From contig NC_086108.1 in assembly GCF_963921235.1 (NCBI RefSeq), positions 73,162,001-73,226,000 of the forward strand: a stretch of DNA of 64,000 nt. The letters run 5' to 3'. A program made the translations under genes and the position numbers. Below the pieces are notes generated by a model. It had not been told where the DNA came from. It saw only the letters and a program-made list of their open reading frames with translations, and did not search any database. Source of the DNA: Mobula hypostoma. Its lineage: Eukaryota. This document shows positions 1 through 64,000 of the stretch, one piece after another; positions within the stretch are counted from its first letter, which is position 1; every line of letters begins with the position of its first letter.

Positions 1-1287
1 TGCCCAGGCACCATCATTGTTGCCAGGAAGGATGAGAAGGAACATCTACAAAATCTCAAGGCTGTGTTAAAAGGATGAGCAGTTTATGGACTCAGAGCAC
101 AATGCAACAAATGGGAATTCGTCAAATTAAACATGACTTGCTGTGGTCACACCATCAACGAACATGCATTACACAAGTATACTGAGAAAATTCAAGCAGT
201 GGCGGATGCCCCAAAGACAAAAGACATGTCACAGTTTTGGTCCCTTTTAGAATTTTTCAATTCCTGCCAATTCAATCCACCCCTTGAACACATTACCGCA
301 GATCAGGAAGAAATGGCAATAGATAAAACAGTGTGGTATGGCTTTCCACAAGGCAAAGGAAATGGTGACATCAGCCACTGTACTCATTCATTGTGATCCA
401 CATCATCTAGTGATGCCTCGCCTCATAGTACAGGTACAGTCATGTCACATGAGTGATGGATGTGAACACTACATTGCCTTTGCATCAAAATGACACACAG
501 ATTGACAGAGAGCTCTTGAGTATGGTTTGGGGTGTAAAACTTTTCAACCAGTACTTATCTGGGAGTTTACCCTTATTACCGATCATCAACCACTAGTCTA
601 CAGTCTACAGAACGGCGTTCCACTAACTGCAGCAACACGAGTGCAGAGCTGGGCTCAGCTTCCTGGAGGTCACAGTTACAAGATCGAGTTCACAAGGACA
701 GCTAGTCATAGAAATGCTGATGGGTTGTCCTATTTAACCTTGGGAAAGGAAATACCTGAAAAATTTACAAAAGAGAACACTCCTGGTGATATATTCTCCC
801 GAATACAAATCAAAAAACATATTTTAGCAGAGATGATCGAGAGGGAAACAGGAAAAGACCGCGCACTGACTCCGGTCTACATGGCAACCTAAAATGGCTG
901 GAATGTGTAGCAGAAGTTCCAGTTCCTCCATTTTTACCAGTGCTGGGATGAACTTGCCTTTGACGTGGTTGCCTTATGTGGCGATTTAGAGTTGTTGTAC
1001 CATCCAAGCTCAGAGCTAAAGTGTTGGAGGAACTATATGCCGGTCATCTAGGTGTGGTCAAAATGAAAGCATTGGCTAAATTTTTGTCTGGTGGCCTGGT
1101 ATAGATCAGCAGATTGAGCAACTTGCCACACACTGTATAAGATCACAAAACATCCAGAAGATGCCAAGAGTAGTGCCTCTCCATCTTTGGGAATGGCCCG
1201 CATTGCCCTGGCAGAGAATTCATGTGGATTTTGTTGGACTATACATAAGCACAAAGTTCTTGGTAGTAGTAGATGCAGCTACAAACT
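1..1287 (+). mobile_element. Degenerate Gypsy/Ty3 LTR retrotransposon pol remnant (RT end, RNase H, integrase zinc finger); runs off the window start
   Basis: ORF 527..892 has FTLITDHQPL and HRNADGLS (Gypsy RNase H). Near 1040-1230 I read GHLGVVKMKALA..WWPGID and PWQRIHVDF (integrase). Many stops. Confidence 0.85.
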
Positions 1288-1289
1288 TA

Positions 1290-1443
1290 ACACATCCCTT
1301 TTCTTTCCAGTTCTGATGAACAGCCTTGGCCTGAAACGTAAACTGTTTATTCCCCTCCAGAGATGCAGCCTGACCTGCTGAGTTTCTCCAGCATTTTATG
1401 TGTTACTCTGGATTTCCAGCATCTTCGGAAGTTCCTGTGTTTA
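1290..1443 (+). mobile_element. Penelope-like element terminal fragment
   Basis: Matches the terminal repeat of the Penelope copies at 4654-5554 and 55623-58169 (ctgatgaa...cctgaaacgt...gatgcagcctgacctgctgagtttctccagcatttt). Confidence 0.7.
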
Positions 1444-2838
1444 TTAAATGGTGATTCCCACTAATGCTATTTTAAAAATCTTGCAAATCGTGTAATTGAT
1501 GATTGCAGTGTCAGAATCAGAATCAGGTTTATTATCACCAGCATGTGACATGAAACATTAAAAAATAGGGTGATACACAATGCTTCTAAAAGCCACCTTA
1601 GATTGTGGCAAAGCAATTTATTGGCTATTGATTAAATTAAATAGATACAAGCACTTCGTATTTGCTTTCATTTAAGTAAATGCCTTCTCTTACTCATCAT
1701 TATTGCAAGACCTTTTCCATGCTACCCAGTTCCATAGGCCAGAAGGATTCAGATTCCACTCTTGATTTTCCATTATTTCAAATTAAAGCAGTACTCTTAC
1801 TTGTTTCTAAAGTTTGTATTAATATTTAGATATACTTCGGGTAAAAGTAAGATAGAAATTTAACCAATTACCAAGAGAAAAGTTGTGGCAACATAGTCAC
1901 CTTCCCACAATTTCCATTGGTTCCATGGAAACTTTTATATTGTTATGTGGAGCACTGAGCTTGATGCAGTCACTGCAAAGGCTCGGTGGGAAAGGACCGG
2001 CGTACAATCTTCCACTACTGGACAGGGAGGGGCCACGTTGGGTGAGGAAGCCATTCAATTATTGTAGTACTGTTCCACCCCAGGGGACCACATGAGTAGT
2101 AATGGTGCTATTGTTTTTAAAATGTAATTTAACTCCACTTAGCACATGCTGTACAAATGTAAGAATGAGATGGCACTGAACAGTTTATTCTTGTAAATAT
2201 TTTTTATTATGACTAAAGTTTATTGTGGATAAATAAGCAAACAAACGAATGAATAAAATAGGTAGAGATAGATAGATAGATAACGATATTGCTGTGCTGT
2301 AGCTGTCAAGGGAAGAGATCCTTAAGACTGAGACTTGTTTCCCATGATTTTAAAAGTAAAGACACAGTAGCTGTGACATCTTCAGATAGCTTGTGTCAAG
2401 ATTAAAATGCCTGTCACATTTTAACACAGCATCATATTTTTGCACAGGGGTACTGATGGATATGTACTACTTAACATTTCAGACTGCATTTAGTGTGGTG
2501 CTGCATTTTAAATTTCTGCAGGAAAGAAAAGTTCATGAGGTTGGAAATAACATTGGCATGGATAGAAAACAGACTGACTAAACTATAATTTACTTTAGTG
2601 ATTCAGATGAAGTTGATTGATGAATTTGTTGATAGTTGGATGATTGATTTAGGAAAGTAAGTTGTGAAGATTATGTGAGGAGGCTGCAAAGAGAATCAGA
2701 ATCAGGTTTAATATGGGTCAATTGCCCATTCAGAAATCTGATGGTAGAGGGTTTCTAAAATGCTGAGAGGCTGTTTCCTCATGCTCCTGTACCTCCTGCT
2801 TGATGGTATCGATGAGAAGAGGACATATCCTGGGTTTT

Positions 2839-4195
2839 AAGACCATAACACAGGAGCAGAATTAGGTCATTTGGCTCTGCCATTTCAGCAAGGCTGAACT
2901 ATTTTCCTTCTCAGTCCCAATTTCCGGCCTTCTCCCCTATCCCTTCATGCACTGACTAATCAAGAATCTATCAACCTCTGCCTTAAATATACCCAATGAC
3001 TTGGTTTCCACAGCTGCCTGTGGTAATGAATTTCACAGATCCTCCACTCTCTGGCAAAAGAAATTCCTCTTCATTTTTGTTCTAAAAGGAAGCCCCTCTA
3101 ACTAAGGCTGTGTCCTCCAGTCTTAGATTCCTCCACCAAAGGAAATATCCTCTCCGTATCCACTCTGTTGAGGCCTTTCAACATTAGATAGGTTTCAATG
3201 CAGTCATCTCTCACTCTTCTGAATTCCAGAGAATAGATTAGATTAGATTAGATTATGAGGACACACAGTTCTCTTTTATTGTCATTTAGTAGTGCATGCA
3301 TTAAGAAATGATACAATATCCCTCTGGTGTGATATCACAGAAACACAGGACAGACCAAGACTGAAAAACTGACCAAAAAACACATAATTATAACATATAG
3401 TTACAACAGCGCAAGCAATACCGTAACTTGATGAAGAACAAGCCGTGAGCACGGCAAAAAGTTCAAAGTCTCTCGAAAGTCCCACATCTCACGCAGACAG
3501 GAGAAGGAAGAAAACTCTCCCTGCCATACCTGTCCACAGTCCGACTCTGAGTCGTCCGAAAACTTCGAGCTCTGACCAGCCCTCCAACACCGAGCACCGA
3601 ACACCATCTCTGCCGAACGCCTCGACCCCAACCCCCGTCACCAGCAGCAGGCAAAGCCGAGGATTTTGGGGCCTTCCCTCCGGAGATTCTCGATCGCACA
3701 GTAGCAGCGGCAGTGAACCGGGCATTTCAGAAGTTACTCCAGATGTTCCTCCATGCTCTTACGGCTGTCTCCATCAAATCAGAATTCTACACGGTACCCT
3801 TTATAACAAATACGATATAATTTCACTGGAGAGGCTACGCGCGCTACATCACGTTGCCATCTTCTCCTCCCGCCCAGAATACAGGCCCCAGTGTCATCAA
3901 ACACTCTTCATATGACAAGCCTTTCAATCCTGAAATCATTTTCATGAACCTCCTTTGAACTCGCTCCAATGTCAGCATCTCCCCATCTCAGATAAAGGGC
4001 CCAAAACTGTTCACAATACTCCAAGTGAGGCCTCACCAGCGCTTTATAAGCCTCAACATTACATCCTTACTTTTATATTCTAGCTCTCTTAAAAATGAAT
4101 GCTAACATTGCTTTTGCCTTTCTCACCTTCGACTCAATGTACAAATTAACCTTTAGGGAACCCTGCACAAGGTGTCCCAAATCCCTTATGGGGTC
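2839..4195 (-). mobile_element. CR1 LINE 3' fragment, split by a younger insertion
   Basis: Similar to the 3' region of the CR1 at 28650-29400 (ccaaaactgttcacaatactccaagtg, ggagcagaattaggtcattt). Confidence 0.75.
3236..3875 (-). mobile_element. Non-autonomous retroelement with (TCTAA)n tail inserted into CR1
   Basis: (TTAGA)n at 3234-3255, CpG-rich body, and a 6-bp target-site duplication AGAATA at 3230-3235 and 3876-3881. Confidence 0.6.
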
Positions 4196-4653
4196 CTTAA
4201 TGATAGATGCCACCTTTTTGAGAGATATAGGTAGGTTAAGTAAATGGGCAAAAAGTTATGTTAAAATACGAAATGTCCAATTTGGCAGCGAAGATAAAAT
4301 TATACATATTACTTTATATAAAATATAATACAATCATATTTTATTTAACTGAAAACTTGTAGAATTCTGTGATGCAAAGGAGTCTATCTGTCCTTAGGTG
4401 TCATTCACAAAAGGCTAGTATGAATGTATTTCAAGTAATAGAGAAAGCTAATATAATGTTAATTCAATGGCAGAGAGATTATGCTTCAGTTGTAAAGGGC
4501 ATGGTGAAATCACAACTGGATTTCTGTTTATAGCACTGAGAAGTTACTGCAACTGAAGCAATTCAGAGAATTCCATGCAATGGGTGTGTTGTCCTTTAAG
4601 GAAAGATGAGAAGAGCTAGACATAACGCATTGAAATTGTGAAGAGTACAAGAT

Positions 4654-5554
4654 CCACACATCAAAGTTGCTGGTGAAAGCAGCAGGCCAGGCAGCATCTC
4701 TAGGAAGAGGTACAGTCGACGTTTCAGGCCGAGACCCTTCGTCAGGACTAACTGAAGGAAGAGTTAGTAAGAGATTTGAAAGTGGGAGGGGTAGGGGGAG
4801 ATACAAAATGATAGGAGAAGACAGGAGGGGGAGGGATGGAGCCAAGAGCTGGATAGGTGATTGGCAAAGGGGATATGAGAGGATCATGGGACAGGAGGCC
4901 TAGGGAGAAAGAAAAGGGGGGGGGAAACCCAGAGGATGGGCAAGGGGTATAGTCAGAGGGACAGAGGGAGAAAAAGGAGAGTGAGAGAAAGAATGTGTGT
5001 ATAAAAATAAATAACAGATGGGGTACGAGGGGGAGGTGGGGCATTAGCAGAAGTTGGAGAAGTCGATGTTCATGCCATCAGGTTGGAGGCTACCCAGACG
5101 GAATATAAGGTGTTGTTCCTCCAACCTGAGTGTGGTTTCATCTTTACAGTAGAGGAGGCCGTGGATAGACATGTCAGAATGGGAATGGGATGCGGAATTA
5201 AAATGTGTGGCCACTGGGAGATCCTGCTTTTTCTGGCGGACGGAGCGTAGATGTTCAGCAAAGTGGTCTCCCAGTCTGCGTCGGGTCTCACCAATATATA
5301 AAAGGCCACATCGGGAGCACCGGATGCAGTATATCACCCCAGTCGACTCACAGGTGAAGTGATGCCTCACCTGGCAGGACTGTTTGGGGCCCTGAATGGT
5401 GGTAAGGGAGGAAGTGTAAGGGCATGTGTAGCACTTGTTCCGCTTACACGGATAAGTGCCAGGAGGGAGATCAGTGGGGAGGGATGGGGGGGACGAATGG
5501 ACAAGGGAGTCGCATAGGGAGCGATCCCTGCGGAAAGCGGGGTGGGGAGAGGAC
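4654..5554 (-). mobile_element. Penelope-like element, 5'-truncated (GIY-YIG endonuclease end plus terminal repeat)
   Basis: ORF 5044..5556 has CYTC and GVIYCIRCSRCGLLYIGET..LEEQHLIFRLGSLQPDGMN. TSD AAGAGTACA at 4641-4649 and 5555-5563. Confidence 0.92.
4714..4749 (-). ncRNA. Minimal type I hammerhead ribozyme in Penelope terminal repeat
   Basis: Minus strand reads AGTC-CTGACGA-AGGgtctcggCCT-GAAAC-GTC-GACT: stem I, CUGAnGA box, stem II, GAAA box, palindromic ACGU, GUC cleavage triplet. Confidence 0.75.
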
Positions 5555-6409
5555 AAGAGTACAGGATGATTTTATTGAAGCACATAATATCCTCAAAAGT
5601 TTTGGCAGGGTGAAAATGGAGAGCCTATTTTCTCTTGTGAGAGGATTGTTTAAAAACAAGGAGTTTTTATGAGGTGAAACTTTTCTCTCAGAGAGTTATG
5701 AATCTTTGGAAATCTCTTCCTGAAGTAGCAGTGGAAACAGAATCTGTGAATATCTTTAAGGCAGACACAGATGAAAAGCAAAGTGATGACAGGTTACCAT
5801 AAGTCAACTGGATGGCAGATTTAACATTATAATCAGATTAACTGTGATATTATTAAGCAGCAAAGCAGGTTTGAAGGGATGAGTGGCCTACTTATGCTTG
5901 TATGTTTCCATCAAGATGAAAAGCATTATATCAATTTTTAAGGGTAAATTTTCTCACTTTTATATTTTTAAATGCTAGTTAGTGCTACAAATGCAGGTGA
6001 AATCCATTTTTAAGCTAGAGTTCCATAAGATAATGCTTCCAGCTTGATGTAATTTTTCGAGTTCAGATGACCTTTCCCTCTCTATTTCTGGTTTGGTTCT
6101 ATGAAGAAAAGTCATGGTACTAACAAGAAATGAAAAATTGGTTTCTTTCTCTTGAAAATTTACCTGAAAAAAACACAAAAAATCTGAATTACACCAAAGG
6201 TCTGAAAAGATTTTTGCTAAAAATAGCTATTATCCAAAAATTTCATTGTAAATCAGACTTAATCAAACTGTTTCTGTTTATTATGGAGGAGATATAAACT
6301 AGATTAGCACAATCATGGACATAAGTAAACATTTACAATTTAATGACTCTCACTAAAAATAACTTCTCTTTCGCACATAATTTGAATATGAACGGTTTGA
6401 CACTACCTG

Positions 6410-6600
6410 TACAAAATGCTAAAAGAACTCAGCAGATCAGGCAGCGTCTATGGAGAGGAATAAACAGCTGACATTTCAGGTCTCGGTCTGAAACGTTGGC
6501 TCTTGATTCCTCTCCATTGATGCTGCCTGACCTGCTGAATTCCTCCAGCATTTTGTGTGTTGCTCCAGATTTCCAGCATCTGCAGAATCGCTTATGTTTT
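6410..6600. repeat. Palindromic Penelope-terminus-derived short element
   Basis: acaaaatgct..aactcagcagatcaggcagc is mirrored by gctgcctgacctgctgaattcctccagcattttgt. Confidence 0.65.
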
Positions 6601-7026
6601 TGGCAACTACTCATTTATTTTGCCTGTACTGTATCAATAATCATGATTTTAATTGTTTTTGAATACTATTTTCATCTCTATGACCCAGAATTTCTGGTCA
6701 GTGGAAAGCTATCTACCTTCACAGCTGAACTCATGAAAAGATCACTCATATTCTATGCAGATTTCCGGAAGCTGAAAGTTGTCAGCTTCAGCCTTAGCTT
6801 TTCACCATGACAAGCCATTCCACCCCCAATCACAGAGTGGCTGTAACAAACTCTGCTGTGAAACTGTGAAAATGTTTTTGATGCACAGCTAACCCAAGAG
6901 GTAAATCTGTGGATAAATCAGTCATTCAAAAATATTCTTAAAAAACTCAGTTTCTTAAAAAATATTCAAAATGCTTAAAACGTAACACAATTAAAACACC
7001 AAAACCTATAAGTATATTTATAAACC

Positions 7027-7805
7027 TCATCATCATCATCATCATCAGGTGCAATGCCCAGTTTGATCTTCGACTGCCATGGCCCACACACTCCTGTTTC
7101 GGGTCAAGTGGATCAATTCATTGGTATTCATTTCCAGTTCTCTGGCTGCTGTCTCCATCATCATTTGTCTTTGCCTTCCTCTTGCTTTCTTCCCTTCAAT
7201 CTTTCCCATAATTACTATGTATTCCAACTCCTCTTTCCTAATCACATGTCCAATGAAGTTACGTTGCCTTTTCATGATCTCATACATTATTTCTATCTTT
7301 GTGTTTGCTCTCTTCATGACATCCTCGTTAGATATTCGTTTTGTCCATGATATTCTTTGCATCCCCCTCAAAAACCACATCTCTGCTGCTACGATTCATT
7401 TCCTCATGTTACATTTTGTGAGTTTGACCATGGTTTTCTTAGCAAATAGGTTCTAGGAAACCTAGTATCTAACAACGGTGGTTTGCTATTGCCTACCGTT
7501 GGGCGATCTAAAAAAATCACCATTTCTCTTCCCAAATGTTCATCCACCTGTACTATAGCCATTGACATTTGAGGTCCTAGCTCATCCGCCTTCTCCATCA
7601 TAAGGTCAGTTACTGAACCTGCAGGATCTGCCGTTGGCCTTTGCTCGAATCCTGAGCAGGAACCCTTGCAGGTGCTACCGTTCTGGGTCAGAGCGGCCCT
7701 GGGAGCAATGAATGACTAAGGGGTACCTACACTTCCCCAAAGCTCTGAAAGTCCCCAATCAGAGCCTCATCATCGGTTGCAGTTTAGAGTCATACCCAGG
7801 ACATT
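7027..7805 (-). mobile_element. RTE-clade LINE, internally deleted, with (GAT)n tail
   Basis: ORF 7045..7380 (MWFLRGMQRISWT..FIGHVIRK..GKIEGKKARGRQR) is the RTE ORF C-terminus. (CAT)n at 7027-7046. Confidence 0.8.
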
Positions 7806-8159
7806 TATAAACCTCAATCATTAATAAAAATCTCAAAATACTAATTCTTATCCTAATCCTTTATAAGCATTTTTTGCATTGAAATCAGTGGAGAGTTAGG
7901 GCTAAGCAGAGTGGCCATTATAGGAGTGGACCACCTGCAGAAAGGACTAGCACTATGCCAGAAATTCAAGCATGTCAGGGGGCAGATGTGAGTGCAATTG
8001 TTATCACTAGGGAGAAGGTGCTTGAGAAGCTGAAAGATCTGGAGGTAGATAAGCCACCTGGATTAGAAGGACGACAGCCCAGTGTTCACAAAGTAGTAGC
8101 TGAAGAGATTGTGGAGACATTAGTAATGATCTTTTAAAAAAACACTAGATTCTGGCATG

Positions 8160-8718
8160 CAAACTATTATCATATTTTCTGGGAATGCCCCGTTATCAAA
8201 GAGTATTGGAGTGGGATACATAATGCCCTACAAGACATCTTTAAATATGAAATAGCTTTAGAGAGTAATACCATATATTTTGGGTATATACCTCAAGAAT
8301 AGTTGAACAGAGATAAATATTTAATTAATGTACTGCTGGTGGCTGGTAAAAAGACCCTTACCAGGAAATGGTTATCACAGGAGAGCCCAACTTTAAATGT
8401 GTGGATGGAAATTACAATGGACATTTACAAAATAGAGAAGATAACAGCATCTGTTAATCATAAATTGGAACAATTTTATTCATACTGGAAAAAATGGTTT
8501 AACTACATAACACCTCATAGGCCTGATTTTATTCTTACAAGTCAATGAATATGTTGTAAAAAAAAGATCACTTCCTACTCTGTACAGTTTTCTTCTTTCA
8601 ATTGTTCTTTCTTTCTTCTCCTTTCTATACATATATACCTCAGATAAATATTATGTGGAGATTTGTGACAAATATGATTATATGATATATATGTGTACAG
8701 TATCTGAAATACATCTTA
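8160..8718 (+). mobile_element. L1/Tx1-type LINE 3' fragment
   Basis: HIFWECP-like motif near 8170 and ORF 8303..8548 (AGKKTLTRKWL..PTLNVW..W) resemble the L1 ORF2 C-terminus. Confidence 0.7.
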
Positions 8719-9215
8719 TTAATCCTTCTACTGCTTCCTTTACACTCTGATCTCTGCTCTTGGTTTCCTCATCCACAACGTCATCTGACAAAGTCTCTGT
8801 TTTCATACCTTCATTGATTCCTTTCTTTTTGACCTTCCATTCATCCAGCTGGGTTTTAGTCTTTGCATTTACTTTTACAAGCAGCTTTTTGTCTCCCACT
8901 TGAAGTTCATGCAATAACAATGCACGCAGTGTAGATTCTGGTTCTTTATATTCACAAAAGATGAATGCGTTCAACTTTCCTGAAGCACCTCGAACTCCCT
9001 TCCAGCTTAAAACCAAGCCACATTTCACAAGTATCTGCTTGATTAACATATCAGAAGCTTTCTCGGATATGTTGCCTACAAAAACTGTTGTAGTTGGACC
9101 ACTGCTTTCATCACTTTCACACTTCCTCTGAGCAGCATGCTCCTTCCTTGGTCCAATATGTTTTCCAACACGAGGTACAAAGGTTGGCACCATCACCTGT
9201 TTGCCCTTTGTTGGG
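8716..9215 (-). pseudogene. RBM25: Intronless partial retrocopy of RBM25 (RRM region)
   Basis: ORF 8678..9316 contains GPTTTVFVGNISEKASDMLIKQILVKCGLVLSWK..GASGKL..FCEYKEPESTLRAL..KKLLVKV..KTKTQLDEWK..DEETK, which I recognise as the RBM25 N-terminal RRM. No introns. The Pro-rich N-terminus and RE/PWI C-terminus are absent. Confidence 0.9.
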
Positions 9216-9219
9216 CAAT

Positions 9220-12200
9220 GGTTGATGGTTTTCAGCATGGAGATAGTTTTGATATCATCCAGTACATTTCTGAATTCACTTTCATATGGCTTCATTGCAG
9301 GGGATGTGGCATGCAAATGGTGAATAGATCTCCAATCAAGTTGTAGTTGTCTCAGCCACTTCTAACCCCACAATGCTAGTTCTCCTGCTTTTACCGCATA
9401 CAAGGTCAATGTGGCTTGTTGGTTGTTGTATTTCACTGGGTATTGAATGTCATTCGCATAGGAGTTATCTTTTCTCCAGTAGAAGTTCTTAATTGGATAT
9501 CAGCAAGCTTCAGTTTAGTATCTTTGAAATGCCTCTCAAACTCGTTTTGTGGAATGATTGAAACACTGTAAATCTCAAGGCTACACAATCCTGTGTCACT
9601 CTCATCATTATCAGATTTTTCATCAACACCATGCTAATTAGTACTCTTTTTGAAACAGCAACTTGAATTTTCAGTGTTTTCTCTTTCCCTGTGCAGACCA
9701 TTTACTTTTGCCTGCCCAATATGCTCTTTGTATGTGTCCTACTTTATTGCATTTACGGAAAGCATCGCCTTTAAATCTGCATTTGTTAGGCATATATGAG
9801 TCCTGCCACAACATTAAATCAATTTATTCAGCCAGGCCGGTTTCTGTTTAGACAATGCAATTTTGTTAATGCTGACTTTCTTTCCAGACTGCAACTCAAT
9901 TATTCCTCTGCTTGTAGTTTCCATTAAAAGAGCAATTTCCATTGCTCACTTAAATGTAACCTGTGCTTCAGTTAGGAGCGATTTTTGAATGATTTCTTTT
10001 ATGATTCCACAAACTGAACAATCTCTTAGTGTATAATTAAGCCAGTTACTGAACTGAAAATGCTTAGACCATCTCTTCAATTCAACCATTCACACTGAAA
10101 TGGACTCCCCTAAAGGGTTCTGCAATGAACAACAGCTTTGGTTCTACGTGTTCCTGTATCACTGTTACAATGGCAGCAAAACTCATTTCTGGTGGTTTGG
10201 TTGGGGCAATCAAACCTTGAAGCAAACTGTATGCCTTTAACGCTAATGTACTTAGCAAAATTGGCATTGATTCTCAATGGCTATTTCATTTGCTTCAAAG
10301 TACTGTTCCAGTAGCTCAATATACATGAGCCAATTTATTTGGAAATGCACGGAGGACTGTGTGTCTCGCAAGACGATCCGGGTATTCCCTAACCAGAAAC
10401 CTTGGATGAATTATGAGGTCAAGTCCCTTTTAAAGGCTAGAGCTGTGGCTTTTAGGTGTGGGGATACCAGTCGCTACCTGGAATCCAGGAGTGAACTCCC
10501 GAAAGCCATTAAGGGTGCCAACAGGCAATATCGAGCCAAGTTGGAAGCCCAGACTAACCAGAGGAATGCCAGTAGACTATGGCAGGGTCTAAATGAGATC
10601 ACTGGGCGCAAAGAAAAGGCTGGGAATATCAATAACTGTGGCGCTTCTCTTCCTGACAAACTTAACGTATTCTATGCAAGATTCGAACAGAAGAGGAGCG
10701 TCCCGCTCCCTCCGGATGAACCAGCCCTGGTGGCATCGAGATTCATCGTCACCGAGGAGGATGTTAGAAGGGCCTTTCTGAAGATAAATCCAAGGAAGGC
10801 GACAGGCCCAGATGGCGACCCAGGACGGGTTCTCCGGCCTGTGCAAGTGAGTTAGCTGGAGGGTTTGCTGACATCTTCAACTGCTCCTTGTTTCAGTCTA
10901 AGATCCCCTCAATTTTTAAGAAGGCAACGATAATCCCAGTGCCAAAGAAGAGCAAGGTGGCATGCCTGAATGACTATCGACCTGTGGCTCTGACATCAAT
11001 TGCTATGAAGTGCTTCGAGAGATTGGTTATGGCACACATCAACCACAGCCTACCGGTCAACCTCGACATTTTGCAATTCGCCTACCGGAGTAACAGGTCA
11101 ATGGCAGATGCCATCTCTCTGGCCCTACATTCCTCCTTCGAACACCTGGAGAATAAAGACGCATACGTAAGGCTCCTTTTCATTGACTACAGCTCTGCCT
11201 TTAATACCATCATTCCAAATAAACTGATTCCTAAGCTCCGGAACCTGGGCCTTAGCACTCAGATCTGCAGCTGGATCTTCAACTTCCTCACAGACAGGAC
11301 CCAGGCTGTAAAAATAGGGGACACGTTCCCCTCTACAATCACTCTGAGCACCGGTGCCCCACAAGGCTGTGTACTCAGCCCCCTGCTGTACTCACTGTAC
11401 ACCCATGATTGTATAGCCAAGTTTCCATCAAACTCAATATATAAGTTTGCTGATGACACAACAATTGTAGGCCGTATATTGGGTAATGATGAGTTTGAGT
11501 ACAGAGAGGAAATTAAGAACCTGGTGGCATGGTGCGAAGACAATAACCTATCCCTCAACGTCAGCAAGGTGAAGGAATTGGTTGCTGAATTCAGAAGGAG
11601 TAGCAGACCGCACGACTCAATTTACATTGGTGGTACACAAGTGGAACAGGTCAAAAGCTTTAAGTTCCTCGGGGTCAATATCACAAATGACCTGACTTGG
11701 TCCAACCAAGCAGAGTTCACTGCCAAGAAGGCCCACCAACACTTTTACTTCCTGAGAAAACTAAAGAAATTTGGCCTGTCCCCTAAAAACCTCACTAATT
11801 TTTATAGATGCACCGTAGAAAGCATTCTCCTAGGGTGCACCACAACCTGGTATGGAAGTTGTCCTGTCCAAGACCGAAAGAAGCTGCAGAAGATCATGAA
11901 CACGGCGCAGCACACCACACAAACCAATCTTCCGTCCGTGGACTCACTTTACACCGCACACTGTCGGAGCAGTGTTGCCAGGATAATCAAGGACACGACC
12001 CACCCAGCCAACACACTTTTTGTCCCTCTTCCCTCTGGGAGAAGGCTCAGGAGCTTAAAGACTCGTACGGCCAGATTTGGGAACAGCTTCCTTCCAACTG
12101 TGATAAGACTGCTGAACGGATCCTGACCCGGACCTGGGCCATACCCTCCAAATAATCGGACCTGCCTCTGATTTTTTTTTGCACTACCTTACTTTCCATT

Positions 12201-12932
12201 TTTCTATTTTCTATTTATGATTTATAATTTAAATTTTTAATATTTATTAATTTTTACTGTTTTTATATTTTTAATGTTTAATATTTGTAATCCAGGGAGT
12301 GGGAAGCGCAGAATCAAATATCACTGTGATGATTGTACATTCTATTACCAACTGTTTGGCGACAATGAAGTATAAAGTATAAGTATTACCCATTGTGTAA
12401 TTAAACTCGTCCATCTTTCTGAAGTAGCCAGCCATTTCTGATCTTTTTTAAATGATTAATATTACATGGTACTCACAGTTTATGAACCCTGAATTCTTCT
12501 GTTTATGTCCTTTAATTTGATCGTGTCTTCCCTTCTGAAGAACATGTTCTGGCTGCTTTTGTTTTAAACTCAACCACATGCTAGAGTGCCTTTTTGACTC
12601 ATCAGTGCTCCCATTGCATTTTATTTTATTTCGAGCATCTCACTGCATTTAACAGGTCAGTGGCCATCTCGGGTTCATTTTAAAATACCTCATCACCAAT
12701 GTTATGTTTTGTGACTTTAAAACATTAAAATAATTCAAGGAAACATGGGAGTCCAAGAAATGCAGGTGTAGTTCGAGTTTACATAAGCGAGGCGCGCACG
12801 CATCACATGGTAGCGTGATGACATATGCAATTAATATATTTTCACATATTACCCATAATTATTTATTTAAATGAACAAGAATGCTTAATCAGCAACACAT
12901 TTACAAGATTACTCAATAGTAAATACACAACA
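9220..12932 (-). mobile_element. Gypsy (Mag-like) LTR retrotransposon 5' half: LTR, PBS, gag and protease remnant, split by a Rex1 LINE
   Basis: TG..CA LTR at 12700-12932, followed on the minus strand by TGGTGATGAGG (PBS-like). Gag ATG at 12435 (MAGYFRKMDEFNY). Gag resumes below 10325 (YIELLEQYFEANEI; ORF 10082..10267). Protease-end-like WLRQLQLDW near 9330-9360. Confidence 0.8.
10324..12385 (+). mobile_element. Rex1/Babar-clade LINE, 5'-truncated, RT nearly intact
   Basis: ORFs 10277..10855 and 10888..12126 ([39 protein letters not shown]). (TATAAAG)-like tail near 12370-12385. Confidence 0.92.
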
Positions 12933-14021
12933 GGACATCCATTTAGAGGAGGAATTTCTTTAACCAGAGGATGGTGAATCTGGAATTCATTGCCACAGTC
13001 AGCTATGGAGGCCAGGTTATTGGGTATATTTAAGACGATGGTTGATAGGTTCTTGATTAGTCAATTGTTGAAAAGTTACTGTGAGGAGACAGGAAAATGT
13101 GGTTGAAAGGGAAATGGATCATCAGCCATGAAGAGAAGGTGAAGCAATGAGAACGGGTGAAATAGCCTAGTCGTTATCCTGTTTCTTATGGTTTTATGAC
13201 CACTCCACATTAACTCCAGTTCTGTGAGGAATTTCCCATACTAGGAAACTGCAACAACTTCACAATCCTCTGCTAGTTTTCACAAGGAATTCAGTACCCA
13301 GAGCCTCACCAGGAACTTGCTACCATCACATTTGCAACTTCTAGATATTTAAATGCATGGACAGAAATCTTGAACTTTTCAATAATTATGTGGAAAAATG
13401 CCAACAGGTTCCCTACAAAATCCAGTTCAATGACATCTCTAGTCTTCCTTTGATTTTTTTTAGCTTTGTTGGCTCAGTAACTGTGCCTAATTTTAAACAC
13501 CCCAACCCTAGCTGAAAAAAGATAGAAAAGAGCTGAAAGTAATGGTAGTCTGTTGCCACCAATAATCCTGCTTTTTTCCCTATAGTGTTGTATTTTCCAT
13601 GACACTAAACCTGTCAAAAACTGGTTCCTGGGCAGTAAGGGACCCAGAAGGTAAGCTCTCAATATTTTATTTGCAGGTTTCATTGTGAAAAGGCAGGTGT
13701 GCTTCTTGAGACCTCCTGGGAAACCAGTGGCTTTCCTTCATAATGGGCTTTTTCCCCCTTCCCGCCATCATCCCTAAGGTTGTATTGTCCATCTGAGGTC
13801 CTTGTGCTTATCAAGGACTTCTCTGTGCCTTATTTACTGCTTAGAACGACCAGGAATCCCAGCCATTGGACAAACAAGTGGTTTTGCCCCACTGTTAGAG
13901 AAAAGACTATCTTCATTTATTTAAACAAATTCTTGCCATTGATGCCTTGCTGGGATTTCACTCTGATTTCCCCTTTCCCATCTCCTTATCAGCAGTAGAC
14001 CAGAACAAAAACTTCAATCCA

Positions 14022-14623
14022 TGTAACACCCTGGGAAAGGTTTCACTGCTAATGTAGTTTTTCTATAGAAGCACTGCTAATGTGATGGTTTTTCTGTAGC
14101 AGCAGTGTTTGGGTTATGGTTAGAGATAATGGGGGCTTTGGAATGTGCGTAGTCCAATGAAGGGAATGCTTTTCTTGTTGTGCGCCTGAGACCAAGGTGA
14201 TCTGGGTCTTTTTTTTAGCGGAAGATGAAGAGAGAAGATGCCAGAAAGGAGAGGTCATAGACAGCAGGACTGAGTGGACTCTGAGTGGGGCCGGGAGTCG
14301 ATGAAGCCCAGGGAAATCGATGGAGGATCAGCGGAAGGGAAACCGTGAGCTCCAATGTACACATTAGACTGTTTCATTAAAATGGGCCCTTTTCTTTTTG
14401 TTTTTCTTTACTAACCCTTTAGTCAAATTAAGAATTATAAAGCTAAATTGTTTAACTGTATGTGGAGCACTGCCTGTTATTTCATGGCACTGATTTGTAA
14501 CAGGGTAACACATCATGCAGCATCCACACAAACAGAAAGTTTTTCACCTCAGTCTCATACGTTTGCTGGGGCCAGAGACGGTCTTCCCTAGACTTACACA
14601 GCCGGCAGAACCGGAGGGTTACA
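14022..14623. mobile_element. Solo LTR
   Basis: Starts TGTAAC and ends GTTACA (terminal inverted repeat). Flanks TCCA / TCTA (4-bp TSD, one mismatch). No internal coding sequence. Confidence 0.65.
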
Positions 14624-14834
14624 TCTATATTTCATAAGCACAAGTTTTAAACACTGACTGCTTCTCTTGAAGTCAAACCAGGCATTTTGCAACACATACC
14701 GTTTATCTGATTACATCAGTTTTTACAGGTTCATTCAGGAAGATTGCCTCTTTCCCAGCTACAGTAATGTGATGAACAGGTCTTCATCATGCTGTACCTG
14801 TGAACTGCAATGAATCAGAGATCATTTCCCTGGA

Positions 14835-15165
14835 CAGCACAGTGATATGCAACTAGTGGAAGAGTTATGGGTTCAATCCTGACCTTGGGTGCCACCCATG
14901 CAGAGTGTGCACGTTCTCCTGTGATCATGTGGGTTACCTTTGGGTGCTCTGAATTCATCCCATGCGTTAAAGATATGTGCATTTGTCATTTAATTGGCCA
15001 CTGTAATTTGTCCGCATTGTGTAGGTGAATGCTTGAATAAGTGGTGGTTGATGAAATATAGGAAAAAATAATAAAAATATGATTATTACAAGATTGGTGT
15101 AAATGAACGGCTGATATTTAAAATGGACTCGGTTGGCCAAAGGGCCTGTTTCTTTTCTGTATGAC
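14835..15165 (+). mobile_element. tRNA-derived V-type SINE, degenerate
   Basis: B-box-like GGTTCAATCC at about 14870, then the central domain gcacgttctcctgtgatcatgtgggtt. Confidence 0.6.
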
Positions 15166-15614
15166 CCATTTTCACACCCAAATCTGAATAAATGGAATAG
15201 ACTAACTTTTGTTCCATTCCATGGTTGGGGTGCACAGAGCCTGTTTGGTTCAGAAACTGCCCAGAAATCTATATTTATTGTTATTTTTGCCGATATCTCT
15301 GGCATTTACAATCATAAATTCACCTCAAAGGGCTTCTTTTGTCTCTGATATAATGCCAGTGCTGATTGGCTGGCCAGAAAGACAGTTGTCATTGGCCATT
15401 CTGATCTGCTGGTTGGAGTTGCTGCAGGGCTTCAGTTAGACCAATAGAATTCCACTCATGCAGACAGGGGAATGAGAAAGATTACTTAAATGATTTGACT
15501 GATTTTATTTGCCCACCTGGTTTGCTTCCATCAGGGAGAAATGAAATGTATGTGGCATTCTACTTCAAGCTTTTATAAAGTTAATCCCCTCGTATTAAGT
15601 CAGAGTTATTCATT

Positions 15615-15910
15615 ATTTATTTATTTTACTTGGTGATATAGTGTGTAACAGGCCCTTCCAGCCCTGTGAGCCACAATGCCCAGCAGCCCATCTACTTAAC
15701 CCTAGCCTAATCACAGGACAGTTTACAATGACAATTTAACGTACTAACAGGTACATCTTTAGACTGTGGGAGGAAACCGGAGCACCCAGAGGAAACCCAT
15801 GCTGTCACGGGGAGAACGTACAAACTCCTTACAGCTGACGGTGGAATTGAACTCCAAACTCCAACACCACAAGCTATAATAGTAGTTTACTGCTACCCTA
15901 CCATGGTGCC
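15615..15910 (-). mobile_element. tRNA-derived V-type SINE
   Basis: Reverse central domain gtgggaggaaaccggagcacccagaggaaacccatgc and a reverse B-box ggaattgaactc. Confidence 0.65.
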
Positions 15911-16161
15911 TCAGTAGCGGTACTATGAACAGAGCAAGTTGCAAAACCCGCCAGACTGATGGTGCCTTCTTGTGGCTGGTGATTCAGTACAGAAATATAG
16001 GCTATGGCAGTTCATATTAACTTCTGGACTAACACATTGCAAAGCAAAAGTCAGCTTTGAACTCAAAGTCTGATGAAAACGCATTGGATCAACTTCTCAC
16101 TGCTGAAATCAGCAGCAATTAACTGAGTTGTATTAAAGTACAACTGAGGTGTTATTGAGAG

Positions 16162-16410
16162 CAACACGGACAAAATGCTGGATGAACTCAGCAGGTCAGG
16201 GAGCAACTATGGAAATGAATAAACAGTTTTGGTCCAAGATCCTTCAGCAGGACTGGAAATGAAAGGGAAAGAAGCCAATCCTGATGAAGGGTCTCAGACC
16301 ACAACATTGACTGTTTATATCTTTCCATAGTCACTGCCTAACCTGCTGAGTTCCTCCAGCATGTTGTGCGTTTTACTCTGGACTTCCAGTATCAGCATAA
16401 TTTCTTGTAG
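16162..16410. repeat. Palindromic Penelope-terminus-derived short element
   Basis: caaaatgctggatgaactcagcaggtcagg mirrored by cctaacctgctgagttcctccagcatgttg. Degenerate hammerhead box CTGATGA at 16281. Confidence 0.65.
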
Positions 16411-18289
16411 TTATGAGGTACTATTGAGTTACATTGAGATGAGATTTAATGCCAAGATTGAGTGGCCTAATTGACTTGACCACAATAATTTGAAAAGAAG
16501 CCCTGACTTTTATGTCAATGCTTTAATTTATTCCTATTAGCTTTATCTATCTGTTAGTGATTTATCTGTTAATTAATTTTATTTATTTTTAATTATTTAA
16601 ATCCATTTGAGCTTTTCTTAACATCTCTGATCACTAGAGATATTAAACCAAGTGGGATATGACAGCAGTGATAGGGTAGGACTTAAACTTCTAGCCCCCA
16701 GTGCCTGGTCCCTGCTAATGGAGAATTGTTCACTCAGATCTCAAGGTCAAAAGGGATCGTGGAGCAACAGCTGATAAAATCCGTTTTATGGTAAACAGAT
16801 AAATATACCAGATAAATTTAATAACCTAATTTGTTTTGTGATGATATTAGCATTTATTTTAATACCATATTATATCTTTATTTGTATTATATAAAATGTT
16901 AATTTTGGCACTAAAGTTACAATCAGTTGTGCTAAATTTTGCACAGATCCTTTGCAAAATGTATAAACTAAAAGCACATTTCTGCATGCTTTCCTGTTAT
17001 TGAGTATCAAAGAGAATGTTTAAAATCAAAAGGAGATGAGTATCCACGTTTTGCTGCAGATGAATCTGAGTTCTGGATCAATCAAGGAACAAAAATTAAA
17101 GGTCACTATTCCTGCCTTTGAAAAAGAAAGATACTGTTTCTCTTTCATTTGCTCATCAAAGAGATAAATGCTTCATACAAATTGACTGGAAGGGTTAATA
17201 TAAATATATCAGCAATGGCCAAGTGGTGTTCTCCACTTTGATTTCTAGTAGGGATGTTATGGTACACAATAGTAGAGCTGTCTTTTTAGAGTTGTACTGA
17301 AACCTGATATTGAGCTCCCTGCTGGTGGTAGATGTGCACATTTCATGGATTGCTCTTGGACAACTGCCTGTAAGTTCCACCTATTAAAGCAACTTTAAAT
17401 CTCAATCTAAATCAAGAGATTCAATGATACTTAGATTAACAAGAATACACATTTTAAATATTTTTGCGGCGTCCAATTTATTCTGGTGTCACTAACAGTT
17501 CAAATAGATAGGAACATAAAAATGTTATTTTTGGTGGTGAAGGAGATACTCAAAATCTCTTTAAATAAATGAGAAGTGTCGTTCATGACTAAGTAGTATC
17601 CTCTGTGTCACTGAGTCTGGAGAATGGACACTCAAAACCTACTCCATAGAGCTGAGCATAACATATACTGTAGGGTAGCATAGAACAGAATTACAAGTAT
17701 CAACACTGGGCTTGTCTATAAGTGTGCCCTGGGATGAGGACGATTGCTGTTCTGTAATACAAATCATACTAAAATGTGTGCCGGAGTGATTTAGGTGAAA
17801 TCAAACTTCTCCACAAATTATAATATGCCACAACAAGGCTGCAGTACAGGACAAAAAGGCTGCTGCCGACAGACAAATTCCCAGGTCCTCTGATTATTGC
17901 CTTCAACATTTTTGAAATTATTTGTTGCATTTTCTCAAAGTTTTAAGACCATAAGGTAAAGGAGGAGAACTCAGCCATTCGACACGTTGAGGCTGCTCTC
18001 CCATTCTGGCTGAGAGACAGTGGAGTTTACACTCTTCCTTTATATCAGGAAGCAACATGGTAAGTTAGAGCTAACACTAATGACTCAAGTAGTTTATGGT
18101 CACAAACAAGTCAAGAAATGAAGCAGATATTTCCCTCCATATACTATGGCAATAGGACTTTTCAGAATGAAAAGCTAGGAATTTGGTGTCTGAGTATTCA
18201 TCTCAGACACTAAATCTAGGCTGCTCAAAGTGCTGACTCTCACCCAGCGCAGATTTGTTGGTGGAAGACAATGGTAGAGTTTATTTTGA

Positions 18290-18730
18290 GGAGACAACTA
18301 AATATATTGATGAGTATGGCATGGATGATGTAATCTACATGGAACAGTAAGGTTTTTGATAAGGTTTTAGGTGGAAGGCTGGTTCAAGAAGTTGGAGCCC
18401 ATGGGATCCAAGGTGTATTGACAAAATAGATCCAAATTGGATTGGTAGAGAAGGGAGAAGTTGATTGTGAAGGGTTGCTTTTGTGATTGGAAACTTGTAA
18501 CCAGTGGTGTACCACAGGGATTAGAACTGGAATTATTGCTTTTTATAAAAGTAAACAACAATATTTAGGGAGTAGTTTTAGTAAGTTTAGTAAGACATGA
18601 AATGCAATGATGGTGTTGATAGGGAAGAGGGCAATGTTAGGCTACGGAATGTTGGGAAAGTCAATGGCAGGATGGAATTTAATCCTTTTAGTTTAAATGA
18701 TGCATTTTGAGGGTCAAATAAGAGCACGGC
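18290..18730 (+). mobile_element. Old CR1 RT fragment
   Basis: gatgtaatctacatgga, accagtggtgtaccacaggga (SGVPQG). Confidence 0.6.
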
Positions 18731-20187
18731 ATAATTAGTATTATTTTATTTTGTTACCTATTTACAAGATATGGTCATTACAAGCAAGAGATGCATTTCT
18801 TACCCATTCATTGTAACTGTAGTCCTAATGGTCAGCTAGTCAATTTCAAAGATTACTTGAGCCAAACACACGGCTGTACCTGAGGAATTGACAGATTCCC
18901 TTAAGGATGTTATTTATCCAGAGGTAGTAAATATATTCATTGGCTCGAATATTTGATAATGTGCTTTTTCCATGCTGGAAAGTGCAGGCACATTATATTG
19001 ACAAATTTAAATTCAAATCTCTTGATTAATGGTGAAAGGTAAAGGCAAAACATCAAAAGCTTGCATGCATATACTACCACGAGCAGTCTGCAAAGCAATT
19101 CACTGAAACACATAGTTGGTATTAGGACAGGGAGTAAGCACATGATCATTGAAATTTCAAAGAATCTGTTAACTGTGAAAGAAAGATAAAGTGCCTGAGA
19201 TGTTTAGGGAGACTGACGGTTTATGGAGAGACTACCAAATAAATGATATAGTAATTATATGATGCACTAAGACAGTTTTAATGTCTATTTTTATAAATAC
19301 AGAATTGCAATCTTTAAAATTGTGTTGGGAATGATTTTATTTTAGATTGAGAAACTGTTCAATACCAAATTTCCATCTTTCGTTTAGTGTGGAACTGAGC
19401 ATTGAGCTACTGTTTGATCATTTGGGTGTGTGTTCATTCTATTCTTTTGTTTTTACTGACAACAGAGTGCTGAATCAATGAACAGTGGAAAAGTTTTAAG
19501 AACTCTGCAAGTGCCAAGAATCCTTGTGTAACTTGCTTGTGAGTAATGGTTAACATATGTTACGGTTGTAGCCTTTAAAATGTACTTTTAATTATCTGGT
19601 TCCAAAGTATGGTATAAAAATACCCACAAAAACCAGTAAATCCTGCAAAAATGTTTCAGCTGTGGTAGAGTTAGCAGCAGGAAGGCCAATGGCAGGCATT
19701 GACGTAGCCACAATTTTGATTGCTACTTCGGCAGACTTGTTAGCAATATCATCTAGAGCTTTGAACAAAAATATTTCACAAGCTCATGTTTGAAACAGTG
19801 AACACACTGAGTCACTTTTTTTCCAGCAGAACATCCAATTGTAGGTCACGACCATTACATCTTCATTCACTGCCAACCTAACCACATTCCTCCACTCTCC
19901 CCTATCCATTGCTACATCTTGGAAAACAAGTGTTCAATCTCCCTTCCAAAATATTTTTTTTTCTCCAAGCCATCTCAATTAGTCTTTCGTTCCAGATGCC
20001 TTTTTCTGCCTAATAACCTACCAGTCTTCCAACTTTGCTGAATGGTATTTCTTCCTGCTCTCCCATTTGGCCATTTTCTTCCCAAGGCTCCCTTCTGACT
20101 TCCCATACCTCCTGGTGCCTTTTGCCCAGCTTCTAATTGCTCTTCTATCTCAAAGGTCACCTTCCAAACATTTGGCATTTTAAGCAA

Positions 20188-20542
20188 CACACATCAAAGT
20201 TGCTGGTGAATGCAGCAGGCCAGGCAGCATCTCTAGGAAGAGGTACAGTCGACATTTCGGGCCGAGACCCTTCGTCAGGACTAACTGAAAGAAGAGCTAG
20301 TAAGAGATTTGAAAGTGGGAGGGGGAGAGGGAGATTCGAAATGATAGGAGAAGACAGGAGGGGGAGGGATGGAGCCAAGAGCTGGACAGGTGATTGGCAA
20401 AGAGATATGAGGGTATCACAGGACAGGAAGCCTAGGGAGAAAGAAAAGGGGGAAGGGGGAAAAACCCAGAGGATGGGCAAGGGGTTCACCAGCAAATTTG
20501 ATGTGTGTTGCTTCATTTCTGGCATCTGCAGGTTTCCTCGTG
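20188..20542 (-). mobile_element. Penelope terminal fragment with inverted end
   Basis: Terminal repeat near-identical to 4654-4950. Duplicated flank TTGGCATTTTAAGCAA at 20172-20187 and 20543-20558. Confidence 0.85.
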
Positions 20543-20899
20543 TTGGCATTTTAAGCAAATGGTTGATGGCTACTGGCAGTAATCCAGTGACCAATTACCC
20601 TAAACCCTTTGGTATATACATGAGACATACCATGATAGGAGAGCAAAAACAACTAGAAAGGAGAAAGAACACAGAATAGTATAAAACAGGAACAGTTCCT
20701 TCATCTCACCATGTCTGCACTGACCATGATGGTTGTGTAAATTAATACTATCTACCTGTACATAGTCTGACACCCCTATTCTCTCCCTGCTGATGTGTCC
20801 ATCTAAATGCTTCCTAAACATTTGTTTTTGTGATAGCATTGGCTTTACTGACTGTAAAGTTCCAAACTTAAATGAAGACCTCAAGCCCTATCCAATATA

Positions 20900-21850
20900 A
20901 ATAGCCAATATAAAAGAATCAAGACTTCACCACATTGGGTGTTCAAGCAGTGTGCAAATGACATCAACTGTGCAAACACTAAAAGAAAGAAATAACAATA
21001 ATAAATAAATAGTGAGATGAAGAGTCCTTGAAAGTGAATGGGGCAAGTGAAGTTGAGTGAAGTTCAGCACTTTAGTTCAAGAGCCCAATGGTTGAGGCAT
21101 AGTAACTGATCCTGAACATGGTGGCGTGGAGCTTGAGGCCCCTCTGCATTCTTTCTGATGGTGGCAGTGAGACGGGAGCAGGGACCTGGGTGGTGCGGGT
21201 CACTGATGAGGGATGCTGCTTTCTTGCGACAATGCTTCATGTAGATGTGCTCAATGATGGGGAGGGCTTTACCTGTGGTGGACTAGGCCGCATCTACTAC
21301 ATTTTGCAAGATTTTCCATTCAAGGGCATTGGTGTTTCCATACTAAGCTGTGATACAGCTAGTCAATATACTTTCCACCACACGTCTGTTGGATTTGTCT
21401 AAGTTTTAAACGTCATGCCAAATTTTTGCAAACTTCTAAGGAAGTAGAGGTGCTGCCATGTGTACATACATGCTGGGCCCAGGATAGGTCCTCGAAAATT
21501 ATAACACCGAGGAATTTAAAGTTGCTGACCCTGTCCACCTCTAATCTTCTGATGAGGACTGGTTCATGGACCTCTGGTTTCCTCCTCCTGAAGTCAATAA
21601 TCAGCTCTTTGGGCTTACTGACATCGAGTAAGAATTTGTTACTGTGGCACCACTCAGCCAGATTTTCAATCTCACTTCTATATGCTGATTCATCATCACC
21701 TTTGATTCGGCCTATGATGGGGTGTTGCTGGCAAACTTGAATGTGGCATTGGGGCTCTGCTTAGGCACACAGTCGGAAGAGTAAAGCAAGTAGAGCAGGG
21801 GGCTAACCATGCAGTCTTGTGGTGCACCTGTGCTGATGGAGATTGTAGAG
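20900..21850 (-). mobile_element. Rex1/Babar-like LINE 3' fragment, degenerate
   Basis: Reverse strand carries GAPQ..PLLY, FKFLGV and LYFL motifs plus a 3' UTR also seen at 55170-55348. Confidence 0.7.
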
Positions 21851-23441
21851 GCAATTAATACTAACTTTTACAATTCGATTTATATTTTTACAATTGAAAT
21901 ACTAACACGTTCAATTCTAGGCACTGCAATTTAGGAAGTAGTTGGTGGCCCAGAAGAGGGAGGGAGGGAGGGAGGGGATTTTTCAGTATGGCACAGGAAC
22001 AAGCACCTAAAATATTTGGAGAGACTGTAGAGGCTGGTGTTGCTTTCCTTATAGCAAAGAACATTAAGTGGTGGGTTAATTGTGGAATTCGAGATGAAGC
22101 ATTCTGATGGAACAATTAACTAGACATTATTTTTCCTCTGAGGAATTATCTTCGGCGTGGAGTAAACTGGCTGCATCATCGCAAAGCTAGAACAGAGACG
22201 CTGAGCAAAATGTCGCCTGATTTCATTTAACCTAAATTACATCATTGTTACTGTAATGAAAACTATTTTTTTGCATTGCAACTTTTTTATTAGATACAGG
22301 ATTTCCAGGCATTAGGAAATTACAGTATGTGCTATGCATTTCCCTTACTTATTTGCAGATTGTAAATGCCTTTAGTTTTTAAAATACCAGTATCTACATA
22401 TCCAATATTTTAGTGTGCATTTCTCTTTCTCTCTCTCTATGACAGTCCCTACTCTGTGCCCTATGCCCAATCTCACAACCACTCCCTGCCCCCCAATGAT
22501 TATTTTCTGGATGTGAACATACTTGAGGATTATAGGACACATTTTTCAGAAACATCAGTCTGCCTCAGGGATAAACAAACTTAGAATTGCTTCCTTGTCT
22601 TGAAGATTATTACAGGAGCTATACATGCACAGTTCTTACCAATATTAACACAAATTTGGGAAGAAAAATACATCTTTGTTGTGTTGAAATAACCAGAAGT
22701 CATGTGCCCATTAGCACATCAATGCAGTTCATTTGATTTTTCCTCCAAACTTTGTGAAATAGGAAATTAATTTTACATGATGCAGGTTAAAATCCTTTCA
22801 ACTGAAATTTTGAATCTCCTATCATCCAAGAAATGGCCATACTCTAGATCCTCCTGGTTCCTTTTGTTGTTCTCTGATGTTCCTAGTCCAGTAGTGAGAG
22901 TGGATTTCACTGCTGTCCGATAAATCATTCTGGTAGACAAGAGGAAGTGACACACCAGGCAGGACTTCAAAAGAGAACTTATCCTTTGAAGTCAAACTTT
23001 TGTCCTTTGTAGTGTTCATTGATCTGACATTTTACTTTTTTGTTGGTTTGTAAGAGGAGATCAAGGATATCAGAGAACAATTAGTAGATCCAATATTCTG
23101 GAATAACTGGCATTTAAACAACTATTGTTAATAAATCTGATATGGAAATAATGACAAAAGATGGTTATATTCAATGATGCCAAGACACTTGTTTGTTCTT
23201 TATCACTGAAATCACATGATTTCAGTGCACCCAGCATTGCAAATTATGAACCACAGATAGTATTTTTTTTATTTAGAAAACTCACATCCGATGAAAAAGT
23301 GAAAATTTTTATGCAGTTGCTTACCAAAAAATATACCTGAGGGAGATAAGGCTTGTTGCATTTGCAATTTTAGTCTGGTCATTTTTTTCATAGTAGATAG
23401 CTCAGCATTACTTCTTTTGTTTGAACCTATAGCTCTAATAT

Positions 23442-24474
23442 CAAGCAACACACACAAAATGCTGGAGGAACTCAACAGGCCGGGCAGCATCTAGGAAAGG
23501 AGTACAGTTGACGTTTTGGGCTGAAACCCTTTGGCAGAACTGGAGAAAAAATCTGAGGAGTAGATTTAAAAGGTGGGGAGACAGGAGAGAGAAACCCAAA
23601 GTGATAGGTGAAACCTGGAGGGGAGAGATGAAGTAAGGAGCTGGGAAGCGATTGCTGAAAGATATAGAAGGCCATGGAAGAAAGAAAAGGGGGGAGGAGC
23701 ATCAGAGGGAGGCAATAGGTGGGCAATAAGTTGAGAGAGGGAAAAGGGGATAGGAAATGGTGACGGAGGGGTTCGGGGGTCATTACCAGAAATTTGAGAA
23801 ATCGAGGTTCATGCCATCAGATTGGGGCTACCCTACCCAAGTGGAATGAATATAAGGCCCTCATCACGACAGTGGAGGAGGCTACAGTTGGATATATCGG
23901 AATGAGAATGGGAAATGGAATTAAAATAGATGACTACGGGGAGATCCTGCTTCTTCTGGCAGATGGAGCTTAGGTGCTCAGTGAAGCAGTCCCCCAATCT
24001 ACGTCAGGTCTCACCAATATACAAGAGGCCACGCTGGGAGCATTGAACACAGACTCCCAGGTGAAGTGTCCCCTCACCTGGAAGGACTGTTTGGGGCCCT
24101 GAATGGTAGTGAGGGAGGAGGTGTAGGGGCAAGGGTAGCACTTGTTCTGCTTGTAAGGATAAGTGTCAGGAGGGAGATCAGTAGGGAGGGACGAATGGAC
24201 AAGGTCTTCTGTCTCTTTCACCAATCAACTTCCCAGCTCTTTACTTCGTACTTCTCCCTCCAGGTTTCACCAATCACCTTGTGTTTCTCTCTCTCTCCTC
24301 TCCCCACCTTTTAAATCAACTCCTCAGCTTTTTCCTCCTGTCGTGCCGAAGGGTTTCAGCCCAAAACGTCAACTGTACTCCTTTCCCAGATGCTGCCCGG
24401 CCTGTTGAGTTCCTCCAGCATTTTGTGTGTGTGTTGCTTGGACTTACAGCATCTGCAGATTTTCTCTTGTTTGT
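23442..24474 (-). mobile_element. Penelope fragment with inverted terminal repeats
   Basis: GIY-YIG remnant (ORF 23970..24224). Termini 23443-23660 and 24210-24440 are inverted copies. TSD GCTCTAATAT at 23432-23441 and 24475-24484. Confidence 0.85.
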
Positions 24475-25162
24475 GCTCTAATATTAATAATGTTTTGTTA
24501 TTATGGGCTAAATTATGTAGCTACATTTTTTTATTACTAGATGTTATTTATTACAGTACCTTAACAAGCAATCCACTTCATTGTTACCACTCTCTGAAAC
24601 TTAAAAAGCCAGTACAAGGAAACCAGAATGCTAAATTAGAGAGGCCCAAAAATAGGTGTAAGGATAAGAATGAACAATTAAGCTGTACCCATAGTTGAAC
24701 TGTAGGCAGTTGGGCAACCTAATGTTGCCTGCTCATTAAAGTGATTTCAATAATCAACCAGCATACTGCTAAGTAGCTGCCTGTCTAGAACTGTAGCTTC
24801 TGATTTGCAAGCTTCAGCATGGCATTAGCTTCTATTTCCTCCCTCCACCTGGTCTGAACGATAATGCCTTTTCAGATAACAAACAGTCCAGGTCAGGTAG
24901 CACAGAAGTATAAAATGAGGGTGATAAACAGTATACTATCATTTCAATCTTAGCATAAGAGGTGGAATCTGCAAGTGGTGAGATATCAGACATGAATCAT
25001 CCGCAAATATGACAGGAGAGAAAGCTAGGAGGGGTACTGATTTGCTTGAGGCCAAAGTTGAGCAAAAGGTCTCAGCTGGGAACTTGAACGAAGCAAACTA
25101 CAGAAAAGACATTAAGTGTTAACTAAATAGAAGAGAAGCAAATTGCTGGAAGACCAGTAATA

Positions 25163-25558
25163 TTTGAACGGGGCACAACTGCGCAAGTGCGTGAAGGTCG
25201 GCCTGTGAGACAGCGGGAGAGTTTAAAAAGCGAGCAGATTGAGAAGGGGAAGGTAATTTCTTCGCCAGTTTGAACGGGGCACGACTGTGCAAGCGCGTGA
25301 AGGTCGGCCTGTGAGAGAGCGGGAGAGTTTAAAAAGCGAGCAGATTGAGAAGGGGAAGGTAATTTCTTCGTCAGTTTGAACGGGGCACGACTGCGCAAGC
25401 GCGTGAAGGTCGGCCTGTGAGACAGCGGGAGAGTTTAAAAAACGAGCAGATTGAAAAGGGGAAAATCATTTCTTCGGCAGTTTGAACAGAGCATGACCAC
25501 GCAATCGCGTGAAGGTTGGCCTGTGAGACAGTGGGGGAGTTTAAAAAGCGAGCAGATT
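25163..25558 (+). repeat. About 3.7 copies of a 106-bp CpG-rich tandem monomer at the CR1 5' end
   Basis: TTTGAAC unit starts at 25163, 25269, 25375 and 25481. Confidence 0.9.
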
Positions 25559-27377
25559 AACGGAGCAGGCAATAGAGGAGCAGGCGACGGAGTAGTGGGA
25601 GACAGAGTAGGAAGGCTTTGGCTCAAGAGGCTTCGGTGAGCAGAGGCTGAGGACGAGCTTGCTCCCAGTGAGGCAAGGCAGGGTAAGTTCCTTTAATTAA
25701 TCTAATTAACTTAGGAGAAGGTAATGGAGGCAGCAGTTAGGGCAGTTGAGTACTCTGTTTGCAGAATGTGGGAAGTCAGGGCGAGCACAATTGTCCCTGA
25801 TGACTACACCTGTAAAAGGTGCATCCAGCTGCATCTCCTGACAAACTGAGTTAGGGAACTGGAGCTGGAGCTGGATAAACTTCGGATCATTTGTGAGGCA
25901 GAGGCTGAAATAGACAGGAGTTTCAGGGAGATAGTCGCCCCTAAAAATCAGGATGCAGGTAGCTGGGTGACTATCAGAAGAGGGAAGGGGAATAGAGAGA
26001 AAGAGCAGAGCACCCTTGTGGTCGTTCCCATCAACAATAAGTATACCGTTTTGGATACTGTTGGTGGGGATGACCTACCAGGGACAAGTTGCAGTGGTCG
26101 CGTCTCTGGCACCGAGACTGGACCCTCAGCTCAGAAGGAGAGGAGGGAAAAGAGAAGAGCAGTAGTGATTGGGGATTCGATAGCTAGGGGGACAGATAAG
26201 AGGTTCTGTGGGAGAGATTGAGAATCCCGGATGGTCTGGTGCCAGGGTCCGCGATATCTCGGATCGAGTTCTCGGTATTCTCAGGAGGGGGGGATGAGCA
26301 GCCAGATGTTGTGGTCCATGTAGAGACCAATGACGTGGATACGAAGGAGGAAGAGGTCCTGCAAAGAGAATTTAGGGAGTTAGGTGCAAAGTTGAAGGAC
26401 AGGACGTCCAGGGTTGCAATCTCAGGATTGCTACCCGTGCCACGTGCTAGAAATAGGAGGATAATGCAGCTAAATACGTGGCTAAGGAGTTGGTGCAAGA
26501 GGGAGGGATTCATGTTTCTGGACAATTGGGCCTTTTTCCAGGGAAGGTGGGACTTGTTCCAATGGGACGGGTTGCATCTGAACTGGAGGGGGACTAACAT
26601 CCTTGCAGAAAAGTTTGCTAGCGCTGCTCCGGGGGGTTTAAACTAGATTTGCAGGGGGAGGGGAACCAGAGTGTTAGAGCAGATAGTGAGGTGGAGGAGG
26701 ATAAAGGTCATGCGAGAACTGCAAGTATAGTGCATGGAGTAAAGCCAGATCTAACATATAAAGAGGCTTTGAGGAAAGAGAAGCAGAATAAAGGGTGTAA
26801 AGGTAGTAAGGTAGAAGGGCTAAAGTGTGTGTACTTCAATGCAAGAAGCATCAGGAACAAAGGTGATGAACTGAGAGCTTGGATTCATACATAGAATTAT
26901 GATGTAGTGGCCATTACAGAGACTTGGCTGGCACCAGGGCAGGAATGGATTCTCAACATTCCTGGATTTCAGTGCTTTAAAAGGGATTGGGGGGGTGGGA
27001 GAAGGGGAGGAGGGGTGGCATTACTGCTCAGGGATACTATTACAGCTACAGAAAGGATGGGTAATGTAGCAGGATCCTCTTTTAAGTCAATATGGGTGGA
27101 AGTCAGGAACAGGAAGGGAGCAGTTACTCTATTGGGAATATTCTATAGGCCCGCTGGTAGCAGCAGAGATACCATGGAGCAGATTGGGAGGTAGATCTTG
27201 GAAAGGTGCAAAAATAACAGGGTTGCTAACATGGGTGACTTTTACTTCCCTAATATTGATTGGCACCTGATTAGTTCCAATGGTTTAGATGGCACAGAGT
27301 TTGTTAAGTGTGTCCAGGACGGATTCCTGTCACAGTATGTTGACAGGCCGACTAGGTGGAATGCCATACGAGGTCTA

Positions 27378-27572
27378 CAAACGCCATTTCCAGAAAAGTT
27401 GGGATATTTTCCAAAATGCAATAAAAACAAAAATCTGTGATATGTTAGTTCACGTGAACTTTTATTTAACTGACAAAATTACAAAGAAAAGATTTTCAAT
27501 AGTTTTACTGACCAACTTAATTGTATTTTGTAAATATACACAAATTTAGAATTTTTCTGGAAATAGGGTTTG
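27378..27572. mobile_element. Tc1/mariner MITE inserted in CR1 ORF2
   Basis: TIRs CAAACGCCATTTCCAGAAAA / TTTTCTGGAAATAGGGTTTG, TA on both sides. CR1 sequence is continuous when it is removed. Confidence 0.85.
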
Positions 27573-28649
27573 TAGTATTAGGTAACGAACCAGGTTAGGT
27601 CACAGATTTCTCAGTGGGTGAGCATCTGGGGGACAGTGACCACCGCTCCCTGGCCTTTAACATTATCATGGAAAAGGATAGAATCAGAGAGGACAGGAAA
27701 TTTTTTAATTGGGGAAGGGCAAATTATAAAGCTATAAGGCTAGAACTTACAGGTGTGAATTGGGATGATGTTTCTCCAGGGAAATGTACTATTGACACGT
27801 GGTCGATGCCTAGGGATCTCTTGCAGGATGTTAGGGATGTTAGAAAGAAAAAGAATGGGAGGGTGAAGGAACCATGGGTGACAAGTGAGCTGGAAAATCT
27901 AGTCAGGTGGAAGAAGGCAGCATACGTGAGGTTTAGGAAGCAAGGATCAGATGGGTTTATTGAGGAATATAGGGTAGCAAGAAAGGAGCTTAAGAAGGGG
28001 CTGAGGAGAGCAAGATGGGGGCATGAGAAGGCCTTGGCGAGTAGGGTAAAGGAAAACCCCAAGGCATTCTTCAATTATGTGAAGAACAAAAGGATGTCAG
28101 GAGTGAAGGTAGGACCGATTAGAGATAAAGGTGGGAAGATGTGCCTAGAGGCTGTGGAAGTGAGCGAGGTCCTTAATGAATAATTCTCTTTGGTATTCAC
28201 CAATGAGAGGGAACTTCATGACGGTGAGGACAATAGGAGTGAGTCCCAGGGCCTGACAGAATATCCCCAGGCTGTTCCATGAGGTGATGGAAGAGATTGC
28301 TGAGCCTCTGGCTAGGATCTTTATGTCCTCATTGTCCATGGGAATGGTACTGGAGAATTGGTGGAAGGCGAATGTTGTCCCCTTGTTCAAAAAAGTTAGT
28401 AGGGATAGTTTGGGTAATTATAGACTAGTGAGCCTTACGTCTGTGGTGGGAAAGCTGTTGGAAAAGATTCTTAAAGATAGGATCTCTTGGCATTTAGAGA
28501 ATCATGGTCTGATCAGGGACAGTCAGCATGGCTTTGTGAAGAGCAGGTCATGTCTGACAAGCCTGATAGAGTTCTTGGAGGAAGTGACCAGGCATATAGA
28601 TGAGGGTAGTGCTGTGGATGTGATCTACATGGATTTTAGTAAGACATTT

Positions 28650-31600
28650 ACATAGAAACATAGAAACATAGAAAATAGGTGCAGGAGTAGGCCATTCGGC
28701 CCTTCGAGCCTGCACCGCCATTTATTATGATCATGGCTGATCATCCAACTCAGAACCCCGCCCCAGCCTTCCCTCCATACCCCCTGATCCCCATAGTGAC
28801 AAGGGCCATATCTAACTCCCTCTTAAATATAGCCAATGAACTGGCTTCAACTGTTTCCTGTGGCAGAGAATTCTACAGATTCACCACTTTCTGTGTGAAG
28901 AAGTTTTTCCTAATCTCGGTCCTAAAAGGCTTCCCCTGTATCCTCAAACTGTGACCCCTTGTTCTGGACTTCCCCAACATTGGAAACAATCTTCCTGCAT
29001 CTAGCCTGTCCAATCCCTTTAGGATTTTATACGTTTCAATCAGATCCCCCCTCAATCTTCTAAATTCCAACGAGTACAAGCCCAGTTCATCCAGTCTTTC
29101 TTCATATGAAAGTCCTGCCATCCCAGGAATCAATCTGGTGAACCTTCTTTGTACTCCCTCTATGGCAAGGATGTCTTTCCTCAGATTAGGGGACCAAAAC
29201 TGCACACAATACTCCAGGTGCGGTCTCACCAAGGCCTTGTACAACTGCCGTAGTACCTCCCTGCTCCTGTACTCGAATCCTCTCGCTATAAATGCCAGCA
29301 TACCATTCGCCTTTTTCACCGCCTGCTGTACCTGCATGCCCACTTTCAATGACTGGTGTATAATGACACCCAGGTCTCGTTGCACCTCCCCTTTTCCTAA
29401 TCGGCCACCATTCAGATAATAATCTGTTTTCCTATTTTGCCACCAAAGTGGATAACTTCACATTTATCCACATTAAATTGCATCTGCCATGAATTTGCCC
29501 ACTCACCCAACCTATCCAAGTCACCCTGCATCCTCTTAGCATCCTCCTCACAGCTAACACTGCCACCCAGCTTCGTGTCATCCGCAAACTTGGAGATGCT
29601 GCATTTAATTCCCTCATCCAAGTCATTAATATATATTGTAAACAACTGGGGTCCCAGCACTGAGCCTTGCGGTACCCCACTAGTCACCGCCTGCCATTCT
29701 GAAAAGGTCCCGTTTATTCCCACTCTTTGCTTCTTGTCTGCTAACCAATTTTCCATCCACATCAATACCTTACCCCCAAAACCGTGTGCTTTAAGTTTGC
29801 ACACTAATCTCTTGTGTGAGACCTTGTCAAAAGCCTTTTGAAAATCCAAATATACAACATCCACTGGTTCTCCCCTATCCACTCTAATAGTTACATCCTC
29901 AAAAAATTCTATGAGATTCGTCAGACATGATTTTCCTTTCACAAATCCATGCTGACTTTGTCCGATGATTTCACCGCTTTCCAAATGTGCTGTTATCACA
30001 TCTTTGATAACTGACTCCAGCAGTTTCCCCACCACCGACGTTAGGCTAACCGGTCTATAATTCCCCGGTTTCTCTCTCCCTCCTTTTTTAAAAAGTGGGG
30101 TTACATTAGCCACCCCCCAATCCTCAGGAACTAGTCCAGAATCTAACGAGTTTTGAAAAATTATCACTAATGCATCCACTATTTCTTGGGCTACTGCCTT
30201 AAGCACTCTAGGATGCAGACCATCTGGCCCTGGGGATTTATCTGCCTTCAATCTCTTCAATTTACCTAACACCACTTCCCTACTAACATGTATTTCGCTC
30301 AGTTCCTCCATCTCACTGGACCCTCTGTCCCCTACTATTTCTGGAAGATTATTTATGTCCTCCTTAGTGAAGACAGAACCAAAGTAATTATTCAATTGGT
30401 CTGCCACGTCCTTGCTCCCCATAATCAATTCACCTGTTTCTGTCTGTAGGGGACCTACATTTGTCTTTACCAGTCTTTTCCTTTTTACATATCTATAAAA
30501 GCTTTTACAGTCAGTTTTTATGTTCCATGCCAGTTTTCTCTCATAATCTTTTTTCCCCTTCCTAATTAAGCCCTTTGTCCTCCTCTGCTGAAATCTGAAT
30601 TTCTCCCAGTCCTCAGGTGAGCCACTTTCTCTGGCTAATTTGTATGCTTCTTCTTTGGAATTGATACTATCCCTAATTTCCCTTGTCAGCCACGGGTGCA
30701 CTACCTTCCTTGATTTATTCTTTTGCCAAACTGGGATGAACAATTGTTGTAGTTCATCCATGCAACCTTTAAATGCTTGCCATTGCATATCCACCGTCAA
30801 TCCTTTAAGTGTCATTTGCCAGTCTATCTTAGCTAATTCACGTCTCCTACCTTCAAAGTTACCCCTCTTTAAGTTCAGAACCTTTGTTTCTGAATTAACT
30901 ATGTCACTCTCCATCTTAATGAAGAATTCCACCATATTATGGTCACCCTTACCCAAGGGGCCTCTCACGCTGGTGGGAGTTGTGTACAGGCCACCTAACT
31001 GTAATTAACCCTTCCTCATTGCTCAAAACCCAGTCCAGAATAGCCTGCTCTCTAGTTGGTTCCTCGACATGTTGGTTCAAAAAACCATCCCTCATACATT
31101 CCAAGAAATCCTCTTCTGCAGCACCTTTACCAATTTGGTTCACCCAGTCTACATGTAGATTGAAGTCACCCATTATAACTGCTGTTCCTTTATTGCACAC
31201 ATTTCTAATTTCCTGTTTAATACCATCTCCAACCTCACTACTACAGTTAGGTGGCCTGTACACAACTCCCACCAGCGTCTTCTGCCCCTTAGTGTTACGC
31301 AGCTCTACCCATATCGATTCCACATCTTCCCGGCTTATGTCCTTCCTTTCTATTGCGTTAATCTCTTCTTTAACCAGCAACGCCACCCCACCTCCCCTTC
31401 CTTCATGTCTATCCCTCCTGAATATTGAATATCCCTGAATGTTGAGCTCCCATCCTTGGTCACCCTGGAGCCATGTCTCTGTGATCCCAACTATATCATA
31501 ATCATTAATAACAATCTGCACTTTCAATTCATCCACCTTATTACAAATGCTCCTTGCATTGACACACAAAGCCTTCAGGCGCTCTTTTACAACTCTCTTA

Positions 31601-31689
31601 GCCCTTATACAATTATGTTGAAAAGTGGCCCTTTTTAATTCTTGCCCTGGATTTGTCTGCCTGCCACTTTTACTTTTCTCCTTACTACT
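28650..31689 (-). mobile_element. Young CR1 LINE (ORF2 nearly complete) nested antisense in the older CR1
   Basis: ORFs 30949..31698 (APE), 29412..30968 (RT, KFADD) and 28873..29385. (TTTCTATG)n tail at 28651-28675. TSD ATTT at 28646-28649 and 31690-31693. Confidence 0.95.
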
Positions 31690-32867
31690 ATTTGACAAGG
31701 TTCCACATGGTAGGCTTATTCAGAAAGTCAGAAGGCATGGGATCCAGGGAAGTTTGGCCAGGTGGATTCAGAATTGGCTTGCCTGCAGAAAGCAGAGGGT
31801 CGTGGTGGATGCAGTACATTCAGATTGGAGGATTGTGACTAGTGGTGTCCCACAAGGATCAGTTCTGGTACCTCTACTTTTCCTGAATTTTTATTAATGA
31901 CCTGGATGTGGGGGTAAAAGGATGGGTTGGCAAGTTTGCAGACAACTCAAAAGTTGATGGTGTGGTGGATAGTGTAGAGGATTGTCGAAGATTGCAGAGA
32001 GACATTGATAGGATGTAAAAGTGGGCTGAGAAGTGGCAGATGGAGTTCAACCCGCAGAAGTGTTGAGGTGGTACACTTTGGAAGGACAAACTCCAAGGCA
32101 GAGTACAAAGTAAATGGCAGGATACTTGGTAGTGTGGAGGGGTAGAGGGATCTGGGGGTACATGTCCACAGATCCCTGAAAGTTGCCTCACAGGTAGATA
32201 GGGTAGTTAAGAAATCTTATGGGGTGTTAGCTTTCATAGGTCGAGGGATAGAGTTTAAGAGTCGCGATGTAGTGATGCAGCTCTATAAAACTCTGGTTAG
32301 GCCACACTTGGAGTACTGTGTCCAGTTCTGGTTGTCTCACTATAGGAAGGATGTGGAAGCATTAGAAAGGGTACAGAGGAGACTTACCAGGATGCTGCCT
32401 GGTTTAGAGATTATGCATTATGATCAGAGATTAAGGGAGCTAGGGCTTTACTCTTTGGAGAGAAGGAGGATGAGAGGAGACATGATAGAGGTGTACAAGA
32501 TATTAAGAGGAATAGATAGAGTGGACAGCCAGCGCCTCTTCCCCAGGGCACCACTGCTCAATACAAGAGGACATGGCTTTAAGGTAAGGGGTGGGAAGTT
32601 CAAGGGGGATATCAGAGGAAGGTTTTTTACTCAGAGAGTGGTTGGTGTGTGGAATGCACTGCCTGAGTCAGTGGTGGAGGCAGATACACTTGTGAAGTTT
32701 AAGAGACTACTAGACAGGTATATGGAGGAATTTAAGGTGGGGGGGGTCATATGGGAGGCAGGGTTTAAGGGTCGGCACAACATTGTGGGCTGGAGGGCCT
32801 GTACTGTGCTGTACTATTCTATGTTCTCTGTTCTAATAGTGTATTCCGTTCTAGTTGCTTCATTTTT

Positions 32868-33350
32868 GGAAGCTTTAGAGAGGGTACAGAGACCTACCAG
32901 TCTGCTGGCTGAATTAGAGAAAATGTCTTAAGAGGAGAGGTTGAGCAAGCTAGCGTTTTTTCTCTTTAGAGTGAAGGAGGATGAGAGGTGACTTGATAGA
33001 GGTGTACAAGATAATAAGAGGCATAGATAGAGTGGATGGCCTGAGGTTGGAAATAGCTAATATGAAAGGGCATAGCTTTTCAGGTATTTGGAGGAAAGTA
33101 CAGGAGGATGTCTGAAGTAAGTTATTTTTACACAGAGAGTGGTGAATGCGTGGAATGCCCTGCCAGGGGTGCTGGTAAATGCAGACACATTAGGGATATT
33201 TAAGAAACTCTTAGATAGGCACATGGATGTCAGAAAAATGGAGGGCCTTGTGGGAGGGTAGGGTTAGATTGATCTTGCTGCAAATTAAAATGTCAGCACA
33301 ACCTTGTGGGCTGAAGGGACTGTACTGTGCTGTACTGTTCTATGTTCTGT
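32868..33350 (+). mobile_element. CR1 3' fragment
   Basis: Repeats the CR1 3' end and ends in ctgtactgttctatgttct. Confidence 0.8.
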
Positions 33351-33779
33351 ATATCCAGAGACTGTGATCTGTCTGCTCTGCATTCTTACATTAATCATTA
33401 CATAGGTTATTGTTCTTCATAGGCAGCCTCTCCGATCATATTGTGTGGATTCTAAGATAGCTGAAGCACCTTAGTTGGGATCCATAAGCTCTGCCAAAAA
33501 GGAGAAAGTGCCTCTTGATCAGGTCAGGAGATGAATAGTTTGGAACGTAGTGCATTCCTTCCACTGTTTGTGCATGGCTTTTGCGATTGGCCATCAAAGA
33601 TGTTCCTTAACATCATTGAGTGGTTATGGGCCGGTGATCCCATGAGACAGTAAAGATTTTACACTTTCTTAGGACACTGTGAGAATGCTGATGAAGCATT
33701 TTCTCTATCTTCTTAGAAATAATTGGTGTAAACATCACCAATAGCCTACCCTGACCAACGATGTTTATGTCACAGAATA

Positions 33780-34350
33780 GAAAGCTCATCAGTGCCTCTT
33801 AATTCCTAAGGGGACTAAAGAAATTCAGCGTGTCCTATTGACTGCTACCAATATTTATTGAAAGCACTCTGCTTGGATGCATAATGGCTTGGTACGCCAA
33901 CTGCTCTCATGCGACCAAAAGAAACTGCAGAGAGTTGCGAACATAACTCAGCACGTCATGGGAAACTCTCAATGGGATCTATCCATTCTTCTCGCTGCCT
34001 CAGTAAATCAGCCAGCCTAATCAAAGACCCCAACCACCCTCTTCGCCCCTCTCTCACTGGGCAGAAGGCACAATTATTTGAAAGTACATACCACACTGGC
34101 TCAAGGACAACTTCTATCTCACTGTTGTCAGACCCTTGACAATACGATGGACTCTCGTTCTCAAATCTACCTTATTATGATCTTTATTGTTCACCTGCAC
34201 TGCACTATTTTGGTAACTTTAACACTTTATTCAGCATTGTCATTGTTTTAGCTCAGTCATGCTCAATGCATTGATATGATCTGATCTGTATTAACAGTAT
34301 GCAAGGGAAGTTTTTCATTGTATCTTGGTAAGTATGACAATAATAAACCA
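33780..34350 (+). mobile_element. Rex1-like LINE 3' fragment
   Basis: Decayed WYxNC..KKLQ..IKDPxHP motifs, as in ORF 10888..12126. Confidence 0.6.
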
Positions 34351-37300
34351 CTACTAATATCTATAGAGCAAAGTCACTCTGTAAAGTCTTAGAGAAGTAC
34401 AGCAAGCAGCAAGCCCTATGGTCCATTTAGTCCATGCTGAAACCATTTAGACAGTTTACTCCCATCGACCTGCACCAGAACTGTAGACTTCCATACCCCT
34501 ACTATCCAATTACCTAGCCAATCTTTTCTTAAACATTGAAATGGAGCTCGCACACACCACTTGTGTTGAGTATGCAGACAATGCTGATCAACCACTGGAT
34601 ATGGTGCATTATGACAAGAACAGAGTCTGGAACGTAAACACGGAAGAGGGCACTGATGCTGGCCTAATCCACCAATGGTTTAGGATAATTTTAAGACACC
34701 ATGTAACTAGTATTTGTCCAATACTTTGAGGTGCCTGCTGTAGGCTTTCCATAATTTCAAGGGTTATTGAATTTGGTGCTGGATTTGAGGGCTTAGACTT
34801 TGAATGTCCTTTTTCACAAACACAGAAAGCTGAGCTAGTTCAACAGAGGCCTTTAAAAATTCTGTCATTAATGCTTGTCCTGGCTGAGAAATGAATCCTG
34901 ATGGATGGTGACTGATCCATATTTTTATTGTTCTTGATTGTTGGGAGCATTTTGCAGTGCAGGCAGGTTGATAGAAGATCTTTGCCTTCACAACATTTAC
35001 CATGAGACCTATCCTTTCATTCACTTTATTGAAGAAGCCATTGCTGCCCAAGACCACAGGTTGGGTGATCTTGGTGTTTGAAGGGAGATGATGAAGGTTG
35101 GGTTTCATTATTTTAGCTCATTGCCAGTTTATTAGAGGTAGGGTGCAGTATCTCAGCGAGGAAGGATGAAAAGAGGATTGGACAGAAAGTTGTTTGATAC
35201 AACTCTGCACTGTGATTGGGTCTCTGGTGGGTCTGTTGCTCAGGGTCACATTTCATATTGCTGCTGCAGAATGGTAATACATTTCTGCAGAGAACCAGAT
35301 TTGAGAAAGATTCTCATTAATTTTTCTGTATTGACAAGAATTGAATGCATATACTACACTATGCCAGATTTGAGTCTGAGTAATTGTGAACATCTGCACA
35401 TCAAACACCATTTTTGTCCTCAAACATCATCAGTAGTACCCAAATAATAGGCACTATCAACTCTATGTTGCAATTATAATTTTTCGTATTCCTGTATATA
35501 ATATTACTGAACACTAAAACTTTATAATGAACTAAGTATTAGAAAGAGCAAAGTAACCAATATTTGGATAAGCACATTAGGAATCCTAGTTCAATATTAT
35601 AACAGCATATAATTATACCTCAATCTTCGGTTTCGGTCTTTATACCATGCTTCCCACAATTCTCAGAACCAAATTCATACAATTATCTTTTAACAACAGT
35701 TAATTTTAATAAATGATATTTTATTTTATTCCTTCCCATTGGCATTCATTGCATTGCTCTTAAATGTTGCTGTCTATTCACTAACACTACCCATTAACTA
35801 AAATTACTGCAGAGGAAGATGCTAAATTAGCACATTTCAGTCCTCATTTTGGCAAGCTGTAGCATTACAGATGATGTCCCCTGCTTCAAGTACATTTCGT
35901 CGCAGGAAATTAAAAAGGTCTATGTGCAGGACTGGCTTCCAAAAATAATTCTCCAGTGCAGGTAATACAAAACCACTCCTCTGAAAAGGCTCCTTGAGTT
36001 GTCCTGCACATTGGTTTCATTTACATCAGGAAAAGGTGATCATCCAATTTTGTCGTGCAAATGAAAACTACTGTGTACTGCCAGACCACTGCGGTTAAGA
36101 CATCCCATCTACAGTTCTCTGTTATGTTCACATTGCTCTTTTTCTTCCACGCTGAAAAAAAGCCAGATCAAACTTCCATATTGGAAAGCAGTTTAAACCA
36201 GCTGAAGAGAGATAGTAAATATTGAATTATGGGACGTTTGTGCAAGGGCAAAATACATTGCAACTTAAATACTTCTGTGTGGATATATATGACACAGAAC
36301 ATACTATAAGGTCTTTGATTCTGCAGTATCCTTATTTTCTGCATACAAGTGAATTCTTCTCAGTTTTATCATTAAGCCCCTTTCCCTACCACCACACAGA
36401 GCCCCGATAGTGCATAATTATCTATCTTAAATTTATTAATGCAAACCTTACAAAAAAAGTTTTTAAATTTCAAATTTTAAATCATTTTTGGTCCTACTCT
36501 CCTCTTTCAAAGCCTTATTTGTAATTAGGTATACTGCCTCTCAAGGAATTTACAGCTTTCTTATTGCACTGAATACAAAATGCTTTATCAGCAGAATATA
36601 TAATACATCATCGTTCGGATGTTTTAAATGGAAAAGATTAACTTAAATAACTAAAGTAAATAGAAACAGTGTAAAGAAGAGGCTGGGTAGCGACACAATT
36701 TATTTCAGGAATAATGCAGAATGAAACTAGGCACTGCTTAGAATAAGTCTAATTTCAATTGTCCTGTTATCGGGAAAATGTGCAGTCTGCCAGTTGAAAA
36801 CAAATATGTTAGGATTTTGGCAAGATTATTCCTTTTGATAAGTATAATTAATTTCAACAAGAATAATAGCTGACAGCTAGCATTAAAAATATGATTTAAC
36901 CTGGTTTGTAAACAAGCAAGAATAGGGGCAGGTCATTAACTATTGAGCCTTGTTGTCATTGAAAGTTTTCTTCATACCATTTTCAGTTTGAATTGCCAAA
37001 CTTTTATCATTTATTTATATATAATATAAACCTTTCTTCTTTCACAGCATTACCTTCTCAGTAGTCATTTCCCTTTAAACTTTGAAATGAATCCACAATA
37101 ATGAGCTCTTATTATAATTTATGAGAATTAAGTTTGCATACTGTTCTTTCAAGATCTGATATGGTAGTAAATTTTCACTTCTCTCCACCTGTTGTAATGC
37201 TTCTTAGTGACATGAGATTGCACATTCTTAGCCAAGATTTTAATGATGTTTTCCACACAACTTTCCAGCATTCATAGCAGTCGACACTAGTGTAGACCAA

Positions 37301-37699
37301 TGGAAAAAATAAAATAAACATAACAGAATCGTTCCTCCAGTATTGGAACAAAATCAAGCCTTTGGAAGAAAGTGTGGTTCATTCCCTATAATTTGGCCAG
37401 AAAGAGTTGATACTTTACACCTCCAGCACTGATACTTCCCACAGTCAACAGCACTAAAAATATAATGAAAAATTAACTAGATATAATTTTGTGCAGATAA
37501 ATAGTGACACTCTTCAAATACATAAAGCTGTCCCTCACAATTTATTCTCATTGTTATTTGTGGAACTTTGCTATATGCAGATTGGCTGCTTACCAATTCC
37601 TTTACATATTATTTCCCTGCCCTTCAGGGCTACAGCAGTCAAATAGTCACACAGCATAGAAGAGGCCATTAAACCCTTCACTTCCGTGCTGACCTATAT

Positions 37700-38245
37700 T
37701 CAGAGACCCCTTTATTGGGTACCCCCTGTACTTAATAAAGTGGCCACTGACTGTAGGTTCATAGTCTTATGCTGCTGTAGCCCATCCACTTCAAAGATTG
37801 ACGTTATGTGCATTCAGAGATGCTCTTCTGCACACTACTGTTGCCACGCCTGGTTATCTACATTACTATCCTTCCTGTCAGCTTAAACCAGTCTAGCCAT
37901 TCACCTCTGACCTCTCTCATTAACAAGGCATTTTCACCCTCAGAACTGCCGCTCACTGGATGTTTTTTTGTTTTTTGCACCATCCTCTGTAAACTTTAGA
38001 GACTGTTGTGCGTGAAAATCCCCGGAGATCAGCAGATTCTAAGATACACCAATGACCCCCACGGCTCCAAAAATCCTCCAACAGTCAAAGTCATCTCGAT
38101 CATATCTCTTCCCCATTATGTTGTTTGCTCTGAAGAACAACTGAACCTCTTGACCATGTCTGCATGCTTTTATGCACTGAGTTGCTGACACATGACTAAA
38201 TATTTGCATTATTGAGCAGGTGTACATAATAAAGTGGCTACTGGG
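37700..38245. mobile_element. Tc1-like DNA transposon fragment
   Basis: Repeated TAATAAAGTGGC(C/T)ACTG terminal-type motif at about 37733 and 38227. Confidence 0.5.
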
Positions 38246-39249
38246 TCTATTTGCCCATCTACATGCATGAGAACCAAACCCTTGTGTACAAGATCTCATA
38301 TTTGTGCTGATGTGTATCCAGTTACAGTTTCATCAATAAGAGGACAAACAGGTCCATAGCTTAATGCCTTGTGAGGAATACAGTAGCCAGGAGATTAATT
38401 AGCATAAACATGATATTCTTATGTCCCTTGCAATTAAATTGTCATTTGACATTTTAGTTCACATGCATTAATGGGCAAGAAACACTGATGTACAAAGACA
38501 GTAATTGCGCAGTAATGTTTGATTTTGCTACTGCTAAATTGGACTGTGGCCACACAACAAAGAAAAACCTGAGTGACAAACAGAAAAGCAGAGCCGAACG
38601 GAAAGAAGCAGGTAAGCTGCAACATAAAGGGTTATTGGAAAACCCGTTACAAAAAAACAGTTTGGATACAACAACGGACCAGGTTTCTGATTATTATTCA
38701 GGTGTGGTCTTCTGGACTGTTGGGAGAAATGCAGCTGGTGACTGTTCTAAACATCTCCCTGGGGCATTACCTCTGCCATCATGATCTCCAACCCAGTTAT
38801 GAAGAAACAGGGTGACTGCAAAAACTACCTCCTTCAGGGTCACCACTCTAGTATTAATCAAACAGTTCACTGCAGTGAGCCCATCTCACCTCTGGAACAA
38901 AGTTTAAATTCACAAGATTCAGTCAGAGGCGAGAGAGTTACTTCCAAACCAATACCAATACTTAAAAAAGTGAGAACAAGTAAAATAAAAATAAAGGAAA
39001 ATAGTTCATGAGAAAAATTGGCACTAATTCTATAATTTATGGACATGGAGAGAAAACGTAAGCTGAGTTACTAACTTACATCAACTGAAAACAATTTGCA
39101 GAATTTCTGTGTTTTTAGATTAAATTTTCAGAACTTCACAATTTCAAATTTTTCTCAGAATACTACTATAAATAAATATTGCACTTCTCATAATATTTCT
39201 CAAATCAACATTAAATTGTGAAAGATTGTATCATTCTTAACCAAGATTT

Positions 39250-41385
39250 TAATGAGGTTCAAGACAACTAAGAGGTGGTTGCAGGAGGCAGAGGAATGGT
39301 TACAGGACTGCCTTTAGTCAATGGACTGGGCCGTGTTCAGTTACTCATCTGAGGACCTGGATGACTGCATCGGGGTTGTGACAGACTTGATTACAGCTGT
39401 ACATGAGTCTGCCCCACTAAATTGTTCAGGGTCTTCCACAATCAGAAGCCTGGATGAACAGTGAAATCTGGAATCTGCTGAGAGTCAGATCAGAGGCATT
39501 GAAGTCTGGAGATCAAGAATGCTGCGAAAAGTGTAGGTTTAATCTCCGGAAAGCTATCTCATGGGTGAAGTGGAGATTCTGGACGAGGCTGGAATCAACG
39601 AAGGATGCTCAACAGCTGTGGCGGGGTTTGAACAAAGTTAAGTCTGGCGGTACCAGAGCTTCAGTTTCAGATGAGCTCAATGCACTCTATGCTCATTTTG
39701 ACTACCAGAATAGGGAGGAACCTTCATGCACCCCCATGTCTCCCGATGAACCTTTGGTCTCAGTATCTGAAGATGACACGCAGGCTGCTTTCAGCAGAGT
39801 GAATCCAAGGAAAGCATTCAGTTTGAACAGAGTACCTGGCCGAGTACTGAAAACCTGTGCTGACCCTCTGGCTGGTATGTTCACAGATATCTTCAACCTC
39901 TCACTGTAGCAGTGTGTGGTACCTACCTGCTTCAAGCAGACTTCATTCATACCGGTGCCCTAGAAGAGTGAGGTAACCTGCGCAATGACTATCGCCCAGT
40001 GGCATTTACATCCACGGCGATGAAGTGTTTTAAAAGGCTGCTGTTGAAGCATATCAGCTCCTGTTTGAGTGGTGACATGGATCAGCTCCAATTTGCCTAC
40101 TAAAGCAACAGATCCACAGCGGATGGCTTTTCACACAACCCTGGAATATCTGGACAGCAAAGGTGCATGCAGCAGGATGTTCTTTATTGATTACAGCTCA
40201 GCATTTAATACCATCATCCCCTCAAAACTAATCAGTAAACTCCAAGATGTGGGTCTCAATACCTCCTTGTGCAATCAGATCCTGGATTTCCTCACTTGTA
40301 GACCCTAGTCAGTTTGGATTTGCAAACGCATTTCCTCTACAATCTCCACCAGCAAAGGAGCACTACAGGGATGTGTGCTTAGCCCCCTGCTCTACTCACT
40401 TTACACCTGTGACTATGTGGCTGAGTACAGCTCCAACACCATATACAAGTTTGCTGATGACACCACTGTTGTGGGCTGTGTCAAAGGTGATGATGAATCA
40501 GCATACAGGAGAGGGACTGAAAATTTGGCTGAGTGGTGTAACAACAACAACCTCTCACTCAATGTCAATAAGACCAAGGAACTGACTGTAGACTTTCAGG
40601 AGAGGGAAACCAGAGGTTCAGGAACCAGTAATCATCAGAGGATCAGAGGTGGAGAGGGTCAGTAAATTTAAATTCCTGGGTTTCACCATCTCAGAAGACC
40701 TGTCCAAGACCCATCATATAATATTATTGTGAAAAAGCATGTCAGCACCTCTACTTCCTCAGGACTCTGCGGAGATTCAGCAGCTCATCAAAAATCTTGG
40801 CTAACTTCCACAGATGTGTTCTGGAAAGTGTGCTGACTGCCTGCAGTACACTCTGGTATGGTATACTCTGGTATGGGAATGCCAAAGCCTTTGAGCAGAA
40901 AATCCTACAAAAGGTAGTGGATTTGGCCTGGTATATCATGGGTAAAACCCTCCCAACCATTGAACATATCTACATGAAATGTTGCTGTAGAAAAAGAACA
41001 TCCATCATCAAAGACCTTCACTACCAGGCCATGCTCTTTTCTCACTGCTGCATTCAGGTAGAAGGTACGTGTGCCTTAGAGCTCACACTACCAAGTTCAA
41101 GAACAGTTGCTACCCCTCAACCATCAGGCAAAAAGGGATAACAACATGCATTCTATTTCTGGTGTTCCCACAATTGATGGTCTCACTTTAAGGACTCTTT
41201 ATCTAGTTATTTCATGCCTGGTATTTATTGCTGTTCATTTATATTAGCATTTGTGCAGTTTGTCGTCTATTAATCCTGTTTACAGTTACTTTTCTAAAGA
41301 TCTGCTAAGTGAGCCCTCAGAAAAAGAATCTCAGGGGTTTATGTGGTGGCATGTAAGACAATAAATTTTATTTGAACTTTGAACA
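39250..41385 (+). mobile_element. Degenerate Rex1/Babar LINE
   Basis: ORFs 39454..39909, 40069..40308 (DYSSAFNT), 40375..40665 (KFADD), 40797..41141. (GAACTTT)n tail. Confidence 0.88.
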
Positions 41386-41399
41386 TTTTGTTGTGCAGA

Positions 41400-41965
41400 G
41401 ACATTTGGAATGCTTGTGCTAGGATCTCAAAAGGTAGATTTGCAGGTGCAACAGGTTATGAAGAAGACAAACAGAATATTGGTGTTCATTACCAGAGGAT
41501 TGAATTCAAGAGCAGCTAAGTTATGATGCAACTGTACAGGCTAGTGGTAAAGGTACTAAAGTACTACTTGCATTTCTGGTCTCCTTACTTAAGAAAAGGT
41601 ATGCTGGCTTTAAATGTGGTGTAGAGGAGGTTCACCAGGTTGATCACAGAGATGAGAGCATGGACCTATGTGGAGAGACTGAGTTGTTTGAGACTTTCTG
41701 TCAGAAGAACAAGAGGAGATCTTAAAGAAATATACAAAAATTATGAAATGAATAGATAGGGACAGGGAAGTTGTTTCCACTGGTAGGTGAAACAAAACTT
41801 GGATATATAGTTTCAGAATTTTGGAAAGTAGATTGAGAACAGAGATGAAGAGAGACTGCTTTTTCCAGAGTAGTGAATCTGCGGAATTCTCTGCAAGGGG
41901 AGTAGTAAATGCTACCTCAATAGATATATTTAAGACACAATTAGATAAATTCTTCCATAGTAGAA
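41400..41965 (+). mobile_element. Old CR1 3' fragment
   Basis: Decayed RGxEFKS and RRFTRLI-type motifs. Confidence 0.6.
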
Positions 41966-42469
41966 GAAAAAGAGTGTGATACTATCACATTTGCTGACCA
42001 CAAAGTTCTAAATTCAAACATTGACGTTTAATGAACAAAGTTCATTTATTTACAGTGATTCACGTTTAAATCCAAACACTCTTCAAACGCAATTTATAAC
42101 TCACAGAGAATGTCTATTTCAAACATTTCCCATTTACAAACCATTTCTAAAACATGAACCATTTCCAAAACACAGAACTTTCCTAAACATAAAGCACAAA
42201 GCATTTCTTAAACATAAAGGATAAAGGGCAAAAGATTTCCAAAACACAAGTACAATCCCTATAAACTAAAAAGATATACCAACAAGCTGCAGATGAACAA
42301 GTCCTCGTTGCAGAAACCAAAGCAGGAGGGATGGATTTTTGTTCAAGCTGTGTTTCTGTCATGTTTCTTGATGTTCCTTAACCCATTCCTACTAAGCCTG
42401 AACTGCTCTCTACATTTATACCATTTTTTTCCACTCGGGTGACTTCGCAAACATGTGATATTTCCTCAG

Positions 42470-42755
42470 CCCATCCTCTGGGTCACCCCCCCCCCGTCTT
42501 TCTTCCCGGACCTCCTGTCCCATGATCCTCTCGTATCCCCTTTTGCCTATCACCTGTCCAGCTCTCGGCTCTATCCCTCCCCCTCCAGCTTTCAAATCCC
42601 TTACTCACTCTTCCTTCAGTTAGTCCTGACGAAGGGTCTCGGCCTGAAACGTCAACTGCTCCTCTTCCTATAGATGCTGCTTGGCCTGCTGCGTTCACCA
42701 GCAACTTTGATGTGTGTTGCTTGAATTTCCAGCATCTGCAGAATTCCTGTTGTTT
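42470..42755 (+). mobile_element. Penelope terminal fragment
   Basis: 12-bp TSD ATATTTCCTCAG at 42458-42469 and 42756-42767. Near-identical to the terminus at 55623-55910. Confidence 0.88.
42622..42657 (+). ncRNA. Minimal hammerhead ribozyme (one stem I mismatch)
   Basis: AGTC-CTGACGA-AGGgtctcggCCT-GAAAC-GTC-AACT. Confidence 0.65.
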
Positions 42756-42778
42756 ATATTTCCTCAGATATCCTTTAA

Positions 42779-44560
42779 GTAGTCATAGTCATAGTCATAC
42801 TTTATTGATCCCGGGGGAAATTGGTTTTCGTTACAGTTGCACCATAAATAATTAAATAGTAATAAAGCCATAAATAGTTAAATAGTAATATGTAAAATTA
42901 TGCCAGGAAATAAGTCCAGGACCAGCCTATTGGCTCAGGGTGTCTGACCCTCCAAGGGAGGAGATGTAAAGTTTGATGGCCACAGGCAGGAATGACTTCC
43001 TATGACGCTCTGTGTTGCATCTCAGTGGAATGAGTCTCTGGCTGAATGTACTCCTGTGCCCAACCAGTACATAATGTAGTGGATGGGAGACATTGTCCAA
43101 GATGGCATGCAACTTGGACAGCATCCTCTTTTCAGACACCACCGTCAGAGAGTCCAGTTCCATCCCCATAACATCACTGGCCTTACGAATAAGTTTGTTG
43201 ATTCTGTTGGTGTCTGCTACCCTCAGCCTGCTGCCCCAGCACACAACAGCAAACATGATAGCACTGGCCACCACAGACTCGTAGAACATCCTCAGCATCG
43301 TCCGGCAGATGTTAAAGGACCTCAGTCTCCTCAGGAAATAGAGACGGCTCTGACCCTTCTTGTAGACAGCCTCAGTGTTCTTTGACCAATCCAGTTTATT
43401 GTCAATTCGTATCCCCAGGTATGTGTAATCCTCCACCATGTCCACCCTGACCCCCTGGATGGAAACAGTCGTCACTGGTACCTTAGCCCTCCTCAGGTCT
43501 ACCACCAGCTCCTTAGCCTTTTTCACATTAAGCTGTAGATAATTCTGCTCACACCATGTGACAAAGTTTCCTACAGTAGCCCTGTACTCAGCCTCGTCTC
43601 CCTTGCTGATGCATCCAACTAATGCAGAGTCATCCGAAAACTTCTGAAGATGACAAGACTCTGTGCAGTAGTTGAAGTCCGAGGTGTAAATGGTGAAGAG
43701 AAAGGGAGACAAGACAGTCCCCTGTGGAGCCCCAGTGCTGCTGATCACTCTGTCGGACACATAGTGTTGCAATCACACGTACTGTGGTCTGCCAGTCAGG
43801 TAATCAAGAATCCATGATACCAGGAAAGCATCCACCTGCATCGCTGTCTGCTTCTTCCTCAGCAGAGCAGGGCGGATGGTGTTGAACGCACTGGAGAAGT
43901 CAAAAAACATGACCCTCACAGTGCTCGCTGGCTTGTCCAGGTGGGCGTAGACAAGGTTCAGCAGGTAGACGATGGCATCCTCAACTCCTAGTTGGGGCTG
44001 GTAGGCGAACTGGAGGGGATTTAAGTGTGGCCTGACCATAGGCCGGAGCAGCTCCAGAACAAGTCTCTCCAGGGTCTTCATGATGTGGGAGGTCAATGCC
44101 ACCGGTCTGTACTCGTTGAGGCCGCTGGGGTGCAGCGTCTTCAGCACAGGGACGAGGCAGGACGTCTTTCACAGTACAGGAACCCTCCGGAGCCTCAGGA
44201 TCAGGTTGAATACATGGCGAAGTACTCCACATAGCTGAGGGGAACAGGCTTTGAGCACCCTGGTACTGACACCATCCGGTCCTGCAGCCTTGCTTGGGTT
44301 GAGACGTTTCAGCTGTCTTCTCACCTGTTCAGCTGTGAAGCCCACCATGGTAGTTTCGTGTGGGGAAGGGGTATAGTCATGAGAGCAGGGTGGGGGACTG
44401 TGAGGAGGGGTAGGAGGGGAGAGTGGAATATGTGTTGGTTGGGGGCCGACAACAGATGACTCATGTGGGGGATGGACATGGGCCACAATGTCAAATCTGT
44501 TAAAGAACAGGTTAAGTTCGTTGGCCCTGTCCACACTGCCTTCAGCTCCTCTGTTGCTTC
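42779..44560 (-). mobile_element. Rex1/Babar LINE, 5'-truncated
   Basis: ORFs 44169..44534, 43773..44147 (DFSSAFNT), 42927..43772 (GAPQGTVLSP, KFSDD). (CTATGA)n tail at 42779-42800. Confidence 0.92.
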
Positions 44561-45089
44561 TCTAACACGAACAGTCTAAAAGCATCTTTTTGAAACATAG
44601 ACATGTGCTTAATGTTCACAGTTCATAATTATTACTATAAAGCTAACTTCTTTGAGCACCTAAACCTCTCAACTATAAACACATCAGTTATTGATATGCT
44701 AAATGATATTATCATCTATTCAGCAATGTAAGAGTCAGCTGGTCTGTTTGAAAAAATCTATTGTCTTATACTCTAGTCGAGCAAGAAGTTAGGATGCTGT
44801 GAGCTGGCGTCTGCTTCCACACAGACATAGTATCTGCAAAATACACAGCTTGTTTTCAAAGCTGTTCTATAGAGAGTATTTTTTAACTTCAAGCTGATTA
44901 CTGGTTTTCATTTATATTTTAAGAACTAAAGACCGACTTCCTTTTATGACCAGAAACTAACAAACTGTCAGTTGGAAGTTTATCTACAACTATTTTTGAT
45001 CTTACAAATAGCAGCTGCTGTTACTTAGAAAGCAAGTTTAAGCCAGGAACTGTATACCTATGACACCTCCTTCTTGCTCTGAAGATTTC

Positions 45090-48000
45090 AATCCTTGCGT
45101 CCATGCATTGATTACCAGGGACTGAAAGAAGTCACTGTTAAGAACTGTTACCCTCTTCCACTCATGACCTACTACAATGAACCTCAGTTTTCAACAAGCT
45201 TGATCTCTGTAATGCCTATCATCTGGTCTGCATCTGCGAAGGGGTTGAGTGGAAGACGGCCTTCAACACCGCCTCAGGCCATTATGGGTATCTGGTCATT
45301 CCACTCAGTCTCACCAATTTCCCTGCTGTCTTCCGAGCCCAGGTAAGTAATGTGCTCAGGGAAATTCTGAACCAATTTGATTTTGTGTATCTCGACGACA
45401 TTTTAATTTTTTTCCAAGTCCCTTGCTGAACACACAGGTCACATTCACAAAATTCTCCAGCGCCTTCTGGAGAACCAGCTCTTTGTGAAGGCTGAGAAAT
45501 ATGAGTTTCATCACAATACCGTCTCCTTCCTGGGGTACGTAATCTCAGGCAGTTCCATTCAGATGGATCAATAGAAAGTCAGCTCAGTGGTCAAATGGCC
45601 CCAACCCTCGACTCGTTGGGAGTTGCAACACTTCTTGGGCTTTGCTAACTTCTATTGCCGCTTCATCAGAAATTACAGTACACTGGCTGCAACACTCATT
45701 GCTCTTACCTCATCGACTGTCAGATTATCCTGGTCCCCTGCTGCTGAAAAAGCGTTCTCTGACCTGAAGGAACGTTTCACCTCTGCCCCCATTCTGATTC
45801 AACCTGACACCAACCGACAGTTCATTGTGGAAGTAGATGCATCTGACACTGGTGTAGGAGCTGTTCTCTCTCAATGCTCAGCCAAGTATGAGAAGGTACA
45901 CCCCTGCAACACATTCTTCTCTGAAGGAGCGGAGGCATTGGCTGGAGGGCGCAAAGGTGCCATTCTTAGTCTGGACTGATCACTTGAACCTGGAATATAT
46001 CCGTATGGCCAAGCGTCTCAACTCCCATCAAGCTCGTTGGTCCCTGTTTTCCTCAAGATTCAACTTTACTCTGTCCTTCCGCCCCGGTTCCAAGAATGGA
46101 AAACCTGGTGCTCTCTCCCGTAGATTTCCTTCCTCTGAGACCCCTGAGGTACCCGACATCATCCTCCTTGCTCACTGTCTTGTGAGTGCGGCGCAATGGG
46201 ATATTGAATCCATTGTGCAAGCTGCTCAACAAAGTGAGGAAGCCCCTAGTCCAGTGGTCTCCTACCACCAGGCTGCAGACCAGTACTGGATCACGAGGAA
46301 AAGATATGATTTGGTGATATGAACTGACATGAGTCAGCTGCACCTTTTCTCGTTCCCTGTCCCGTCCACTGTTGAACTTGAATGCACACGAGGTCTGCAA
46401 GAATATTGTCAATATTAAACCGGTCCACAGTGCGCAAAAGGTTGGGGACCCCTGCCCTAGTCAATGCCCCACTAACCATATTTATGTTCCCAGCTCTGTC
46501 CACTCACAGGTATTGCAGTGGGGTCATTCTTCCCGGTTATCCTGTCATCCTGGAACCAGGCGTACTCAGACCCTCATCAGTCGGTGGTTCTGGTGGCCCT
46601 CCATGGGAGATGACATCCGCAACTTTGTCTCAGCCTGCTCAGTTTGCGCTCAAGGCGAGAACTCTAACAAGTCACCTGATGGTCTGTTACAAGCCAGGTC
46701 TACCCTCAAGAGACCCTGGTCCCACATTGACCTGGACTTTGTCACTGGTCTTCCCCCATCAGATAGTAACACCACCATCCTCACAGTAGTTGATCGTTTC
46801 TCCAAGTCTGTACACTTCATTCCTTTACCTAAACTTCCCTTGGCCAAAGAAACAGCCAAATTACTAATACTGCATGTTTTTAAGTTACATGGTTTACCTG
46901 TAGATGTTGTGTCAGACAGGGGCTCTCAATTCACATCCAACTTCTGGAGGGCATTCTGTAATCTTCTTGGTGCCTCAGTGAGTCTGTCTTCAGGATTCCA
47001 CCCACAGACCGATGGCCAGACCGAGCGGGCCAACTGACTGCTAGAGACAGTATTGCGGTGTCTAGTCTCCCAGAACCCCTCCGCGTGGAGTCAGCAGCTA
47101 CTCTGGCCCAAGTACTCCATAAACTCTCATCTGTCCTCATCCACTGGTCTGTCCCCCTTCGAGTGCTGCCTTGGCTACCAGCCTCCACTGTTTCCTGCCC
47201 AGGAGGAGGAGGTTGGCGTTCCACCTGCCGAGGCATTCATCCGCCGTTGTCAGCAGATGTGGAGGTGCACTCGCTCCGCCCTTCTTCATGCCCCTGCAAG
47301 GATCAAGAGTCAAGCTGACCACCATAGCTCCAAGGCCTCACGTTACCATCAGGGACAGCGTGTGTGGCTTTCAACCCGAGACCTGCCCCTCAAGGTGGAT
47401 TCCCACAAGCTCGCCCATCACTTCATTGGCCCCTTTCCCATTGCTAAAGTCATCAGCCCTGCTGCCGTCCGTCTCAAGCTCCCCTCCACTCTCTGGCACA
47501 TTCATCCCACTTTCCATGTATCCCGCAAGAAGCCCTTCATGAGCCACCCACTGTGTCCTGTCCTCAAACCACCCCCCGGCTCATCGATGGGTCAGAGGCC
47601 TTCACAGTGCGTTGACTGCTGGATGTTCGTTGCCGTGGCCTCCAGTACCTCATGGACTGGGAGGGCTATGGTCCTGAGGAGAGGTGCTGAGTCCCCACCT
47701 GTAACATGCTGGACCCCTCTCTCCTCAGGGACTTTCATCACCAGCACCCAGCTCTACCTGTCGTGACAGCAGGACGCGTCGTTGGGTGGGGGGTTCAACT
47801 GTCTTTTTGTGTGTTTTCCCCCTAGCTGTCAGTCTGTGGTTTTGTACTGCCATGTGCTCCTGTCCCTGCTCCTGCTCTACTCCGGCCCCTGTATTACTGA
47901 GTACTCCGTCTCTCACCTGTTTCTCATTATTACCTGTATTGCTGCCACCTGTGTCTCATTGTGCTCCACCTATCATCTGCTTCTCTGTTTATTGCTCAGT

Positions 48001-48266
48001 GTATTTCAGTCCTGTGGTTTCACCTGTTTGTTGTCAGGTTGTGCTGGTGAATTTTCCTGAGCCTTTCCAGCATTTGTCTCTGTACTCTGTCCTTCTGAAT
48101 ATTGACTCTGCCTGTTTCCCAGTTCTGGTTTTTGGACTTCTCTGGATGTTTTGATTTCTGTCTGAACTTTGACACTGACTTTGCACCTTGGGATTTGTTA
48201 CTCAATTAATATCACTGTGTGTGCAGTACTGGGTCTGTGATTGGATCTCCGCCCAGTGCCCTGACC
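45090..48266 (+). mobile_element. Chromodomain-bearing Gypsy (Sushi-like) retrotransposon 3' half with 3' LTR
   Basis: RPCIDY; YLDD at about 45388; [13 protein letters not shown]; integrase HPG..WWP..CSVC, DFVTGLP, SDRG, QTERAN; GPF module; chromodomain LQYLMDWEGYGPEER; G-rich PPT at about 47784-47793; LTR about 47800-48266. Confidence 0.92.
46252..46454. mobile_element. hAT (Charlie-like) MITE inserted in Gypsy pol
   Basis: TIRs CAGTGGTCTCC / GGGGACCCCTG and 8-bp TSD CCCTAGTC at 46244-46251 and 46455-46462. Confidence 0.9.
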
Positions 48267-48269
48267 TGT

Positions 48270-50520
48270 AATCTGTTGTCCATATCCTAGCTTCTGTTGG
48301 AAGGTCTGTATATAACTGCCATTAGGGTCTTTTTACCCTTGCAGTTTCTTAACTGAACCTGCAAGAATTTAACATCTTCCAATCCTTTGTCACATCTTTT
48401 TACTGATTTGATGCCATTCTTTATCTTCCCCTGCCTACCTTGCAATCCCTCCGATACAATGTATAACCTTGGACATTCAGCTCCCAACTGCAACCATCCT
48501 TCAACCACAATTCAGTGATGGCCACAACATCTTACCTGATAATCTCTAATAGTGCAACAAGATCACACACTTTATTTCTTGTATTGATATATAACACTTT
48601 GAGTACTGTATTTGCTACCCTTTTTGATTCTGATTCCCTAATGCACTGATACTCACCCTGCTAGCTGAAATTTTGCCTTATCCGCCTGCCCTTCCTGACA
48701 ATATGGCTGCACACTATCTCCGCTTTTTTTTTACCATTCATCCTATCCTGAGTTCCCAGCCTCCTGCCAAATTAGTTTAAACCCTCCCCAGAATCTCAAA
48801 CAAACGTGACCACGAGAATATTTGTCCCTCTCGGGTTCAGGTGCAACCTGTCATTTTTGTACAGGTCATACATTCCATGAAGAGATCTCAATGATCCAAG
48901 AGCCTGAAGTCCTGCGTCCTGCTCCCTGCACCAGCTTCTCAGCCACACATTTATCTGCCAAATCTCTGGTGTGTGGCACAAGCAGTAATCCAGAAATTAC
49001 TACCCTGGAATTGCTTCTCAATTTTCTACCTAGCCCTCTAAATTCTCTCTCTTTAGGACCATTTTGCTTTTCCTTCCTATGTCATTGGTTTCAATATATA
49101 CCAAGACATCTGACTGCTCTCCCTCCCCTTCCAAAATGGGTGTAGATACAATCCGAGACATTCCTGATCCTGGCACCTAGGAGGCCACATACCATTTGGG
49201 TGTCCTGTTCATGTCCACAGAATCTCCTGTCTGCTCCCTTGACTATTGAGTCTCCTAACACTACCACTTCCCACTCCTTGCTCTTTCCCTTCTGCACCAT
49301 GGACCCATGCTCAGTGCCTGGTTTCCTCAAGGGAAGATCTTGTCTGACAAATCTGATGGAAATCTTTGAAGAAATAACAAGCAGGATAGACAAAGGAGAA
49401 TCGGTTGATGTTGTGCACTTGGATTTTCAGAAGGCCTTTGACAAGGTGCCACACATGAGGCTGCTTAACAAGTTATGAGCTCATAGTATTACAGAAAAGA
49501 TTCTAGCATAGATGAAGCAGTGATTGATTGGCAGGAGGCAAAGAGTGGGAAGAAAAGGAGCCTTTTCTGGCTGTCTGCCAGTGACTAGTGGTGTTCTACA
49601 GCAGTCTGTGTTGGGACTGATTCTTTTTATGTTATAATTCAATGATCTGGATGATGGAATTGATGGCTTTGTTACAAAGTTTGCAGACAGTATGAAGATA
49701 GGTGGAGGGCAGGTAGTTTTGAGGAATTTGAGAGGCTACAGAAAGATTTAGATAGATTAGGAGAATGGGCAAGAACTGGCAGATGGAATATAGTGTTGGG
49801 AAGTGTATGGTCATGCACATTGGTAAAAGAAATGAAAGGGTTGACTATTTTCTAAATGGAGAGAAAATACAAAAAATGGAGATGCAAAGGGACTTTGGAG
49901 TCCTTGTGCAGGATTCTCTAAAGGTTAATTAGCAGGGTAAGTCTGTGGTGAAGAAGGCAAATGCAATGTTAGAATTAATTTCAAGAAGACTAGAAAGTAA
50001 AAGCAAGGACATAATGTTGAGATTTTATAAAGCACTGACAAGGCCTCACTTGGAGTATTGTGAGCAGGTTTGGGTCCGCTATCTTAGAAAGGATGTGCTG
50101 AAACTGGAGAGAGTTCAAAGGAGGTTCACAAAAATGATTCCAGGATTGAATAGCTTGTCATATGAAAAGCATTTCATGGCTCTGGGTCTGTATTCCCTGG
50201 AATTCAGAAGAAAGAGGGTTGACCTAATTGAAAGCTATTGACTGTTGAAAGGTCTTAATCGAGGGGACATGAAAAGGATGTTTCCTATGATGGGAGAGTC
50301 TAAGACCAGAGGACAGCCTCAGAATAGAGGGGTGTCCTTTTAGAATGGAGATGAGGAATTTCTTCAGCCAGAGGTTGATGGATTTTTAAATGGTCAGGGA
50401 TACAGGGAGAAGGCAAGAGATTGGGGCTGAGAAGAAAATTGGATCAACCATGATGAAATGGCAAGCAGATGTGATGGGCAAAATAGCCCAATTCTGCTCC
50501 TATATCTTAAGGTCTTATAA
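48270..50520. mobile_element. CR1 LINE with inverted 5' part (ORF1 to APE on minus, 48270-49316; RT to 3' end on plus, 49317-50520)
   Basis: Minus: VVVLGDSIVKG, DRLHLN, YRP. Plus: GFLKGRSCLTNL, DFQKAFDKVPH, RPHLEYC. Confidence 0.8.
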
Positions 50521-50530
50521 AAACCATATA

Positions 50531-51245
50531 CAGTGGGCTTCAATTAATTAGGACACATTGGGACCAGTATATTTTGGCCCAATAAGCGGCTGTCCCAATT
50601 AGCCGAAGTTACATGGAAATAGTTAAAAAGCCATAAAGAGACGAACTACTCTTTAACTGAGTAACAAGTTATTTATATATTTAAATATAATATATAACAA
50701 ATTAAAACATTACCAACATTATTACAGTACCATAAAACTGTGTGGTAGTTCATAGTTATCGACAGAAGAATTTGTCCAGTATATGCTGCTGTATTCTTTT
50801 GATTGACTATAAACAAAATTGGCACAGGCACCTATTGCATTCAATGTATCCTCCAAATCTTCATTTTCATTGTAACACTCAAGATTATTACTGATATCTT
50901 CACATTCTTTGTACTTCCTTTCATTATCACTCCCAGCCATTTCTGGCAATACAAAGTCTGAATGCTTTAAACTGCAGTGAGCAAACAGTTCTGAATTGCC
51001 CTACAGACTATTTCTCACCAACTATCAGTGACAAAAATCACTGTCGAACAGCCAGAGAAATGCATGTGACTGCCACTAGTTAGAAGCTTTTCAGCAGCAG
51101 TCTCCTATCCCAATTAAGTGGCAAAGCACCCCAAATAAATGAAGGGAACCCTAGCTATCTTCTCAATGAGTTCTTGTTCTTCAAGGTTTATCCAAAATAA
51201 GCAGCTATCTCAATTAACAAATGCCCAATAAACCAGAGTTCATTA
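50531..51245. mobile_element. Tigger/pogo-like non-autonomous DNA transposon
   Basis: Degenerate inverted ends (cagtgggcttcaattaattagg / cccaataaaccagagttcatta), TA-rich flanks, acidic transposase-tail-like ORF 50722..50949. Confidence 0.55.
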
Positions 51246-52639
51246 TATATAAAATGCTAAAAAGTAAATATGCAACATCCAAAGGGGTAAGTGAAAAATA
51301 ATATTTGTCAACTCATCTTTCCATGGGATTGTGTTATTACTCCAGTTATTCATGACAGACACATCCCAATGCCCCTCAAGATGAGGCGAGAAGCATGCAA
51401 ACCCATTTGCTTTGTTTGTGATCAGCGCTAGGAAAAGGAGAGGAACAAGAATAACATGATTAAGGCAGACCCTGCCCTTCAGTCTTCCAAGGTTCAGGAT
51501 GAACCAGAGGAATGGTAAGGAGGTGACTATGAGGAAGCGTGTAGCAAAGTAAACATAAGGGAGGTGACCCATAGTAGTGCAGGACAGGTATGGGAGCTCA
51601 CAAAGTGTTCGGAGTAAAGCCACTATATAAAAAGCAGAAGTCACACTTCCATCCTTGTAGTCTTCAACCCTTCAACAAGAAGAACACTACAAAAACAATA
51701 ATTCCAAAGGCCAGGGGAACTGTCTTTGTCTCTTGGAAAACGGCTGCAAAAAAAATTCAGCCCAATTTAAGGTAGTGCTAATACACCCAGAAACTGTATT
51801 TGTTTCTGTAGAAGCTAAATTTGCAACAGCTGGAAAGGTCTTAGCTATTGTTTCGGCTGGAGTGTTAAGCCAGTAAGGACTTAGTATGAGTCTGCAGAAA
51901 AAAAACTGTGAAAGGAGATGTCTCACTCGTCTGATTGTGGCGTTTGAGTTACTCTTCTAATGTAGAGAGAAGTATTCTCTTAATCTGACATTGTTGACAA
52001 ATTTCAAGTCTTTCTATAACATTCTTCATTGCATCCAAAAGCTGGACCTGTGTTTTGCCTTGAGATATGAGTAAATAATCAAATCACTGCAAGAGTCTCT
52101 TCTCTATAAAAAAAAAGTGGGTGATCCTCTGATAGCAGTATGTCTGAACAACTTTAGTCATCAGAACTTTCTACTTTCTGAGTGAACCGAAGGATCACAT
52201 CAGTGGTATTATGCCATTAAGCACTGTCAAGGCATGGCCGTACAGGCAGTTTTACTCTAATTTTTTTTTCAAAAAATCATTAAAAGTGTTAAGGCAAATC
52301 GTTGCTGACTACAACGGACGAAATTTGATGGTGCAGTCACGTGGTCTGTAAACTAGTAATGTACTGGCTTCCCTTTTACTGAAGGTGATGGCTAAGTCAT
52401 GGGACTTGGTGAGTTTGGTGACTTCACCCCATAAATTAATCTCCACAAATTTATCTCCAAGTGGAGAGCCAGGGGTAACCCAAAATGAGAGGAGTCGACC
52501 GGGAGGAATTGAATAGACTCGTGGTGCCATCCGATGCTCACGTGCACAGGCTGTGTGGACATTCTGACCAGCCCAGACCCCAAGCAACATCCATCGATGG
52601 CTGCGAGGCCACTGGGAGGAGCCTGCATGAGCCGGCCTG

Positions 52640-53163
52640 ACACACTGTAGTCAGGGTGAATGTTTACTTTAACAGGAACAATCACATTGCCATAGGCAAG
52701 AATTAAGGGCTCCAGTGTATTACTTCACATATGACCAAGAGGTAAGGGCCATTTAGTGGTACTTAAGTTACAATCATCATTCCTCGTAGATCCCCTCAAA
52801 TTATATTCTCTGAGTCATTAAGCTTCAGAGGTGCCCAAGCCAGATGAGATGCTTTCTGTAGTAAATGTGACTTAGTCTGTGAAAAAGCAAATGGTTAGTA
52901 AGGCAACACTGAATAATATTATTATAAACACAATTATTAAAAGTAAAATACAACAAAAGCAACATTTCTGCCTGGAGTTTGAACCTTCTTATGCTAGAAA
53001 CAGCAATGCATTCTGGATGTATTATCCATGGGTAATATATCAATGAGATATTAAAGTAAACTGGAATTTTTTCCTTGCCTTTTGGATCTAAACAAGTGTA
53101 TCTTTTCAATGCACCTCACCTCCCTTCCCCCATCGAAGTGTAGGAGTTCTGTGGTGGATCCAT
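52640..53163 (-). pseudogene. env: Foamy-type env 5' remnant (leader peptide and start of SU); remainder deleted
   Basis: ATG at 53163 (MDPP) just after the pol stop. Hydrophobic run CCFCCILLLIIVFIIILFSVALLTICFF at 52881-52964, about 65 codons in. Then PLPLGHM*SNTLEPLILAYGNVIVPVKVNI. Confidence 0.6.
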
Positions 53164-53643
53164 GTTCCGTTTAAAATAAGATTCTACTCATTCTGAGGGA
53201 ATAAATCCTGCTGGGGCAGGTTTGATGTTCATTATAGAGAAAGTTTTACACTCAACCTTGTTTCCCTTCCTGGTCTCAATTATCCTTGTCCTCTCATTGA
53301 TAACCTGGGCAATGAGACTGGGAGGTTTCCATCTCCAATGAAAACTAGGGTCAGAATTGTTTTTATGGAACTTCTTTTCTTAGACCCAGTCCCCTTTTTG
53401 TGGTTTCCAAACTGTCTTGTCAGGTTCTTTTGCTTTCTCTTAAATTCCCATAAACTCTCTCAGTTCCTTGAAGAGAGCTGTATTGGGTGTAGGCGATGGT
53501 TGATCTGAGTTAGCGATCAGGGATGTATTTAGCCGGACATTGTACATTAAGAGATAAGGTGTAACATTCTTGTGTACTCCTATTTTCACTTTGTTTACAG
53601 ATAGCTGCATTTCAGGGACAAGTGTAAATTACTTGCCTCTAGA

Positions 53644-53973
53644 GTAGCAACACACATAAAAATTGCTGGTGAACGCAGCAGGCCAGGCAGCATCTCTAGG
53701 AAGAGGTACAGTCAACGTTTTGGGCCAAGACTCTTCGTCAGGACTAACTGAAAGAAGAGATAATAAGAGATTTGAAAATGGGAGGGGGAGGGGGAGATCC
53801 GAAATGATAGGAGAAGACAGGAGGGAGAAGGGGTGGAGCCAAGAGCTGGAAAGTTGATTGGCAAAAGGGATATGAGAGGATCATGGGACGGGAGGCCTAG
53901 GGAGAAAGAAAGGGGGAGGGGGGAAGCCCAGAGGATGGGCAAGGAGTATAGTGAGAGGGACAGAGGGAGAAAA

Positions 53974-54057
<84 letters not shown>

Positions 54058-54332
54058 CGGATGGGGTACGAAGGGGAGGTGGGGCATTAGTGGAAGTTAG
54101 AGAAGTCAATGTTCATGCTATCAGGTTGGAGGCTATCCAGACAGAAAATAAGGTGTTGTTCCTCCAACCTGAGTGTGGCTTCATCTTGACAGTAGAGGAG
54201 GCCATGGATAGACATATCAGAATGGGAATGGGATGTGGACCTCTTCCTATAGATGCTGCCAGGCCTGCTGCATTCACCAGCAATTTTTATGTGTGTTGCT
54301 TGAAATTCCAGCATCTGCAGATTTCCTTGTGT
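53644..54332 (-). mobile_element. Penelope fragment with inverted end inserted in the viral integrase
   Basis: 11-bp TSD TTGCCTCTAGA at 53633-53643 and 54333-54343. (GA)n and (AAAT)n expansions at 53977-54057. Confidence 0.9.
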
Positions 54333-54856
54333 TTGCCTCTAGATTAGACTGTTTTTGCCAGGCCTCCTTAATCCCTGGATTCCTTTACTCAACATGCCAC
54401 CTGATTGGGCTGGAATGGAGTGCTGTACTCTACTCGTTTACCTGTTTGTTCACGTGTGGCTTGAATGCCTTTACCACTGAAGGAAGACCCTTAGCTGGCA
54501 CATATGCAGGCAGGAGTGCCAGCACATAGGAGGTATTATTTGCTTCTTGTCTTTTTTTAGGGAGGCATACCCAAACCTTACTTTCACCATCAGCTTCATA
54601 TTTGTACTGTGTTGGAAATCCTTCGGAACTGGGTTTAGTGGTATCAAGGAGAATTCTTACAGCATAATCCTGTTTAATTTTTTTAGTGTTACTTAGTTAC
54701 TACGAAAACCCTGACCTCCCTTACTGTAGTAAGGTCCATCCCAACAGCTTGTTCCACTTTTTGTTACCTTGTTTATTACCACAGCTGTGAAAGAGGGTTG
54801 CAGTATGTCTCAGAATGTGTAACACCTGTAACAATGATCTAGTCAATCATAATTCA

Positions 54857-55348
54857 TAAAGTTCAAAGTAAATTTATTATCAAAGTAAATATAAAGTGCT
54901 GACATTCATTTTCGTGTGGGCATATGCATGGTAGTGTGGTGGTTAGCACAATGCTGTACACAGGTGACCTGGGTTCAATTCCTGTCACTGCCTTTAAGGA
55001 GCTTGTATGTTCTCTCCGTGACCACATGAATTTCCTCTGGATACTCCAGTTACCTCCCAGAGTCCAAAGACATACCGGTTGGGAGGCTAATTGGTCCTGC
55101 GATTAGGCTGGGAGTAAATCGGAGGATCGCTGAGCGAGGGCTGGATGAGCCTATTCCGCACTGAATCTCAATATAAAGAGATAACAAAAGACTGCCCAAC
55201 TTGGATGTTCAACCAGAGTACAGAAGTCAACAAACTATGTAAATACAAAAAGAAATAAATAAAACTAATAAGTAAATAAGCAGTAAATATCGAGAACATG
55301 AGACAAAGAGTCCTTGAAAGGGAGTCCATTGGTTGTGGGAACAGTTCC
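54857..55348. mobile_element. LINE 3' UTR fragment (minus) containing a V-type tRNA SINE (plus, about 54925-55170)
   Basis: aaagttcaaagtaaatttatt tail, A/B-box-like TGGTAGTGTGG and GGTTCAATTCC, and a UTR shared with 20900-21060. Confidence 0.65.
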
Positions 55349-55684
55349 CATATGTAGTTATGGTAGCTCCCCATTCATTTGTTGGTAATTTACTGTCATT
55401 TTTCAAAGTCACAAACTCTGGATAATAACTGGTTTGTCCCTTTGTAGTTGCCTTACTGCAATAAGTGTATAGACATCCTTCTAAGGCAGTACCTTTCTGT
55501 TCTGTTGGGGTGAAATTATATGAGGGATAGTGTATGGGGGCTTGTGTTTCCTCTCCCTCATTATAGCAGCACCGCAGTGGTTTTTGCTGAAATGCTAATT
55601 TACAGAACAAGAGATTTTCTTACAACACACATCAAAGTTGCTGGTGAACGCAGCAGGCCAAGCAGCATCTATAGGAAGAGGCGC

Positions 55685-55720
55685 AGTCGACGTTTCAGGC
55701 CGAGACCCTTCGTCAGGACT
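55685..55720 (-). ncRNA. Minimal type I hammerhead ribozyme, intact
   Basis: Minus strand AGTC-CTGACGA-AGGgtctcggCCT-GAAAC-GTC-GACT. Confidence 0.75.
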
Positions 55721-56014
55721 AACTGAAGGAAGAGTGAGTAAGGGATTTGAAAGCTGGAGGGGGAGGGGGAGATGCAAAATGATAGGAGAAGACAGGAGGG
55801 GGAGGGATAGAGCCGAGAGCTGGACAGGTGATAGGCAAAAGGGGATACGAGAGGATCATGGGACAGGAGGTCCGGGAAGAAAGACAGGGGGGGGGGTGAC
55901 CCAGAGGATGGGCAAGAGGTATATTCAGAGGGACAGAGGGAGAAAAAGGAGAGTGAGAGAAAGAATGTGTGCATAAAAATGAGTAACAGATGGGGTACGA
56001 GGGGGAGGTGGGGC

Positions 56015-58165
56015 CTAGCGGAAGTTAGAGAAGTCAATGTTCATGCCATCAGGTTGGAGGCTACCCAGACGGAATATAAGGTGTTGTTCCTCCAACCTGA
56101 GTGTGGCTTCATCTTTACAGTAGAGGAGGCCGTGGATAGACATGTCAGAATGGGAATGGGATGTGGAATTAAAATGTGTGGCCACTGGGAGATCCTGCTT
56201 TCTCTGGCGGACAGAGCGTAGATGTTCAGCAAAGCGGTCTCCCAGTCTGCGTCGGGTCTCACCAATATATAAAAGGCCACATCGGGAGCACCGGACGCAG
56301 TATATCACCCCAGTCGACTCACAGGTGAAGTGATGCCTCACCTGGAAGGACTGTTTGGGGCCCTGAATGGTGGTAAGGGAGGAAGTGTAAGGGCATGTGT
56401 AGCACTTGTTCCGCTTACACGGATAAGTGCCAGGAGGGAGATCAGTGGGGAGGGATGGGAGGGACGAATGGACAAGGGAGTTGTGTAGGGAGCGATCCCT
56501 GCGGAATGCAGAGAGAGGGGGGGAGGGAAAGATGTGCTTAGTGGTGGGATCCCGTTGGAGGTGGCACTTAGTGGTGGGATTCCGTTGGAGGTGGCGGAAG
56601 TTACGGAGAATAATATGTTGGACCCGGAGGCTGGTGGGGTGGTAGGTGAGGACCAGGGGAACCCTATTCCTAGTGGGGTGGTGGGAGGATGGAGTGAGAG
56701 CAGATGTACGTGAAATGGGGGAGATGCGTTTAAGAGCAGAGTTGATAGTGGAGGAAGGGAAGCCCCTTTCTTTAAAAAATGAAGACATCTCCCTCGTCCT
56801 AGAATGAAAAGCCTCATCCTGAGAGCAGATGCGGCGGAGACGGAGGAATTGCGAGAAGGGGATGGCGTTTTTGCAAGAGACAGGGTGAGAAGAGGAATAG
56901 TCCAGATAGCTGTGAGAGTCAGCAGGCTTATAGTAGACATCAGTGGATAAGCTGTCTCCAGAGACAGAGACAGAAAGATCTAGAAAGGGGAGGGAGGTGT
57001 CGGAAATGGACCAGGTAAACTTGAGGGCAGGGTGAAAGTTGGAGGCAAAGTTAATAAAGTCAACGAGTTCTGCATGCGTGCAGGAAGCAGCGCCAATGCA
57101 GTCGTCGATGTAGCGAAGGAAAAGTGGGGGACAGATACCAGAATAGGCACGGAACATAGATTGTTCCACAAACCCAACAAAAAGGCAGGCATAGCTAGGA
57201 CCCATACGGGTGCCCATAGCTACACCTTTAGTTTGGAGGAAATGGGAGGAGCAAAAGGAGAAATTATTAAGAGTAAGGACTAATTCCGCTAGACGGAGCA
57301 GAGTGGTGGTAGAGGGGAACTGATTAGGTCTGGAATCCAAAAAGAAGCGTAGAGCTTTGAGACCTTCCTGATGGGGGATGGAAGTATATAAGGACTGGAC
57401 ATCCATGGTGAAAATAAAGCGGTGGGGGCCAGGGAACTTAAAATCATCGAAAAGTTTAAGAGCGTGAGAAGTGTCACGAACATAGGTTGGAAGGGATTGA
57501 ACAAGGGGTGATAAAACAGTGTCGAGGTATGCAGAAACGAGTTCGGTGGGGCAGGAGCAAGCTGAGACGATAGGTCGGCCAGGACAGGCAGGTTTGTGGA
57601 TCTTGGGTAGGAGGTAGAAACGGGAAGTGCGGGGTGTGGGAACTATAAGGTTGGTAGCAGTGGATGGGAGATCCCCTGAGCGGATAAAGTCAGTGATAGT
57701 GTGGGAGACAATGGCCTGGTGCTCCTTAGTGGGGTCACGATCGAGGGGTAAATAAGAGGAGGTATCCGCGAGTTGTCGCTGTGCCTCGGCAAGGTAGAGG
57801 TCAGTACGCCAGACTACAACAGCACCCCCCTTATCGGCGGGTTTAATAATAAGGTTAGGATTAGTCCGGAGGGAGTGGAGAGCAGAGCGTTCCGAAGGAG
57901 TGAGGTTGGAATGGGGACAAGGTGCGGTGAAGTCGAGACGGTTGATGTCCCGTCGGCAGTTGGCAATAAAGAGATCCAGAGCAGGCAGAAGACCAGTGCG
58001 GGGTGTCCATGAAGAAGAGGAGGGTCGAAGACGGGAGAAGGGGTCATCGGTGGGGGTGGAAGAGTCCTTGCCGAAGAAGTAGGCTCGGAGACGGAGACGG
58101 CGGAAGAAAAGTTCCGCATCGTGGCGAACACGGAACTCGCTGAGGTGTGGGCGAAGGGGGACAAA
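56015..58165 (-). CDS. Penelope RT plus GIY-YIG endonuclease frame, 5'-truncated
   Basis: ORF 56015..57406 (DVQSLYT, GVAMG, RYIDD, GVIY..LYIGET). The same phase continues upstream (IKPADKGG, FYLLPKIHK, GRPIVS) to the truncation at about 58165. Confidence 0.88.
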   Translation of the reverse strand, partial: FVPLRPHLSEFRVRHDAELFFRRLRLRAYFFGKDSSTPTDDPFSRLRPSSSSWTPRTGLLPALDLFIANCRRDINRLDFTAPCPHSNLTPSERSALHSLRTNPNLIIKPADKGGAVVVWRTDLYLAEAQRQLADTSSYLPLDRDPTKEHQAIVSHTITDFIRSGDLPSTATNLIVPTPRTSRFYLLPKIHKPACPGRPIVSACSCPTELVSAYLDTVLSPLVQSLPTYVRDTSHALKLFDDFKFPGPHRFIFTMDVQSLYTSIPHQEGLKALRFFLDSRPNQFPSTTTLLRLAELVLTLNNFSFCSSHFLQTKGVAMGTRMGPSYACLFVGFVEQSMFRAYSGICPPLFLRYIDDCIGAASCTHAELVDFINFASNFHPALKFTWSISDTSLPFLDLSVSVSGDSLSTDVYYKPADSHSYLDYSSSHPVSCKNAIPFSQFLRLRRICSQDEAFHSRTREMSSFFKERGFPSSTINSALKRISPISRTSALTPSSHHPTRNRVPLVLTYHPTSLRVQHIILRNFRHLQRNPTTKCHLQRDPTTKHIFPSPPLSAFRRDRSLHNSLVHSSLPSLPTDLPPGTYPCKRNKCYTCPYTSSLTTIQGPKQSFQVRHHFTCESTGVIYCVRCSRCGLLYIGETRRRLGDRFAEHLRSVRQRKQDLPVATHFNSTSHSHSDMSIHGLLYCKDEATLRLEEQHLIFRLGSLQPDGMNIDFSNFR

Positions 58166-58958
58166 CGTCGATTTTCTTAGGTCACTTGTCTAAAGGTCTT
58201 TTGCTTGCTAAACTGCAATTATCAATTTCTCTAGTGCCTCATAATCTCCTGGGGTTAAAACAAATGGCTTTACATTTTTTTGGTGTACAACTGTCATATA
58301 ATGGTTTTAACAATTGAACATAGCCAGGTATGAAAGCTCTAGCATAATTCAATAGGTCTCGTGTAGATGGTAAGGCTTTTATTGTCTTTAGATATCCTAT
58401 TCAAGTGACTTTTTGTCTAAATTCAGGAGTTAAAAAACATCCCTGATTTGTAATTGTCATACTTAGAAAATTTACTTTTATACGGCAGAACTGATTTTTT
58501 TTTTCTGTTAATTACATAGTTCTTGTCTGTCACTTTCAAGAAATTTATACTTTTATGAGTGAAATCCTTGCAACATTTATTGTAATAGCTGTGGCTGTAT
58601 TGAAATAGCAGGGTCAACTTTTGCCAAAAATGCGAGCTTAGGCATATGTATGCCAGTATCTTATTCATCATAAGTACAATTTTGATTAGAGTTGTTGCTA
58701 AAAATTCTCCTGTGCAGTTTTTGCTACATTAACCTTAACCCCCTCCTTATTTGCATTTTGTTATCCTGAACTGCAGGTGAGGGGGTGGATATTTGGGAGG
58801 TGACTTGTCCTGTTATATATTTGGAAGACGAACGGTGAGTCAGGCCTTGTGGTGTGTGCCCAGTTTAACAGTATACTCTTCTCTATAATATAGATGGAGC
58901 CTCTGAATTTTCCCTCTGTCTCTTCCACACAGAAAGTGGGAGGAGCTTAAGGTCAAAG

Positions 58959-59914
58959 TTCAAAGTACATTTATATACAACCTTAAGATTCACTTCCTTA
59001 CAGGCAGCCACAAAAAACAATGAAAGCCAATAGAACCCATTAAGAAAACAAGACCGTCAAACACCCAATGTGCAGAAAAAGGAACAAATCATGCAAACAG
59101 TAAAAATAAGCAAATAATATTCAGAACTGGAGCTCACGAGTGAGTCCACAGCCACGAAACCAGTCATCATTGCAGCCGATCCAGGAGCATGTTAATTGCA
59201 GGCCACAGTCTCAATTCAGCACAGGGACAAGTAAATTTTGCAGAGCAGTGAGCTGAATTCTGGCCCGTCCCTCTCTTCCAGACCCGACTCCCTGACTTTT
59301 TTAATCCAGCCCGGTGGTTAAATTGGCCAAACCTTAGGTTCTTCCTCCCCCTCGGGCCCTTTCAGGCCTGGGTACCGCTGCCTCAATTAAGCTCATACCT
59401 GACCATTCCAATCTGGCCCAGTGCTTAAACAGGCTAAACAGCAGTCCTTGCTCTCGGAGCTGAGCCCTGCTGCTTTGATACACTATTAGATCTAGGCCCT
59501 GCCGATGATGCAGCCTATACCCAAGGTTTCCAGTCTGGCCCAGTGCTTAAATCACCCAAACAGTGGGTAGTTCCTCACTCTTGTCTGGGCTCATCTCACC
59601 TCAGTTCTACTGCTTTGAATCCCCTTCAAGTCCACTCCAGCAATGGCCAAATATTGGCTCATTCCTGCTCTCGGACCCTGGCCCCACCACCTCAGTTTGG
59701 CCTGTACGCACTATGCAGCAACCATTCTGCACCTTCAAGGCTTCAGTTCACATTCAAAAATGCCAGGTCAAACAGGCAGGTTCAAAGCTCAATTACAGAA
59801 GGGAAGTTATAGGCTAGTGATTTCAGTGATTGTGTATGAGAAAAAGTGTGATTTTTAAAATAGTTAATAGTTTTGGTTGCAGCCAGCAAGTCACTGCTGT
59901 GCTTCACCTTTAAC
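58959..59914 (-). mobile_element. Non-autonomous LINE-tailed retroelement inserted in gag
   Basis: (CTTTGAA)n-type tail at the left end. Possible TSD CAAAG at 58954-58958 and 59915-59919. Confidence 0.55.
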
Positions 59915-61772
59915 CAAAGCCTATACTATAGGCCGTGGCCTATACCTAGTGTCTAGCCGTCTACTGTAGGTTGTGGGTGAATATATCTTCCTAAGGGCAG
60001 GCAGTCTCCTGGGAACTTGCTTTGTTTGTTGATTACATCTTCTCTGTTGAGAGGCTGATGTAGGGGAACACTGTGAATGCGGTCGACCTGAGGAACAAGG
60101 TTAGTTTGATAACTTTGTTACTGAGCCAATATACCCTTTAGAGGGAAAAGCAGAGAACTCTATTCCAGCAGCTTGTTGTCCTTGTGTGGGAATGAGTGGT
60201 AATCCAGCTACCGCCATGTGGGTGCACAGGAACCTGAAATCGTTCATGTATTGGGTGTTGATTAAGGGCCATTCCACACATGGTGCAGAGGTTTCCACTA
60301 GGTTAAAGGGGTAGCATCATAGAATGAACCAGGTCCCAGTTTGCTCATACCATCTGTTCTCTGAGCTTATAAACTGCTATTAAGCCCTGGCTTTTGACTA
60401 TTTTACTCAACACAGTGCTAAGTTCTCCTCATATAGTACATCTCCACTATTAATTTGTTTATAAACCCATGCATGTGGATTTTCACACTCATGTAGAGGT
60501 GGTACCATGGCTATGGGAATTATCATTAATAAGAATTGATGAGCAATGACATTACTATGAATTGCTGAAAATGTTGGGAGTATGATTGGTCCAGTATCTC
60601 CCAGTTTTCTGAAGTAGCCTCTTCAGAATTCTTTCAGCATTAGCATGTTTCCTAAAGTTGTCATAGCCAGAGGCGGTTGTGGGGATAAGCTCCCACTACC
60701 TGTAAAGTGCTCCAAATGGCATGCATCACTAACAGCCTCTGACAGCCAAGTCCAACTCTTGGCCTTCACGTGTGACTTAGCTACTAAGCCCGGTGGAACT
60801 GTTTCTACTGACAAGAGAAGGGGCAAAGGTGAACCACTGGCGCCTCAAAACCAGTTGCTTCGGGCAGGTGGGGCTCGTCAGCCTTGGACGGCAGCCCCCC
60901 TAGGGAAGGAAAACTCTGATTTTAAACCTCCGCTGCCTTGCGTCCATACCGACCCATGGGAAAGGCTTCAGGAACAAACCCCGAGGAAGAAATCCAGAAC
61001 CGGAGTACCTAAGGTAGTTTCAAAGGTTTCAAAGGTTTCAAAGGTACATTTCATGTTATAATAACAGAGAAATGTATACAATATGCACCCTGAAATTCTT
61101 TTTTTCCAACCTCCACAAAAACAGAGGAGTGCCCCAAAGGATGAATGACAGTTAAATGTAAGAACCCCAAAGATCCCCACCAGTTCCTCCTTCCCACACA
61201 AAAGCAGCAGCAAAGCAGCGATCCCCCCTCCTCCACCAACAAAAAAGCATCGGTGCCCTTCACTGAGCACTCAAGCATGCAGCAAAGCATCAATAAAGAC
61301 ACAGACTTGCAGTACCCCAAAGGCTACTCGTTCACCTGGTAATTCGACATATCACAGGCTCGCTCTCTCCCTAATAAGGGAGAAAGGGGTGTCCCGTTTC
61401 ACAGCGAGAGGGGAGACATAACAAACAACTAACTGATTTATGATGTTAAAAGTCTGTTGTGTTGCTTTTTTCGATCTCTGTGCCAAAGAACTCGGGTGTC
61501 TGGGCGCACAGCCAGCAGCCAGCTTGCTGCTTTCGATCTTCCGTCTCCCACGACACACCAATTTCCTGAGGCGGCACCAACCTCGAGTCTGCCCGCCTCC
61601 AGAGCCCTGAACCCTGAAGGCACACTAGTCTTTTAGGCCACGTCTTTGTTATATCAAATAGTGGCCGGTCGTGAGACCCCAAGTGTGGGTCCTATTCCCA
61701 CAAAGAACTGAAGCCAGCATGTAACCCAGGTCAGGGTCTTCAAAAGAACGCTGAAAGGGAAAAATAGGGATA

Positions 61773-63322
61773 CAGCTTTCCCCCGCCATCTGAAGGTAGA
61801 GCGTTCCTATGAAACGGTTCGTAAGCCGAAATGTCATAAATCGAAGAAGCAATTACCATTTATTTATATGGGAAAATTTTGTGAGCGTTTGCAGACCCAA
61901 AAATAACCTACTAAATCATGCCAAATAACACATAAAACCTAAAATAACAGTAACATATAGTAAAAGCAGGAATGATATGATAAATACACAGCTTATATAA
62001 AGTAGAAATACTTTTCCCAATCATTACTGAACTGTTCTCCATAGCGAAAATCTCACACAAGCGCAGTCGGCAGAAAATCTCACGCAAGCGCTGTTGGCAA
62101 GAACACTCTCTGTAGTAACCCTTAAGCTATGAAGCTGGCAAATCATACCAAATAACACGTAAAAATACACAGCCTATATAAAGTAGAAATAATGTATGTA
62201 CAGTGTAGTATCACGTACCGGAATCGGGAAGACAGCTTGCCGAGCACACTGATGATGATGTGTTAGACTGAGTCGTCGCAGGCTGGGATGGTGCAGTGGC
62301 CCCCATCCTCCAGGTGGCTGAGTGATACATTACCACGAAGAACGCAGGGGTCCAGCGGTAGCCGGGAGGTACACAGCACATCTTTAAGAAAAAAGCCGAA
62401 ACAAACATGCTAATTAATTAGGTGCCGCCCGTAATTGTCGGCCCAGATCAGTGCTGATTTCCGATTGCGTCGTCTCTGATCTGGGCCGACAATTACGTGT
62501 GGGCGGCACCTAATTAATTAGCATGTTTATTTCGGCTTTTTTCTTAAAGATGTGCTGTGTGCCTCCCGGCTACCTTTGCATTCTCCATGAATCGGTATCT
62601 GTCCGTGGCCTGGGGGTTGGGGTGGTGGGACACTGGGGTGTCATCTCGTCGTCTGTTTCCATTAGAGCAGGCAGCTCATCTTCTATCTCTGCCCACCTCG
62701 ATGTCGAAGGTCAAGGTTTGTCGTCTGCTGTGGCTGATGTGAAAGGCTTGCTTGACTGCTGAGCCTCGCGCATTTTTCTATCACACAGTTCTTTAATAAG
62801 GACTGAAACCATCCTGCAAATATCCCCTAAACCAACGTACCCTTTCAAAACTAGAGTCATACTTTATCATTACTCATTCAGTTTCGATTGTTATCCTTTT
62901 TTCTTCCAATTGCTTCAGCTCTTCATCTGTCAGTTCTTGGTGATGGGATGCCAAAACCTCTTCAACATCATGTTCGTTAGCTTCCCCAAGCCAAACTCAC
63001 TTTGTCCTACTTCGTTCACCACGATCAAAATGCTTAATGATGTCTAGTTTTACCGTAAGTGTAACAGCCTTACGAGCTCTTTCAGGCTTTTCCGATACCA
63101 TAGAACTCATCTTGCAAACGGCTGCTCACAGGCTCGTGTTAAAGCAATGCCGTTCTGAATCCGGGGGAGAGCGGCTGCTCGGGACGCGCTGCCTTTTATC
63201 GCGCGCTGAATTTTTTTTCGTAAGTGAAAACACCTTCTGAAAGCGAAAACAGGATACTAACATAGGTCTTTCGTAACAGTGAGGTTTCGTAAAGCGAACA
63301 TTCGAAAAGCGGGTGACACCTG
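61773..63322 (-). mobile_element. Internally deleted Tigger/pogo DNA transposon
   Basis: TA flanks, imperfect TIRs CAGCTTTCCCCCGC / GCGGGTGACACCTG. From ATG at 63110, RARKAVTLTVKLDIIKHFDRGE (psq-type HTH) joins directly to the C-terminal DVEEVLASHHQELTDEELKQL. Confidence 0.85.
62357..62574. repeat. Long near-perfect inverted repeat (about 95-99 bp arms, 24-nt loop)
   Basis: Arms 62357-62451 and 62476-62574 differ by two substitutions and one 4-nt indel. Confidence 0.95.
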
Positions 63323-64000
63323 TATTAAAGATAGAAATAGAGCTATTTCCGAATATACAAGCAAAGGAGTTGCCGTTAGGTCATACAGCAGGGTTTGGTC
63401 CTTCTAATCTGCATCCTACTCTGAGTTCATTTCCTTCATCGTTGTAGTCTCTGACTTGAAGAATAAAATATTCATTGTGTTCGATGTGAGGAGCAGTCAG
63501 GTATTATCCCATATTTCTGATATGGGTTAATATCAGAAGCACATTCATCAAATCGACCAGAAGTTGCCTGCTCAACTGCTGGAGACCAGGATGACGACTA
63601 TTTTACAGTACGAGGTGAGGTGATGTAGCACTTGTCAAGAGCTCTCTGAGCTGGACTATTGCCAGAACATAATTCTTTCGAAAATAATACTTCTGGTATG
63701 ATGTGACAATGTTGTGCACCAACTGTGATGGTATTGGGTTTGCTGACTGCAAAGTTATAAATTCAAATGAAGACTTTAAGCTCTATCCAATATAACTAGC
63801 CACGAGTACTCTCAGTGAAGGGAAATTTTACTGTTACAACCCAATCTTCAAAGACTAGTTTACTTCCCTGTTTATTCTCCAAGGTGAGTTTAGCTGCCAA
63901 TACCCACTATTTGAGTGGTGGGTCCCCCCTTTCAGGGATAAGATACTTCCAGCTCACAAAGCAGTTTAATGCACATCTATGCATATCTTTACAGTGATGC

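What the first reader, a model, noticed from the sequence alone, without database searches (positions are those of the whole stretch)
51246..64000. Hidden endogenous foamy-virus-like provirus (gag-pol-env-accessory) in a probable cartilaginous fish genome
Seen: the non-TE islands from about 52.3 kb to 64 kb join on the minus strand into one retroviral genome. Removing the TSD-bounded Penelope insertions restores reading frames, for example DL*TSDLRK|SLVL*ISIS across 58170/55622. Knowledge (recalled PFV sequence): RT LLNYARAFIPGYVQLLKPLYD vs LLNFARNFIPNFAELVQPLYN; integrase extension EGFPTQYKY..KVWV..IIPP vs KGYPKQYTY..KVKV..IIPP; CTD WKPQKGDWVxE..RWKPPS..VINERT..SIMNIKP vs WSPVVGQLVQE..RWHKPS..VLNPRT..SIDNLKP; plus a spuma-type capsid and a long Env leader. 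Inference: an old germline foamy-like virus. Such elements have been reported from only a few cartilaginous fishes, so this may be an undescribed lineage; novelty cannot be shown from the window alone.
Basis: partly seen in the sequence, partly recalled or inferred. Interest (0 to 1): 0.92.

Follow-up and report, generated by a model that had tools for sequence, protein, structure and literature searches.

The report
Defective ancient foamy retrovirus in ray
This is the broken remnant of a very old foamy-type retrovirus in a ray genome, one of many scattered copies, and it belongs to a sub-group that lost the core of its copying enzyme yet still multiplied, most likely by borrowing that enzyme from complete relatives.

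Summary
Confirmed as a decayed foamy-like endogenous retrovirus on the minus strand. The RT and integrase pieces hit foamy proteins first and group with them in trees (100/100, 100/99); gag and a sister copy's env hit spumavirus-specific Pfam models; a tRNA-Lys-type primer site follows the 5' LTR. The provirus is larger than first described: its 3' LTR lies at 42.0-45.1 kb and its 5' LTR runs past 64 kb. It is not a lone relic: the genome holds about 230-260 pol candidates and about 3,700 LTR candidates, paired LTRs differ by about 20%, and the same locus is present in four other organisms tested. That points to a non-autonomous subfamily spread by complementation in trans, keeping env. The host is a cartilaginous fish, probably a myliobatiform ray. 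Foamy-like ERVs of cartilaginous fish are already published; identity with the 2023 cartilaginous-fish foamy virus could not be tested.

The parts
63724..64000 (-). 3' part of the 5' LTR (ends in CA at 63724); the LTR continues beyond the window to about G000:C50:73228500 with two insertions
   Evidence: 3,671 first-look candidates for 63340-64000 against 228-258 for pol pieces
63704..63721 (-). primer-binding site, tRNA-Lys(CTT) type, decayed
   Evidence: 11 of 18 letters match the host tRNA-Lys 3' end here, up to 14 of 18 in another copy; 11 loci examined
63378..63703 (-). 5' leader
   Evidence: follows the primer site in other copies
60645..63377 (.). later insertions, including a pogo/Tigger-like DNA element at about 61771-63324
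   Evidence: absent at this place from the 10 other copies; weak CENP-B_N hit E 0.031
59930..60644 (-). gag remnant with spumavirus central (capsid) domain
   Evidence: PF20672 E 4e-4, 20.4 bits, under the 30-bit cut-off; E 1.7e-3 in copy L019; no PDB hit
58921..59929 (.). later insertion between gag and pol
   Evidence: matched by 0 of 10 other copies
58170..58920 (-). pol remnant A: start of pol, RT motif-A region and RT thumb; carries the two family-shared deletions (near 58595 and 58532)
55623..58169 (-). Penelope retroelement with a 724-codon RT + GIY-YIG frame and a 10-nt target-site duplication
55342..55622 (-). pol remnant B: RT connection domain
   Evidence: feline foamy Pol 471-535, 30 bits; adjacent to remnant A in copies without the Penelope
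54861..55341 (.). later insertion standing where other copies have about 0.5 kb of RNase H
54332..54860 (-). pol remnant C: end of RNase H and parts of integrase, with a copy-specific loss near 54530
53647..54332 (-). truncated Penelope copy with an 11-nt target-site duplication
53200..53646 (-). integrase core end and foamy-type C-terminal SH3 domain
   Evidence: PFV integrase 244-375, E 1e-6; PF18103 E 2e-4, 21.7 bits, under the 25-bit cut-off
52650..53199 (-). env 5' part (leader-peptide region, start of surface subunit)
   Evidence: collinear with copy L034, whose env hits PF03408 above cut-off; no Pfam hit in the window's own frames
52294..52649 (.). unrelated insert standing where other copies have about 0.9 kb of env
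   Evidence: matched by 0 of 10 other copies; no Pfam hit; looks like a Gypsy protease piece by eye only
51650..52293 (-). env 3' part (transmembrane-subunit region, by position)
   Evidence: no profile hit
51243..51671 (-). 142-codon open, hydrophobic frame after env; candidate accessory gene shared by the family
   Evidence: no Pfam hit, no ESM Atlas hit at 0.9 or above
45083..47766 (+). Gypsy (Ty3) element inserted just ahead of the purine tract
   Evidence: RVT_1, RT_RNaseH_2, Integrase_H2C2, rve, SH3_Tf2-1
45067..45082 (-). polypurine tract ahead of the 3' LTR
   Evidence: same position as in other copies' 3' LTRs
42026..45066 (-). 3' LTR, split by a 2.1-kb insertion at 42469-44563; its last 0.3 kb not found next to it
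   Evidence: 17-19% different from the 5' LTR over 909 aligned nt

Best explanation
A dead provirus of a complex, foamy-type retrovirus that invaded the germline of a ray ancestor in one burst, tens of millions of years ago or more. Two forms spread together: a complete form and a deleted form that had lost about 0.6 kb (most of the protease and the RT N-terminus) and about 0.2 kb (the RT palm with the YxDD motif) but kept LTRs, primer site, gag, the 3' half of pol, env and the accessory region. The window copy is of the deleted form. It could not reverse-transcribe itself, so its RNA was most likely packaged and copied with Pol made by complete copies (complementation in trans). SHOWN: identity, anatomy, two classes, shared junctions, equal age, fixation across species. 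INFERRED: trans-complementation; that the retained leader/gag and 3' pol kept the packaging signals, as CAS-I and CAS-II do in mammalian foamy viruses. After insertion the copy decayed neutrally and was cut up by Penelope, Gypsy, LINE and DNA elements; no present function is evident.
For: Foamy affinity: searches (PDB: foamy E 3e-32 against 9e-8 for the next protein; top hits: an unnamed foamy-like protein and feline foamy Pol; a foamy or foamy-like protein is the best hit for 8 of 8 family pieces), trees, Env and Gag profiles. Deletions: feline Pol 243-263 abuts about 341 in 6 of 10 copies where both pieces were detected; the palm junction reads the same in 13 of 13 deleted-type loci printed, the protease junction in 10 of 11; copies L041 and L042 keep both segments. 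Class sizes: 95 first-look candidates for a segment only complete copies have against 228-258 for retained pol pieces. One burst: star tree, 0 of 16 inner branches supported, end branches 0.10-0.18; distances deleted-deleted 0.227, deleted-complete 0.238. Mechanism background: passages of PMC7828637 and PMC8922424.
Against: The deleted copies were picked by similarity to the window, so 13 of 13 is not a random sample; class sizes rest on first-look candidate counts from queries of different length. The deleted class is not recovered as a clade (3 changes; one clade not rejected, p-AU 0.205). The nearest relative found, P0001, has Gag and Pol in one frame, so separate Pol expression may not hold in this lineage. 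No central purine tract was found in 8 of 8 copies scanned. The window's own env and the A9 protease gave no profile hit. No ERV-L or published fish foamy-like sequence was in my trees.
Confidence: 0.8

Rival explanations
1. The deleted form spread mainly as a defective virus co-packaged in infectious particles during repeated infection by an exogenous helper virus, not by copying inside germ cells.
For: Env is kept in the deleted form (PF03408 hit in deleted-type copy L033/L034); both forms have the same age.
Against: A star tree with no supported inner branch shows little viral divergence between insertions, which fits a short burst from few templates. The route cannot be told from decayed copies with these tools.
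Confidence: 0.3
2. One deleted provirus was multiplied by host segmental duplication, so no complementation is needed.
For: Identical deletion junctions.
Against: Copies lie on many contigs; the LTR outer flanks printed differ between copies; copies differ from each other about as much as each LTR pair does.
Confidence: 0.03
3. The element is a Gypsy, epsilon- or loki-type element, or ERV-L, that only resembles foamy viruses.
For: Sequences are heavily decayed; Gag and integrase-tail profile scores are under the curated cut-offs; ERV-L was not in the reference set.
Against: RT scores 115-130 bits to foamy proteins against at most 78 to any other reference; foamy clade support 100/100 and 100/99 against Gypsy-type, epsilon-type and frog/coelacanth proteins; foamy Env profile above cut-off.
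Confidence: 0.04

Closest known systems
Spumaretrovirinae (prototype/simian, feline foamy virus)
   Same: Gene order, RT and integrase affinity (about 37-44% and 23-30% identity), spuma Gag and Env profiles, Lys primer site, long LTR, accessory region
   Different: Separate branch outside the mammalian clade; no Tas/Bet similarity; no central purine tract found; endogenous, dead, hundreds of copies; a large share lacks the protease/RT core
Cartilaginous-fish endogenous foamy virus (Wang, Chen, Cui 2023, J Virol 97:e01816-22)
   Same: Host group and virus group, by its title; that it covers sharks and rays is my recall
   Different: Could not be compared: text and sequences not held. This family may be one of its lineages
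Fish and amphibian foamy-like ERVs (CmiFLERV, ERV-Spuma.0-Sca, AciFLERV, NviFLERV, CoeEFV)
   Same: Foamy-like ERVs of aquatic vertebrates with Lys or Asn primer sites and accessory frames; a salamander protein (P0011) falls in the same integrase clade
P0001, unnamed 1,687-aa foamy-like protein from an 11-kb Logan contig
   Same: Top hit; sister to this family in RT (97/89) and integrase (88/90) trees
   Different: Intact, with Gag and Pol in one frame; only 31-37% identical; host unknown
Non-autonomous ERVs spread by complementation in trans
   Same: Shared deletions of essential enzymes, high copy number, complete relatives in the same genome (mechanism defined in PMC8922424)
   Different: Here in a foamy-type virus, and env is kept while the RT core is lost; env loss is the pattern usually tied to high copy number (reference title and passage)

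Membership tests
Spumaretrovirinae / foamy-like ERV | RT and integrase group with foamy viruses | tested here: met
   100/100; 100/99; ERV-L and published fish sequences absent from the set
Spumaretrovirinae / foamy-like ERV | Foamy-type Env | tested here: met
   PF03408 33.9 bits (cut-off 27), E 1e-8, in copy L034, partly collinear with window 52650-52830; no hit in the window's own frames or copy L031/L032; genome-wide search blank and uninformative
Spumaretrovirinae / foamy-like ERV | Spuma-type Gag central domain | tested here: inconclusive
   PF20672 E 4e-4 (window) and 1.7e-3 (L019), both under cut-off; none in L031, L036
Spumaretrovirinae / foamy-like ERV | Gag without Cys-His boxes | tested here: inconclusive
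   pattern absent in 7 of 7 gag stretches, but they are decayed and some partial
Spumaretrovirinae / foamy-like ERV | Foamy-type integrase C-terminal domain | tested here: met
   PFV integrase the only PDB hit; PF18103 just under cut-off
Spumaretrovirinae / foamy-like ERV | tRNA-Lys primer-binding site (most foamy viruses) | tested here: met
   10-14 of 18 letters in 10 of 11 loci, 7 of 18 in one, against the host tRNA-Lys(CTT)
Spumaretrovirinae / foamy-like ERV | Accessory genes (tas, bet) between env and 3' LTR | tested here: inconclusive
   a shared region of about 1.9 kb is present in the family; no Pfam hit in the frames scanned; internal promoter not tested
Spumaretrovirinae / foamy-like ERV | A9-type protease | tested here: inconclusive
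   PF03539 genome search blank and uninformative; mostly deleted in the window copy
Spumaretrovirinae / foamy-like ERV | Central polypurine tract in 3' pol | tested here: inconclusive
   no match above shuffles in 8 of 8 decayed copies
Spumaretrovirinae / foamy-like ERV | Pol made from its own spliced mRNA, not as Gag-Pol | not testable with these tools
   copies too decayed; the sister protein P0001 is a Gag-Pol fusion
Cartilaginous-fish endogenous foamy virus (2023) | Sequence identity or clustering with the published elements | not testable with these tools
   paper not held
Non-autonomous ERV subfamily | Many dispersed copies share one deletion of an essential enzyme | tested here: met
Non-autonomous ERV subfamily | Complete relatives of the same family and age in the genome | tested here: met
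Gypsy/Ty3, epsilon-type or frog/coelacanth retrovirus-like group | RT and integrase group with these | tested here: not met

The most novel reading that the evidence does not exclude
An undescribed batoid foamy-virus lineage, sister to an unnamed Gag-Pol-fused foamy-like virus, that reached a copy number far above the endogenous foamy viruses in the papers I read, and whose larger share is a natural vector-like derivative: it lost only the protease/RT core and kept exactly the regions that carry packaging and Pol-capture signals in modern foamy viruses. That would date RNA-bridged Pol capture to an ancient marine lineage and give thousands of orthologous insertion markers for ray phylogeny.
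Probability: 0.25. Interest if true: 0.72.

Novelty: new variant of a known kind. Interest (0 to 1): 0.5.

Why it matters
Foamy viruses are the model for the deep history of retroviruses and are said to become endogenous rarely (abstract of PMC10581153). A family with hundreds of proviruses and thousands of LTRs, fixed across several ray species, gives a datable calibration point from the earliest-branching jawed vertebrates. A protease/RT-deleted, env-keeping subfamily that spread alongside complete copies bears on how foamy genomes recruit Pol in trans. The window copy itself is dead and has no evident function.

Tried and rejected
Genome-wide profile searches for foamy Env and A9 protease: blank, with controls blank too, so uninformative. 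Word-based protein search with a pol frame of copy L019: nothing. PDB search with the gag frame: nothing. ESM Atlas for the 142-codon frame: best score 0.84, a lead only. Central purine tract: not found. Proviral target-site duplication: inconclusive; both ends were read for 2 copies (2 of 4 and 0 of 4 letters alike), and the lone LTR end at 20828-20907 does not share a flank with the window's 5' LTR, so I do not count it as this provirus's end. Monophyly of the deleted class: neither shown nor rejected. No RNA holder listed. No earlier scan notes. Papers not held: Wang 2023, Chen 2021. Absolute dating rejected as unreliable: K of 0.20 gives about 45, 200 or 450 million years under the three rates quoted. 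L014 was dropped from counts as the same locus as L033.
Full report
Setting. The window is G000:C50:73162001-73226000 of a 3.48-Gb assembly in 200 contigs. The Penelope element inside the finding has its closest named relatives in rays (92% to a Mobula protein, 76-79% to Hypanus proteins, 67-70% to shark proteins), so the host is a cartilaginous fish, most likely a myliobatiform ray (inference).

The observation. Read in single frames with X at stops, the RT piece at 58.3-58.5 kb hits foamy Pol structures at E 4e-11 to 2e-9 and the next protein at E 0.022. The piece at 53.2-53.6 kb hits only prototype foamy virus integrase. Of 22 frames scanned against Pfam, the gag island hit the spumavirus Gag central domain (E 4e-4) and the integrase tail hit SH3_11 (E 2e-4), both under the curated cut-offs. 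Two Penelope insertions have exact target-site duplications of 10 and 11 nt, and the viral pieces on either side are adjacent in copies that lack them.

Anatomy. Comparison with 10 other genomic copies marks out the element. The 5' LTR ends at 63724 and is followed after two letters by a primer site matching the host tRNA-Lys(CTT) (11 of 18 here, up to 14 of 18 elsewhere). Then come leader, gag, pol, env and a 142-codon hydrophobic frame at 51243-51671. The 5' LTR continues about 2.5 kb past the window, interrupted by two insertions. The window copy has also lost, on its own, about 0.5 kb of RNase H, part of integrase, about 0.9 kb of env and about 1.5 kb of the accessory region, and its pieces carry many stops. 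It is dead.

Family and age. First-look candidates number 258 and 228 for two pol pieces and 3,671 for a piece that includes LTR; only 40 were scored each time, at 68-83% identity, so these are rough counts. The LTR excess suggests mostly solo LTRs (inference). Paired LTRs differ by K2P 0.20-0.22 in the window copy and 0.19-0.27 in 5 other proviruses. Contigs from 4 of 4 other organisms laid cross junctions specific to this locus at about 91-98% identity (records 2, 10, 17, 19, 20, 28), so the insertion is fixed and older than their split. Absolute age depends on the rate: about 45 to 200 million years for 2.2e-9 and 0.5e-9 per site per year (rates); CpG decay inflates these.

What virus. A search of 1.84 billion proteins with a pol frame of copy L019 returned an unnamed foamy-like protein (P0001, E 5e-30) and feline foamy virus Pol (E 4e-28) first. 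Among 163 reference proteins, a foamy or foamy-like protein was the best hit for 8 of 8 family pieces. In an RT tree of 44 rows the 4 family rows, P0001 and 4 foamy Pols form a clade at 100/100, with the family sister to P0001 at 97/89. In an integrase tree of 30 rows the same group plus a salamander protein and one unlabelled protein has 100/99. The window's rows fill under half of the columns in both trees. The env of copy L034 matches the foamy Env model above its cut-off. ERV-L and the published fish elements were not in the reference set.

The unexpected part. Mapping feline Pol on the copies showed residues 243-263 next to about 341 in 6 of 10 copies where both were detected: the RT palm with the catalytic YxDD motif is missing. 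Searching the genome with the feline RT found family members that keep it. Against two of these, all 12 other loci in hand lack the same segment of about 0.2 kb and also a segment of about 0.6 kb covering most of the protease and the RT N-terminus. The palm junction reads alike in 13 of 13 loci including the window, the protease junction in 10 of 11 printed. These loci were found with window pieces, so the sample leans to the deleted type. A segment that only complete copies hold gave 95 candidates against 237 for a query that also spans retained pol, suggesting very roughly 40% complete and 60% deleted. The two complete-type copies I read are themselves broken by stops and frameshifts. A DNA tree of 13 deleted and 6 complete copies is a star with no supported branch, and distances within and between classes are alike.

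How it most likely worked. An element without protease and RT core cannot copy itself, so identical deletions in many dispersed proviruses with their own LTR pairs mean the deleted RNA was copied by enzymes from complete copies. This is complementation in trans as defined in PMC8922424 (passages). In mammalian foamy viruses Pol is made from its own mRNA and is captured through the genomic RNA, using CAS-I in the leader/gag start and CAS-II (PMC7828637, passages; that CAS-II lies in 3' pol is my recall). The deleted form keeps those regions, which would make it a natural vector-like genome. That link is inference: no central purine tract was found, the nearest relative has a fused Gag-Pol, and trans-complementation needs no foamy-specific trick. 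Spread through infectious particles, helped by the retained env, is the main rival.

What is known. Foamy-like ERVs are described from elephant shark (PMC5512871, passages; PMC4422223, passages) and catshark (PMC10699275, parts 1-2 of 4). Wang, Chen and Cui 2023 name a cartilaginous-fish endogenous foamy virus; I saw only the title in reference lists. Other papers were seen as passages only: PMC5210030, PMC12642411, PMC6955096, PMC12690878, bioRxiv 2021.11.23.469661 (52), bioRxiv 2026.10.27.761883 (66, no mention of foamy elements). Seven searches listed no paper on a ray foamy family with a pol-deleted subfamily, but the library lacks most subscription journals and I read no supplements; those of the 2023 paper may well list this lineage.

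Verdict. Real, foamy-like, old and dead; a new variant of a known kind. The copy number and the shared protease/RT deletion lift it above a routine fossil: interest 0.5.

Noticed in passing
P0001 (Logan, 10,956-nt contig): Unnamed intact foamy-like protein with Gag and Pol in one 1,687-aa frame, unlike mammalian foamy viruses; sister to this family in both trees. Host unknown.
   Followed up: partly
window 20828-20907, minus strand: A further LTR 3' end of the same family with no primer site behind it; flank does not match the provirus's 5' flank.
   Followed up: partly
window 55623-58169: Young Penelope element with a 724-codon open RT + GIY-YIG frame; 93-95% similar partial copies at 4655-5538 and elsewhere.
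   Followed up: partly
window 45083-47766, plus strand: Decayed Gypsy element with RT, RNase H, integrase and SH3 domains, inserted right at the provirus's purine tract.
   Followed up: partly
window 61771-63324: Pogo/Tigger-like DNA element with a weak CENP-B hit and an internal inverted repeat of 74-nt arms at 62357-62574; also present in copy L035.
   Followed up: partly
window 51243-51671, minus strand: The candidate accessory frame is still open for 142 codons here although neighbouring viral frames are full of stops; it is broken in other copies, so probably chance.
   Followed up: partly
window 25163-25558: Tandem array, 106-nt unit, 3.7 copies, 92% matches.
   Followed up: no
L023 and L028, 3' LTR ends: In 2 of 4 other 3' LTR ends printed, the flank begins with the same five letters that resemble the start of the primer site; unexplained.
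   Followed up: no

Follow-up and report, generated by a model that had tools for sequence, protein, structure and literature searches.

A decayed foamy-type capsid remnant in an endogenous retrovirus of Mobula hypostoma

A 64,000-nucleotide stretch of the Mobula hypostoma genome (hereafter the window) raises the question of whether a short, broken frame on its minus strand is what is left of a foamy virus capsid gene and, if so, what kind of element it came from. It is animal DNA in which non-LTR retroelements and Penelope-like elements abound, repeats whose look suggests a cartilaginous fish as host. An earlier note, made from the sequence alone, had read part of it as the helical central domain of foamy Gag, preceded by a second degraded frame, and had taken this as support for a foamy assignment independent of Pol. 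The peptides quoted there are present. On the minus strand, the main frame opens exactly at 60428 and is interrupted by stops at 60347 and 60305; the two upstream peptides lie in another frame (60601-60569 and 60490-60458, minus strand).

The capsid piece and its match to foamy Gag

The matching part of the main frame comprises 58 ungapped codons with two stops (60252..60425, minus strand). It aligned to residues ~390-447 of PFV Gag, which correspond to helices 5-8 of the CtD-CEN, the C-terminal half of the central domain; the reading as foamy Gag central domain was thus borne out for these helices but not for the whole domain or for the upstream frame. A foamy Gag profile search, proposed in the earlier note, gave Gag_FV_central (PF20672) as the sole Pfam family matched by the piece, with an E-value of 6.1e-5 when the stops were read as X, yet the score of 23.1 bits lies under the curated cut-off of 30 bits. 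The match covered positions 87-144 of the model (58 of 173) and was retained at E 0.0019 when the piece was left inside an unselected frame of 1033 codons. We also looked in Pfam for a better match to a Gypsy- or Arc-type capsid, the competing outcome named in the earlier note, and found none; neither Pfam nor profile searches matched the piece to Gypsy, Arc, Ty3, p24, p30 or orthoretroviral capsid families. The note had further remarked on the absence of an orthoretroviral major homology region. This agrees with the lack of any Pfam match to a zinc knuckle (Cys-His box) or an orthoretroviral Gag family at the gag remnant, but such an absence is weak evidence in DNA so degraded.

Several controls were applied to this match. 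When a profile of 16 foamy Gags was run against all six frames of the whole window, the capsid place was the single place matched (E 1.1e-5), and the next-best place, an overlapping chunk of the same place aside, reached only E 3.1. A foamy Gag profile scored 39.2 on the piece, against a maximum of 27.7 among 78 window tiles. Thirteen natural central domains of foamy viruses were combined into a profile, which gave 27.3 bits on the capsid peptide and 1.1 bits on its reversal, and shuffled peptides reached at most 5.5 bits among the 1541 of 2000 shuffles reported. We then ranked 214 retroviral ORFs from 51 loci against the piece, the references being natural retrovirus genomes in a set without fish, amphibian or reptile foamy-like elements, class III ERV-L/S elements or an identified snakehead retrovirus; all 17 foamy Gags took ranks 1-17, seven of them with E <0.001. 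By tblastn, 6 of 16 foamy Gags matched the capsid place, with 25-36% identity over 50-60 residues. Gammaretroviral, deltaretroviral, lentiviral and betaretroviral Gag profiles all scored below 0 bits on the piece, compared with 19.9 for foamy Gag. Used as a single sequence, the piece matched nothing in the PDB, and its one match in a library of 1.84 billion sequences was a 13-residue tandem-repeat artefact, which we rejected. A protein search with the foamy Gag profile returned 15 matches, 12 of them mammalian foamy Gags and three nameless, with none named as fish or amphibian.

The reversed and shuffled controls, the tile nulls and the rankings together indicate that the piece fits the foamy CtD-CEN beyond chance. 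Judged by its sequence, it is a real but dead fragment of a foamy-type retrovirus capsid gene, and as a sequence signal it does support the foamy assignment independently of Pol.

How much of the capsid is retained was read by hand from the alignment. Structures of the PFV Gag central domain are available (PDB 5M1G/5M1H), and the accessible part of their description (PMC5102385) names V394, I398, L410 and M413 as CtD interface residues; the first three are identical in the piece, whereas M413 differs. Of the 10 columns that are invariant in the foamy alignment, the piece keeps only 3, and at the PGQA position the P alone survives. The YxxLGL/helix 9 region was not above null near the piece, and the Gag N-terminal domain was not found above null upstream of it. 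Decay can explain the loss of both PGQA and YxxLGL. The sub-threshold Pfam score, the near absence of conserved motifs and the undetectable flanking parts of the domain are what one would expect had an amphipathic helix come to resemble Gag by chance upstream of foamy pol remnants. We consider such a coincidence very improbable, because the reversed and shuffled controls score far lower, the capsid place is the sole foamy Gag match in the window, its strand and order are right relative to pol, and its multi-copy depth resembles that at the RT thumb described below.

Flanks of the capsid piece and the pol and env remnants

The upstream frame, which the earlier note had assigned to foamy Gag, did not hold up as such. 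Over the three frames, the best local score of this stretch was equalled by 25 of 100 random tiles, with the quoted frame lower still; anchored extension of the gag match in this direction scored below 0, and the frame gave neither a Pfam match nor a foamy ranking. By position and composition, 60426..60650 (minus strand) is low-copy, A-rich DNA. It may nevertheless be gag (NtD-CEN), since it sits at the NtD-CEN place and is equally A-rich. On the other side, 59930..60251 (minus strand) is probably the 3' part of gag in another frame. A YxxRP motif in it, at 59944-59930, follows the CtD match by ~103 codons, close to the 97 that separate the chromatin-binding sequence from that match in the profile; the score of this region was equalled by 4 of 60 null tiles and is not significant alone.

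Host repeats bound the remnant. Where the 5' part of gag, the primer site and the 5' LTR would be expected (60650..62000), depth is 2e4-1e6 against ~12 for single-copy sequence, which marks very high-copy host repeats from ~60620-60700 upward and places the approximate 5' limit of the viral remnant at ~60650. High-copy host repeats, again recognized by depth, are also inserted between gag and pol (58974..59900, approximate limits). Next to them, 58545..58970 (minus strand) is an A-rich, CpG-poor, low-copy segment, by composition and depth probably the end of gag or the start of pol. The segment, which precedes the RT thumb, is single-copy except for a short multi-copy peak at 58700-58750 (16-24 contigs at 58723). 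Further out, 62357-62574 and 62600-63100 (minus strand) contain a 97% inverted repeat of 74 nt with a second inner pair, next to a CENP-B-type DNA-binding match that is weak (E 0.037); together these are probably a pogo/Tigger-like transposon remnant.

Five pol pieces follow, collinear on the minus strand. The RT thumb (58180..58540, matched at 58508-58254; foamy Pol profile 344-428) was recognized by structure-database search, profile and tree. It matched foamy PR-RT in the PDB at E 1.8e-11, with the next non-foamy entry at E 0.007, and is 35-45% identical to mammalian foamy viruses. The RT connection piece (55461..55565; profile 473-505) lies in register across a Penelope insertion and was equalled by 0 of 200 nulls. 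At 54404..54696 the integrase N-terminal extension (751-779) is followed directly by the core (923-965), with 1 of 200 and 0 of 200 null tiles as high, respectively; on sequence grounds the junction is an internal integrase deletion. The end of the integrase core and the C-terminal SH3 domain (53212..53634; profile 991-1123) matched PFV integrase among solved structures (E 1e-4) and SH3_11 in Pfam. Beyond pol, 52878..52964 (minus strand; profile 62-89) is a probable membrane segment of the Env leader peptide, equalled by 1 of 200 nulls. It stands at the expected distance from the end of pol, but it is hydrophobic and the match is therefore weak.

The order gag then pol is thus present, with spacing in pol kept across both Penelope insertions. 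For the RT thumb and for the integrase end alike, all 17 foamy Pols ranked top among the 214 ORFs. In a tree of 95 columns and 50 rows, in which the thumb was set against gamma, beta, delta, lenti and gypsy sequences only, with no fish or class III elements, it grouped with the 17 foamy rows (96/94), where its branch was long and its position outside them weakly supported (96/35). All six viral segments have a high A content (0.32-0.40) and few CpGs, as do four foamy genomes, and ~3.1 kb of virus-like DNA is left across 7.8 kb.

Much of the element was not recovered: the passage from gag to pol is deleted or interrupted, and no 3' end could be recognized. Foamy profiles and null tiles did not detect the protease or the RT fingers and palm, and we infer that a large deletion near 58540 removed this region. 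No foamy Env profile match to the env body was found across the window, nor was the remainder of env; hydrophobic open frames at 51000-52880 (minus strand) do not self-repeat in the window, and their foamy Env profile score was equalled by 9 of 30 nulls. No LTR pair was found in 50000-64000, and no tRNA-Lys primer site with three mismatches allowed, the region being overrun by host repeats. Rfam gave 0 matches, a word-index search with the RT thumb returned no match and no viral contigs, and the RT profile matched nothing in metagenomes.

The insertion in pol (55623..58169, minus strand) is a Penelope-like RT/GIY-YIG retroelement with an open frame, flanked by a 10-nt direct repeat. It is 5'-truncated and 95% alike to a copy at 4655-5538, a likeness that identifies the family as young. 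A second, short Penelope-like insertion (53646..54336) also has a short flanking direct repeat. Elsewhere in the window, RT, RNase H and integrase of a degraded gypsy-type pol, with no relation to the foamy element, occupy 45190-47770 (plus strand), and a second remnant lies at ~1-1300. A 227-codon open frame at 8678-9361 (minus strand) contains an RRM (Pfam E 1e-7) and resembles a piece of RBM25.

Copy number, shared locus and age

The whole or part of the stretch was carried by 20 of 24 listed sequencing runs, from ten organisms, with no RNA runs listed among them. Contig depth was examined in four runs, one each from organisms A, B, C and E. Relative to single-copy sequence, summed depth in run X1 was roughly 30 times as high over the capsid piece and 65 times over the RT thumb, and at a single gag position the four runs gave 10-21 differing contigs. 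This raised depth, which is not itself a copy number, and the many differing contigs point to a multi-copy family to which the foamy remnant belongs. Among the paralogous contigs listed, several cease to match by ~58540 and continue with other sequence.

Contigs of B, C and E bridge the ~58540 deletion point at about single-copy depth, which indicates that the deletion is old and common to several species; the repeat/gag junction is also bridged by contigs of B and C. Compared with the window, B differs at 19 of 772 bases, C at 51 of 866, and E at 20 of 262, 27 of ~500 and 45 of 460, so that the apparent orthologous loci of the three other species diverge by ~2.5-10%. From the sequence inside the element, this looks like the same locus in all three. 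A divergence of 6% would translate into ~60 or ~130 million years with the substitution rates assumed in PMC10699275 (0.5e-9) and PMC4422223 (2.2e-10), respectively, although both rates are themselves guesses.

A locus kept in at least four species invites the idea that the host retained the gag piece for a function as a co-opted capsid, and co-option of a foamy env in geckos is described in the available part of PMC6669660. We regard this as exceedingly unlikely here: there are two stops in 58 codons and no start or long frame, the assembly motifs are lost, and the gag side differs by 5.9-7.6% in two species, as much as the rest of the locus. The deletions, the insertions, the related copies and the apparent shared locus instead identify the element as an old, decaying endogenous foamy virus.

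Lineage and history of the element

Exogenous foamy viruses (PFV/SFV, feline, bovine, equine) have in common with the Mobula element CtD-CEN helices 5-8, the RT thumb, the integrase C-terminal domain, the order of gag and pol, with env probably following, and the A-rich composition. Unlike them, the Mobula element is dead and deleted, its PGQA is mostly gone, and YxxLGL, the LTR and accessory genes were not found. An endogenous foamy virus of cartilaginous fish, covering sharks and rays and titled as the root of vertebrate foamy viruses, has reportedly been described by Wang, Chen and Cui in 2023 (J Virol). Going by that title, it too is an endogenous foamy virus in cartilaginous fish, and the Mobula family could be, but need not be, among the lineages it comprises. 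The find is accordingly less notable than the earlier note implied, being a degraded copy of an already described class of element. Our search of the accessible literature turned up no account of the gag gene in foamy elements from sharks or rays.

Foamy-like elements of fish (FLERVs: CmiFLERV, teleost elements and ERV-Spuma.0-Sca) share a foamy-like pol with the Mobula element but, in the accessible parts of PMC5512871, PMC5210030 and PMC10699275, have no gag recognizable as foamy Gag, whereas the Mobula element has one. Instead of belonging to the coelacanth and tetrapod foamy lineage, the element could still be a FLERV like those of ray-finned fish or chimaeras, or some other class III retrovirus. 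The tree had no FLERV or class III rows and so could not separate the two, the RT thumb is just 35-45% identical to its mammalian counterparts, and a catshark element is reported to cluster with ray-finned fish FLERVs (PMC10699275, available part). However, the same body of work, as far as accessible, describes teleost foamy-like gag genes without detectable homology to foamy Gag (PMC5210030), pol alone detected in ghostshark (PMC5512871) and a catshark consensus without a Gag domain (PMC10699275), whereas a mammalian-foamy Gag profile does match the Mobula piece. We therefore think a FLERV or other class III origin unlikely; it is a matter of lineage, not of kind, and the alignable Gag favors placement with coelacanth and tetrapod foamy viruses. 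CoeEFV and the tuatara ERV-Spuma-Spu are, by the accessible parts of PMC3386198 and PMC6669660, multi-copy endogenous foamy viruses like the Mobula family. In tuatara, both the central region of Gag and its chromatin-binding sequence are preserved (PMC6669660, available part). According to the same partial sources, both elements keep LTRs and a conserved env, whereas the Mobula env is nearly gone.

Taken together, the locus is very probably a germ-line insertion of a foamy-type (Spumaretrovirinae-like) retrovirus on the minus strand, at ~60650-52900, and one copy of a multi-copy family. Its history would have begun when such a virus entered the germ line and then spread to many copies. By analogy with PFV, the ancestral protein would have folded into a helical domain of the capsid, with helices 5-6 packing on the N-terminal half and, in the assembly, on a second copy. 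From the pattern of decay, this copy would then have lost the protease, the RT active-site region, part of the integrase, most of env and the LTRs, and gathered host retroelements, and would now be functionless. Fixation of the insertion would predate the separation of at least four host species.

A bolder reading can be offered only tentatively, and we hold it to be somewhat doubtful. The family would be a multi-copy lineage that has so far escaped description, formed by true foamy viruses of the sarcopterygian type in a group of cartilaginous fishes and distinct from published lineages, with a recognizable capsid CtD that keeps its interface residues; this one locus would have orthologues in four species at least, perhaps in ten. 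Its minimum age would be tens of millions of years, and the foamy capsid design would predate the split of sharks and bony fishes.

Because the copy has no function and foamy fossils of cartilaginous fishes have already been reported, the gain is incremental. In the literature, as far as accessible, fish foamy-like elements are known almost solely by pol, and their gag is unalignable to foamy Gag. An element from a basal vertebrate with an alignable capsid piece helps to gauge how old the foamy capsid is, and a shared insertion would supply a host-based date for calibrating foamy virus evolution.
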